A stretch of DNA of 63,906 nucleotides, counting the filler, from Phoronis australis (lineage: Eukaryota > Animalia > Phoronida), in assembly GCA_002633005.1 (NCBI GenBank). It is 10 parts of 10 records of this genome, joined end to end, with 100 filler letters (N's around TTAATTAATTAA, not from the genome) between each part and the next. Parts side by side here need not be neighbours in the genome. Positions count along the whole stretch, not along the records: positions 38,981 to 54,454 come from NMRA01001447.1; 9 more parts are not named here. One strand, written 5' to 3'. This document shows, piece after piece, positions 1 through 63,906 of the stretch. The notes under the pieces were generated by a model. That model did not search any database, was not told the origin of the DNA, and saw nothing but the letters and a program-made list of their open reading frames with translations. The stretch's first letter is position 1. Every line of letters starts with the position of its first letter. A program made the translations under genes and the position numbers.

Positions 1-501
1 CAAGTGTCAAATTCGGAACACGGCGCATTCGTAACGGAACTATGGCTAAGTATAGGCTCTCCCGCGATATCCCAGGCGACCGGCATTGGCGCTGCGCAGT
101 ACGACTCTGTTTCTGTCTTCTGCTCCACTGTGCAATGAACAAAATTTACTTCATTTTTTAAAGAAAAAGGAACCTGAGTGACGATAAAAAACGGAAGCTG
201 CTGGTAAGATGTGAATTTTAATCGAAGCCTTAGTGAATCACTCAGAAACTCATAATTCTCTCTTTATCAAACCTTTACTTAAGACGATTTCCAAAGCAAT
301 TCCGTCATTATTGCCAACACGAAAAACGGAATAGGTCTTTTGGGCATTTGAAGACTATTTTAAATACAACAAATTTGTTAAGAACCGATTGCACAAAATA
401 TAAAACGTATAATAAGCATTACGAAAAGAAGTAGGTTTCGCGCGCAAACGCTGTGGACCATAAACGAGTAGGTGTCTTAGTATGAGCTTAGTAGTCAAAT
501 C

Positions 502-565
502 GTGGTGGGGTAGTGGTAATACACGCACGCTCTAGCCTCTAGGTCGTGAGCTCAAGTCTGTGGTA
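502..565 (+). mobile_element. Possible tRNA-derived SINE head or tRNA pseudogene remnant
   Basis: A-box-like TGGGGTAGTGG at ~506-516 and a degenerate B-box-like GAGCTCAAGTC at ~548-558, at tRNA-like spacing. No clean cloverleaf or acceptor stem. Confidence 0.3.
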
Positions 566-2522
566 CTTGCGGTTTTCCTGATTGACATGTTCTCCGTGTT
601 TTCTTGCCTTTTTTCTTGAATAATACTTCAGGAATCGAGGAAAATGCTTGATTTTTTACAGGCAAAAGCAGAAAAATTTCCTTGGCGGGAGGGGGGTGTA
701 TCCGGTGCTGTACTCATCTACAATCGTGGTTGGCGCAAATGCTTACAGCCGAACAAAATGTTGCCCCCCTTGTGATATCCTAGATCCACTGTGAAATGAA
801 ACCACTTGCGATTGTTATGTCATGTACGCAACCTCACAGTTGATTGAATAACATGGAAATTGGCCAATAGGTGACGCAATGGCGCCAAAGAGCGCATCGC
901 AAATTCAGCAAAAAATACCGGTAACTGAAGAACGCCGATTTTCCAACACACGCGTAAATAATTTAGTTTACTCAAGGGAGAGTAAGAATTTTTTAATGAG
1001 GTATCATTGATGGCGACAGGCCCGATGAATTATGTACGCGACAGAAGCCGGAGGGAGTGAAATTAATCCGATGGAGTGACGTCACCCAGGCCATTTAGCC
1101 GACGAGCTGACGTCACCAAGGCCAGTACAATACTGGCCACCCTCCCTCCGCATTCGCAAAAAACGGCCCGCGACACTAAAATAGGACACCTCAAATCCAA
1201 ATAGGTGGCCGGTGCAATACCTGGGACCAAGGCGGTGCCGAAACGGGCGGGGGAGACGGAGTTTGTGCAAACGATGCATTTTATATGATAGATATGGTAC
1301 TTTGGTTTACATGCATGAGTTTTTGTTCATACATTTGATATGGTTTGTACCTACGATTCAAGTGTCACTACGAATGAGGAAGTGGTTAGTATATATGATT
1401 CAAAATTTGTACGTTTGATATCCTTGTTCGCCCTTAACAGGCGTATTTCAATCGGATGATATAACCTAGGACATACTTTGTAATTTAGAAGCTCATATTA
1501 GTCAGAGACATAGTCAAATGAGATAGTTACTATAACATTTAAGACTCTCAACAGCCCATATTCCTAAAACACTGTCAGCAAGTAATTTAGTAATGTAATG
1601 TACAAGTATTCATCGTGAATAACACATTCATACCTGAGTATTAATGTTTATAGATGCAAACCACTACATGTAGATGTTGATGAGACTAGTTTTGAGATCG
1701 CAGGCTTCTCAACAACAAGCACAGTCATACATTGCTTCAGTAAAGATAACACCAACAAAAACTTTGATTATAAGTATGCTACTTTTCAACATGATTTAAT
1801 GATAGTGCTTAGCGAGTAAGTCCAGAGTTAGCTAAGTTACACAAGTTACAATGATCGCACAAGAATTCAAGAGATAATTGGTTAAAATAAAATCAAGTTC
1901 AGGGTAGAAAAAAACAAAATCAGCAGTGCATAATCTTGATGGACAAGCATTTAGTCCAAGCGAGTTGAAGACTTATTGAGTGCAAGCTCAGTAATATTTC
2001 AAACAACAGCAAGGTGGAATGATTTGATTTAAATTTTTGACCCTCACAAATTTCCATGCCATGTATTGTCACGGCCATAAGTACGAAACTGAGCGATTAC
2101 ATATTTGAAGGACTTTTTCTCATTTTTTGCAACCAAAGGCATCACGCAGATTTTTTTCTATTCTTCAATGAATAATATTCTTGATGGGTGGTTGGTTTTA
2201 TAACTTCTCAGCTCTTTAAATCTGACACAGAAAGTCAAATTGTTAAAAAAAAAAACAAAAAAATTACAAACATTTTAGTCGCTATCACAAAAAGGGCTAT
2301 TCGACGCGGTGTCGCTGCTGTACTAGTGGTGATTGAATTGCGCATGCTTCGCTGCCTGCATTTAAACAGCTGGTAAAACGACGCAATTGTAATCAAAATA
2401 CGTCATTGCCTTATTACTGCCATTTTACCGGGTGAAAATCTTTGAAAGATGGTCACAAGTTCCCTAAAGACGTAAGGTTACTACAGGCGTGGAGAATTGC
2501 GGTCAAAAGGGTCGACCAAGTG

Positions 2523-3070
2523 ACAAAAGGTGTGTGAAAACCGAAGCCTCACGCCCCGTGTCTGTGCTCCACGCATTTCCATTGAAAGACTACATAATCA
2601 CGTTACTTAGTAAGTTTTTAGCAATTAGTTTCCATAGACATCGCTCAGTGATGTTATCCCCACCAGTTAAACCACTGAACAACGGGTTTATTCAGTGGAA
2701 CTAAGTGTTTCTCCTCAGAAACGCACCCGAGACTCGGATGGTAGGCTAGCAGCGCATATTCACATATAGTCCGGAGCGGGAGTGCTCCCAATATAAGAGG
2801 TGTATGGGACGTGTCGCTCAGAAGTCAAGGGTGACTTTTTCAGGTCAGTTACAAAAAGTGTGTGAAAACCGAAGCCTCACGCCCCGTGTATGTGCTCCAT
2901 GCATTTCCATTGAAAGACTACATAATCACGTTAGTTAGTAAGTTTTTAGCAATTAGTTGCTATAGACATCGCTCAGTGAAGTTATCCCCACCAGTTAAAC
3001 CACTGAACAACGGGTTTATTCAGTGGAACTAAGTGTTTCTCCTCAGAAACGCACCCGAGACCCGGATGGT
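2523..3070. repeat. Direct duplication of ~220 bp (2523-2742 and 2851-3070; period 328 bp)
   Basis: Both copies read ACAAAA.GTGTGTGAAAACCGAAGCCTCACGCCCC...CAGAAACGCACCCGAGAC.CGGATGGT with only scattered substitutions. Each carries the inverted repeat CCACTGAA...TTCAGTGG. Confidence 0.95.
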
Positions 3071-4139
3071 CTTCAGCTCATCTTGATGTTACAGTTATAT
3101 GTACATTGTTTATTTACAACTTAAGAGCCAGTCCAAACAACGACATACATGTACAGTAACCACGGTTAGTAAATACGAATATACGCGACCCTGTGTCCAG
3201 AGTCGTCTTTACATGGCTGTGGACTCCTTGAAACTTGTCACAGCTGGATATAGTTAATTTGCCCTAAAAATAGCCTACTCATCTTGTGAAGTATTTTGTC
3301 ACTCCGTAAATTTTTGCACCACACTGGCGTACAGAAAATTTCAATAGGCCACCATTCTGACATACCCAACCCTTACTGCAAGCCAATGTTTTGACTAAAA
3401 AGTTCTCAATCCCTAGTGCAGTTTAATTATTTGTAGCCCCCTCCCCGTAGTACATGCTTTTCGACTTAGTTCACAGTATACCCGGGGTACTTCTTCACTA
3501 AAATAATAATAGCAGTGATCTGTTTGACTCGTCAAATGCATGGGCACGATAATTTTTCTCCGCATGAAGCGGAACTTGGGACAATGTGCTCAGAATTGAC
3601 ATGCTATGTTCCTTCATATCGTGAAGGCAATTGAATATTTCCGCCATGTACACGCGTGGTAAGATTCTTTATTAGTTTATATAAAAACATATAATTATAT
3701 ATAAGTGAAAAGTAGAGTCCACAGGTCTGTTTCCTGAAGTGACTTAAGATTTGAGAAGGAAATTTTGGTCTTTTGCTGAACGTAACGACTTCAAAAAATA
3801 AACCTCACATGAGCAAAAGTCTATGAGACTACACACATCACTGCTAGTTACTGATATAATTTTAATAAATTTCTTTTTCATCTGCGATGGAGGTAAACTC
3901 ACGCCTGGCTCACGGCTGGCTCGCGCTTCGTTCACGCATAACTCACGGTAAGCAGTCACGCTTAGGCTCACGCCAGCTGTCACAGTGGATTCACGTCTCA
4001 CTCTCCGGTCTGTCTCCGGTTACGGTCACGGGTGGCTAGACCGGAGAGACACCGGAGAGAGTCTAATAATTCAATGGCTGTACTGTACTAGTCTCTAGAA
4101 TATTCCAGACTGCATTAATCACTGTCATGCTAGAGTCTT

Positions 4140-4259
4140 CTAGAAAGTTCCACACTATACTGCAGTAAACAAACTACACCATCAGCACTGAACTCAGTCT
4201 ACTAGAAAGTTCCATACTACTCTGTAATAAAAATTACATCATCATTGTACTTAACTCAG
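4140..4259. repeat. Short diverged tandem repeat, two units of ~62 bp
   Basis: CTAGAAAGTTCCA.ACTA...TACA.CATCA...AACTCAG at 4140 and 4202, with a weaker TCTAGAATATTCCA unit at ~4095. Confidence 0.7.
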
Positions 4260-4390
4260 AGGTCATGCCAATCAAACTGAATTACAAAACAAAACAATAC
4301 AACTAATAATACTGTCAGATTATATTCTGACACTCAAAAGAGAACAATTTTGGATAGATAAACTCAATACACTTGGACCTAGTGGATTAA

Positions 4391-5330
4391 AGGCAAAGGC
4401 AACCTTTTTCATGTCTTTTTTAGCAAAAATAAGGTTCGTTGGTTATCCCAGACATATTTTACACTTAATTAAAATTTTTCGTAATTTAATTAATTACTCG
4501 TCCTCTACTCCGGAAGTGACGTTTTGGGAGTCAAGAATTTCGCGCCAATTTGGTTCTGCGTTGAGTTTAGTGTGAGGATCTGTACTACTTTTGTTTTCGA
4601 GCTGTTTTTCTAAAATTGTCGTCACCATTTCCCATCCACTAGTTTTCTACGACTTACTAGGTTGTTAGAGAACCCAATTACGTTGGATTTAGAGATTCTT
4701 TAGTTTGTATTATTCTGAAAATGACTGGAGTCGGCGACCCATTTCACATTGACAGTAGTGACGTGAGTAACGGAGACATTGTTCATATAGCCGTAGTGAC
4801 GAGGAATTTTTTCACGGACAGTCAATGGGTGGTTATACTTTGTGTGTTTGAGTCCGAGTATAATGAGGCAGAGTATACACAGGCACAACTGTCCCACGTG
4901 CCCCAGTGTCCCGCAACACACTTCCACTGAACACCCAAAATGCTTACATCCCGCAGTGTGACTCCGTCACCACACACCTGGCACTTTCGACATAGCTCCA
5001 ATACTTTAGACAAGTCCACAATAAACTTATCAAAGTTTGGCTCACCGATCTGTTCGTTTGACGCCGAACTGTCCTCTACACTGGGTGTCGAACTGGGGCT
5101 GTATTCACTCCCACAACTCAAAATCGCTGCAGGGCTGCTCACAGGCTCTGTGTTAGAAGCAACAGCACAGGGCGAATCACTGCTAGGTCCCAGAATTGCA
5201 CGCTCTGTACCTTCGGAGGCAAGGGTGACCGGAGATGAGGTGCCTCCAATCACTGTTGTGGCCATAGATCGCGAGGCTTCTCGCTTCAAAAGACCCAAGA
5301 TTCCATACGTTTGTCAGGAACGATCGTATC
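4391..5330. mobile_element. Kolobok-type DNA transposon, internally deleted copy 1 (KolX stub on +, transposase stub on -)
   Basis: Starts TTAA|AGGCAAAGGCAACCTTTTT and is homologous to 30855-31828. The + strand from 4721 gives MTGVGDPFH...VFESEYNEAEYTQAQ. The - strand gives KFIVDLSKVLELCRKCQVC...WKCVAGHWGTWDS (CxxC...CxxGHxxxWxS). No right TIR was found. Confidence 0.7.
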
Positions 5331-7420
5331 TAAATATTGAGATGCTATTTGGATTTTATTTCTGCCTTATATGCTCCAAAATTACGGAAGCTTTTTAACG
5401 TGACTCGTCAATTGTTTCGATCCAGTGCCCGACTCCAGCGTCACTACCCTCAATCTATTTACATTTCACTTTCTACTATTGGGCATTGACGTACATGTAT
5501 ATGTGGATAGCATGCATTGCCGATTTTGTAAGAGAATAAAGTGATGATAATAATCTTGCTCATTCATTATCTCAGACACGACCAGTGTGCACTTGACAAC
5601 CCCGTTCTCAGCAACGATACAACACAATACACTGTTTTTGTCCATCAGTGCATTTACACGTTGGAAAAAAAATTATCAAATCACAACGGTACCTCGATTC
5701 TTCAATATGGACTGAGCAAAGTGTGGCCACTGAAAACATCGATTGCTCCACAGTGTACTGCCATACCTGTGTCCGACGCACGAACCTGTGCCATTTCTGG
5801 GCGAGCTTAGGGTTATTATGAGACACCAAAAATGGAATATTGCGATTACTGCATACTTTGCGCACGCACTTTGCTATAATACTCGTCTCAGGCAATATTC
5901 ATCTCTTTTCGAGACCACTCCACCTCATGGGTGGACTTTCACTGATGACGTCACACGAAGTTTTTAAATTACATTTTTGTGTTTATTTCTTGATTACAAG
6001 TATAGAAAGTGAAACAATACATAAAATACCATACCAAAATTGTTGGTAAACGAATTCAAGCATTTTGACCATGGCGTGAAGGGTTTAAACTGTTTAGTTG
6101 CTGGCTTGACTTTAACTCAGTCACGTAAGAGTTTTGTCTGAGAATGTTCTAAGATGGTGTCAAGTCACTGTATTGTTAATGACAACCCGTCACTGTTACC
6201 TTGTCGCCATGGTTTTTAAAAATTATGCATCGGTGAGTTATTGGGTTTGAAAGTGAAAAATGGCGGTCTACTTAGGAATAAATGATGTCATATGGTTGAT
6301 GGAAATCAACCTGAAACTAACGTTGGTCATTTCCGTCAGTTCTGTCGTGTGCAAAAGTCAAGTAGGTGCTTTGGCGATTTTCTCTGTTATTTGTTATTTG
6401 CAAGTATGATAATTACCCGCAGCAGCCGAGTGTCTGTCACAATTAGCGTGATGGGCAGCTTTAAAGAGATCAAGAGAACTGCTTCAGAGGTGTGAAGGTG
6501 GCCAGGAAATTAAGTCGGCCAGTTCCCGCGCATCAGCTATCTGAAATTTTGTGGTGTGGGGGAGGTTAATATGATCCAGATTTTCCTGAATTTCACCAAC
6601 CCATGTCAAAATGCAACGAAGCATCAATTCCTCAAAATTGGTAGGACTCAAATGATACGCGACTTTCAACATGCATAAAAGTTCATGGTGTCAATAATTT
6701 CTATAATGAATAAGAAATGTTTTGCCTAATGTCGTAGGCGAATAAACATTTAAATCATGAAGCAATGAACCTTTGATGAGTTGAGACATCTCATACAAGG
6801 CAGCCCATTGCAAAACTAATCATATTTCAAGTTTTCCTTTTAAATATATTTTTCAATAAAGAATCTTTCAACGATCTCAGAAGGCATGACCACAATGCAT
6901 GATCGACGACATTCAATGAAAAGCATAAGAGTAGAGTTTTCCAACCGGGAGCTTGAGACATCCAAAAATTCAAGTGTTTAATAACGTAAATTCTGGAGTT
7001 TCCAGAGTTATCCTGTTACGAATTTAGAGTTAAAATTAAATATTTTAAAATCCCAGAAATCATTATTTACACGTACGACGGTCAGTACTTTGCGAACCTT
7101 GAAATCCGAATCTCACGGTGTGTTCGGCGCAATTTCCTATGACGATAATATCGATGATTGTGCTATAATGACACAACTGGGAATAATGTCTTTTTGTGCA
7201 TGATTAAAATTGTGGGACCTTGCATGAAAAGTCATAATTTACTTGAAAATATTGCCTTACTCAAGCGTAAATAGTTTGTCTTAATTAAATCTTGATTTTT
7301 ATCGGAATCCACTTGATCTAAGTTATGTTACAAGCTACGCAGCAGACTAAAACAAATGGCGAATATTAAAAATAGTTATAGGTTATACGTGTTTGTACCA
7401 GTGGTTATTATATCGAGAGT

Positions 7421-7483
7421 CGTGATATGCAAATGTATTTGAACGAGGGCGAAGCCCAAATTCAAATATTTTTGTATATCACG
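7421..7483. repeat. 63-nt imperfect hairpin with a GAA loop
   Basis: Arm 7421-7450 (CGTGATATGCAAATGTATTTGAACGAGGGC) pairs with 7454-7483 at 24/30 positions; the core is GGGC-GAA-GCCC. Confidence 0.85.
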
Positions 7484-8039
7484 TTCCACTGAGGATTCTT
7501 TAAAGAAGCGGGTTTACACAGATTGCTCCGCTTGTCTTGGTCAAATTCAATAAGTAGACGTCCTAGCGAAAAATAGAAAATATCATATGAAAGCCCGTTC
7601 CAAACTCTATCTAGATTAATAGTTTCGCAACATTCCGTATTTTTTTTCGAAAAAAATGAACTTTTGTGTTTTTTTTGAAATTCAAAGAGCAATAACTTGA
7701 AAACGGTAAGTCTGAGAAAACCGTTATAGCAGAACTTTTGAAAGAACATACTTCAAGGAATCCACATGCAAAAATTCACGTCATTTGCTCTTCCCATTAA
7801 AAATGCGACACCAGAACGATTGAAAATGGGTGAAAATGCGCCAGAGCCGCCATCTTGAAAGTGATTTTCGTTTAAACAAAATTTTATAAAAGCCGATCAA
7901 TATCAAGAAACACGTGACCAGTTTGAAAATGGTTGGTTTGCCCATGAGCCCTCTACAGGAGAAAACGTTTTCGGCCAGATATCGAGGTGCGTATGCGCCA
8001 CTTCAAATAGTCCCGCCATCTTTGACCGGAAGTCAACGT

Positions 8040-8325
8040 TTTTCAATACATTTGTAGCACATGTACTTTACAATAATCGTACCAGGTTTCAGCCCTGTAG
8101 CCTATGAGCATTTGACTCTGAAATCGGAAACAAAATGGCCGCCACGTCCGCTATTTTGTATCCGATCATGACCAAAAACAATAGGCTTACAAGACTTTCC
8201 GATCTACACGTTGTGTGCAAATTTCATGAGAATCGGACGAAAATTGCTAACCTGTAGAGTGCGAACAAAAAAAAACTTGACGACAGAGCAACATAGTTGG
8301 CGAAATTTATTTCGCCAAGTAATAA
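8040..8325 (-). mobile_element. Probable end of a non-autonomous Helentron-like repeat
   Basis: Perfect hairpin TTGGCGAAAT-TT-ATTTCGCCAA at 8297-8318 followed by GTAATAA. Upstream are AAAATGGCCGCC and GCAAATTTCATGA motifs, the latter also seen in the 14.6 kb and 40.6 kb elements. The left boundary is approximate. Confidence 0.4.
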
Positions 8326-9524
8326 ATAAATCACGTCTTGAGTGCATGACGTACACTTGGCCTGCGTTCTTTGCAATCAAGAAACTCGCAAAACAGAATT
8401 CCACGCAACACTTACAGTGTTATAACAATCACAAGCGAACCTCGTGATCACACTAGCTTTACGCGTGGAATTCGTGCGTCAGCGGAACGCAGCCTTGTCT
8501 AAGAGAAGCTATCAAACGAATGAAACCTTGACCAATGAGGTAACGAGTACGGTCGGTGTATTAATATGAAATTAGTGCGTGACGTAAAGGAAAATGTGAT
8601 CCCATACATACACATGTTAATAAGTTCATTTGCCAGAATTTGCTTTGCCTGTGTCATGCTACATGGACGTGCAGAGTAAAGTAGCAGGTGAGTTTTTCAA
8701 ATTTATGGTGACGTACATATATATGCAAAACATCAAATAAGATTTTCTGTCGGTGCATTTCGCTGTCAATGCAGCTTCTACAGTGTTTTCCCGTGCTTTT
8801 CGAATTGAATGATGCCCTGCTTTAATAATTTTTCTTCACACGAATAATCATCAACACCCCCCTCCCCCCCGGAGTATACACATATGGTTCCAAGTCCCCC
8901 TGCCTGTCTTCAGAAGAGTACATTCGTATGGTGATTGTCAAGGACAAATGTCATGCAAATTTTCCTCAGACGCTACATTGGATATTTCTGTCGCCATTAC
9001 AAGCCTTTTGGACAAGCACGGAATGGATTGCCATTAGACACCATAATAAATGTTCGTTAAATATAAGATAAAAATAGACAAACACGTGTTATATTTTAAT
9101 GGACGTAGAAAAAATCATTTTAAATTCAGTTTTCAGAGCAAATGTTATGTTATGTTTTACTCAATTAATTTTTATTTCTCTTTTTCGGGCCCATAGAGGT
9201 GCTTCTCGGTACTCATATTTTCTTCTCATCCACAGTTGCCGCGTTAATGATTCCCAGTCTCAATGTTCACAGGTAAGCTACCGTTGTTTTCTTACTTGAT
9301 AAAATACCTTATTTGTATGACTTTTTGTATAATATGCAACCCTGATCTTTATCGGCAAGATATTTTACCGAGGTATCACACATTTATGTTGAAAATTGAT
9401 TTCGTTATCTATTTCAGCATTTGTATTATACTAATGTTGTACACATCACCGAAATTCTTGTTTCATTTGTATATTTGTATTTAAATGTATACTCAAGTAT
9501 AAGTACTAATTTCCATATTTTGTG

Positions 9525-9588
<64 letters not shown>

Positions 9589-9606
9589 ATGTGCGTGTGT
9601 GTATGT
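9525..9606. repeat. Compound microsatellite (CA)n(TA)n(TG)n at segment end
   Basis: Directly visible. Confidence 0.95.
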
Positions 9607-9706
9607 NNNNNNNNNNNNNNNNNNNNNNNNNNNNNNNNNNNNNNNNNNNNTTAATTAATTAANNNNNNNNNNNNNNNNNNNNNNNNNNNNNNNNNNNNNN
9701 NNNNNN
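9607..9706. other. Artificial spacer N44-TTAATTAATTAA-N44 (first of nine)
   Basis: The same 100-nt spacer occurs at 9607, 19640, 23248, 27152, 31829, 34994, 38881, 54455 and 62686. TTAATTAATTAA gives stop codons in all six frames. Confidence 0.97.
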
Positions 9707-10348
9707 CCTTAGGAGCTACACTGACTTTACACAGGTTTACAACACTAATTAAGAGCTCCAGGAATAGGATGGTGATTTTTTTTCAAAAATGAATAAAGCA
9801 GAAAATAATGACAGATTATGCAAACTTTTATGAGGTCTAATGATGACCAATTATTTACATGACGATATCAGAAGTCAGGAGTAAAAGGTATCCCTAATAG
9901 GCTTGTTTACATGGACGTTTAGTTATTTCCATTTTGATCGCCAATTTAATGGTCATACCAAGTAATATTCAAAATTTATTCATCATTTCGTTATCTAAAA
10001 CGCTGAGTAAAATGCTACAGCTGAAATAAATCACTCAGGCCACCTTCAGATACCAAAACATGGCACTTCATGACATCGCTTCGCGACATTGGAGCATAAA
10101 ACAAGTATATGACCAGAGGGTGATTGCAATCTCCAGACAAACAAGATAGTCCCTTAATTCCTAAGAGTGGGCACGGTGTATTAGCCGAGAAATAGTGGAG
10201 AAAATCATCATGTAAATAGACACAGATTACCATTTAAAGGTAAGCGTGAAAATAATGCAGAAATAACAGAAAAAAATTGACATATAAATGCTACTAAACA
10301 GGTAGACAAGAGGGGCAAGTCTTTTAAAGCATATTTCTCTTTTTACAG

Positions 10349-10476
10349 GTCAACCCAACTTTACTCGTTGGTTAAGAGAAGACTGCATGGTAATGCATGG
10401 AAAAAACAACTATGAGTGGTTTGATGTATCGTGTGCTACAAGACAGGGATACATCTGTGAAAGAGAGCTATTCTAG
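10349..10476 (+). CDS. C-type lectin domain protein, terminal coding exon
   Basis: Acceptor TTTCTCTTTTTACAG, phase 1. Translates (G)QPNFTRWLREDCMVMHGKNNYEWFDVSCATRQGYICERELF*, with the CTLD pattern xPN...EDC...WxDxxC....YICE. Not in the ORF track. Confidence 0.9.
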
Positions 10477-12764
10477 CACGATTCGTACACCTTGTCTATA
10501 TTAAGTAATCCCAGGATTATTCAAGGACTTTTGATGATATAGTTCAAGGCCTACCCAATACAAATTCAAGACCAATTTAATATAACTTTGGCCCATGAAT
10601 GCAAATCCCCCACTTGATGTTGTGTATTTTTAATTACTTTAATGCATAAAATACAAAGTATGAATTTTAAGGCTGTTTAGATTTTATTCAACGAACTTGT
10701 AGATCTTGAAAGCGTATGAAATCTATCAGAGTCAGATGATCGCCTCTCACCAAATGGGTGTAATAATATCACAAGAACAGAAAAGTCTTGAAATTGCCCC
10801 TGTTGGTCATTTGCTGAATTATGATGAGCAATTAATGGAAAAGATGCACTTGATCAAGAAAAGACAGCTGCCATTCAAAATTATAATAAGGTACACCAGT
10901 ACTTATAATTACGGTCTTCCAAATATATGCAAGGATAAAATTTGAGATTCAAGGGCTTTTTAAGGTCAGAGTTAAATTCAAGGACTATTCAAGGCTAAGA
11001 CTCTATACTTTGTAACATTGCATGACAGCGTTTTTCTGTTCAGTGACTTTACCACATAGAGGGTTGTGAGCATGTGATAACATCTAGCTTCTTTGTTAAC
11101 TTACAAGCCCCAGTCTTTTATCTGGCATGACAACAAGCAGGCCAATTATCTATCAGGCTTATTACAGACCACTGTGAGAACACAGTCAAACCCAGAGTGA
11201 ATTGGTACATTCGGAAAGAATAGATTGTCATAACTTCGGATGTAGTAAGGCGATTTTGGCAATTCAAAAACTAAACATGATCACCATTTGACGAGGATTT
11301 CAGAAATGCTACTGGTTTATGTTCAAATATGTTATAACTTAACTTTTATTTTAGCAGCACAGCCCAGTCAGGCTAGATATAATCTTACTGGAGATTAGAG
11401 TAATTATCGAACAAAAGAGAGCTGGCCCTCCCACCATAAATGCCAGAATGGAGTTAATCAGTCGTGAAAGAAATTGGCTACTGGGGTGTTCTTCCCAACT
11501 TATTGTTGGGCTATGGAATCAAAAGTTGGGAGCAACAGGGAAGTGCCATAATGGTACAAACCACAAATGAATGGTGCAGCTATCTACTTATTGAACATGG
11601 TTTTGAACATGTTGCCACTAATCTTGACCAGTGTTTCAGGTGAGCTCTCAATTGTCCCTTGTTGAGAGACTGAACAGGTATAAATCTTTTACCAATGGCC
11701 CTACTGCACCATTCAAGGACTTTGTCACTCTAGCAGTCCTCAATGAAAATTATTTTCATTGTTATTACGTCAATTGGAGATTTCTCACTTTGCCCAGCTT
11801 CTGAACTCCTCTCGAAGAGATAAATCAATTAAGTCACTATTGCTATCGCCAATTTGTTTAATAAGCTACACGGCTTATTAAGTGATTCAGCCAAGCTTGC
11901 TAGTTGACCTATCAACAGGATTTTGACTGATGGCTTAATTGACCAATCAGAATGCAAAATTCTTGACACACCTTCGTCTGCATTTCCAAGCCGCTATTTT
12001 ACACGACAAACAACAAGTTGTTGGTGACTTTTCACCAGGGGCGGAGCTGGCGATAGCTCAACAGCCAATCTGGCTATAGATTTTTTGCTCTTCACGCAAT
12101 AGCTTTGAACTGTGGTAAGTGGTGGTAAATTTGGTGAAAGAGAGTCCAATAGAATGTTCAAAACACCAATATTGAGGACTTAAGTTATTATTTTTTGACA
12201 AAATTTCAAGTTTAAATATCACAATAAAAACATTTTTCCGCAGGCACATACCACACAGTCCCTTTGTAATTAATGTTATGCGATAACTTACACACACACA
12301 CACACACACACGCCTCAGTGTCAGTCCAATATTTGGCCCCATTAGGGTACCCCAACTTGAGGACTGTCCACTTCGAAGCCTGAGCAAAATGTTACATGCA
12401 CGTCAGATTATGATGTCATCGGATGATGCGAGTTTAATGAAGTTTGCCCTTGGAAAGTAGTACAGATCAACTGTTTCGAGTTCATGTTCATGAAAATGCC
12501 TACTTGTAATGACATGCAAAAATCTGAACAAAAAACTGCCGAAGAGCTTCTTTTTGAAAAGTTACAGTCGCAACCCACACCAGCTCGTGTCCTCATTCAA
12601 CCCCAATTTGAATATAGAGATATGATATTTTGATTCACAGACACTTCTTAACCATCTGTACATCCTGAGATAAGATATAAGAACAGGTTGCTATCTATCC
12701 GGGTAAAGCACTCATTCCTACCCGTGATAGACATGCAGCAATCACATGTTTGCACAAGGTACAA

Positions 12765-13235
12765 AGTCAACAAGACCGCTGATTGAACAAAAAATCTGGA
12801 ACATCCCAATCAGCAATGGACCCTCACATACCCAACATTAGACCAGGACAGAGTCAACAGTATCCCTTACACATGACCCTCACCTAGCCAACAAGACTCA
12901 GTCTGTATTGTACCACGACAAGGTCAAAAAGACCCCACTTTGCATTGGACCCCACTTGAGTCAACAAGACCCCCAGCATGCACTCAAAATTTTCTAGCAG
13001 AGTCAGAGTCAACAAGAACCGTATTTGTACTGGACCCAGACAGCAGAGTCCACAAAACCCCTCTTAGCAGATTGCAACAAGACCCATGCATGCACAGAGA
13101 TCCCGAAAAATATTGCAACACCCCTCTAAGCATTGGACCCAAATAGATGCCAGCTCTCAGGCATTGCACTGGACCCTGACAGTCGACAATCATTTACTAG
13201 CTGGACCCTGACTGGGTCAACAACCCCTGGTTACA
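12765..13235. repeat. Degenerate minisatellite
   Basis: Recurring (C)AGAGTCAACAAGACC and (CA)TTGGACCC motifs at irregular spacing of roughly 30-60 bp. Confidence 0.7.
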
Positions 13236-13592
13236 ACACTAGACTCGAAAGTTGTGAACAGGACAACCGTTGGCACGAGGTCACGACTTTTCTGAATAGC
13301 GTCTGGAAAAACAACTGGAGCTTAGGCTACGGTAAAAATTCTTCAGTTTGGGACACTGATTTCTCTATAAAAGTAACTTTTCAGAAAAAATTAGATTGCT
13401 TTTAGCGTGAATTGCAAGGAGTAGCTATTACCAAACAACATTTGGTAAAATTATGAACATTTACAAGAACGTGTTAAGCATCTGAAAAACGGAAATATGA
13501 CAATTTTAGCACTTATTTTTGTTCTGAATTGAAGAATTTGTACCATAACCATGGAACAGAGTATATACCATATATTAACTATAACAACCTAC

Positions 13593-13682
13593 CCCGACAA
13601 TGAGAACTTTGACACAAATTTCACTGGAATGATCACGTCTTTCCTGTTGTCGCCCACAGTCAGTTGGTTTTCAGCATTTGAA
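13593..13682 (-). CDS. Integrin alpha subunit, exon C (calf region)
   Basis: TTCTTGTTTCAG acceptor and GG|GTAGG donor, 90 nt, phase 2 to 2. Translates (S)SNAENQLTVGDNRKDVIIPVKFVSKFSLSG, matching the integrin alpha SxNxE...DN....IPV.......G pattern. In frame with exon B. Confidence 0.85.
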
Positions 13683-13762
13683 CTGAAACAAGAATGTATG
13701 ACAACCATGAATGTCAGTATCCTTATACCTCAAACCAACCATTTTTGATATCACTTTTAAAT

Positions 13763-14786
13763 AACGAGAACAACGCAAAGGAAATGCTCACACGACAATC
13801 GCAAATGGTATGCTTCTAATGTATCACAAACTGGCCACTAGGTGGCGCAGAACATCCAATAGATACAAAAGACAAATTGCCACTGGGGGGGGGGGTCACC
13901 ACAGACCCGCCAGAAAGCCATCAGCAGCCATGTTCTTCTCAGCTGAAACACAGCTAACAATTTTCAAAAAAAATAATCCTAAAAGCTGTGTGGCATACAG
14001 AGAAGCAAACACAAAAACAGATTCATAAATAATTAAAATGGCCACTTTTTGAGGTAGCACAGAATACAACAAAACCATTCGCAAATGGGAATATGTAGTC
14101 AACCCCTTAACAGAACATCTATTTGTATAATTTTATGAAACTCAGTCAAGAATCTCTGAAGATTCAGAGGTAAACGTAAAAAATAAATTTGCCACTAGGG
14201 GGTACAGAGGAGTCAGATCGGTCCGAAAGTCATTCTTACATTCAGACGAATGCTAGATTTCATAAAGATCCTTCAAAAAGACACATCCACGGACACAAAA
14301 AACATGGAAACTGCCACTAGGGGATGTCACAGTAGTTGAGCTCATTCAAAAGTCATCATCTGATGCATTAACAGCACGAACACGTATGCTAAATTTCATG
14401 TGATCTTTCAAAAGACTACCAAATGGCACAGAGTGTGTTGAACCCATTCGGAAATGGGAAGACTAAGTAATCTCCAAAACAGAAACTAATTTGCCAAATT
14501 TCATAGAAACAGTATCCAAAAACAGGAACTTCCAGATAACGTCATCTCACTATAAAAAACTAAAATTGCCACTAGGGAGTGCACCGATAGTTGGATCTGT
14601 CCGAAAGTTCGATCAGGCCGTCCCATTCATGAAAGGAACACATGTGCAAAATTTCATGAACATACACGAAAAGGTTTTGGAGATAGAGCAGCGAATGCCG
14701 TACGGACGCCGGACAGACGCTGAATGGATGCCAGACGGATGGACAGGGCACAATGCATCCACATACTAATATGTGGGCACATAAAA
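13763..14786 (-). mobile_element. DINE-1-like Helentron-associated non-autonomous element, older copy
   Basis: Reverse-orientation homolog of 40474-41082 at both ends. Terminal hairpin ATGCATCCACAT/ATGTGGGCACAT at 14753-14782, a GGAC-rich tract, and diverged internal units with GCCACTAGGG at ~13833, 13879, 14191, 14313 and 14568. Confidence 0.75.
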
Positions 14787-14989
14787 AAGTACAGAAAACA
14801 GTTTCCTACACTTTGCAACAGGATCCAGATGCTGGGACAAAATCTCGGTTTCCGCTCTAGCACCACACACACAATCAAACACTAAAGAGTGATAGAGCAA
14901 ACATACTGTATGGCCTTCCACCCACATCCAAACACTCCAAGCTAATTAGATCAAGAACTCAAGATGCTCATTAATTAGGAGTTCAGTAC

Positions 14990-15147
14990 CTGTTAGCTTG
15001 CAGGAAGAAGGCGAGATTATCGGTGCTACCGTTGACACTCTCAGGTTTAAGGAGAATCTTAAATTGAATACTACTGTGCTCAGGAAAGGGGTTACCCATG
15101 TCGCAGCTCACATCCACCTCTAACTTTGTACAGGTGATCGGTGTTGC
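14990..15147 (-). CDS. Integrin alpha subunit, exon B
   Basis: TTGCAG acceptor and AG|GTACTG donor, 158 nt, phase 0 to 2. Translates ATPITCTKLEVDVSCDMGNPFPEHSSIQFKILLKPESVNGSTDNLAFFLQAN, including the integrin alpha CxxGNP motif. Confidence 0.88.
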
Positions 15148-16421
15148 CTGCAACATCAATACAAACTGAGCCAATGTTTTTCATATGGTAACTAGATACA
15201 CATGAAGGACTCGTAAATTTCATACGTAGAACCTTGGGTACAGCAGTTCCCAAATGATGAGGACCCTGGTGTTGGTGGAATCAAAGACCAATTAAATATG
15301 TGGACTGAACACCAGCTGACGTTGCAGCAGCAATTGAGAATGGTCATCAAACTCTTCAGTTCATGATTCTAACAGCACTCTAACCATATGCAAATTAACT
15401 TTCACAAAAACTTTTCTTTAACCTAAATTCAAAGACAACATTTAGTTTTCCCACTGGCTAAATTAAAATAAATTCTTTAGAAACTTGACCCATAGCGTGA
15501 CCATGTGTACTTTGTCAATAGATTTGTACACAGATCACAGAAGAAAGAATCCTTCACTACCAAGAACACTGATCTAGCTTCTTTTGTGTGGAGCAGGGCA
15601 ATTACAGGAATTAGCAGTCAATAAAGTACTAGCTGAAATAAATTACAATATCGTGAACTATAACAAGTGATTTTTCAATAAGCTGAAATTGAATTTGTTA
15701 TAGTTATGTTGAAATTATTTTTTCAAGGAAAAACCATAAATATCAGCGAGAAATCATGCCATCATTAATTTCTCTTTTGTTGACCAAGGTACATAACCGG
15801 GGTACATAATTGGTCTGTGACATGTGAGCTCCAACAAAGAATCGTGAAAATGCTTCACAATAGACTTGGTTGTTATTTGGAAACTGTTTTCGTCTTGAGT
15901 TGAAACTGTGAAGGGATATTTGGAATGGATATATTGTGGACGAAAACTCATGGGTGTTTTTCAAACTATATGGCATTTTAAATTGAAATCCTAGTAAAAA
16001 ATAAGTTACAGTTATTTTTACCTGGAGAAATGCAGTAAATTCAAGCCAAAAAAGATAAGGTCTCGGTTCTCTGATAAACCTTCACCAATGCCATTAGCAA
16101 CTCTTTGAACCATGGTAGAAAAGGGCTGGCCTGCAAGATGTGATGCTGGACCAAAAGAGCACCTGGCCACCAAACAATGGACCAGATTGATATCAGAATT
16201 TAGAACAGATTTAGAAACCAGTCACCTGGAATGGAAACCAAATAGGTTTTGTAATGTGGCACCTTTAGGGTATAATTAAGGAATACAGACATGGCCAGGC
16301 AACCCATAGAGTGGGCCACTCAACTCAATGAAGTTCCCATTAGTAGAAATGTGTCTTCCTTTTATGAACAATTTCTACCTGATCCACGTCTGTCTTGTAC
16401 TCTCTGAGGCATCATACTCAC

Positions 16422-16569
16422 CGATTTCACGTCAAAAATGGTGACATACTTGACACCAGGTGGCAGCGTGATCAAGAACAGTGACTCGTATGCTCCATCA
16501 CCAGCGTTGGTGATGTCGACTGAGATGATAAAGTCTTCATGCGAACCAAGAGGATAGTAAGCCATCAAA
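16422..16569 (-). CDS. Integrin alpha subunit, exon A
   Basis: TTGCTTATAG acceptor and TCG|GTGAGT donor, 148 nt, phase 2 to 0. Translates LMAYYPLGSHEDFIISVDITNAGDGAYESLFLITLPPGVKYVTIFDVKS, with the calf-1 motif NxG(E/D)xAYE. Confidence 0.88.
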
Positions 16570-17453
16570 CTATAAGCAAACAATACAATAAGTATAACAA
16601 CACTGGTGTCTAATAATACAACTGTATCTGCACGCTGTTGTATGAGACAGAAACTAGAAGTGGTTACCAACAAAAATTGGTTGACACAATCCTGTGCTCA
16701 AGTGTCGTGAAACAATTCCAAATAGGAATTCAACTAAGTTGCCTAAACTGTCAGTGTGTTTATGTCTTTGTTAACAACAAATGTTATGTTTTTATATCGA
16801 TTTATCTTTGTTGTCTCGGAGCTCCTCTTTGACATTTTCTAACGATACATTTGAAGACTGAACCCTTAATTCAACGAAAATTTGGGACTTAGTCCTTACA
16901 TTAAGGGGCGTTGCATGAAACCTGCCTATTGAGAATTCAATGTAGAGTTTACTTCTGGTTAGTATTAAAATTAAAAATTGACGGCATGAGGTGAAGAGTC
17001 GGGGAACATAATTGAGTGCCTATTAGGGACTGTTTCATGCAACCAGGCAAGATCTCCACAGGAAAATATAGGCACCGGCTTTGGCTGAAAACGAGGAACC
17101 GCAATGAAGAAACAATTGGTAACAAGAACTGTATACAGGGTGGGTGAAAATAATGACATTTCGCTGTACAACAATGACTTGGTTGGGCCACTTGCAAACA
17201 TGATTGCATCATGTCGTGAACACATCCACAAAAACAAGAAACTGTAGGAACACCGCATTTATCCACCTTCACTCTTATCAGGCTTCTATTGTGAGTCAGC
17301 ATGCGTGAATAATTGGCTGATAAGCCACCTCTGGAACTACTTTTGGCTGAATGGATGACCAGGCCATAAAGTGATAATATTAGCCAAGACCAGTTACTAA
17401 TGCAACAAAGAATAGTGTCGTAGTATCATCTAGCCTTGGTGGAAAGCTGTATA

Positions 17454-17960
17454 CTGTATTGGCTCTAATAAACGCTTAGAAAAAATCATTTCACGGGGAG
17501 GGGATTCTTATTGTAGCCTACGGCAGTTGAAAGCCGGTTTCCCAAACGGGTAAAATCGGAAGCTAGGATTCATAAAATTTACGCTTTGTGACGAATTTTA
17601 GCATATGACAGTCTTTCTACAAAATTGTGGTGCATTGCTATGAACTTCCGTTGTTAAATTACGATAATCTTTCAAAAAATTGTGCTCATCACAGGGCGAA
17701 AACTTGCCGACTGATGCGTCGCCGCTGAATCGCCATCGTCAATAGGAAAACTTGTACTCTTGAATAAAAATATAGTTTCGACTCAACAAATTACCTGAAA
17801 TCTTCCTGATGTTTTACAATTTTTAAAGTTCATGTGGAGTCCAGATTAATTGCGATTAAGTCCAAATGTGCGCTACATCGTACTCCACAACAAGAGAAAA
17901 ATCTCTGGATGAACACACATGTTGTTGTCACGTGACGTTTGTTTTGAAGGTCGTCTGTGT
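17454..17960 (+). mobile_element. Diverged partial copy of the Tc1/mariner-type MITE at 23883-24565
   Basis: Starts TA|CTGTATTGGCTCTAATAA. Shares AAGCTAG.ATTCAT, TTTCTACAAAATTG, GACTCAACAAATTACCTG and GAACACACATGTTGTTGT blocks with the 23.9 kb element. Right end not established. Confidence 0.8.
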
Positions 17961-19529
17961 ATGAGAGTGAGTGAGCGTGCGTGTGCGGGTCATCGACGAT
18001 AGACTTTTTTGTTACAAAAGGCGGAGGATTATGCAAGAAAATGGCGTTTACTAGATTGTTTTTCACTTAAACGGCTGTAACGTGCAAGGTGAGTGCTGGT
18101 TAACTCACAGATTTTGTGTGCACAGGCCGACTGTCGTTAGCTCTGCCGTGGAGTATTAATAGTCCAAGGCTCGATCTACATGTTGGGGACGAAATGAACT
18201 ACCCGGGCTGTGTGAAATTTCTGGGTCTAACGGAGACACTGACGCAGTGGTCAGTCAGATCGCTGTATCAAGACTATAGTCAAAATCCAAATTCGTTTTA
18301 TCGTGTCCCTGTCAATAATAACGGCATGTTAAAGCCTTCTTAATTTTCGTACTTCAGGAACATAACAATCACGTGTTTTGTACACATACGCGCACGCCGC
18401 AGATCACATCTCGGAAATTGCCGATTTGACGGATGACAATGAATGAACACAATGAAATTAACAACGTCGTTTTACAGCTTGTAAGATTCATAATAAAAGT
18501 ATTTTGAATATTGCAATGCATGTGTTCCAAAATCTAAATAACTTGGGTCCTATATTTTTGTATTAGTGCGCGCCGAATGAAAGTAATCGTGAGTGTTGCT
18601 GTGTTGCAAAATCTCTTATCCTGGGCCGATTTGAAAAATTCAAAGTTGTACTCATATTTGTTTTCGCTCCTCTTTTCAAATATTACAGTAAAAACTACGT
18701 AAAATTCTCTCCATAAAAAGTACAGTTGTTAGGCTAGACTGTAATCAGCTGATCATATCCGCATGAGCGAAGTCAATTATCCTCGCTCGTGACTCGATGA
18801 ATAGAGCAGCTTGGCGGCATCCCTTTGAGCATGAGCCGAGTGCGTCTCAGCCAAGGTGGATAAATACGGTCTAGTTCAATTTTCCATACCCCGCCGTGTA
18901 CCTTAAACACCGGGGTTAGAACCAATTTTATTTAGTGGGAATGTTCATAGCATGATAAAGTTGAACTTAACAAAGGTTATGTGGGACCTAATAAAAGGTT
19001 ATGTAGGACTTAATTGACAAGTCTCCATTTAGCCAAATATCTGTGCAACTGTGGATATCAGCTCTATTGATGTATATATCTTCTGAAAGTAGAATGCTTG
19101 TATATTTAGATTTTTACCTTATACCAATCTGCCATAAATTGGGTTATGTGACCATGTCTTAATGGTAAAATTTATCAAAAATCAAAGGTACATTCATAGC
19201 AAAATAATGGACAATAATGACAAAAATTTCATTGAAACTCGAGAAGAAATTACAAATTTAAAGCGCAGTTACAGTTTCCTAAAAGATCATTGTGCTTTCG
19301 TTTGACACAAATTTTGAGTTATTTTTCATAAAAATATTTAAAATACTATTTTTGATAACTCTCACACAAAAGTGAAACACTTTAAGAACTATTCCTAATT
19401 GCATATTCAGAGAATATGACATCAATTTGTCACTTAAACTGAATACCCATTTGGATTGACTCAGTTTATCCAGGGAGTACAGACAGATTATTTCCACGTC
19501 TTTTGTTTTGCTTATACAAGGTACCTGAA

Positions 19530-19639
19530 CTACACGGTCAACGGACTCATAAACACGGGGCATGGACGCATGAACACGACTCACGGACCTGCAAACACCA
19601 TCCACTGACTCACGAACACCGCAACGGACTCACAAAACA
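19530..19639. repeat. Minisatellite of ACTCACGAACAC / CAACGGACTCA-type units at segment end
   Basis: Short diverged repeats are visible running into the spacer. Confidence 0.65.
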
Positions 19640-22600
19640 NNNNNNNNNNNNNNNNNNNNNNNNNNNNNNNNNNNNNNNNNNNNTTAATTAATTAANNNNN
19701 NNNNNNNNNNNNNNNNNNNNNNNNNNNNNNNNNNNNNNNACCAGTTTGCTGTTTTGGTGACCCAATCGTTTACAAATTGCATGCTACCATAATTCTAAAA
19801 TGTCATTTTTCCCATCTTTCATACTACCACAGGTGCCAAGTATTTCCATGAATGCAGATGGGTCTGTGGTTTTCGTGCCAAGTTCTTTGCTCCTTGGTAT
19901 TGCCTTGTTGGCATTGCCTGTTCTACTCATTTCTGTTCAGATGCTGCTAGTAGTATCAAATGTCCTGTCAATTAATCATTTCTCAGGTCATTTTACTGTC
20001 TTGCTATAAAATGACCCCTAGCTTTAAGTCTCCATGTCTAGAAGGTTTGGTTGGGAGTTGTCAGCTGGTATTTAATAAGGATATATGACGTGATCATAGT
20101 CAGTCAACAATACCCTACACACCTGAGACCCCAAACTGTCTGTCGGAAGTCTTGATTCTAACAAACATGCCGGAAACTCTCGGCAGCTGATGCTCTCTGT
20201 TGTGCAAATGTACTCAACGTTTGCACTATCTTAAGTACGCTTTTACCTGCCTTGTTACCTGATAGAATTAAACAGTTGATGCAAAGCCTATAAAACTGTG
20301 AAGGTGTTGTTAGTGATTGCGACGTTACACCAAGTTTTTCAAAGTGGCAGCTATTTCTTCAAATAGGTCATTCAAACATGTCGCAAGTTCTAGCAAATAT
20401 GATGGGAACACACTGGCTAGATTTTGAGCTATCGAAGCACTGTGTGGTGTTAGATTGACTAAGTGGTGCATCTAATATTGCTCCCATGTAGAGATTGCTG
20501 AAAATCATTCGAATACCATATTTATTCAAGCATTAAGTACTTGGAATTTTGTGTTGGACTCATATTTTCTGGGATTCTCAATGCCACAGACTTTGCGAGG
20601 ATTAATTCGGGGATTTTTTTACAATTTGCTGGGTTTGTTCACATGTTTAAAATAGGTGGTGTCTACCATCTGATGTCAGACTGCTGTTAGGCTGTGTGTG
20701 CTATTCCACTGTCATTTGTATTATTGTTAAGTCCTTGGCTAGCCAATTATCTGTTCACAGACACTGGGTACCATATATCTGAGAACAACAACAATGGGTG
20801 GCCAGTTATGTGTTCACAGACATTGAGCATGTCTGAGAAGAACATTCTATGCCTGCCTAGGGAGTGGGGGGGGGGGGGGGNTATTGCATGGGAACGCAAG
20901 GAATTGGAGGGAATGATTCCTTTGTAAGATCCTTACAAAATTTCTGGAATTGTGAAGTACATGGTAATGTAGTTAATCTCAAAGACCTTGGAAAATTGAA
21001 AATATGTGAATTTTTGTCCGAATTTGGTGAGACTTTACCATTGCAGGTATTTCATTGTCACTAAGAATTTCAGTATGTGGGGGGTAAATTAAAATTATTT
21101 TTTGGCTCGTGCGACTGACCGTGAAATATGTGTGCAACTTGTAATATAGACCATTCGTAAATTTGGGTGTGCTCATTGAGTCAAACATTAGCATTAACCA
21201 GGAGGAGCATTGTACTTAATATTATTTTTTCCTTTAAATAATTTTTGTTTTCGCTTGCCCATACCTCTCTCCTCAGAGATGGATATTTAGGTTGAGTAAA
21301 TACACAGGTTTATTTTCATCAAAGACACATGCATTTTTGATGCAAATGTTTTTGTTTTTGCGGTTGATGACGTAATTCCTTTGTCAAATTGCAAGTGAAA
21401 TGTTGTGGTTGCTTGGTGGTTGGTCGTTGGAGGGAAAACTGGAAATTTTAGCATTTGGAAGCTCAAGTAAAGTAAACAAGTAGGCACTGGTGTCTCAACT
21501 TTCTGGCAGCATCCCTGTGAGCTCATTAGCCTATCCATAGCAAAACAGTTAGTTTTGATAAGATACCATAAACTGTAATGAAGACCCATGTCTCCACAGT
21601 AACATATCTCACTCCGTAATTTGACTTAGGGTCATTAAAACACAGCCACTGTCATGGGACATGGATGCTCCTAGAAATTGCAAAACCCATTTTGGACGTC
21701 CCCAATTTTGAAATCATGGATGAACCCCTGCTCCAGACAAATATGTTTTCACCCATTTTCCAAAGCGTTGATTCTGATTTAGGATACTGAAGTTGGAAGC
21801 AAATTAAGGATTGTTTACTTTCCGTCCTCTTTTTGTTAAAACATGCTGAACAAGAAAACAAATGTATTGTGTCACGTTGTTCGACAGCTCTCACATTTTA
21901 TAGATTTGCCGGATAGTGGTAAATAGTTTATATTGGAAATCGATGGACGCATGACTCTTGGCGGTTCTTTTGTAAGTTTGCCTGGGGTTAGCAATCCTGC
22001 GTGTTGCGCTATCTGCTGTAACTGAGCTGTCTGCTGCGATCTCAAGGTTGTTGCTTGGTGATTTATACTGGTATCAGTATGTTGTTACAGTGGCTTTGTA
22101 CAGTGTGTTACTTAACTGAAAAAGTTTCAATGTGTAGTGATGCAAAATGTTCATCAAATTTGATAATATCATCAAAATACTTGGAGTTTTGAGTGGATAT
22201 TACTGATGTGATAGTATTGGTTTTTTGCCAGAGTGTGACATTCCACTTGGGAATACCGGGGCGGGGGGGGGGGGNAATCACAGCTGGAAAAATAGATACC
22301 TGAGACTATACTCATGTGATGCCATCGACCAGAAATTTGTTTTCAACACGGTGGTCATTATCTCATTCATTCTATGTTAAAAGCTTTAACAAATTTTTAC
22401 AGAAATATGGTTTGTAAATAACAATAGAAGTGGTAATTTCAGTTTGAAGTGGGAGGTTGGAGTCTGCCTGCAGCAGACTTTATTGAGTGTAATATCAGAA
22501 CGTAGGTTCAATGCCTCAAAATTAGAATGCTGGTCAAAATTTACCAGCATGCGAGCAGTTGAGTGTGTGTTACTGTACCGGGGGGAGTTCTTGACAATAT

Positions 22601-23882
22601 TTTTACTGGGGATGTAGCTGGGAAGTTGAAATATCAACCCATTTGGATAGATTTGGGACCCATTTGTAGCATAAGCGGATATTGGGTTTGCCTGCAGGCA
22701 AATTGACTCCCAAAAATTAAAAACCTTACCCAGACATTTTCTTTCGAAAATTGTTGTTGGGTCAATGGGCCCCCCCAGTTGTGACATCTCAGATACATTG
22801 GTGTGTTAGACTCAGATTCCATGAAAAAGTCACCCTTTGTTTCGGGAACACCACCCTTTTCTTGGGTTTATTCTATAAACCCAAGTCTTTATTTAAGGAT
22901 TCTTGGGCAGTTTTTTAAGAATTATCATGATGTGTCAGTAAGTTGCTTGAGACTGTGTACACTTGATACCAGCGTTAAATATAAAGATTATTTTCTGCAG
23001 AGCTCTTCAGCAACACCATGGCAGAGACATCAGTTTGAACCATGCAAGGATATTCCTATTGTCATGTGCTGTTAAGTAACTGGTTAAAATTTGAAAGTGG
23101 AAAAGTTTTGCTGCACCATGTGCCAATGTATAGCTCTTCCGTATATCCAAGTTTTAAAGTACCATTCTCTTTCATTTGTCTGGTGATTTGGTTCACCTTC
23201 AGCGGTCTTGCCTTTTTTCATTGGGTGTTTCGTTGACAAAACCAGCANNNNNNNNNNNNNNNNNNNNNNNNNNNNNNNNNNNNNNNNNNNNTTAATTAAT
23301 TAANNNNNNNNNNNNNNNNNNNNNNNNNNNNNNNNNNNNNNNNNNNNCGAAGGTTTATGGTACAGTGTTACTGTAAACTCAAATAGTGAAGAATAATTAG
23401 TGCTTTCCCCTAGTTAACCAGCCCAGCTTTTCTTGTTTGAAGAATTTATTTATTTTTGATCACCTTTTTATGAATTTAAAATGGTAATTTTGTTCCTAAG
23501 TCAATAAACAATGCCATTATTGTCTTGTGTAAGTATGGATATCTTTTTGGAGTAGTCCTGGATTTTGAGAACTATTCAGTTAGAGATATGCAGGACCCCT
23601 GTAAGTAAATGCCGGTATTACGAATTTTAGACACCCTGTATTCTTCGCTTAAAACAGTTTTTGGGTGCCTTGCAATTTTCATCAATCTTTCCCTGGTCAG
23701 GAATATTATGATGCTCTATGAAAAGACTAATATACCTTGTAGCAGCTTTACACCAGCATGTCTTGATGCTGTGTGATGTGGCTGGTGGGTCAGTCATGCT
23801 GAACCCTTTATTCCACAAGATACTGCCTAATGGTGGATCTTGTGCAGCCATTAAGTAAAGTCTACACAAATATAACTAGATA

Positions 23883-24565
23883 CCGTATTCGCCCTAATAA
23901 GCGCCCAGGGCGCTTAGAAAAATTCGCTTCAGGAAGGGGCCCAAAAGTGGTTGAAACCCGCTCTCTGAAACAGGTGAAATCGTAAGCTAGAATTCATCCG
24001 GCAAATTTACGCTGTGTGACGTATCTGTAACTTATGACAGAGTTTCTACAAAATTGCAGTGCATTGCTATAAAACTTTGTTGTAAAATTACGAGCATTTT
24101 TTAGAAAATCCTTGTGCAAAAACTCGCACTGATGCGTCGCTGCCTCGCAATCGCCGATATGTCAACTTGAATTCTTGAGTAAAAATATAGTTTTGACTCA
24201 ACAAATTACCTGCAGTCCTCCTTAAGTTTTCAAAATAGCGTCCCTAAGATTTTTAAGTTCCTGTGGAGTCGGTATTAATTGCATATTAAGTATAAATCTG
24301 CGCTAGATCGTACTGCGCAACACGAGAAAATTTTCTGGACGAACACACATGTTGTTGTTTGTTTTGAAGTTCGTCTGCGCACAAAGATTTTTTCAGGACT
24401 GTCGGATCTTATTGATAAATTGAAGATGTTACTGTAGAATTTTAGAACTGTAGGTAAGGCATTTTTCGCATTTACATGGCATTCATGGACTGGACGCTTA
24501 TTTTAGTCTGAAAACGCATGGGGGTGCACTTATAGGGGCATGGATGCTTATTAAGGTGAATACGG
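23883..24565. mobile_element. Tc1/mariner-superfamily MITE, 683 bp
   Basis: TIRs CCGTATTCGCCCTAATAAGCGCCC and GGATGCTTATTAAGGTGAATACGG, flanked by TA on both sides (23881-82 and 24566-67). No coding capacity. Confidence 0.85.
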
Positions 24566-25166
24566 TAAATGTTTTTTAGTTGGGGACAGAACTGGTGGGT
24601 GAGAGAAATTTTATTTTGTCAAGTTTTTCAATAAAAATAAACTTTTCTGCCAATTTAAGCATGGTAAGTGTGGATAGTCATTGCTAAGTAACAGTTAAAT
24701 TACGATCATCTGAAAGATGGAATGTTGTTATTTTTAGCAATTATTGTTGTCCAAAAATTTTTACAACAAATTTCATTTTGTTGATTTGTCCCTGGATTCA
24801 AATTAATTCATATTAATGCTGTCTTTTAGAAACAGATAGATGTATGATGCTAACTTAATAATCTCATGCCGGTGGTGCTTATTATCGCCTAGGTTTCCTG
24901 TCTCATTAACATATTGGAAAATTACCATCTGTCAACCAGTCGCTACCAAGAATGGCATTACCAATTTTCTCTAATGCTTCCGTTCCTTCAAATTGGTTTG
25001 TCCTATTGCTCATCCACATTTGGTATGCAGGGCATGAACCTTCAGCTGCATAAATTGTAGAATGGATAACAAGTTATCCTGCATATCAATTTCAGACTGT
25101 TTCTGTTCTACTTGAAACTAGTGACTTTCTCTTCAGTTTCAGCTTTTTATATTTCAAGATGTTTAA

Positions 25167-26565
25167 GGTAATCTTCAATCTTATTTAGTGGCCTCTATTC
25201 TAACTCGTATATCAAAAAACTAAGCTTTGTCAACAAGTAAATGTATATATTTTCTGAAAGAAAAAAGATTAGGGAATATGAAAAAACTGTTTGTATTAAT
25301 GTACCATTACTATTTTTACGTAAAACCCTTTTTTCAGTCAAAATTTTATTTTTAAGAAAGGTGTACACATTCGTAGCAAAATAACCCCTCGGTCGATTTT
25401 AATGAAACTTTTTTAAATGAAAACTTCACCAGGTACCTCAAAAAAGCTGTTAGGAATTTTCAATTAGTCTTTTTGTTTGGTTTCTATGACACATCAACTC
25501 GCAAAATGTAAGGTATCTCTGTAAAAACGTAAGTCGCGTTCCTCTTTGTTACATTACGCAAAAAATAGGCCTTTATATGGAATATCCTAACAGCGTTTTT
25601 GAGACTAATGACTAAATATTAAATTTGTAAAGTTTCAGTGAAATCCACCTAGCCGTTTTCGAGAACTCGTGTTCCTAAGTTCAAAAAAAGTCTATTTTCC
25701 GAAGCCGAGAAAAAGCCAATTAAACTGGACAAGTGAAAATCTCAAAGTCTTTGGTTAATTATTCGGTGAAAACTTGTTTTCGGTACACATAACCTATACA
25801 AGCCTTATTTGTGTTCGCTATTTCAACATTCACTGGCAATGTCAACTGATTTTGCAGTGCATAATTAACTTAATTATCATTAAAACATACGGTTCCCAGC
25901 TAACTCTTACTGTTGTTTGCAACCTTTTGACCTACTTTATAATTAGGTCACAGTTCATTGTTATACACATAGCCTATACACATCACGTGCTGGGAGACTG
26001 ATACGAAACCAAGTAAGAAATGGATAATAAGAATTTAATCAGTGGTTAAAGCATGTTGTTAGCATGAGATCGAAACATTGAAATGTCAATTTATTAATTG
26101 AATGAAGGAATTAGGGTGAAGATTTTTATCTCTTTTCACAACTTGCTGTGTTCGTGACCACAGAGGCCTGAGGCAACGGTTCGTTCTCGACGCCAACAGT
26201 CGTATGCATGTAGACCCACAACTCCCTTAGGATCAAATTGTCTTGGGTTTCCCTGGCACCATTCTACCATTAGTACAGCTCGTTGACTCAATGTTTTGGC
26301 GATTTTGTGAATAAAAGGACTGAGGGTATACGAAGCTGTTCTGTACCTGGTGGGAGATTCGATTTGATTGAAAGGCCTTTAACCTTTGACCTCGGATAGG
26401 TAGTAAACAAATATCCTCGAGGTGGTTATGTTAAATCTTTTTTCTCGCTGTGCAGTATATATTTTGTATTTGAAGTGCCCCGATAATGAAGATAAGGTAT
26501 TTTTCTAGACGCATGTGAAATATTGTAAAAATGGCCATGTTTTGTGAATAAGGTTTGAGATAACC
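25167..26565. mobile_element. Non-autonomous TIR element with TTAA target-site duplication (Kolobok-like GG...CC ends), ~1.4 kb
   Basis: TTAA at 25163-66 and 26566-69. Left end GGTAATCTTCAATCTTATTTA matches the reverse complement of the right end, GGTTATCTCAAACCTTATTCA, at 16/21 positions. Confidence 0.65.
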
Positions 26566-27083
26566 TTAATTATTTGTATGCAGCAGATCTTGGAGAATAT
26601 GGGAGATATCGTGTGTGTGTGTGTGTGTGCATGCGTGCATGGGTGCTTGTATTTGTGTGTGCATCTATATGTTAGGTAGGGCGTTATTACTTCCCTTCAC
26701 AGCTTTTGTTGAATATTTGTTAGTTTTAAACTGCTTTTTTGTCCATCGTCAGTATACTAAATACCAGCTATTTGAGTTTCTAAACTGGAAGGTTGCCTCC
26801 CCTGTTTCATTCATTGGTTTGCCATCTTGTCTTTTTGTTCAAAAAAAACAAAAACCTCTTCAGTTAAGTTATGTAACTCTACAAATGAAAGAATGGTAAC
26901 AAGAGAGCCTAGTCGGTCTCGTGCCTCGATAGATCTGATGGCTGGGGCTGAGTCCGATTATATCTTCACAAGTACTGTGCTGTTAGTTGTTCATGAATCT
27001 CCTAACTCGTAGGATAACTGTTCATTGGGGCTGGGACCTACAGTACTGAATCGTTTGTTTGCATTTCCCGTGCATATTACACA

Positions 27084-27151
27084 CAGGGCATGCACGAATT
27101 TTTGAGGATGTGGACCTTTTACTAAAGAAAAAAACGAATATGGGGTTCGTT
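27084..27151 (-). mobile_element. Fragment related to the MITE family at 45298 and 60290
   Basis: Reverse complement reads ...TTTAGTAAAAGGTCCACATCCTCAAAAATTCG, matching TTTAGTAAAAGGTCCACATTCTCGAAAATTCG at ~45508-45539. Cut by the spacer. Confidence 0.6.
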
Positions 27152-29599
27152 NNNNNNNNNNNNNNNNNNNNNNNNNNNNNNNNNNNNNNNNNNNNTTAAT
27201 TAATTAANNNNNNNNNNNNNNNNNNNNNNNNNNNNNNNNNNNNNNNNNNNNAATTTCTTCACGCGGTCCTTTTTTGTCCTTCGTGTAGCAGACTTAAAGG
27301 TTCTATTTGCATGACAGTAGGCGTTACAGACTTTTCAGAGTTTGCACGATTGGCAATCCGATGAGCTTTTCTTGCCTTGTTCTAAGGGATTCAAGTTCTT
27401 TGGCCCACAGCCGCTTATTAAATACCATGGAATGATTCCGATTAACTCGTTAGCATCCTGCATTTCAAGGCAAACAGGACTAATAGGGAAAGACAGGCAC
27501 TGTTGGCATTCGAACCAAGCTTAGGGGATGGTAAGGTGTGTTTGATCGTATCTCTACCTTTTGACCTGTCCGTCATGGGTGGCCCTTCTGGAAGTATAAG
27601 ACTCACGCCAGTATAAATGTAGAGGTCAGAGAGATACACAAGCTGTTCTGCAATGCATACGCCACCAGAACAGTAAAAACATATAAATAAGAATTGTAAT
27701 TTATTCACCTTTCAGAAAATATATGATTTTTCGTGGAAAAACCTAGCAGGATTAAGATAATTGCATGTAAGTACAACCTGGTAAAAAGTTCAAAGCTACC
27801 TTAAAAAGATCGTGGCGAATCTACTGCTTAGGGATACGAACGCGAGTTTTATTCGTTATAAACTTTTCAAGAATTTCTAGAAAAAAAAAACCCGTCAGAT
27901 TAGTGTAGTTTTTGAAAAACAAACGAAATATAAACTTTTTCACCCCAATACAATTTTCAAATTCTCCGCCCCTAATAATACAGACGTGCGCACGTGTTCA
28001 AAGAAGTCGAAATGGCTGCTGCTTGAATACACCATTGTTAAGTTTGCACCAAAGGTCAAAGGTCACATTTTACGTGTAACACACTTAAGCTACGTCTATA
28101 TCTTTCCATATAAAATAATGACACGTGCTTTATCTTGTGAAAATTTTGAAAATAAAAAAATCAAAATGTTTACCAACAAGCCTTGAAAACACCTGGTTTG
28201 ACTTCTGCTGAAGAGGAAGGGAACTACTTTCAACAATAAAATGTAGTCTGTTTTCCATTTTCAATTTCACTTAAATGGAAGACTGGTATTAAAGTAGCTT
28301 AGATCGCGAATTAAGTTATATTATTCAAAGTGAGTTTCCTGACACTGAAGCAGACGTCACGATTCATTTGTAATAAAAAATTTTACTCTCTACTGATGTC
28401 AAAGCATTTTTGGTTCAGTGATAAATTTGAAAAACAACAGCACGTCACTTCGTCAATTTTCTCCCTCAAGGTAAAACAAGCCTAGTAATTTATCATTAGA
28501 GGGAAGACATAACCTTTGACCTTTAATTCAAACAAAACCACAATGACGATTTTAAGCAGCTAACATCGCGACATGAGGCAATTTATGTAAGTAATAATTG
28601 TTTAAAATTAGTTATAAATGTACGTGTACATAATATTGAAATATATTCTAAAATGCACTTTTGAAATGTCTGCTGGGCAATTCTGTAAACGCATATTTAT
28701 TATTTGGGCTGGCGATTTTGAAAACTAGGTTGGTATGAAATACTTAACATTTTTTCTGTGTTTCAACAAACATTGAATCCGATATTTTTATACAAATTTT
28801 TGCAGTATTCAAATGTCTCAAGAAGTACATGTAGATTCGCATCCGTGTGTTTAAAAGATATTTTTACGAGTTTTCATATTCAAGGCCCCTATAGGTGAAC
28901 AACCAAATCATACGGATTTTCTACGTTCAGAAAATGTAATTACACTTTTGTTGAATTTGGTCAACTGTAGAGGCAAGAAGGTCCTACATAACCATATTGT
29001 AAATCCATAAACGTGGCGACCATTGACCTCAACCACCACAGTTATCGTTACCGGTATTTTCGGTAGATAAGCCCACTCGATGAAACGCCCATGTGCATTA
29101 ATTGGGAAACTTATGCGGAATAAACGACCATGGGAGCTTATTTGGTGTTACAACTTCTGGTGTCAAGTGTCCAGATAGTGAGGCGTTTGTTCGGAAAATT
29201 TCCTCTAAAAACCCCCTCAGCGTCAAGTTTTAGCCACAAATTTAGTGGGGCATTTGTCATTTATAAAAAAGAACAAAGTGTGGGCGAACAATGTTTTTCT
29301 TAACTTAAAATCAACAAGCCAAAAATTCGCTGATATTTTCATATCAGCTGAGACTATGACTTTCCCTTTAAACGCGTTTATTTGGTGTTACTGAAACTCC
29401 TGAAAAAATTTGTTTTTGAATACAACGGAAAATCCCGTATTGAATCTCAAATCCAGTACAGTCATAGCACTGAATCACAATCGACAACATTATCCATACT
29501 ATTCTCTCCAGATTACGTAAAATCTTTAATTACAACTTTCAAACACGTCTAAAATTCCACAAAAATAGTCGCGTCCTAACATGGGAATGTCAGTTTTAC

Positions 29600-29746
29600 C
29601 TTTATCTGCATGTCCGCCACATCCGCTGCAGGACCGGTGACACAGTGACTTTACTTCTTCGGAGGACTCGCACTTTCCCATTACTTTAGCGTCCCAGCAT
29701 TTGTCGTCTGAATCTTCATTAACGCATTTGCCCCCAGACACCGTGT
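29600..29746 (-). CDS. ShKT (ShK toxin-like) domain exon
   Basis: CTGTAG acceptor and AAG|GTAAAA donor, 147 nt, phase 1 to 1. Translates (D)TVSGGKCVNEDSDDKCWDAKVMGKCESSEEVKSLCHRSCSGCGGHADK: six Cys ending CxxSCxxC, with GxC. Confidence 0.85.
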
Positions 29747-29987
29747 CTACAGTGTATATACATGTATCAGAGCAACGTCTGAAGTGAAACAAGTAACCTC
29801 CTTCATTTTCGCTTATAAAAAGAGAAGTTTAAGTGCTATGAGTTGTGTGATTCGATAGGCGTGGACGACATATTTTCAATGGACTGTTGACGATTTTATT
29901 AAGAAAAAGGCACATACATGTACAGTTGGCGATGCTAAAGATAAAAAATAAAGCCAAACTCAGTATGTGGCTGACAAGGTAATATCA

Positions 29988-30110
29988 GTATCGCTTACAA
30001 CAGTGTTATCAACTATTCCACAGACACCGGTATCGCTTGCAACAGGGGTATCAACCATTCTACAGACAACGGTATCGCTTGCAAAAGTGTTCTAAACAAT
30101 TCCACAAATC
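29988..30110. repeat. Three 42-bp tandem units
   Basis: GTATCGCTT(A/G)CAA at 29988, 30030 and 30072. Confidence 0.9.
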
Positions 30111-31188
30111 TCTGCTCAAATATGCACATGTGTATTTCTCAAGAAAGTTTATAAAAATTCAAAAGAAAAACCCACAACTGAACGTTCACGAACGTGCCTG
30201 TTTTTGTCCATCAGCGTTAAATAGAAATACATGTACATGCAAAATATTGCAAATGCGGCATTAGGGAAACTCGAATGAAGGAGGGATGACGACGCAGGCA
30301 GCAATACCACAAGGGGCACGAATAACACCAACGACGAAGACGAACCTAAGACTTGTGACAAAGCCGGCGACACTGTCAGCAACATCGACTATGCAAACAT
30401 TGGCACCAAAAGCAATAACGCTGAAGCTGACGGTGACGCCTCCATCAACGCTGATGCACCGACAATGATTTCAAAGCCGGAAATGTTGANCGCGTGGCGC
30501 CGAGCGGGGGGAGGTTGGCAGGGGGGTTTCCCCTCCCGTGTAAGATATTTTTTGTTTTTGTAGCCAAATAGTGAAATTTACATGGATCCTGGTAAGTTTC
30601 TGGCACTTAACATGTCTCTGGAGTTTTTATAAGATAATTAAAAACCCTTCTCGATTTCGTCACATGAACTTGGCTCATAAGTTTCGTGAAACCATATTGT
30701 GCACATCTGGGTATTAGTCACGCCACCAGCAAAAATTTTTTGTTGGAACATCTGCTTACACACACCTTTTTAGCATACGAAAAGTCGTATACGAAAAAGT
30801 GTGGTGTGTATAAAGGGGTTTAGACAATTTCCAAATATTCAAGAGCATAATTAAAGGCGAAGGCAACCTTTTTCCATGTCATTTTGAGCTAAAATAAGGT
30901 TGGTTGGTTATCCTAGACATATTTTCCACTTAATTACAGCTTTTCGTAATTCTATTTATTACTCATCCGCTACTCCGGAAGTGACGTTTTAGGAGGCAAG
31001 CGTTTCCCGCCACTTGATTTTGCATTGACTTTACCGTGCGAATCTGTTCTATTCTACTTTTGTTTTGTGCTGTTTTTCAACAATTGTGGCCATCAATTTC
31101 CATCGGCGAGTATTCTGCTGCAAGATAGGTTAGTGGAGAACTCAACTACGTTGGATTTAGGGATTGTTTAGTGTGTTGTAAGCTGAAA

Positions 31189-31490
31189 ATGGCTGCAGTC
31201 GGTGACCCGTATCACAGTGACAGTAGTGTGAGTGTGCCTCTGGAACAAGTGTCGTCACCACTGCTCCTTAAATTTCACGGACATTCAGTGGGTGGGTACA
31301 TGTTTGAGCCCCAGTATAACGAGGTAGAGTACGCATAGGCACAGGCAGCTGTTGAGAGAAACGAGGCGGCTACTGAGGACAGAAGTGGAGACACATCTTG
31401 GTGCAAATGCACTGTGTGCGTTGTTATGCTTACCTCAATGGAATGCTTGTGGTGTTCAGAGTTCGACGAGGCCAAGTCATTACTGGACAT
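31189..31490 (+). pseudogene. KolX-like accessory gene (P2X7 cytoplasmic-domain-like), N-terminal part
   Basis: MAAVGDPYHSDSS...GGYMFEPQYNEVEYA*AQAAVERNEAATEDRSGDTSWCKCTVCVVMLTSMECLWCSE shows YxFEP plus WCxCxxCxxMxTxxECxxCxE. The in-frame TAG at 31336-38 is CAG in copy 1. Confidence 0.8.
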
Positions 31491-31491
31491 G

Positions 31492-31828
31492 GTTAAGTGG
31501 ACCTCCGGCATACCACGGACAGAGGAACAACAGTCCCACTTGCCAGAGTGTCCCGCGACACACTCCCACTGGATGGTAGCCTGAGCACCCAAACTGCTTA
31601 CATCGTGTCGTGTGACTCCCTGGCGCCTCATACCTGGCACCTTCTGAATAGCTCCAACACTTTAGACAAGTCCACACTAAACTTATCAAAGTTTGGCTCA
31701 CCGATCTGTTCACTGGACGACGAACTGTCCTCCTCACTGGGTTTCGAACTGAGCCTGTAATCACTCCCACTACTCAATATCGCTGCAGGGCTGCTTAGAG
31801 GCTCTGGGCTGGAGAAAACAGCAGAGGG
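31492..31828 (-). pseudogene. Kolobok-type transposase fragment (Zn-binding region)
   Basis: EQIGEPNFDKFSVDLSKVLELFRRCQV, then after a frameshift ATIQWECVAGHSGKWDCCSSVRGMPEVHL. Homologous to 4888-5170. Confidence 0.65.
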
Positions 31829-31928
31829 NNNNNNNNNNNNNNNNNNNNNNNNNNNNNNNNNNNNNNNNNNNNTTAATTAATTAANNNNNNNNNNNNNNNN
31901 NNNNNNNNNNNNNNNNNNNNNNNNNNNN

Positions 31929-32117
31929 ATTCGCACGGTAAAGTCAACGCAAAACCAAGTGGCGGGAAACGCTTGCCTCCTAAAACGTCACTTCCGGAGT
32001 AGCGAACGAGTAAATAATAAAATTACGAAAAGCTGTAATTAAGTGGAAAATATGTCTAGGATAACCAACCAACCTTATTTTAGATCAAAATGACATGGAA
32101 AAAGGTTGCCTTCGCCT
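31929..32117 (-). mobile_element. Terminal ~190 bp of the same Kolobok-type family, inverted relative to copy 2
   Basis: The reverse complement matches 30855-31044 closely. Ends ...AAAAAGGTTGCCTTCGCCT|TTAG. Confidence 0.9.
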
Positions 32118-32777
32118 TTAGAAATAGCTTTGACTAGTTCCCTGTCAAAGTAGAACGACAGCTGTACACCAATCGGATAAGCGCATTTGAAGACAAAATT
32201 TTGAATTCACTCTTTTGGTTTTAGTTATAGTTGGTATCTCCTGTCTCTAAATAAAGTGAAGTCTGGTTCTATAAGGGTCAGTACAGGACACATGCAGCAT
32301 AGATCACATATTAATGATATTGCAGCCCAAGTCCGGTACTCCGTTGATCAGATATTTTACTTCCTTCTTTGTTGAAAGTCTTCTGTTCTGCTGGTACACT
32401 GCTGAATCAGTCGTGATCAATAGACTCAAAAACTCATACAGAGCCTGAAGGCGGTGGTCTTTTAACATGTTGTCTCTTTTGTGGTAAGTCTCCCTTTAAC
32501 GACTTATACGATGAGAATGCGAAAACTTACGTTAAATGTCACTATGAGCTTATATTTTGAAACTTACATTTACCTGTTTACAATACATCTGAGTTGTTTT
32601 TGGTCTCACACATTTTATAGTCGTTTGCGCGGGGAAACCGATCTGTTTTACTAACACTGGTTTTATTTTGTCTGTTCTTTTATGTTTTTTGATATAACAA
32701 ATTCAAGAAGAATGACTTATGAACTTTAGTAAATTTATTTCAGTTAGCACTATTTCGGTGACGCCACGACCATCGAC

Positions 32778-32987
32778 ATGGAAGAAAATGACCAAAGAAA
32801 ACTGCAGAAAGCAAAAATCCCGATAAAAGAAGATTTAAACCCTGAGGAGTTTGTGGTTGACTTTTTGATGAAAAAATTCATTTTGAGTCACTACGATAGG
32901 GACACAATACACAGCCGCAGAACACGACAAGAACAAGTCGATGAGCTTCTGAATATTTTGCCAAGAAAAGGTCCACATGCATTTACG
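32778..32987 (+). CDS. CARD-domain protein, first coding exon (caspase-, RAIDD- or NLR-type N-terminal CARD)
   Basis: MEENDQRKLQKAKIPIKEDLNPEEFVVDFLMKKFILSHYDRDTIHSRRTRQEQVDELLNILPRKGPHAFT contains the CARD signature LLxILPxKGPxAF. Acceptor TTTATTTCAG ends at 32743; donor ACG|GTAACT at 32988. Confidence 0.9.
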
Positions 32988-33135
32988 GTAACTGCCAACC
33001 TTCCATTCTTTATAAGTATGGATGCAAAGTGTCAGTACGGATAGAAGACAGTCTTTGATAAGTAGTCAGCGTCCCATCCTCCACCCTCCCTCCCTCCCTT
33101 TCCCCGGCCTTCCCCCTTCCTCCTTCACTGCCATT

Positions 33136-34060
33136 NNNNNNNNNNNNNNNNNNNNNNNNNNNNNNNNNNNNNNNNNNNNNNNNNNNNNNNNNNNNNNNNN
33201 NNNNNNNNNNNNNNNNNNNNNNNNNNNNNNNNNNNNNNNNNNNNNNNNNNNNNNNNNNNNNNNNNNNNNNNNNNNNNNNNNNNNNNNNNNNNNNNNNNNN
33301 NNNNNNNNNNNNNNNNNNNNNNNNNNNNNNNNNNNNNNNNNNNNNNNNNNNNNNNNNNNNNNNNNNNNNNNNNNNNNNNNNNNNNNNNNNNNNNNNNNNN
33401 NNNNNNNNNNNNNNNNNNNNNNNNNNNNNNNNNNNNNNNNNNNNNNNNNNNNNNNNNNNNNNNNNNNNNNNNNNNNNNNNNNNNNNNNNNNNNNNNNNNN
33501 NNNNNNNNNNNNNNNNNNNNNNNNNNNNNNNNNNNNNNNNNNNNNNNNNNNNNNNNNNNNNNNNNNNNNNNNNNNNNNNNNNNNNNNNNNNNNNNNNNNN
33601 NNNNNNNNNNNNNNNNNNNNNNNNNNNNNNNNNNNNNNNNNNNNNNNNNNNNNNNNNNNNNNNNNNNNNNNNNNNNNNNNNNNNNNNNNNNNNNNNNNNN
33701 NNNNNNNNNNNNNNNNNNNNNNNNNNNNNNNNNNNNNNNNNNNNNNNNNNNNNNNNNNNNNNNNNNNNNNNNNNNNNNNNNNNNNNNNNNNNNNNNNNNN
33801 NNNNNNNNNNNNNNNNNNNNNNNNNNNNNNNNNNNNNNNNNNNNNNNNNNNNNNNNNNNNNNNNNNNNNNNNNNNNNNNNNNNNNNNNNNNNNNNNNNNN
33901 NNNNNNNNNNNNNNNNNNNNNNNNNNNNNNNNNNNNNNNNNNNNNNNNNNNNNNNNNNNNNNNNNNNNNNNNNNNNNNNNNNNNNNNNNNNNNNNNNNNN
34001 NNNNNNNNNNNNNNNNNNNNNNNNNNNNNNNNNNNNNNNNNNNNNNNNNNNNNNNNNNNN
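33136..34060. other. Scaffold gap (925 N, no linker)
   Basis: Uninterrupted N run. A second unlinked gap of 60 N lies at 40799-40858. Confidence 0.98.
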
Positions 34061-35170
34061 AAAAAATAAAAAGCACAGCATTCATGTGCATAGCGGCCAT
34101 ACTTTGAAAACAGGCACAAATTAAAATATAGGGTTACGTACACTACACAAATGCTAATAATTCACTCAAAACAAATGTGTTCGCAATAAACACCCTTTTG
34201 ACTTAACATTTTCAAGAAAGGGAACTGTGTATGACCAATGTTGCTCGCTTAACAAGTGAAATTTTAATTTCATGGCATTTGTAAACATGGGGGTACGTAC
34301 TCTACAATAGTATATGCGTACTCAACATCACTGTTTCTGCATCACATTGTAACGTAGTGTTGTATGGTCATTTATTTTTCTTTGATGATAATAAGCACCA
34401 CGTTGCTAATTAAAAGGCAATATATTCATTTGCAATGACCATTTGTGTTACTGAATTCCACATGGGGGTACGCAAACTACATTTTTTTAGCCTTTGTGGT
34501 CCATTTTCAGCCTAGCAGAACCCCGTCAATAGACATTGAATAATTTGCTGTGTTGCCTAGGCTAACATATTCTGCAGTTCTTTTTATTACAGAGTGTGAA
34601 CTTTGGTTTTTAACCTTCTTAACAGTAGGTGAGGGTTAGAAACATATAATTTACAAATTTAGGAACGAGTGCATGTTTTATGATGAACCCTACCATTTCT
34701 TAACGATTAAGCACAACTTCATCTAATTGATTCTGAAAATGACTCAAGTTATTCCCAGTCATATCTAAGCAGTTGCTTATTTGATGAAATAAATTTCTTT
34801 TCTACTGTTGACAGTTGAAAATTGTATTTTTAAAATGGCCACTCGTAACACTAAAAGTGCATGAAATTCAAAAAACATGCATCAATTTCTCAAACATTGT
34901 CCGATTTTGATTGTTCTTTTTTAATTTGCACAACTAAATAACTCTTTGCATATGATATTCAGTTGGCATTTGGTAAGTGAGCAAAAAATATTTNNNNNNN
35001 NNNNNNNNNNNNNNNNNNNNNNNNNNNNNNNNNNNNNTTAATTAATTAANNNNNNNNNNNNNNNNNNNNNNNNNNNNNNNNNNNNNNNNNNNNGATGCTG
35101 AGCTTGCTGATCTTGCCACAAAACAAAACAAAACAAAACACAAAAAAGACAAACAATTAGTTAAAATTAC

Positions 35171-35839
35171 CAAAACTGAATTATACGCTTCAGCGATTGT
35201 TCTTTCAATATCGAGATAATCTTGCTGGATTTCACGAAGTCTCGCATCTGATAACTCGTTTGTTCGCATGGCTAACTCGATCTCCGAGTCACAAGACTGG
35301 TCATGGCAAGACACAGACATCGTGGAGCAGTTGTCAGAAATTTCCTCGTAGATATGGTCAGAGAGAACCTGGACATAGTTATCTTCTCTACCACCAGGGA
35401 TATCATCATTGCCAACAGGAGGCAGTGCCGTTAGACGTTGATAGTCAGCAGTACAAAATGAGTAAGTCAATGCCCGGACAGGAATATGAGTGGTAACATC
35501 TTCTTCCTGTTTTTCAGAGTCCTTTTCTCCAGTTTGGATAATTGTTTCTGTTTCAAAATCCCTTTCTTGATCTCCAGAGCAATAATAATTTTTGGACACC
35601 GCTGCACGTGAGCACGATTTACCTCGAAATCTATCCCAGAATCTCGCTATACTTGACAACCGTTTGCCCATAAACGCAAAGGATTTAGGGACACCTCTGC
35701 AAGCCATGATTTCACCAGGCGATTCCAACTCATGTGAACACGACCATAGTGAGGTAGAGGCATTAACAGCCCCCGCTGTGCCGTAACTATGGCAACTGTT
35801 GTTGTTACGCAAACCATGCCTAGAGTGCCAATTTATAGT
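35171..35839 (-). CDS. Large internal exon (223 codons) of an unidentified protein
   Basis: Pyrimidine-rich acceptor ...TTTGTCCAAACAG, phase 0, open for 669 nt (TINWHSRHG...DHIYEEISD...AYNSVL), candidate donor TTG|GTAATT. In frame with the exon at 36202-36371. Confidence 0.6.
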
Positions 35840-36201
35840 CTGTTTGGACAAATCAAACAAAAGAAATGGAAGAAAGACTGTGGAAAAGTTGACAGAATTT
35901 ATCAACAGAAATGTAGCACACAGAAACTAAATGATAATCTCGCAAAAGAATGCAACAGTAGATAATATTAATGTTTCAAAATACACACCTTAATAAATCT
36001 GTATTAAGTAGAATATTCTAAAAATGAGGCCCACATAAATTTGCGTTGTGCCCATTGGGACACAGTGTCAAACTAATCGTAACTCAGCCGTAAATCTAAC
36101 ACACTACAGGCATGAATTTTTCTTTAATGTTTTCAGCTTCCAAACAAAAGAGGATTTGATTGATTCCAATTATTTTTCCAAATCTGTCCAAAACATTTTA
36201 C

Positions 36202-36371
36202 CTTGAGATCTAACGGTGGTCGTTTGTTGTCCTTGGCAACTGAGGTGTTTGTCACAACTGAGGTACCATTAGGTGTGTGACGGCCAGGTGTGCTAGGCAC
36301 GGATGATGCAGGTGCTGAGTCATCAACATCGTCATCATCTTTCCTGCGTCGGCGACGTGACCTTCTGTCAT
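36202..36371 (-). CDS. Exon of the same unidentified protein (basic/acidic, S/T/P-rich)
   Basis: TTTGCTTTAG acceptor and AAG|GTAAAA donor, 170 nt, phase 1 to 0. Translates xDRRSRRRRRKDDDDVDDSAPASSVPSTPGRHTPNGTSVVTNTSVAKDNKRPPLDLK. Confidence 0.7.
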
Positions 36372-36920
36372 CTAAAGCAAAGTTTCATTAAGACTATGAC
36401 CTATTATGTCGAACCTCACAAGCAATTTTTTTCCACACCAAGTGAAGAGAAGTTTACCATGAAGGTCCGTTGGAAGATAAAGACTATTAAGGGGTTACAG
36501 GCATATTCAGCTTTCCTCTCTTTCTCTCTCAAACTGAAATTCATCCTAGGCAACACACATTTCACTATTTCGAACTTGGCAGTTTCATTATATTTGACCA
36601 TCCCAGTGTCACCCCTGATGACACAAATTATCGTGCCCAACCCTAGATTCATGCAACCTGCAATTCTGTTTCAGAGGAGATCCAGTTACGGATTAAAAAC
36701 CAGAGGACTGGCAAGGTGTTTTGGTACAGTAAAAATTCTCATATTTGGGACAGTAAGTCTCTAGAATTTGGGACACTCATAATACCGCAGAAATTGAATG
36801 TTTCTTGATTCTAGAATTAAGGACAAGGTTGTAGGTTCCAACACCACTAGGATTGAAATTTTTGACTAAGCACAGTAATCTGTAAACATTCATACATGTA
36901 GGTTGGGAAGCAACAACTAT

Positions 36921-38880
36921 TAGTCGGTGGGCCAGATCTCGTAGCGTTCATCCTTGTGAGTACTTTGGGGGGGCAACCTAGTTTTTTCTATGTGGCTAGG
37001 TAATATACCTAGAAATCAAATTCCAAAAAGTTCCCACGTCTACACTTGCACATTTTTTTTAAAAAAGGTGTTTTTGTTGCACAAAATATGATGTACATTC
37101 CTGCCACTTGATGGCGCTTTTCTATTGAATTGACCAATCAGAGACCCAGATTGTATTGTTGTGCTTAGTTACTTCAATATGGCTGCTCCCATGGAATGTG
37201 ATGCCTGTATAATTCAAGGTTTATCAAACAGCACAAAATTGTGATGTCAGAGCCTAAAGAAGCTTAGGAAAGATGTATAATTCAAGGCTTATCAAACAGC
37301 ACAAAATTGTGATGTCAGAAGGAAAGCTTCCTGACGAAATCTGATTGACTGTGGAACTCTCTAGATCAGTAGATCAAAAAGCAGAAGAGATGTCACAAAC
37401 GTTTGTGCAGAAAACAGCTGCATGTCCTGGTAGCCCACACAGTATACTGCTGAGTGCTGTAGACTAGAAGAGCAAGTGTTAGACCAGAAAATTGAAAGGA
37501 CATAGAACGGTATGACAACGTTTCAAGGCACCAACAGTAGTACTAAAGCTGAAGTTGCTGAAAGTGATACAGATGTTATCCAAGATTTCCCAAGAAAATC
37601 AATTATACTTCCAAAATCTGAAACGCCCAATTAACCTGAACAAGATAGGAACATTCTGAAACATGAGTGCATAAATTGTTAGCAGGAAAAGTACATTATG
37701 GGCCACATTTCAAGAAAGAGAAAGAAGTATAGCTTTCAAAAACAGGTACGTATTTTTGAAAAATACATATTGGTGTTTCCCATGTGGGTTTCAGTATTAT
37801 CACCAGTTGTTTTTTAACTTGTTCAGCCCCTTGGCTGCCTAGGCCTTAGACAATACTGCTGACCAAGTAGAGTCGATGATCATACCATAGGTACTCCATA
37901 TGCCTGATACTTTTCGGCAAATTATGTTCCTATAAGTTTAGAAATACCGCATAGAGAGATGCCTCTGAGGAGGTCGTTAATGTTTTCATTTGTTCCCAGT
38001 TTAAACAAATACTCCTGCAATCCTGTTTTTCGAACACTCCATTCAGTTGCCACATCTACACTGCTTGTGCTAAGGAATAATCCTATGGCGTTATACACTG
38101 TGGGTGTGATTTTAAAGCACTTTAAGTCAAAAATTTTTGAGAAGATTAAATGGAGTAGATGGTTGCAAACAACATGCCCAAGTGGCCGTCATCCCCTGCC
38201 GTAGTCTCAATTTTTTGTAAACATTAATTACTTAGGTAGGTGCAATGATAATTAAATTTAAGTGCCTAAGTGGCCATCGTCGCCGTCGAAATTTGAGGAC
38301 GATGGAAGCCACTGTCCATTTCGTCAAACGTCGATTACCTTAAAGTGTAAATCGATTGACTATGGTTCGAGCATCTGATTTAAAAAAATTAAATTTCAAT
38401 CACTGCACTGGTATATCACCTGATTTATTTTCAGTTGTGTCAACTGATCTAATTATTGGACGATCAACATTATTAGGCTACAGATCAGACGGCATGTAAA
38501 TTTGTTAGGCTGGTGGTGGATCAGTGCCTGATAAGTCTGAAAAAGTTGCATGCCAACTCACTCATAGTTGAATGTTAAGTTAGTGTTAACAGTTCGGGTT
38601 TTTTTTCAGTTGGACTTGTATCGCAAGCAACAGCTCAGTCCAGAGCCCTGAATATGCAAATGAAATTCAAAGATAAAGACCTTGTGTCTTAGAAGCCAAG
38701 TACCACAGATCATCATGCTATAAAAAATAGAAAGACAACGATTGTGAAGAGTGACGAATTCACAGTTTTCAGAGATGTTTTTCTACAGTTTTGTTTGGAG
38801 TTCATTGAATCGAAGCTTCTAACACAAGGAGATGTCATTTGCCTTTCAAAACTAAAGCAAGACTTTGAAGCTGTTCTTCA
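36921..38880 (+). mobile_element. Decayed large DNA transposon, possibly Academ-type, N-terminal coding remnant
   Basis: Disrupted frames give RNILKHECINC*QEKYIMGHISRKRKK (~37650-37730) and KDKDLV/LEAKYHRSSCYKK (~38670-38727), a DLxxxEAxYHxxCY-type motif. A 46-bp local duplication lies at 37206 and 37274. The left boundary is a guess. Confidence 0.4.
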
Positions 38881-38980
38881 NNNNNNNNNNNNNNNNNNNN
38901 NNNNNNNNNNNNNNNNNNNNNNNNTTAATTAATTAANNNNNNNNNNNNNNNNNNNNNNNNNNNNNNNNNNNNNNNNNNNN

Positions 38981-39205
38981 CACATCACATCAAGGCATCG
39001 CATTAACACATCACACCAACGCATCACATGAACACATCACATGAACACATCACATGAACACGTCACATGAACACATCACATGAACACATCACACCAACGC
39101 TTCACATCAAGGCATCACATCAACACATCACACCAACGCTTCACATCAACACATCACATCAACACATCACATCAATGCATCACATCAACACATCACATCA
39201 ACACG
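38981..39205. repeat. Minisatellite of CACAT / CAACACATCA / GAACACATCACAT units
   Basis: Directly visible. It explains the repetitive ORF at 39080-39283. Confidence 0.95.
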
Positions 39206-39548
39206 TCAAAGGAACTGACTTTTGATTTAGGTTACTTACAGCTGGAATACTGGTCACAACTTATTCCTAACTTAAGGAGATAAGTGGCTGTCTAGACTTG
39301 GAAAATAAGACATGCAACATCGCTTGAAACCATTTCATAATGGTAAATAGTCAAAGTCAAACAATTTTTGTGGGGGAAGCCAGATTTTTAGAATTTAACA
39401 GTTTTAACATATTGCTGTTTCATTTTAATAGTTTTTCTGGTCTAGGAAAGAAATGAGAGGCATCACTGCTTGAGATTATTTCATAGCAATCAATATACGA
39501 AAGGCGGTATTTTAGACACCTTTAAGTATTTCTGTTTCATTTTAATAG

Positions 39549-39844
39549 GTGACTATGGGCAGTCGGCGGAGCATGTTGCCAAAAGCCTTGAAATTACAGA
39601 GGACATTTTTGGAGCCAGCAGTATAGAAACAGCACATGAACTTCGGAAACTCTCCGCCATACAGTACAATATCTTGGCCTCGGTTCGATACACCAACAGC
39701 ATTGCTATGGAGACCAAGTTGAAGGTAGTTCGTGCACTGGACATCTACCGAACAAATTACAGTGAGACTCACAACGATGTTCAGGAACTTGAGGAGTTTC
39801 TTCATAGTTTGGAGCAGATGGTTTTAAACCAAGGAGAACAGTGA
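39549..39844 (+). CDS. SMYD4: SET and MYND domain protein 4-like, terminal exon (TPR-like C-terminal domain)
   Basis: Acceptor TTTCATTTTAATAG, phase 1. (G)DYGQSAEHVAKSLEITEDIFGASSIETAHELRKLSAIQYN...DVQELEE resembles the SMYD4 C-terminal pattern GDxxxSAxHxxxSL......GxSSxExxHELxKLxxIxxN...xQEL. Stop at 39842-44. Confidence 0.75.
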
Positions 39845-40473
39845 TGTACGATGGTCAGGGTGGACAGACAATCTCTTGATTGCACTTGCAGCTTGGTCGT
39901 TCAGTTGTACAGTACAGGCCAAAATTATACCGGCAAAATGACCCTGAATTTCTTGTCATGACATCTGAGTTGTCTTCCTGACCAATAACGAAGGGGTAAT
40001 GACAGGAACGTTAGTTAAATAGGATAAGCCTCTCATTTGCTGGTCGAATACTTGTTACCAGTCATTTTTGATGTTAACAGAATTAACCCTCATGACAGGA
40101 AAAGCATATTTTGTCTGTTGTACTGTAAGTTGCATTTGGCTGCTTGCTGCAGTGTCTTAATGTTTCATTATTTCAAACTCCTAGGTGTTTGGTTTAACTC
40201 TTGTGGTAGGCTTGACTACAAGTCTCGAACTGCGTTTTCTGTAGACAAGGGGCAAGGTACTTGAGCTTTATAAGGAAAGAAGAGAGACAATCTTGATCAC
40301 ACTGATCTGTCACTTACTAAAAGTACATGTAGACACAAAAGGACTGGTTGTCCTATGACTTAACCTATGACTCTTCATGAAATTTGGTAAATAGATTTCT
40401 GTTGATGAGGCGATGACACCTTTTTGTTTTCAGATGGATTTTCCCTAGTGTAGGCCTCCTGGTTGACATTTTT

Positions 40474-41082
40474 ATGCGCCCACATATTTATATGTGGACG
40501 CATTATGCCGTCATCTCTGTCCGTCCGTCCGTCCGTCCGTCCGGGCGGCGTCCGTCCGGCGTCCGTCCGGCGTCCGGCGTCCGGCGTCCGCTGCTCTATC
40601 TCCAAAACCCTTTGACATACGTTCATGAAATTTGGCACATATGTTCCATTCATGAATGGGACGGCATGTGCGAACTTTCGGACGGATCCGACTACCGGTG
40701 TGCCCCCTAGTGGCAATTTTAGTTTTTTACGCTTACCTTTGTATCTTCAAAAGTCCTGAACGGATTTTCATGAAATTTGGTATGTAGGCACCTAGTAGNN
40801 NNNNNNNNNNNNNNNNNNNNNNNNNNNNNNNNNNNNNNNNNNNNNNNNNNNNNNNNNNTATGTTTCTGTGGTGCTTTAAGCAACTGGTGTATAGGATGTG
40901 CTTGTATTATGAAGATTACTCACATTTTGCCCCTAGCCTATTGAGGAGACAATGACCATGCCTTTCCATTTTGCAAAGTATGCCCTCTACTGGCCACTTT
41001 ATGGTACCAATAAACAACCCTAGAAGGATACCGTATGCGGTGCAATTGTGGGCGCATTTCAACGCTCCGCGTTGCTCTTGTT
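40474..41082 (+). mobile_element. DINE-1-like Helentron-associated non-autonomous element with intact termini
   Basis: Follows a T-run. 5' subTIR ATGCGCCCACA (40474-84) with partner IR TGTGGACGCAT (40493-503), then a (GTCC)n/(GGCGTCC)n microsatellite, 3' subTIR TGTGGGCGCAT (41047-57), 3' hairpin CAACGC-TCC-GCGTTG (41060-74), ending CTCTTGTT. Contains a 60-N gap. Confidence 0.85.
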
Positions 41083-44000
41083 AGAATGTTTGAATCCATT
41101 CGGTTTTTAGCGTCCATCTCTGTATCGGCCAAACCACTCTAAGAATTGTTGTGAAAATTGGTAAATTTGTTCCTTCTGGGAAGAGCATAGCTGACGGTTT
41201 TTGGACAATTTTGACTGCTGTGACGCCCCCTAGTTGCAGTTTACTTTTTTCCCATTTGCAACTGTTTCTCCCTTCAAGATATTTTGCGAAATTTTGCAAG
41301 AACTGCACTTCTATGAACATGACAACAGATGACATGTTTGGACCTCTCTGACCTTTGAACCCCTGGTGTTTGGGAAGAATGACTTGCTATGCAACCCCTG
41401 GAGGCTATTTTAAGTTTACTAATGAAGCATTGCTTTAAAATAGAAATCACCCGTTGTGTCTGTGCTACATACCATCATGGGCGGTGCAGCTCTGAAATTA
41501 GTGGGGCTATAGCCCCCCCCCAACCCCCCATGGTGCACGCAACCCATGCATACCATACACACTTTGGTAACATATCAACGTTCCCGGTTGCCCTTCTTGG
41601 TCAGGTAGTGATTTGGAAATAAATTTTCGAATTTGTAAGGTACTCCGGTTTTAAACTCTTCCCAAAAAGTGCATGGAACGGGTCTATTTTTTTGCCATCA
41701 GAGATACTGTGTGAAGGGTAAAATCGAAAACTGACTTTCCATTACCTCGGGGTTGGGCCAGTAAGTAATGTTTTTATGCCAAAAAGAGAACTGTTCGAAA
41801 CTGTTTAGAGCGCGAGTCTGTGAAAGTCCTCCATCTTCTTGACTCCTTGAGGTTTCAAACACTGACTCGCATATTTGGCGCATAAATAAATGTTTATTGA
41901 CAAAATGAACGAAAAATAAAGACATGTCAATGCAAAATATTAATTTATTTTTTGACAGTTACATTTATCCCACGTGATTCTATTCATCATGGAATTGACA
42001 TTGACTTGCAGACAAAGCTGCACCATGCCGCAAACTAAGAGCGTTGTGTGGGGTCTGAAACTATTTGGGTCACATACATGTACATGCAAGACAACTACTC
42101 TACAGTAGGTTTCGCATCCTTCTATAGTGCCCACAGACATGCAGGAAGAGAAGACGTTTGGTTTCAATTCTCACACTTTTTCTCTTGGCTTTCAATGCGG
42201 AAATAAATTACTGGATTGTTCTGGACTGATTATGCGGACGAAAGCTCGGTCAGTGGAGTCGCACAGTCGATTGAATGGACGAAAGGAAACCCTCGTTCAA
42301 CGTATCATGTTGAGCTCGAATATTTGTGTTCACCCACACACAATGTAGAGGGATTACATAAACAGATAAGTTTCGCACCGAAGTATTATTGGTCCTCGTA
42401 GATAAATACCGTAGGTAAAAGGTCTAACGAGCGCTTCTTATTTCCTTATAGTTGTTATCCATATTAAAAACTGGCCTCAACTATTGAGATCTTAAGTAGT
42501 AGTCTCTGGGCTTGGAAAGTCGCCGCTGTCATTAATGCGGCAGACCAAGCTCGGTGCCGAAATGACCCACCGTGAATAAGTAGATTTTTGAGCGTTGCCC
42601 CACCGCGCAACTGTTGGCGTATTCTTCCAAGTTCATAAATTACCTCTATTGTGAATAAGGGAGCTTGAAACCACTTTTGTGATCCAATTCAAAGTTATGT
42701 TTCGAAGGAATGGGAGTTGTTTTTGTAGTGCTTTTAAAGTTGTCCCTAATTTAATGAACATTTGCTATATGTGCGTGAGTGCTTGCGTGCGTGTTTGTTC
42801 GCCTATATACCTTTCAGTATTTATGAACGATTAGCCAAGAAATACCTATAAACAGTAAACGCCGTATATTTTTCAGAGAGTGTATTTAAGTTGGCATAAT
42901 TTGATATGCTTAATGCTAATTGGTTATTGATTGGGTCACATGATCATATCTTTGAGTGAAATTTACCGGAAAAGAAACTAGACGCATTTATAGAAAAACT
43001 TTCATCAAGAATATGACCACATTCGTGAAGATGAAATTTCAATAGCCGGCCGTATGTTCAGGGTAATACAGCACCATACGCCCGCATAAGATGCATAATT
43101 TTTTAAATGATTTGATCCCGATAGGCAATTTTTATAAAATTCAACTCTTAGTAGTAATACTCGTTCATAACATTAATTCTTGCTAAAGATGTTAACTGAA
43201 TTAATTATTTTTCGTGTCGGCGTATCAAATGAAAAGTCGTCCGCGAAGGCTTGCTATTTTTATGAGAGCGACGTGACTGGGTTCTCGATACCGAGGCATG
43301 CCTTGGATACTAACGACAGGGCCGCTTAGCCATACCTCACTACGATAATAGATCGAACGAGAAACGTTACAAGGAAGTTACATTATATGCTTCCGGTCGG
43401 ATGCATTATATAACTGACGTTATCTTATCATTATTGCTACTGGTCAGAAAATGGGTCTGTGTAGTCGCTCAGCAGCGGCTCGTATCAAATTAATTGTTTT
43501 AGGCCCATGACGAACACTTACGAACACTGACTCTTCCAATGCATGACCTTCTCTGTCACTCTGTAAGTTCGTGCCATGTGTTTGCCGCTACACCCCGAGA
43601 GGTTTGAACCCGGGGGGTACTCCCACAGAAGAGGAACATGTACATGTATTAGGGGACGTGGTGCTGCGCAGATGGGAGGCCCCTCACGACCATTATCCCT
43701 GCGAAAGGGTGCACATTCCATTAAAATTTCTTGCGACAAAAGGGTTCCCTTTAGTTAAAAGAACGTTTTGAAAGACTGAACAATTGTCAACACAAAAAGA
43801 CACATCATAAACGTGACCCATATTCAGGTAGTCATTTTAATCTCGCCTTCCGATATTTTCATAGCTAAGTACTGTATGATAGCTTGACCCGGGATCATGA
43901 CCTAGTACCGTGGTGTTCTAACCGTGCAAAAGTAAGCGATACAAAAATCTTTATGTCTGCTATGTAGTTGGGAGCCGCTTCGTCTCTCCGTCTACCTGGT

Positions 44001-44521
44001 TTCTGTTAGTCGAGTTACACAGCAGGACATGCGGGCCGGGATTCGAAGGACCAGCTCGGATCTGGCGTCATGTTGGAGACAAAGTCAGGATGAAACCGAG
44101 CTCGCAAGAATCATGTTCTTAGGACCGATTGTTTTGGCGGCCTGTAAGAGTTCGGGATATATTTGACAATTTCCACTGAATATCTGATGGCGTTGACAGA
44201 GATTTGCAGTCACGGTTGCGCAGGTTTGTCGTTTAAAATTAACCACATATCGTTAAATTGTAGCCTTGTCAGCATGCGTGAATTTATTACTGATTAGAGA
44301 TTGAGTCGTAGTTGGGTTCAGGGTGACGTGAATGGTTCTGATGACGAGGTCGGTTGAAACTAAATTTAGGCCTACGTTTTTGTATTTCGCTGTGCTCTAG
44401 TCCGATGTAAATTTTAATGCTATTAAAAATATGCTATCACGTGGCCATTGTCTAGAAATGTTACGTGTTGTGTGGTCGAACAATCCACGGTAAGCCAACG
44501 TGAAATCTCACATCTTAACGC

Positions 44522-44723
44522 GGATTTTCCCCTTCACATGTTTTTTTATTAAAATACCCAGTTAATATACTCAAGTGAACTTTCTCCGCTCAGACAGAGT
44601 TTGCAATGTTGTATTTGCCACGTGCCCTGTACGTAGTGTGCTCCTCCGATCACCTAGGCAACAAAGGTATATAGGTTCAGCCGTTGACGTAGTAGGCCTA
44701 GTAGTAATTTTAGGGGAATTCCC
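44522..44723 (+). promoter_or_regulatory. Candidate NF-kB-responsive promoter region of the beta-trefoil gene
   Basis: kB-type GGATTTTCCCC at 44522-32 (reverse complement GGGGAAAATCC), TATA-like TATATAG at ~44669-75, CRE-like TTGACGTA at ~44684-91, and palindromic kB site GGGAATTCCC at 44714-23. All lie within ~320 bp of the ATG at 44837. Confidence 0.45.
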
Positions 44724-44836
44724 ATCCTTGGGTATTTAGAACAAGCTACAAGGAATACACCCCATTTATGGATGATTACTGAGTCTGGCGAGATTGGATT
44801 AGTTTAATTCTGCAGGGACTTCACGCTGATAATTTA

Positions 44837-44986
44837 ATGGATCGCAAAACCTTGGACAATTACTTGTTTTCATTCGGACGAGAGGTTCACAGGACATACA
44901 GTGAAGAAACTCGATACTATATAGACGAACATGGGCAGAGACGCAAGAAATCGACAAAAATTACCAAAGTGTGTTTTTTTGACCAA
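44837..44986 (+). CDS. Putative IL-1/FGF-like beta-trefoil protein, coding exon 1
   Basis: Acceptor TTCTGCAG ends at 44815, ATG at 44837, consensus donor CAA|GTAAGT, phase 0. Translates MDRKTLDNYLFSFGREVHRTYSEETRYYIDEHGQRRKKSTKITKVCFFDQ, with no signal peptide. Confidence 0.6.
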
Positions 44987-45297
44987 GTAAGTTAGTAGCT
45001 TTAAGGTGACGTTATTGGCGAGAAAGGTGCTACTGAAATCAACCCAAAGGCGAGGAATCGAGTGGTTAATTCCATAATTAATCGGCCGAACAGTTTCGTG
45101 AACCTTTTACTCACAAAGTTGAAAACCTGAATTATAGCAGGCCAACAATTAAGTAGAGATACCATCTTTTGCAAGCAAAGTTTAAAAAATCTTGATACAA
45201 ATGTGATTTCATGTATTTGGAGTGAAAGGCTTGCAGTCAATTAGCTTCAAATTCGGCCAAAGCGAATCCCATTCTTGGGAATTTTGTCCCAAGAAAA

Positions 45298-45574
45298 CAT
45301 TCGCGCACCCAGGGGAGGAGGGTGGCGCGGGCGCAGGGGTCTCGAACCGAGAGCCCCCCCCATTTGGCGAATTGGGCAAAAAGGTCCACCTCAAGAAACA
45401 AAAAGTCCGAAAAAGTAGAAAATGAGACAAAAGACCACTAAAAAGCCAGGAAGTACCAAAATTTAGCGATTGCACAATTCATAGGTTTGAACGTACCCCG
45501 TTTTTCATTTAGTAAAAGGTCCACATTCTCGAAAATTCGAGCCGCCCCGTATTTTTAGGCTGGGTGCACACATG
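45298..45574 (+). mobile_element. hAT-like MITE, 277 bp, 6-bp TSD AGAAAA
   Basis: TIRs CATTCGCGCACCCAG and CTGGGTGCACACATG; AGAAAA at 45292-97 and 45575-80. Homologous to 60290-60524. Confidence 0.85.
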
Positions 45575-45681
45575 AGAAAAGGTAAGCGTAAATTAATATT
45601 TGGATGTGCAACTCATTTAGTCCGTCTCGTGTCGGCGCACTCACGAATGTTATAACCAACGTGACATCAGGCAGGGATCGT

Positions 45682-45722
45682 GCAGTAGCAGTAGCAGTAG
45701 CAGTAGCAGTAGCATTACCAGC

Positions 45723-45771
<49 letters not shown>

Positions 45772-47600
45772 TTTATTTATTATAGTGACAAGTAACAGTT
45801 ATAGGTATGACATTCGTAAGAAGATAAGTACCCAGCCCAGTTGGGCTTATTAGTCACTTTAACCACACAACTCAGATGTAGGCCTACCATAAATGCCTCG
45901 GTTCATAAATTCAAAAGCAGACTTGATATATTTGGCAAATTGCTTAGGGAAATACTGAAATAGCAGTTTTAACGTACCTAATCTACTGAAATCTGCAAAG
46001 TTCGAGATTTTAAGTGAAACAGAATAGACCTCCGTGTGTTTTAAAGAGAACAATCAAACACAAAATGTAGCTCATCATCCACAGAACCAGAATCACAACA
46101 AGTAAAGTCTTTCACTTACAGGCGTGTTTACATAACGACCAGTTTCCAAGTGCAATGGGAGATTTCCTGCTCTAAGCTGATCCAAAAGAGATCGCTCGGA
46201 ACGCGATTAATTAATCTTTACATACGGCTCAGCTAAAAAACTCGTGCTTAGGTTCTTAACAACTTTAGTTTTGTTACAACAGATTCAGCCCAAGCATGTT
46301 TCTCGCATTCAAATAGCTTGTTTCTAGCGTCTACTATGTTACAAGTAGTCAAATTTTAAAAACAGGATTGCGTGCCAGTTATGTTAAACAAATTTTTGAT
46401 TCCGTCTATCCAACCCTTTCTACCAACAAAGTAGTCCCTTAGAAATACCTTCTTCAGTAACCTATCACCATCTGCGGTTATTAGTTTGTTCCAAAGACGC
46501 CACCTATTCAATTTAAATCTATTTCCGGTGGAGTCCCACCCCATGTCGCCACTAACAGCATGAGTGACTGTAAATCGGTTGACCCCTAAATAAAAAGGCA
46601 TAGCTGCTTTGAATATTTTCTTCATTACCAAAATTTTCGTAACCCCAAACAGATGACCCGTGATCCAAAATTGGTGCCACACACGAATTAAATAACGTTT
46701 TAAACGTTTCGAATCCTACTGTATATTCTTGTTATCACGGAATGTTGAAAATATCTTCCTTAATTTAACGATCTACCAGAAGCTTCAGATAACGCATTCG
46801 AATTTTCTTTGAAGTCAAGGTGTTGATCCAGAATACAGCCTAAATATTTGTATGAGAGCTTGTAACTGATGACACTGTTCAAAACATTGGACACCTTAAC
46901 CCAGTTTTTAATATCCAGAGCTAAGTCATTTATATACAATGCAAAGAGTGCCAGTGATAATACGTCCTCCTGACGGACACCATTTTCAGGAGTGAATCAA
47001 CCACTATACAGAGTGCCATTTAATCGTATAGGGTTCAACGGACTTCTGTAAACCATACGAATTGCATCATACATTCTATCATTAATATTATTTTGCAGTA
47101 ATTTATAAAACAGAAGTTCATGGTTTGTCCAGTCAAAAGCTTTCTTCATGTCCACAAATGTCACAAATGTAGAACGATGAGACGACTTTCTTGTTTGAAT
47201 AATTGATGACAGGACATATAAGTCATCAATACAGGACCATTGGCTTCGAAAACCATTTTGCTCTCAACAAAAATATGTTCACAGAAACCCAAAATTCCAT
47301 TATACAACACAGCACTAAAGATTTTATAAATATTGGAAAGAAGACTAATCCCACGGTAGTTCAAAGGTAACCTAGGGTCGTCTGTATAATTCTTAGGTAT
47401 CGGGTTTATAATTGCCTTTAGCAGTCAGAAGGCACACGTTTAAAAGATTCATTGAACGATTGAGTTAGAAAAACAACAATAGTCTCGAATCTTAACGCCT
47501 CATAAGTTATACGGTCATAGCCGTCGGCTTTGTTCTTCTTTGTTTTCATAACAACATTTCTAACCTCATCAATACATATTTCACAATTTACGGTTTACTA
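45682..47600 (-). mobile_element. 5'-truncated decayed LINE (CR1/L2-group-like ORF2) with a (TAC)n 3' tail
   Basis: The - strand gives EVRNVVMKTKKNKADGYDRI, NYRGISLLSNIYKIFS, FVDMKKAFDWTNHELLFYKL, GVRQEDVLS...LFALYINDL, YKYLG and QLRAGNLPLHLETGRY. It has many stops and frameshifts, and the YADD region appears deleted. AATAAA followed by (TAC)n marks the 3' end. Confidence 0.92.
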
Positions 47601-47743
47601 TTTACAACGTAAGATCACATGGCTAACAAATTACCACAAATATGTGCTCAAGTGAAATCCCATTCCCTGTGACCTTTTTGGTTCACGTGACGTATTTGCA
47701 CAGATCAGTATGCAGCACATAATATTGCGGGAATCCCATTTAA

Positions 47744-48920
47744 GGTTATGTATTACTTGTATTTAGCCAATTTCTAAAAAAAAACTACAGATTGAACTCA
47801 GTAAAAGCATACATTTTCCGAAAGTGTAGAATCTGAGTTGACTTTTTGCCAATGTGGTATGAGCTAATTCACCATGATTTAGTAAACGTTAGCGTATAAA
47901 GTTAGGTATATTCTTGAAAAAAAACAACGGTATCAATTGCCTGACCAAATTTTGTTTAATATAAATGTTAAATGTGAAATTTAAAAAACGCTGTTGCTGA
48001 ATTTTAATTGATCTTCATTTTCAGTGCAAATTTTGACTTTCTCATGAGAATCATACAAGAACAATTTTGATATGAATTAGAAATGCTACCCAAATTCGAT
48101 CATTTTTCGAGGATCTTACCCATAACCTCTGACTTCCAAAGTTCTCTCAGTTGAATTTAATGCCTTCTTCCCTGGCATTTGACAAGCTGACTGCTTTGAT
48201 AGAATGGTTTCACACGTCACGACGCAACACATTTTGCCTGTTTGTTTAATAGCCACTCTGTCAATGACGGTGAGATACTGACCCCGTCCATCTTTGTCGA
48301 TTATCAATTAAAACCCGTTTAACTTAGCCACAGCTTATAGGACCCCGAGTCATACTCACAAAAGATTTATGTTTCTTTTTGGGACCATTTCATGCAACTA
48401 GGAAACGGAACGTCACAGTTCAGAAATAGCTGATTGAATTCGTACCAAACTTTCACGTGTAGTACTTCACTGCATGCTCTTATCTCAAAGCACGTCAATT
48501 GCTAATTGTTTTCATGTTCCACTTTTGCATGGGGAGGTATCAAAGTTATGTTTTTCAACTAAATGTCTAAGGAGGTGCTTAATGCGAAAACAAAATGGTG
48601 TGTCATTATGAAATAAGATACAGCGCTTGTGACTGGTCATGCTGAACATTCATATATCAAAAACAGATCAAATTCGGCATTGTCATTGATACCGTTGTAT
48701 TGCTTTGAATACGTCTTTCGTTTTTGCTGAATTTGTCCAAAAAGCGTGGTCACGTGACTTAACTAATGCCAGACTAGCATAAATTAACTTAAAAAGCAAA
48801 AAACAGGCATTCTCCTTTCAGAAAATATTTGTATCAGCACAGTTACAGTGTTATTTTTGCTGACATTTTGTCAGAGACTTGCCCCACGATCTGTGCCCCA
48901 ATGTCAAAGTCCTTTACCCT
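47744..48920. mobile_element. Possible old non-autonomous TTAA-type DNA element
   Basis: Left end TTAA|GGTTATGT...ATTTAGCCAA...TTTTCCGAAAGT resembles 18997-19095. An inverted CTTTCAGAAAATAT lies at ~48815. The right terminus is unclear. Confidence 0.35.
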
Positions 48921-49001
48921 TGATTCTCGTATTACATCTCCAAAGAGCACGTGTTAACTTGCCTATTGTGAACATCCACACAAAAACTTGTTTGTTTTTA
49001 G

Positions 49002-49205
49002 GGTCATGACACGACCGACAGGAGCCCGCAAGTGGCGGCACCAATTGGAGGATCACTGAAACCCCTAGTCAATAGCGGACTTCGTCTTTGGAAACGTCAT
49101 CATCTGTACGAGTTTGGCGGATCTTCTAACTGGTCTGAAGGATCTAGGACAAGTCTTGCCTCAATTGACTCTGGTTATAATAGATGTAAAGACAACTTTC
49201 AGGAG
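49002..49205 (+). CDS. Putative beta-trefoil protein, coding exon 2 (pro-region)
   Basis: TTTGTTTTTAG acceptor and GAG|GTAATA donor, 204 nt, phase 0 to 0. Translates GHDTTDRSPQVAAPIGG...SRTSLASIDSGYNRCKDNFQE. Confidence 0.65.
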
Positions 49206-50252
49206 GTAATAAGCGTTGTTGTAATTCACAAGTACTTTGTTCCCGTTTTTTATTGTTGCATACATGTATTATCAATACCAGACTTTGAAGGCTTTTATGC
49301 GGAGTACGGCAGAGTAACTGAGGGTTGGAGGCAGGGAGTGAGGGAGGGAGGGTGGTTGGGAAGAGGGAGAGAGAGGGAGAGGGAGAGGTCCCAATTACGA
49401 GCTCTGAACGCACTTATACCATTTTACGTTCATTTTATAATTAATAGATGACCCAAAAACCACCCTCTATGATTGTTGGGAACCGACCCGGTGACCATGA
49501 ACCTGGATGACCCACGATAGCTTTCACATCATCATAGGATTAACTTCGCGCTAGAGAAAGAATGATCTTTGGGCTCAGTGTTGTCACACTAAATAAGATC
49601 GGCTTAAATGTTTTGCACCTCGTGTTTGGTTATTACATCGTAACTGACAGCGCATTGGATCCTTGCTGAACGACGTGCCATGTTCCTCAGCTGTGTCCCA
49701 CATGTAGGCCGTTCTTATAGCGGAAGGTTTACTTATGAATTCAGCTAAAGCCTAAGTTACAATTAGCACCCAGTCTGCATACCATAGTTGTAGTAAGCAC
49801 CCAGTCTGCATGGCCTTTTAAACCATTTTTCAAGTTTTCTGGGTTGGCAACGGGTTTTATACAAGTAGCAGTATATAGTATCTATCAAGTATCTCACCGA
49901 CCTCGTCCTTTGGGCCTGTTTGAAGTTGGTGATGATTCGAAGCCTACATCGTACTTGTAGTATGAAGTTCCCCCTGGACACACCGGACCTTAGACTGGAC
50001 CGGAGTTACAAATCATGATATATGCCAACTTGGTAACAACCTACCGACGACTTCGGAAATATGTCCAGAAATGCAACATTGGCAATTTTCAGCTCACGGC
50101 ACCACGTTGCTGTTGATGCTAAACTAAGCCGTTACTAGATTCTGAAAGCAAATTTCCTCTAGATTTTAACAATGTCGTGGTAAAAAACGGGTGCTGACAG
50201 TCCCAGTTTTTTGTGGTATTGGACTGTACCTTAGATTGTGATGTGTTTTTAG

Positions 50253-50376
50253 CCGGTGTACAAGGCCAGAGTACGATTGTTCAGTAAAACAGGCGACGGA
50301 TGGCTAAGAGTTGTAGCAGACGAAAGTCAAGATCGCTACTACCTGGACACCAAGGGACGCAAGAGCGACCCAAACA
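50253..50376 (+). CDS. Putative beta-trefoil protein, coding exon 3
   Basis: GTGTTTTTAG acceptor and A|GTGAGT donor, 124 nt, phase 0 to 1. Translates PVYKARVRLFSKTGDGWLRVVADESQDRYYLDTKGRKSDPN, with an FGF-like RL(F/Y)SxxGxxL start. Confidence 0.7.
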
Positions 50377-50611
50377 GTGAGTTTTACAAACTACATTTAC
50401 GGCCGTACGTTCTGTAACGCAAAGTAAGGATTTAGTGATTGCAATGAAATTTTGTGTTTCGCTTGTAATCCATAGAGGCTACACTGATCTAGCTAATGAC
50501 TACGTGATTTCACCAGACCCGCAAAGAAACAGTGTACCCTTCTGAAACGCAGGCCCGGCAAGTACATAGCTTAATATTATACATTTATTGTTTAATATTT
50601 CTTATAGTGAC

Positions 50612-50770
50612 CAGGGGGATCCAGGATTTTGAGTTGGGGATGGGGGCTGGGCAGAGTATTAGGCAGGATTTTGTCCGTCAGACATTCGCACCTCCGAACT
50701 GTCAACTAGAATCTGGGAGAATTTTAAGAATTGAGGCATGTCCCCCTTGCCTCCCCTAAATCCGCCACTG
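50612..50770. mobile_element. Short CAG...CTG TIR MITE remnant (hAT-like)
   Basis: CAGGGGGATCCAGG ... CCTAAATCCGCCACTG. Similar termini occur at 56071-56393, ~61413 and ~12035. No TSD was recognised. Confidence 0.5.
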
Positions 50771-51141
50771 GTGTCATCGCAGAAAACAATACAGGAACAA
50801 CTAAACTTAGTATACATCTCATCCACGGCCTCTTGAGGTTCCAGGCCACCCCAATACCACTTAACACCCAAACCGTTACTCACATGTAAAGAATTTTTAT
50901 TTGTGGATGCTCCGATGTCAGACAAAACGAGTACCTTTGGCAGCCATTCGCTTTCAAAATGTCAGTACCTGAACATAGATATGTGGTCTTACAACGCGAC
51001 GTGTATATTTTCACATTTTACGACACTCAATATTAAATTTTTGCTCTGTTGATACCATGCAGCGTTCAGTGAATAAATCAAGGTTTTCTTTTCGTAAGTT
51101 TTTAATTTGTAAGACAATCCTAACTGTTAAAATGTTTGTAG

Positions 51142-51266
51142 GTCGGTTCATTTGGGCGGACGACAGCCGAGGTCGAGGTATGGCGCTGGCCGTGGAAATA
51201 TCCAACAATTCCGAACCGAAATGTCTTTGCATTTCCTACAACAGAGACCGTAGCTTGAAACTTGTG
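51142..51266 (+). CDS. Putative beta-trefoil protein, coding exon 4
   Basis: TGTTTGTAG acceptor and GTG|GTAATC donor, 125 nt, phase 1 to 0. Translates (S)RFIWADDSRGRGMALAVEISNNSEPKCLCISYNRDRSLKLV. Confidence 0.7.
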
Positions 51267-52079
51267 GTAATCCTTAGACTATGTTTTTTTCTTCATTATT
51301 TCGTGTTTAACAAAATACTCCCGGTTCTAAACCTGTCAGTATTGGCATTGAAGGATATTGATGAGGGCGCTTGTTAGATTGTCCCTTTGGTCTGCTGATA
51401 TTTGCTTATATTGATTTAGATTGATTTAGTGTATTTTGGCGTACTCGCGTTTTTGTGTGCTTTGATAGCTTAGAAATTATTTCAACTTTAATCAAAAACC
51501 TCACACTGAAACACATTGCCAGCATCCAGCGTCATCTGACGGCGCAATGGCGAAGACACTTGTCTGTGATTTTATGCAAGCCAAATAAACCATGTTTTTG
51601 CTCCTGAAAAAAAAACGCTATTTTGAGATTATTATTTAAAAGTATAGACTTTTTGAAGTTATTAGCTGTGTTGTGGGATTTGATTACAAATCGCCAGTTC
51701 TCGTCGCTGTCTGTCAGACATTCGCTGATGTACAGCTAATACGTGTCTTCACGCTTAACGTAATGCGGTAAACACGTTGAGGATGACCCTTCTTCAGCGG
51801 TGTCTATTTCGAGCGTCTGTCAACTCACGGTGGATATTTTCCATTATTAGTTGTTATGTTCATGATACGATTAACTAAGACGTTAAAGTGTATCCCGAAA
51901 GAAACGTGTAAAATTTTCGAGTTTTGCATGAACATATTGTTATTGTAAAAACGGGAGGGAAGGTAGAATGTCGCGGCGTGTACATGTAGGTCACAATTTT
52001 TCGTTTTAGTTTGCCGAATAGGAGGAATCGTTAAATGGTTACTCTTCCAGTTTCATGTTTTTTGTTTTTGTTTTTGTAG

Positions 52080-52177
52080 CCTTGTGTGCTAAATGAAGGG
52101 TCAGCGAATGTTCCAGACGAGTCCTGCATATTCAAAAGCAGCATAACTACTGATTGTGTTTCCAGAAAAATTGCCAG
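52080..52177 (+). CDS. Putative beta-trefoil protein, coding exon 5
   Basis: Long T-rich acceptor TTTTTGTTTTTGTAG, phase 0. Translates PCVLNEGSANVPDESCIFKSSITTDCVSRKIA, with a CxF motif as in FGF ECxFxE. Candidate donor AG|GTACTA; otherwise the frame reads on to a TAA at ~52226. Confidence 0.6.
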
Positions 52178-55047
52178 GTACTATTTTTTGTTTTCAGCGT
52201 TTGCTTCTTACCATACTACTTTTTAAGTATATACATATATATCCATTGCAGAATTAATCTTTCAGGCCTTAGGAATCTGGGGCCATGATAATTTGGGATG
52301 TATCCTCCATCGTCAGCCTGCCATCCGTCGCCACAATTCCTGGCCGGTAGTCCGTGAGAATTGTTCACAATATTTTCCTAACACCGCGACAAGTTTAGGG
52401 ACCCCTGTGCTAGGGATCCCAAGGTGTTAAGGACAGATTAAAACTTCACATGCAGCTCAGAGTTTTTGCCTAATAAACATAAAGCAGTTGTTGTTTTACG
52501 ACATTGTCTAATTTATAAATTTATTTCACTGCGTTGAGCTTTTGTTATTATGGCGTTAAATAATTGAGGGCGCTACATCAAATTTCACAATGGCCTGATA
52601 CGAAACAACATTAGTGCCCGGCTGTTTGAAACTGTCCCAAAAAGGGACTCAACTAAGTTCCCTAAATCTAGAAAATCTTTTTACTCACAAATTAAATATT
52701 TCTCTAGCAGTTGTTGTCGTCTTAATCATGTGGTCCTTTAGGACTAATGACACTTTCTAATAATATATCTAAAAATAGAGACCTGATTTCAGTAGTTTTA
52801 ATAAAAGTGTAACTCTCGGTTTGTATCAAAGTAAAAAGCTGACTTAGCAATGAGAACGAAATTCTGAGCATGAAGAACAATTGTTTTTATAAGTTAGTCC
52901 GCAAATACGGTAAAAGTTAAGAAAGCAAATTGAGTCACTGTTTGGAACTATGCATCAGGCATAGTTGTGGCTTATGTCAAATTTGAGTTTAGCAAAGTGG
53001 GAACCTGAATTTGGCGCACTTTTGAGAAGGTCGCCATTGATTACACTTGTTATACTACTGTAAATGCGTGGCTACGTTTGTTCTTGTAAATTGTTGATAA
53101 AAATGCTTTGTACGAGCCACGTCACGTGCTCGTATTTTTGACGACTTGAAGACACGCTTGACATTGGTGGCTAATGACATTTTGCTGTCATGTGCAAGTC
53201 ATCTGGTTTAAGTTGTTGATCAGGAAAATTAACGCCAAGCATTGCCAACGGTCCTGGCCGTAGTCAGATAAACACCACCGGAACTAAAAGTTGCTTATTT
53301 ATTGATCTGCATGGATGATTGATGTTATTGAAATTATATTTCATGAAAGTAAAAATACCAGGCGGCTAACTAAAGCTATTTTTTTGACCATCAATTCTGC
53401 TTTCTTGAATTCAATAATTCTATTTCATGTGTTCGGTTTCAAATAGCCCTGTTGCAAGCTCTCATGGACTCTGTTTCGAGTAACAATTTGTGCTCTTTCA
53501 AATACATGTATCACCAGTGTGGGTTGCAAGTGATTTAAGCTTCGAGGGAAAATTTTCAATCACTTTGGGGAAATTGTTAGGCCTCGTAAGGGGAATTTCG
53601 CGTGACTTTTTAGTATTTTTGCGAGGGGAATAAGGCCGATAATAGACCCAAAATTGAAAGATTGAGGGTCCTGGCCTTTGTGAAAAGATATGCATCATGT
53701 TTCAACCCGTAGTCAGTCATTACAACACGGCCTGGCCGGCCGAAGATTCACCGGTCGTTTCTATGATGCTCGGCAACCGAGATGTGACAAAATGTGATCA
53801 AACATACATGTTTATCAATTTTACCCGGAAAATAATATTTTTCTTTGTCGTGGCAACGACCCAATGCTTCCGAATCTCAACATCTTTAGGCATGGTAAAA
53901 AAGACAGTTGAATAGTATAAACGGATTTAAGCTGTGAGACTCGGTATAAACACAAAACAGTTGCACTGTTTTGGTCATAACACTACAAATGAGTCAAAAA
54001 AAAAAAACTTTCGAGGAGTTTAATCATATTCCAATACGTACAGTTATCCACGTTCACGTATACGTATACATGTACATGTACGTACTCTGCTTAAGACCTG
54101 TTCAGTTAAGATTACGGAACCTTCGTATCAAACGGCCACTGCGGGATACTCGAACAAAGAGCTCAACTTACATTAATGTCACATCAACACAGCGTGGCCT
54201 TGATGTGATTGCATGCGATTCTGTTTCAATGGCTTGAGGTGGTGTACCATTGTTTGCTGTGCAACATGAGCTACCGTACAGTCCGCACCGAAACCTTGGC
54301 TGATGATCAACGACACGTCTGGCTATATATGCTATCGTTAAAAGTGTTGTAGTTTCATGTTCGTTGATTTCACTATAGTCTCAGATAAAGCCGGAACATC
54401 TTGCTCAGTAGTTCAGCTTTGAATGTCACCGTCCACAGTTAAACGTATTCATTGNNNNNNNNNNNNNNNNNNNNNNNNNNNNNNNNNNNNNNNNNNNNTT
54501 AATTAATTAANNNNNNNNNNNNNNNNNNNNNNNNNNNNNNNNNNNNNNNNNNNNAAAATTGTTCAGAAACGATTCTGTTTGAAGCAGAAACTGGAGTAGA
54601 AAATTTGGTCAAAAATGACTCATTCCACACCACGAAATTGCCTCATTTTGCCCCCAAGAACACTTCCCTTGTATCTCCTAAACCACCAAACTTTGTGGTG
54701 TCATACTTCACCCAATTTCTCTCATCCCTAATGTGATTTATCAGACTAAACATGGATCTGAATGGCTGACCCCCCACCTTGCCGCTTGTTGGCTGTACAG
54801 TGGTCGGTGGATCCGTGGACTGATACTTAAGTACAAATTTAACTACGCACTACGTGAAATTGATTTTGGATATGAAGCAGATAAAGCCAAGTGGAAATAC
54901 AAACCAGAATCTGTTTCTGTGCGCTAGAAGACCCTCTGCTGTACTGGGTAAATTTGGCATGTCCAAAAATAATTTGTATTTCGTTTTCATTGTACACAAA
55001 AGCATAAAAACCGACATTATATACAAACTGTGTAGAAGTATAACTTA

Positions 55048-55310
55048 TTACCTTGGTGTTTCTCCAGGAACGTTAGTCCTATCCTTCTGTTGTCTAGACT
55101 GCCGAGGAATCTGTATATAGGATCCAGTGGTTTGCTCGTCTTGGAACCATTCTACCCAGACATCTTCGATGTTTGTTCCCAACGCTTGCACTTCGTCAAC
55201 TGCTGTGTCAATGAGCTTGTAAGCCTCTAAAATGTCAGCATCTCGTTTCACAGCTCAGTTGGCACTAAACCCCCTGAGGTTGCCAAGTCCATTCAAAAGA
55301 CTTACATGCG
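55048..55310 (-). pseudogene. hAT-family transposase remnant (PRKRIR/THAP12- or ZMYM1-like C-terminal part)
   Basis: KRDADILEAYKLIDTAVDEVQALGTNIEDVWVEWF...IPRQSRQQKDRTNVPGETPR fits the DIxxAxxxI...PRxxxxQxxRxNxPxxxP pattern. Flanked by stops. Confidence 0.7.
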
Positions 55311-58170
55311 CAACTAAATTTGATCCGTTCATCATGGACTACTTCAAACCTTGACGATGTATCCCAGGAGCTACTTGCATCTCTTGCAATTTTCGAAATA
55401 AACGTCCCAATGTCTGAACGCTTGAAACCCGAAGTACTAACATCAAATAAATGCCCATGGGCATGGGCATTTCATCGGGTGGGCCTTTCTGCGGAAATTC
55501 CCAGTACAGAAGACGGCAGTGGTGCTTGCTGCAGGTAGAAAGACGGTAGGTGTTGAGGTCGGAACTAGGGCTCCTTAGGAGGTCTATTGAACATCGCACG
55601 AGTCCCGCAAGATTTTGTTCTGAAAGTACAGCCTCCCCCCGATATCTGGGACTGTACACTGTTCGCGAATGACGTCACTTTGTAAATGCGAGTGCCCCCT
55701 TGGTCATTCCTTGTATAGATATAACTTGTTAGAGTGCATCTTCAAACGGACACGTGACCAGACCACGGCGCTCACCACAATAGCAATTCGTCGGAAAAAA
55801 AGTTCTTTTCAAAAACATTACATGTACACGTGCACTGTATGATATTGCGCAAGACAACTTCACAATACACCAGTCAAATTCGAGTTACAAACGTGTGGAG
55901 TGTAATGGAATGACACGGTATGACAGATGAGGTAAAAACGCTGCACGCCAATGCCCCTGAATATCAGGGTTGCGGCACCACAGTATTTTTCCTGATCAAA
56001 TCAAAACATATCTTAGAGCAAAGAAGCTAGTTACCTAAAGAAAACAGCTACATGTATAGAGTTGCTCTTCCAGCGGTGGATCCATCTAAAATGCTTGGCT
56101 ACTTCAGAAGTGTTAACGGAAGCGCGCGCACAATTGATCTCCGTGCGTTTTGCCGATGAGCCACGAAGACTCGAAATGCGTTGATTTTCATAACAGCAAA
56201 TCACAGTGCAGAAATTATATTTTCAGAGTGAACCCTCCTCCAATTTTTTTCCAAGTTGATTTACTTGGTGTTTACACACGCTGGCGGTACCGTTTTTGCT
56301 TTGCTGGAGACGTTTTTGTTTTTTTATTTTTGGGTCCTGGCCCAAAGGGTGGAGGGTTAAACCCCCTGAACAACCCCCGTAGATTTGCCACTGCTGCTGA
56401 AGTACAGTGTAGAGTCATACCGTATATTTAACAAAAACTTTACCATTTTTCGTCGTTTAATACAAATTCTAACATACAAGTACATGTACATGTACATGTA
56501 TATGTATCCGTTTTTGCAATGAATGTTGGGAAGCTGTTGCAATATGGGCCAATAAAATAGCATGAAGATTGCGTGTTTCTTTTTGATTTTTACACTATAG
56601 TCTTAATGGTGGTTTTTGTACTTGAAACACGTGACACTACCGCTGTCACTAAAACAGGGAAGAGAATGACTTCCGTGACGTGTTTTAGTAATCATTGTAT
56701 CAGCGGTTTATGGTGCCAAATATCGAACCACGGTGGACCATCAACATTTTTGTGACATACCAGTACCTAGTTATTAAAAGGAAGGATTGCGAAATCTGAA
56801 ATCAGACCCGACGGCCGTTTGGCCACCCGCCCCCGCTCGCCAACAATTTCTTTTGCCACCTTTTATCACCTAGGCGCAATCAATTTTTCAGTAGCCACCT
56901 GCACTTCAGCTTATTGAGGGCGAACTTCTTATTCCGTCCCTCTCTTCGGTGAGGTGTGGAGGTGCGTACCCCCCGACTACGGACACGTGTTGTCAGGCAA
57001 CCCGTTCTTACATGTGCATGTACATGTACATGTACCTGTTGGTCAGTCATTTGGCAGTACACCGCTGTCACGGGTTCTGCTTCTTATTCTTTAAAGATAA
57101 TGCCCCCCAATAAACAACCTATTTTGTATCAACTTAGATCGAGTAGTTCCACTCGATAACAGCAAGTTCAGTTGTTTTACCTGACATCTAACGGCAGAAG
57201 GAGGTGTTGAAATTAACCGATGACGTAATCGGTTCGAACGCAGTCTGTTCAGCCGTTCACAACACGCTTACTGGTGTCAACTTATCGCTTGAATCCATCG
57301 TTTTACACTAATAAATAATCAAAATTCGATGTAACTCCCGAAGTCTTGAACAAACGTGTTGTTTTATTTCACTTTTGACGGATTTATAGGTATTTGAACC
57401 GTACAGAGTTCGGTAGGCCAATTTACCATGGTCGATCGCGGTAGTTTGGGTCTGTTTGGTGATAAATTTACACCATTCTTTCGTGAGATACAGACGGGGG
57501 AACATAGCTTTGTGTTTTACTTTTAGACTTGCGATTTTTTCAGTTCTAAAAGCATGAAACGCTTGTTACTCCCCGCCAGTTGCTCGGAACCCAATCAGGC
57601 CTGGTCGCGGCCTCCGGCGAGGACTGGACATCACGAAACCAGCTTAAGTTGGTAACTAAGCCTCCAGTCACGAAAAGACTATAATAATGAGCCCAGAAAC
57701 AATGTGCAGGTAATTATTTAGGTGAATTATCCACGAAATTGGAAATCTACTTACTTGTACGGGGCCGCGAAGTCAGGTTCCCCGGCCAAAGAACCGTCAG
57801 GGCAAAGGTTGTACAGTAACAATGATTTGGATAACGTATTTGTATATCTAAATAAAGATTCCCCTAACATGTGACCATGGAATATAAAATCGAGTTATTG
57901 TTTCACATCAGCTATCTGTCAGCAAATACTGCATTAGCATGCGCTCACACGGCCTCGGTGCCCGGTCAATTACCTTTATTGCACCTAAAGCCGGTAACGC
58001 AGTGATTTATTCACTGCTGGCTTCTCAAAACATTTGGACTCACGAATACTCCAGGGGCATTACAAATGGTATCTGATGTGACAGACTTTGTTTCAGTTTC
58101 ATATAAGCATTGTTTAGGGTGAGAATAATTCATTTTGAAACAGAACTGACGCAGATTAATAAATGTCTAC

Positions 58171-58318
58171 ATGGCAACTAGCCCGGCGCCAATCACGACT
58201 TAGTCGAGAACTCATCCGACGAAGACTGCTCGTGAGGTTTCACAGGCTATCAGTTCGAACCGAAATACACTGATGAAGAAATACTAGAGAGGCGCTGTGA
58301 ACATGCACAGGCAACGGA
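58171..58318 (+). pseudogene. KolX-like N-terminal stub, second Kolobok-type family
   Basis: DLVENSSDEDCS*GFTGYQFEPKYTDEEILERRCEHAQA, with YxFEP at 58248-58262. Parallel to GYMFEPQYNEVEYA*AQA at 31.3 kb. Confidence 0.65.
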
Positions 58319-58566
58319 ACTTATGGATAGTTCTTTGGCAAGCCGGAATTGGTCAGCGAAATTATTGTCGACGAAATGCCGGCCATAGACATGAAGATGT
58401 TTCACGGCCTCATATTTGCTATTAACAGCGTACTTCTCGGTCTTCACTGCCGTGAGCCACTTCCTGAGCATATCGGACTCACGAGGAAGTCGAAAAACGA
58501 TATACCCGCTTTCTTTGCAGCTTCATAGTTCGGACAAGAGAACAATGCACCGCAGTATAGCGACAT
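58319..58566 (-). pseudogene. THAP-domain N-terminus of a transposase, convergent with the KolX stub
   Basis: From the ATG at 58566: MSLYCGALFSCPNYEAAKKAGISF, then after a 1-nt frameshift FRLPRESDMLRKWLTAVKTEKY...HLHVYGRHFVDNNF. This fits THAP C..C...FxxP...W...(C)xxHF, with the third Cys changed to Tyr. Confidence 0.8.
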
Positions 58567-60289
58567 TCACTCTGCAGATGAACCACTGACGTCGCTGCGT
58601 CGTTTCTCACCTTCCTCACAGGTTAACGCCACACCTCTGGACAAGGTGAGGTCGACCGATGTGGATATAGACCGGTTAAGACGGTAAAAAAGACTAATTG
58701 AATCGGGTAGCATTCTCATTTAAGAGGACTGAGCATAATGTCACCGACCTGCTAGCGTTCAGTCATTGGCGTCTTTTAAGACATCAGCGTGATGTGTATG
58801 CCGTCGAATCGCAAAGTACTCTTCTGTTGCGTTTTCTTTAGTCTACAGCATTTCTTGGCATTGAACTTGAACGCATTGCCTCGCTCGTTGTACAGCTCAT
58901 TAATGGGGCTTCTTAACTCAGGGCTGATGCCAAATTTTGCAGAATATCATCAAATGGTCCATCTCTTCCCTGCACAATCTTTACATTCATCTTGTCCGTT
59001 TTTCCATAGTAACCTGGGGAAAATAATGGAGGAACTGAGTGGACCTTCGAATCTACCGCAGCTGCCAATCAATAGGTGGCGCTGGCTAAAGTTTTAGATA
59101 CGAGACTGCTGTCAAGTCAGTCAATCTGCCTCAATAAACTACGCTAACTCTAAAGTGTATTTGATTGACTTTACAAACAACCACTCACAGATCGAAGATA
59201 AACGACGATCGATCACCATGCCGGAAATCCTTCTACTGCTGCAATGGGCGGAGTGTTTCATTAATTTTCGGGGAAATTGAAATCATCAAAGACAGTGCTT
59301 ACAAAAACAATGCAAAAGTCGCTTAATCGATCAGTGTATGAGACAGCCAATGCTAATGCTTTGCAGCAGAGCGGAAGTTTTTCTTGGTTTAAAAGACGCA
59401 AAAAATAATTTAATTGCAGATGAGTTTTTATTAGTCCCATTAACTACACGTTCTCTTAATTATTTTCTAATTGAGGAATTAAAACCTCCAGCGTTGCGTG
59501 TCGATCTAAGTGTCACTAATGGTACTTTAGAGTGTTTTGTTATTATCGCGTTACGCTACAATGGTCAGCGCAATGCTAATGCAACGCCATCTGATGCACT
59601 TAGCTGAAGTCACGTCCGTCAGGCGTTTTTAGGTTCTGTGTTATGATACAGAATTTTACAAATCGGAACCAGCATTGACTAGACACTGCAAAAAAGGCCG
59701 TTTTAGCTTGAATAACATTCATTGCATGTTTGCAGCCCTGAAAACTATACCTGTGTTTTCAAAATCACTCCTCAAAGTAAAAATATCACAGGCGTGGACA
59801 CTGCGACACTCACAAGTCCCCCCCGACCGCTTTCAAGACATATCCTTTTTCCGCGCTTTCTTGAACATTTTACACACTATGAAAAAGAGGTAGCCTGATG
59901 GCAGATGACTTGATGTTGGGTCACAGAGCACCCTGGTGTGACATCATATCCTGTGTTCCACTACGGTACACTAGGACTCAAATGGCGTAAAAAGAAAAGG
60001 ACGGGTCGGGTCGTTTTCCTCTGGATAATTTAAAGTTTGGAACTACGCTGGGTACGAGACATTGACAACGATGGGGGAGTGCAAAACTGCTAACAGCCCG
60101 GACTGTTGAAAGTGATGACAGGAAGGTGCGGGGCAAACTTTGACGAGGTCGAATTTGTCTTGTCTGAGTACATGGGGTCTGCTTGGTGAAAGTGAAGATT
60201 TAAAACGACCTTATCATTGGCGAAAAACGTATAACCAAGTAAACATTACCGCTTCACAATCTGGGAATGATTTACAGAAACTATCTCAG

Positions 60290-60524
60290 CATGCGCGCAC
60301 CCAGATTTGGGGGGCTCGGGGGGCTCAAACGAGCCCCCCCCCATTTGGCGAAGTGGGCAAAAAGGTCCGCCCAAAGAAACAAAAAGTCCGAGAAAACAAG
60401 ACAAAAGTCCACTTAAAAGACATAGACTCACCGTTTTTTTTAGTCCTCCAGATTTTTGTCAGCAAAAAGGTTCACATCGACAGAAATTCGAGCCCCCTGA
60501 TTTCGAAAGCTGGGTGCACGCATG
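60290..60524 (+). mobile_element. hAT-like MITE, 235 bp, 5-bp TSD CTCAG
   Basis: TIRs CATGCGCGCACCCAG and CTGGGTGCACGCATG; CTCAG at 60285-89 and 60525-29. Shares GAGCCCCCCC..CATTTGGCGAA.TGGGCAAAAAGGTCC with the 45298 copy. Confidence 0.88.
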
Positions 60525-62785
60525 CTCAGTAACTACATGTAGCAGCTATACTCAGTGACTCTCACTTGACTTGTGATCAAGTGAGTTCAGGGTGGTTCGC
60601 CAATTGTTTAAAAATCTGGGTTTTTGTCATTTGTGATTGGTTTTGAATTGTTTGAAATGGAAACTAGACAAGATGTTACAAGTTTTCACATTGTTTAAAT
60701 TTCGTCATTTCATTGTCAGTGTTTCACTTTTCTGGGGACACACACTGATTATTAAATATCCCGTGGTTGATTGAAAGACACGTGTTTACAGTCGTTTTAC
60801 ACACAACAATCTGGTCCAACAACTTTAAGAGACTTGTTCTAATAAAAATTTGGTCTGGGATCTGTGACTTAGATTTACATGAAAAGCAGATATATGGTAT
60901 TACGTTCCACACAAATTTTCAGAAAAATAATTAAATTTCACATGAGCAAAAAAGCAAAGGCTCTAAAAAATACAAACAACAACTATTATAAATTATTTGT
61001 AGATTGTGGCATGATAATAGTTATATTGCTTAACCTCTTTCAGTGACGGTGAAGCGGAAGTGTAAGATCAAATCTCGTCTGCGTTAAGTCGTTTTCATGA
61101 AACGGGCCTCGATCTGGAGTTGGGACTCTGCCGTACAAACTTTGATAGAAAAGTCTTCGAATTTGTGAATGCGTTGGTTCAATAATTCAAAATGGCTGGC
61201 CAGTTACTCTGCTTTTATTTGAGCACCTAATAACAACAGTAATTTAGTTATATTGGTGTCACTGGCAGGGAACTGTTAGTTCCCAAAGTATCACAAACAG
61301 ACCATTTCCCAACTTTGACATTAAGTACTGACGTTTATCTCCTGGAAAACATGGTTCTTGCTCTTACGATCGCGCTCATTCGACACGTACAGCGTCATAT
61401 CCCGTGTACGACCAGGGGCGGATCTAGGATATCACAAGCGGGGGACAACATTTTGTCTGTAAACATTTGCTCGAAGCACGAGTGTAGATGCGCATAGCAC
61501 CGAACGAGGGAGGAAATTTTTCTTGTTTTTTCCTCTAAAAATCAAGCATTTTCCTTGATTCCCGAAGTGTACCGTCGTGAGTGCCCAAAGTCGTGAACGA
61601 TCTTATTTCCTCTTCTGCGCGGTCCCGCGACATCTAGCGTTGAGTTGAAGTTTCCAGCGTATGTCTGCTTACGAACGTCAAACAAATACTGGGACATGTT
61701 GATATTCGCAATTATGACAATAAACAGTGAGTGAGTGGCTTCTATTTTCAAATGAATCTTAAAAACAGCATATTTCACAAATCCGCTTTTTTGTGCATGT
61801 TCAGAATAAATTTTCGAAAATATACATCGTTCAGATATGGTCAAACACGCGCTCCAGGGGTAGCTTGAACAAAGTATCAAAATGTCCCATGGTAATCCAG
61901 TTTTGTAAAGCCAAAGCCATGAAATACAGATAATTGAAGTTGAGTTCTTAACGTTTTACTTAAAGATACTCATTGAAAACCTCTGTGCACATCGGAATTG
62001 GGTGCAAAACATATAACAATTTATTTCAATTGAAACTGAATTTATAAACAATGCAATGCGTTTTTACATGTATGTCGTCTAGAGTAGCTGTAAGCACTGT
62101 AGTTGATTTGTGTGGCCTTACTTCGTGCATTTCGTTCTAAACGAAACGGTCACGACTTTAGGGCATCATTCAAAATGGCCGGTGATATGAGCGGCCCTTT
62201 CAAAACTCTGCATACGGAGACAAACACGGGTTAAGACTGGAAAAACGCGTATACAGTATTTGTGAAGGCTGATACATGTCCATGACATCACAAGAGCAGT
62301 TGCTAACGGACATTGGGTAGTATGACAATCAGCTGCTTTTCATGCTTATATTCACGACTTTAGGTCACCGGAGTCTATTATTCAAGAAAAAAGGCAAGAA
62401 AAAAAACACGGAGACAGTGTCAAACAGGAAAATTACAAGCGCCGCAAATTCGAAATCACGACCTGGTGGACAGAGCGCGCGTGTTTTACCACTGCACCTC
62501 CACGATTTAACTCCTAACTTGATATTAAGAGACCTACTTGTTTGTTGTTCACAACGTTTGCGCGCGAAGCCTTCTTTTTGTGATGCTTATTACACCTTTT
62601 ATATTTTGTGTAATCAGTTCGTAACAAATTTGTTGTATTTAAAATAGTCTTCACTTGCCCAAAAGACCAAATCCGATTTTTGTCTNNNNNNNNNNNNNNN
62701 NNNNNNNNNNNNNNNNNNNNNNNNNNNNNTTAATTAATTAANNNNNNNNNNNNNNNNNNNNNNNNNNNNNNNNNNNNNNNNNNNN

Positions 62786-63906
62786 CCGGCTTTATGAAGT
62801 GTGTCTTTCAAAAATCACCTTTGAGCACACGCTCCCACTTGTGGAGCTATACCTAGCCTAAAATTAACAAACCCGTGTCTTTGCAATGTTTTTGAGCACA
62901 CGACTTTAGAATGTAGTGAATGTCCACACTGAAATTAAGCAAATTAAGAAGAAAATAACGCACAGCGGTTCTTAGACCACACAATCTGTGTCTGAGCGAA
63001 CCTTTATCTGACTAAAATATCGTACAACTAATATATACTTAATTAAGATGTCGAACTTGTGGAAAAGATAGTACCGGCTATAAAGAATACATGAGAGTAG
63101 GTGTGCGAAGGGAATTGACGTTAGTATGTGGGCTGATGTTCGAACGTTGTGATTGTTAATCTTGCAGAATGTCTCAGTAATCGGGGCAGACCGGCTTTAT
63201 GAAGTGTGTCTTTCAAAAATCACCTTTGAGCACACGCTCCCACTTGTGGAGCTATACCTAGCCTAAAATTAACAAACCCGTGTCTTTGCAATGTTTTTGA
63301 GCACACGACTTTAGAATATAGTGAATGTCCACACTGAAATTAAGCAAATTAAGAAGAAAATAACGCACAGCGGTTCTTAGACCACACAATCTGTGTCTGA
63401 GCGAACCTTTATCTGACTAAACTATCGTACAACTAATGTAATATGCTTAATTAGAATGTCGAACTTGTGGAAAAAAAAACACCGACTATAAAGAATACAT
63501 GAGAGTAGGTGTGCGAAGGGAACTGACGTTAGTATATGGGCTGATGTTCGAACGTTGTGATTATTAATCTTGCAGAATGTCTCAGTAATCGGGGCAGCCC
63601 GGCTTTATGAAGTGTGTCTTTCAAAAATCACCTTTGAGCACACGCTCCCACTGGTGGAGCTATACCTAGCCTAAAATTAACAAACCCGTGTCTTTGCAAT
63701 GTTTTTGAGCACACGAATTTAGAATGTAGTGAATGTCCACACTGAAATTAAGCAAATTAAGAAGAAAATAACGCACAGCGGTTCTTAGACCACACAATCT
63801 TTGTCTGAGCGAACCTTTATCTGACTAAAGTATCGTACAACTAATATATACTTAATTAAGATGTCGAACTTGTGGAAAAGATAGTACCGGCTATAAAGAA
63901 TACATG
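62786..63906. repeat. Satellite DNA, ~405-bp monomer, 2.8 units
   Basis: CCGGCTTTATGAAGTGTGTC starts at 62786, 63191 and 63599. Units are 405 and 408 bp plus a partial one, and are nearly identical. Confidence 0.98.

Follow-up and report, generated by a model that had tools for sequence, protein, structure and literature searches.

A spliced Phoronis australis gene probably encoding an orphan, leaderless protein of cytokine beta-trefoil type

The stretch of Phoronis australis DNA analysed here (63,906 nucleotides, hereafter the window) holds a real, spliced and transcribed animal gene, and the model of this gene is incomplete at both ends. The five exons of the original prediction (44837-44986, 49002-49205, 50253-50376, 51142-51266, and 52080-52177) have correct coordinates, with GT donors and AG acceptors, and the sequence bears out both the predicted intron phases of 0, 0, 1, and 0 and the single open frame. 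The features of the locus are as follows.

44150..44223, plus strand: alternative first exon 1B, at least 73 nt, joined 44223 to 49002 (GT..AG)
44713..44723, no strand assigned: putative palindromic NF-kappaB-type site, 30 nt upstream of the exon 1A contig start
44753..44986, plus strand: exon 1A, whose coding part of 50 codons opens at the ATG at 44837 and holds a basic RRKKSTK cluster; joined to 49002 in one X4 contig
49002..49205, plus strand: exon 2, pro-region of 68 codons that includes a caspase-like ASID/S at model residues 103-107
50253..50376, plus strand: exon 3, predicted strands 1-3, ending in phase 1
51142..51266, plus strand: exon 4, predicted strands 4-7, ending in phase 0
52080..52177, plus strand: exon 5, presumed strands 8-9 with CxF, ending at a phase-2 GT; junctions not seen in RNA
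52178..52265, plus strand: candidate intron, 88 nt, GT..AG, 73% A+T; no RNA joint listed
52266..52430, plus strand: candidate last exon with 54 open codons and an A+T content (49%) similar to that of exons 3-4; would supply strands 10-12

Evidence from RNA came from four runs, three of them raw (X1-X3, about 18-19% of each read) and one available as contigs (X4). Three of the four predicted junctions were recovered: 49205 to 50253 in nine raw reads (7/2/0 in X1/X2/X3), 50376 to 51142 in nine raw reads (2/5/2), and 44986 to 49002 in a single X4 contig, whereas 51266 to 52080 was absent among the joints listed by a mapping that left out the repeat at 52048-52084. The first mate lies on the minus strand at all read-supported joints, which fits RNA from the plus strand, and depth in the exon 5 bin comes from minus mates only (1.68/0.87/0.52). 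The sole exonic variant listed, at 49028 in exon 2, is synonymous.

The first exon proved more complex than predicted. Its donor at 44986 is right, but the X4 contig carries the exon upstream from the proposed 44816 to at least 44753, and exon 1A, although present in that contig, is not the sole start: 13 raw reads (1/6/6 in X1/X2/X3) splice exon 2 to exon 1B, and the same runs leave the exon 1A bin nearly empty (0/0.43/0). Exon 1B has no ATG in frame with exon 2, and the sole nearby ATG, at 44187, is out of frame and opens a short upstream ORF. The palindrome at 44713-44723 was named from the NF-kappaB consensus; kappaB-type matches in the window number nine, at only five sites, against a chance mean of 2.75 matches. 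The start of the X4 contig is itself no proof of a transcription start near the palindrome. Distal exon 1B may yield a resting transcript lacking an in-frame start, with the coding form coming from exon 1A and likely switched on from the kappaB-bearing promoter.

At the other end, the predicted frame of about 233 residues stands as 233 open codons over five exons but not as a complete protein, because exon 5 finishes on an open phase-2 donor, which leaves the model short of its last strands. Left unspliced, exon 5 continues in frame for 16 codons to a stop at 52224-52226. The candidate last exon, followed by an AATAAA at 52472, begins in phase 0 against the phase-2 donor, so that in this assembly its frame is off by one base; it has no Pfam or PDB match and was not seen in RNA. 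It passes a strand 10-12 pattern test only after one position was loosened post hoc; of the window's 348 acceptor ORFs, 12 pass this loosened rule and 11 the strict one. Splicing from a phase-0 GT at 52158 to 52266 would restore the frame and was rejected because the donor is weak and strand 9 would be dropped. A possible sixth exon at 55068-55230 resembled the final trefoil repeat when judged by eye but was rejected on its reads and minus-strand content. Across 54560-55640 the read coverage is deep on either strand and rich in differences (reaching about 120 per strand in the three raw runs), the loose ends at 55070 fail to match exon 5, and the minus-strand sequence resembles a decayed transposase, presumably of hAT type. 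Relatives of this piece comprised 18 candidates, none scored, and it illustrates how easily trefoil patterns seen by eye mislead.

The N-terminal region agrees with the original prediction: 118 residues precede the core, and hydropathy reveals no N-terminal hydrophobic stretch of the signal-peptide kind (highest 11-residue Kyte-Doolittle mean 0.3 within the first 60 residues). A putative caspase-like xxxD/S site, ASID/S at residues 103-107, would lie about 15 residues before the core; the pattern xxxD/[GSA] occurs three times in 249 residues.

For the core, the proposed beta-trefoil gains from several observations, one of which is the order of its intron phases. Folded alone by AlphaFold2, exon 3 gives three beta-strands (pLDDT 70) and exon 4 gives four (pLDDT 84 in the best model, 61-67 in the other four), as expected for a beta-trefoil, and the hydrophobic pattern of strands 2, 4, 6, and 7 fits published trefoil rules, judged partly by eye. 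A hairpin motif defined post hoc occurs twice in the read-through core, and at least twice in 1.1% of 5000 shuffles. Against these, Foldseek searches with the exon 3 and exon 4 models singly returned nothing at E<=0.001 and no trefoil among the rows listed. Scores for an internal threefold repeat were not significant (p 0.22, 0.21, and 0.52), and an alignment of exons 3-5 stacked as repeats made no sense and was dropped. The product is probably a leaderless, spliced beta-trefoil protein, and the whole 12-strand trefoil is one that we infer from the three plus four strands predicted in exons 3 and 4.

Searches for relatives with single exons of protein collections, metagenomes, and the Atlas found no orthologue. 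Exon 3 matched seven of 1.84 billion representatives, all long multi-stretch proteins, and the six scanned carried unrelated Ig, WW, RING, FG-GAP, and similar domains; exon 4 had two candidates in the protein collection, none scored. Metagenome scans with exons 5 and 2 found no relative, and the best Atlas score for exon 3 was 0.81, to unnamed short clusters. A neighbouring TPR-like exon, taken as a control, likewise lacked a relative in the collection, so the empty searches say little about novelty. No paralogue lies in the window, where the neighbours are integrin alpha, CARD, and THAP and a weak TPR match. The CARD exon lies 11.8 kb upstream on the same strand in window coordinates; nothing ties it to the cytokine-like gene.

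The missing orthologue, together with the raw-read isoform lacking an in-frame ATG and the early stop of both endings in frame in this assembly, could also be read as decay: a gene transcribed and spliced mostly from a start-less first exon, whose truncated trefoil (235 or 249 aa) would be unable to fold. This is improbable in light of the clean splice sites and the 233 codons open across five exons, the synonymous nature of the one listed exonic variant, and the coding isoform in X4; a single-base assembly or allele difference would account for the 3′ mismatch, and the equally isolated TPR-like exon suggests that the species is poorly covered.

The core introns of IL-1 and FGF genes have phases 1 then 0, as do those of this gene, and being common to both families they do not discriminate. 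The core motifs lean toward FGF1/2: strand 1 opens with RL-x-x-K-x-G, strand 2 has L-R, KSDP directly precedes the phase-1 intron, strand 8 carries CxF, and the candidate last exon has A-L-x3-G-x3-L-G at its start, all of them FGF1/2 marks. The FGF family conserves C-x-F-x-E in strand 8, and of the FGF motif ECxFxE this gene has CxF, at residue 217, but CxFxE is absent; the family signature is not in the model either. Pfam searches at E up to 10 with single exons and candidate pieces matched neither FGF nor IL1 (0/6 and 0/5), and the FGF core profile PF00167 was unmatched by single exons. A phmmer search of PDB with five pieces gave one cytokine match, FGF8, at E 1.9 and in a register different from the proposed one.

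A highly divergent leaderless FGF, either FGF1/2-like with unconventional release and an FGF receptor or intracellular like FGF11-14, is a possible though somewhat doubtful alternative. The presumed marks sit in register (strands 1, 2, and 8, the phase-1 intron, and the candidate last exon), the sole cytokine match is to FGF8, and the gene shares with the leaderless paracrine FGF1/2 subfamily its leaderless state, two core introns, strand 1-2 motif, KSDP, and CxF. It differs from that subfamily in its 118-residue N-terminal region on two extra exons, its longer loops, its failing CxFxE and signature, and the lack of any Pfam FGF or significant PDB match. FGFs are reported to have two conserved core introns (PMC11733497), and this gene has both. 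The intracellular FGF11/12/13/14 have alternative first exons, a core-flanking intron, and a basic first exon (PMC11733497), all shared here along with the lack of a signal peptide. These FGFs are, however, well conserved, whereas no piece of this gene matches FGF; one of the two first exons here lacks an in-frame start; and FGF11-14 are reported only in tunicates and vertebrates (PMC11733497).

On the IL-1 side, ancient invertebrate IL-1-type genes (IL-1anc) have been described (Fontenla-Iglesias et al. 2026, PMC13736523), and a first invertebrate IL-1 is already in print. The IL-1anc genes came from a screen of PDZ proteins for [F/L]ES that, its authors state, may miss very divergent members; PDZ-less genes such as AjapIL-1.1, PvanIL-1.2, and SpurIL-1.3 exist, as do paralogues outside the linked locus, and two conserved central trefoil introns are reported in a text without phase values (PMC13736523). 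In one sea urchin IL-1anc, caspase cleavage upstream of the trefoil has been shown. The marks that define IL-1anc do not back an assignment to IL-1. No PDZ domain was found by Pfam in exons 1A or 2 or among 150 upstream ORFs, and no GCC2, ESD, EIF2A, TRAF3, or IL-1R was detected in the same scan, which covered ORFs of at least 58 aa in the 64-kb window and, of the 179 upstream ones, the first 150, short of the 29 between 37908 and 44163. Neither in-frame ending holds the [F/L]ES strand-9 motif, the wider [F/L][E/Q]S, or the IL-1 signature, an outcome that another true 3′ end could change.

An IL-1anc member that lacks PDZ, with its diagnostic strand-9 motif either decayed or located in an exon not seen here, is unlikely. 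Such genes do exist (PMC13736523), and the likeness extends to the missing signal peptide, the long N-terminal extension before a C-terminal trefoil (predicted here), two central trefoil introns, a candidate caspase site upstream of the core, and escape from ordinary sequence searches; by eye, an L-G-I strand-10 motif is common to the starfish IL-1anc rows compared and the candidate last exon. Yet [F/L][E/Q]S and PDZ are missing, ESCIF (Cys-x-Phe) replaces the D-x-R-x-F found by eye at the entry to strand 8 in most of the Table S2 rows compared, and the reported linked genes were undetected in the ORFs scanned. Table S2 was unmatched by motif search, five of six short motifs being absent from the paper's supplements and the sixth sitting in a PDZ region.

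Vertebrate IL-1beta is likewise made as a precursor without a leader, with a pro-piece about as long and cleavage at Asp116; its IL-1 signature and Pfam IL1 match are absent here. The IL-1beta promoter is of kappaB type, a likeness if the putative site here is genuine. The kappaB-like palindrome, the caspase-like site before the core, and the nearby CARD exon are sequence-level hints of IL-1-like use.

Taken together, the gene is probably an orphan encoding a cytokine-type trefoil whose lineage is undecided. The preferred reading, given a probability of roughly 0.4, is an orphan cytokine-type beta-trefoil with FGF1/2-leaning core motifs and an IL-1-like way of working, comprising a leaderless precursor, kappaB induction, trimming, and release. 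The product would be made inside the cell as a precursor without a signal peptide, trimmed by cleavage at ASID/S, released by an unconventional route on damage or infection, and act via a surface receptor, its FGF1/2-leaning core serving as an interleukin-1-like immune or growth signal. A bolder proposal, which we hold to be a long shot, is a third cytokine beta-trefoil lineage outside FGF and IL-1anc, joining an FGF1/2-like core to a pro-piece, caspase site, and kappaB promoter of IL-1 type.

A gene without PDZ and [F/L]ES is the kind that the published IL-1anc screen would overlook, and should this one prove just a divergent paralogue of FGF or IL-1anc, it adds to a gene list. It is debated whether the trefoils of FGF and IL-1 share ancestry or arose by convergence, and a protein that combines marks of the two families with the two core introns they share would offer a direct test case. 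With those introns common to both families, a third-lineage gene would be a living link and would speak for the descent of FGF and IL-1 from one leaderless danger-signal ancestor.

The hidden gene is genuine. All five exons of the original prediction (44837-44986, 49002-49205, 50253-50376, 51142-51266, and 52080-52177, plus strand) were borne out in their coordinates, GT donors, AG acceptors, intron phases of 0, 0, 1, and 0, and single open frame, as was the leaderless character of the product, with hydropathy showing no hydrophobic stretch in the first 60 residues. RNA was mapped over 41500-54450 from four runs, three of raw reads (X1-X3) and one of contigs (X4), the latter taken as RNA by guess. 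Two of the four predicted junctions, 49205>50253 and 50376>51142, are each crossed by nine raw reads whose first mate maps to the minus strand, the orientation that plus-strand RNA should produce, and 44986>49002 is crossed by a single X4 contig spanning 44753-44986, whereas 51266>52080 is absent from the joints listed for this interval, the tool having skipped a repeat at the acceptor. The exon 5 bin has strand-specific read depth.

The original prediction overlooked an alternative first exon ending at 44223, which 13 reads from the three raw runs join to exon 2; the bin of exon 1A, the first exon whose coding part is 44837-44986, is nearly empty in the same runs. Stops interrupt the alternative exon in exon 2's frame, its ATG at 44187 starts a short ORF in another frame, and no in-frame Met occurs in exons 2 and 3, so AUG initiation on this isoform would not give the full protein. 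Exon 1A belongs to the coding isoform. The gene is thus spliced, has two alternative first exons, and encodes a product that lacks a leader. A palindromic kappaB-type site lies at 44713-44723, 30 nt upstream of the X4 contig start for exon 1A, and kappaB-type matches number nine across the window, at five sites, compared with a chance mean of 2.75. The start-less transcript may be a resting form and the coding transcript an inducible one.

Exon 5 terminates at a phase-2 GT, so the claimed frame of about 233 aa, although stop-free over its five exons, lacks the final strands and leaves this donor open. Without a further splice, the product has 249 aa, with a stop at 52224-52226; an 88-nt GT-AG intron (73% A+T) leading to 52266 meets a stop after two residues in this assembly, giving 235 aa; and the same splice with a one-base sequence difference adds 54 open codons. 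Single-base errors are plausible given the draft quality of the assembly, and this last ending has about even odds. Decay of the gene is an improbable reading. The candidate last exon (52266-52430) is 49% A+T, like exons 3 and 4, is followed by AATAAA at 52472, and has L-x-I, L-x-C, and W-x-V steps that fit strands 10-12, a weak test given that 12 of 348 control ORFs pass a loosened rule. Summed per-base depth (13.5 for short exon 5, 10.0 with the next exon, and 6.0 if exon 5 reads through to where the bin ends; 18.2, 9.1, and 14.6 for exons 2-4) favours the short exon 5, and no joint leaving 52177 is among those listed for 41500-54450. Alternatively, a distant last exon in a gap or outside the window is possible. 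Several N gaps, such as 54456-54555, hold a central TTAATTAATTAA spacer, read as an assembly linker.

AlphaFold2 gave three strands for exon 3 alone and four for exon 4 alone, the division expected for trefoil strands 1-3 and 4-7, and WLRV, CLCI, RFIW, and SLKL agree with strand rules in the available part of PMC9062101. Internal repeat scores were not significant, Foldseek with 41-residue single-exon models gave no match at E<=0.001 and no trefoil among the matches listed, and Pfam and PDB searches with single pieces returned no FGF or IL-1 match except FGF8 (E 1.9). The spliced protein likely folds as a beta-trefoil, and the gene is probably of cytokine type.

An invertebrate IL-1-type gene is an idea already in print. 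The available sections of PMC13736523 describe such a family, IL-1anc, as spanning Eumetazoa, with PDZ and trefoil domains in most members and PDZ missing in some, [F/L]ES on strand 9, a conserved pair of central introns, genomic linkage to GCC2, ESD, EIF2A, and IL-1R, and, for one member, cleavage by a caspase. The Phoronis gene enters strand 8 with ESCIF where most of the Table S2 rows read, judged by eye, have D-x-R-x-F, and is unmatched in a motif text search of seven supplements to that paper. The IL-1 signature followed the definition in the accessible text of PMC7144542. Pfam searches of single exons found no PDZ and the model as assembled contains no [F/L]ES; with no IL-1 match either, the claim of a candidate ancient IL-1-type gene is not supported, and a PDZ-less IL-1anc member is an unlikely identity.

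Three features resemble FGF1/2: the way exon 3 opens, the KSDP at the phase-1 intron, and the CxF. CxFxE and the FGF signature, however, both fail in motif tests. FGFs retain two core introns, and FGF11-14 share alternative first exons with this gene but are reported only from tunicates and vertebrates (PMC11733497, sections available). A divergent leaderless FGF is thinkable, if doubtful. Trefoil similarity alone does not demonstrate common ancestry, as argued in the accessible part of PMC5861070, and that of PMC6091094 holds nothing decisive. No description of an FGF/IL-1 intermediate was found in a thin search of the open-access literature. By the tests run, the gene can be filed under neither IL-1anc nor FGF.

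Single-exon searches of protein collections and metagenomes found no relatives; the neighbouring TPR-like exon likewise has none in the protein collection, which suggests poor coverage of this species, and the lack of relatives does not speak for novelty. Of the 179 upstream ORFs of at least 58 aa, the first 150 were searched with Pfam. Neighbouring features include the following.

4386-5900 and 30850-32120: related remnants of two THAP-type elements (self-similarity; Pfam THAP E 0.006 at 5611-5898)
14986-15180 and 16365-16697, minus: integrin alpha exons (Pfam Integrin_A_Ig_2, E 4e-7 and 1e-6)
29529-29828, minus: Cys-rich ORF, ShK-like spacing by eye, no Pfam match
32748-33041, plus: exon with a CARD domain (Pfam CARD E 7e-7), on the gene's own strand and 11.8 kb upstream of it
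35093-35926, minus: open frame of 278 codons without a Pfam match at E 0.01, acidic, rich in serine, and bearing tyrosine motifs; possibly a receptor's cytoplasmic tail exon
39551-39844, plus: terminal exon of a TPR-like, SMYD4-like protein (Pfam TPR_12 match weak, E 0.026)
54560-55640: multi-copy repeat with a minus strand resembling a decayed hAT-type transposase; the frame antisense to it follows a good acceptor and looks deceptively like the exon that ends a trefoil
62786-63906: tandem repeat, unit about 405 nt, copies 95-99% identical, extending off the window end

Low-complexity sequence and an N gap follow the point where the CARD exon breaks off; a caspase, NLR, or adaptor gene are candidate parents. 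A last exon at 55068-55230 was dropped, as it sits inside the multi-copy repeat.

Upon challenge, the kappaB site would drive exon 1A, and a precursor of roughly 290 aa would be retained in the cytosol or nucleus, exon 1A having a basic cluster. A protease would cleave at or near ASID|S, a caspase-like site in exon 2, and the trefoil would exit by a non-classical route and signal via an Ig-domain receptor. The probability of this whole proposal, a kappaB-driven leaderless precursor cleaved to a non-classically released trefoil signal, is put at about 0.4. Its mixed IL-1 and FGF marks make the gene worth follow-up.
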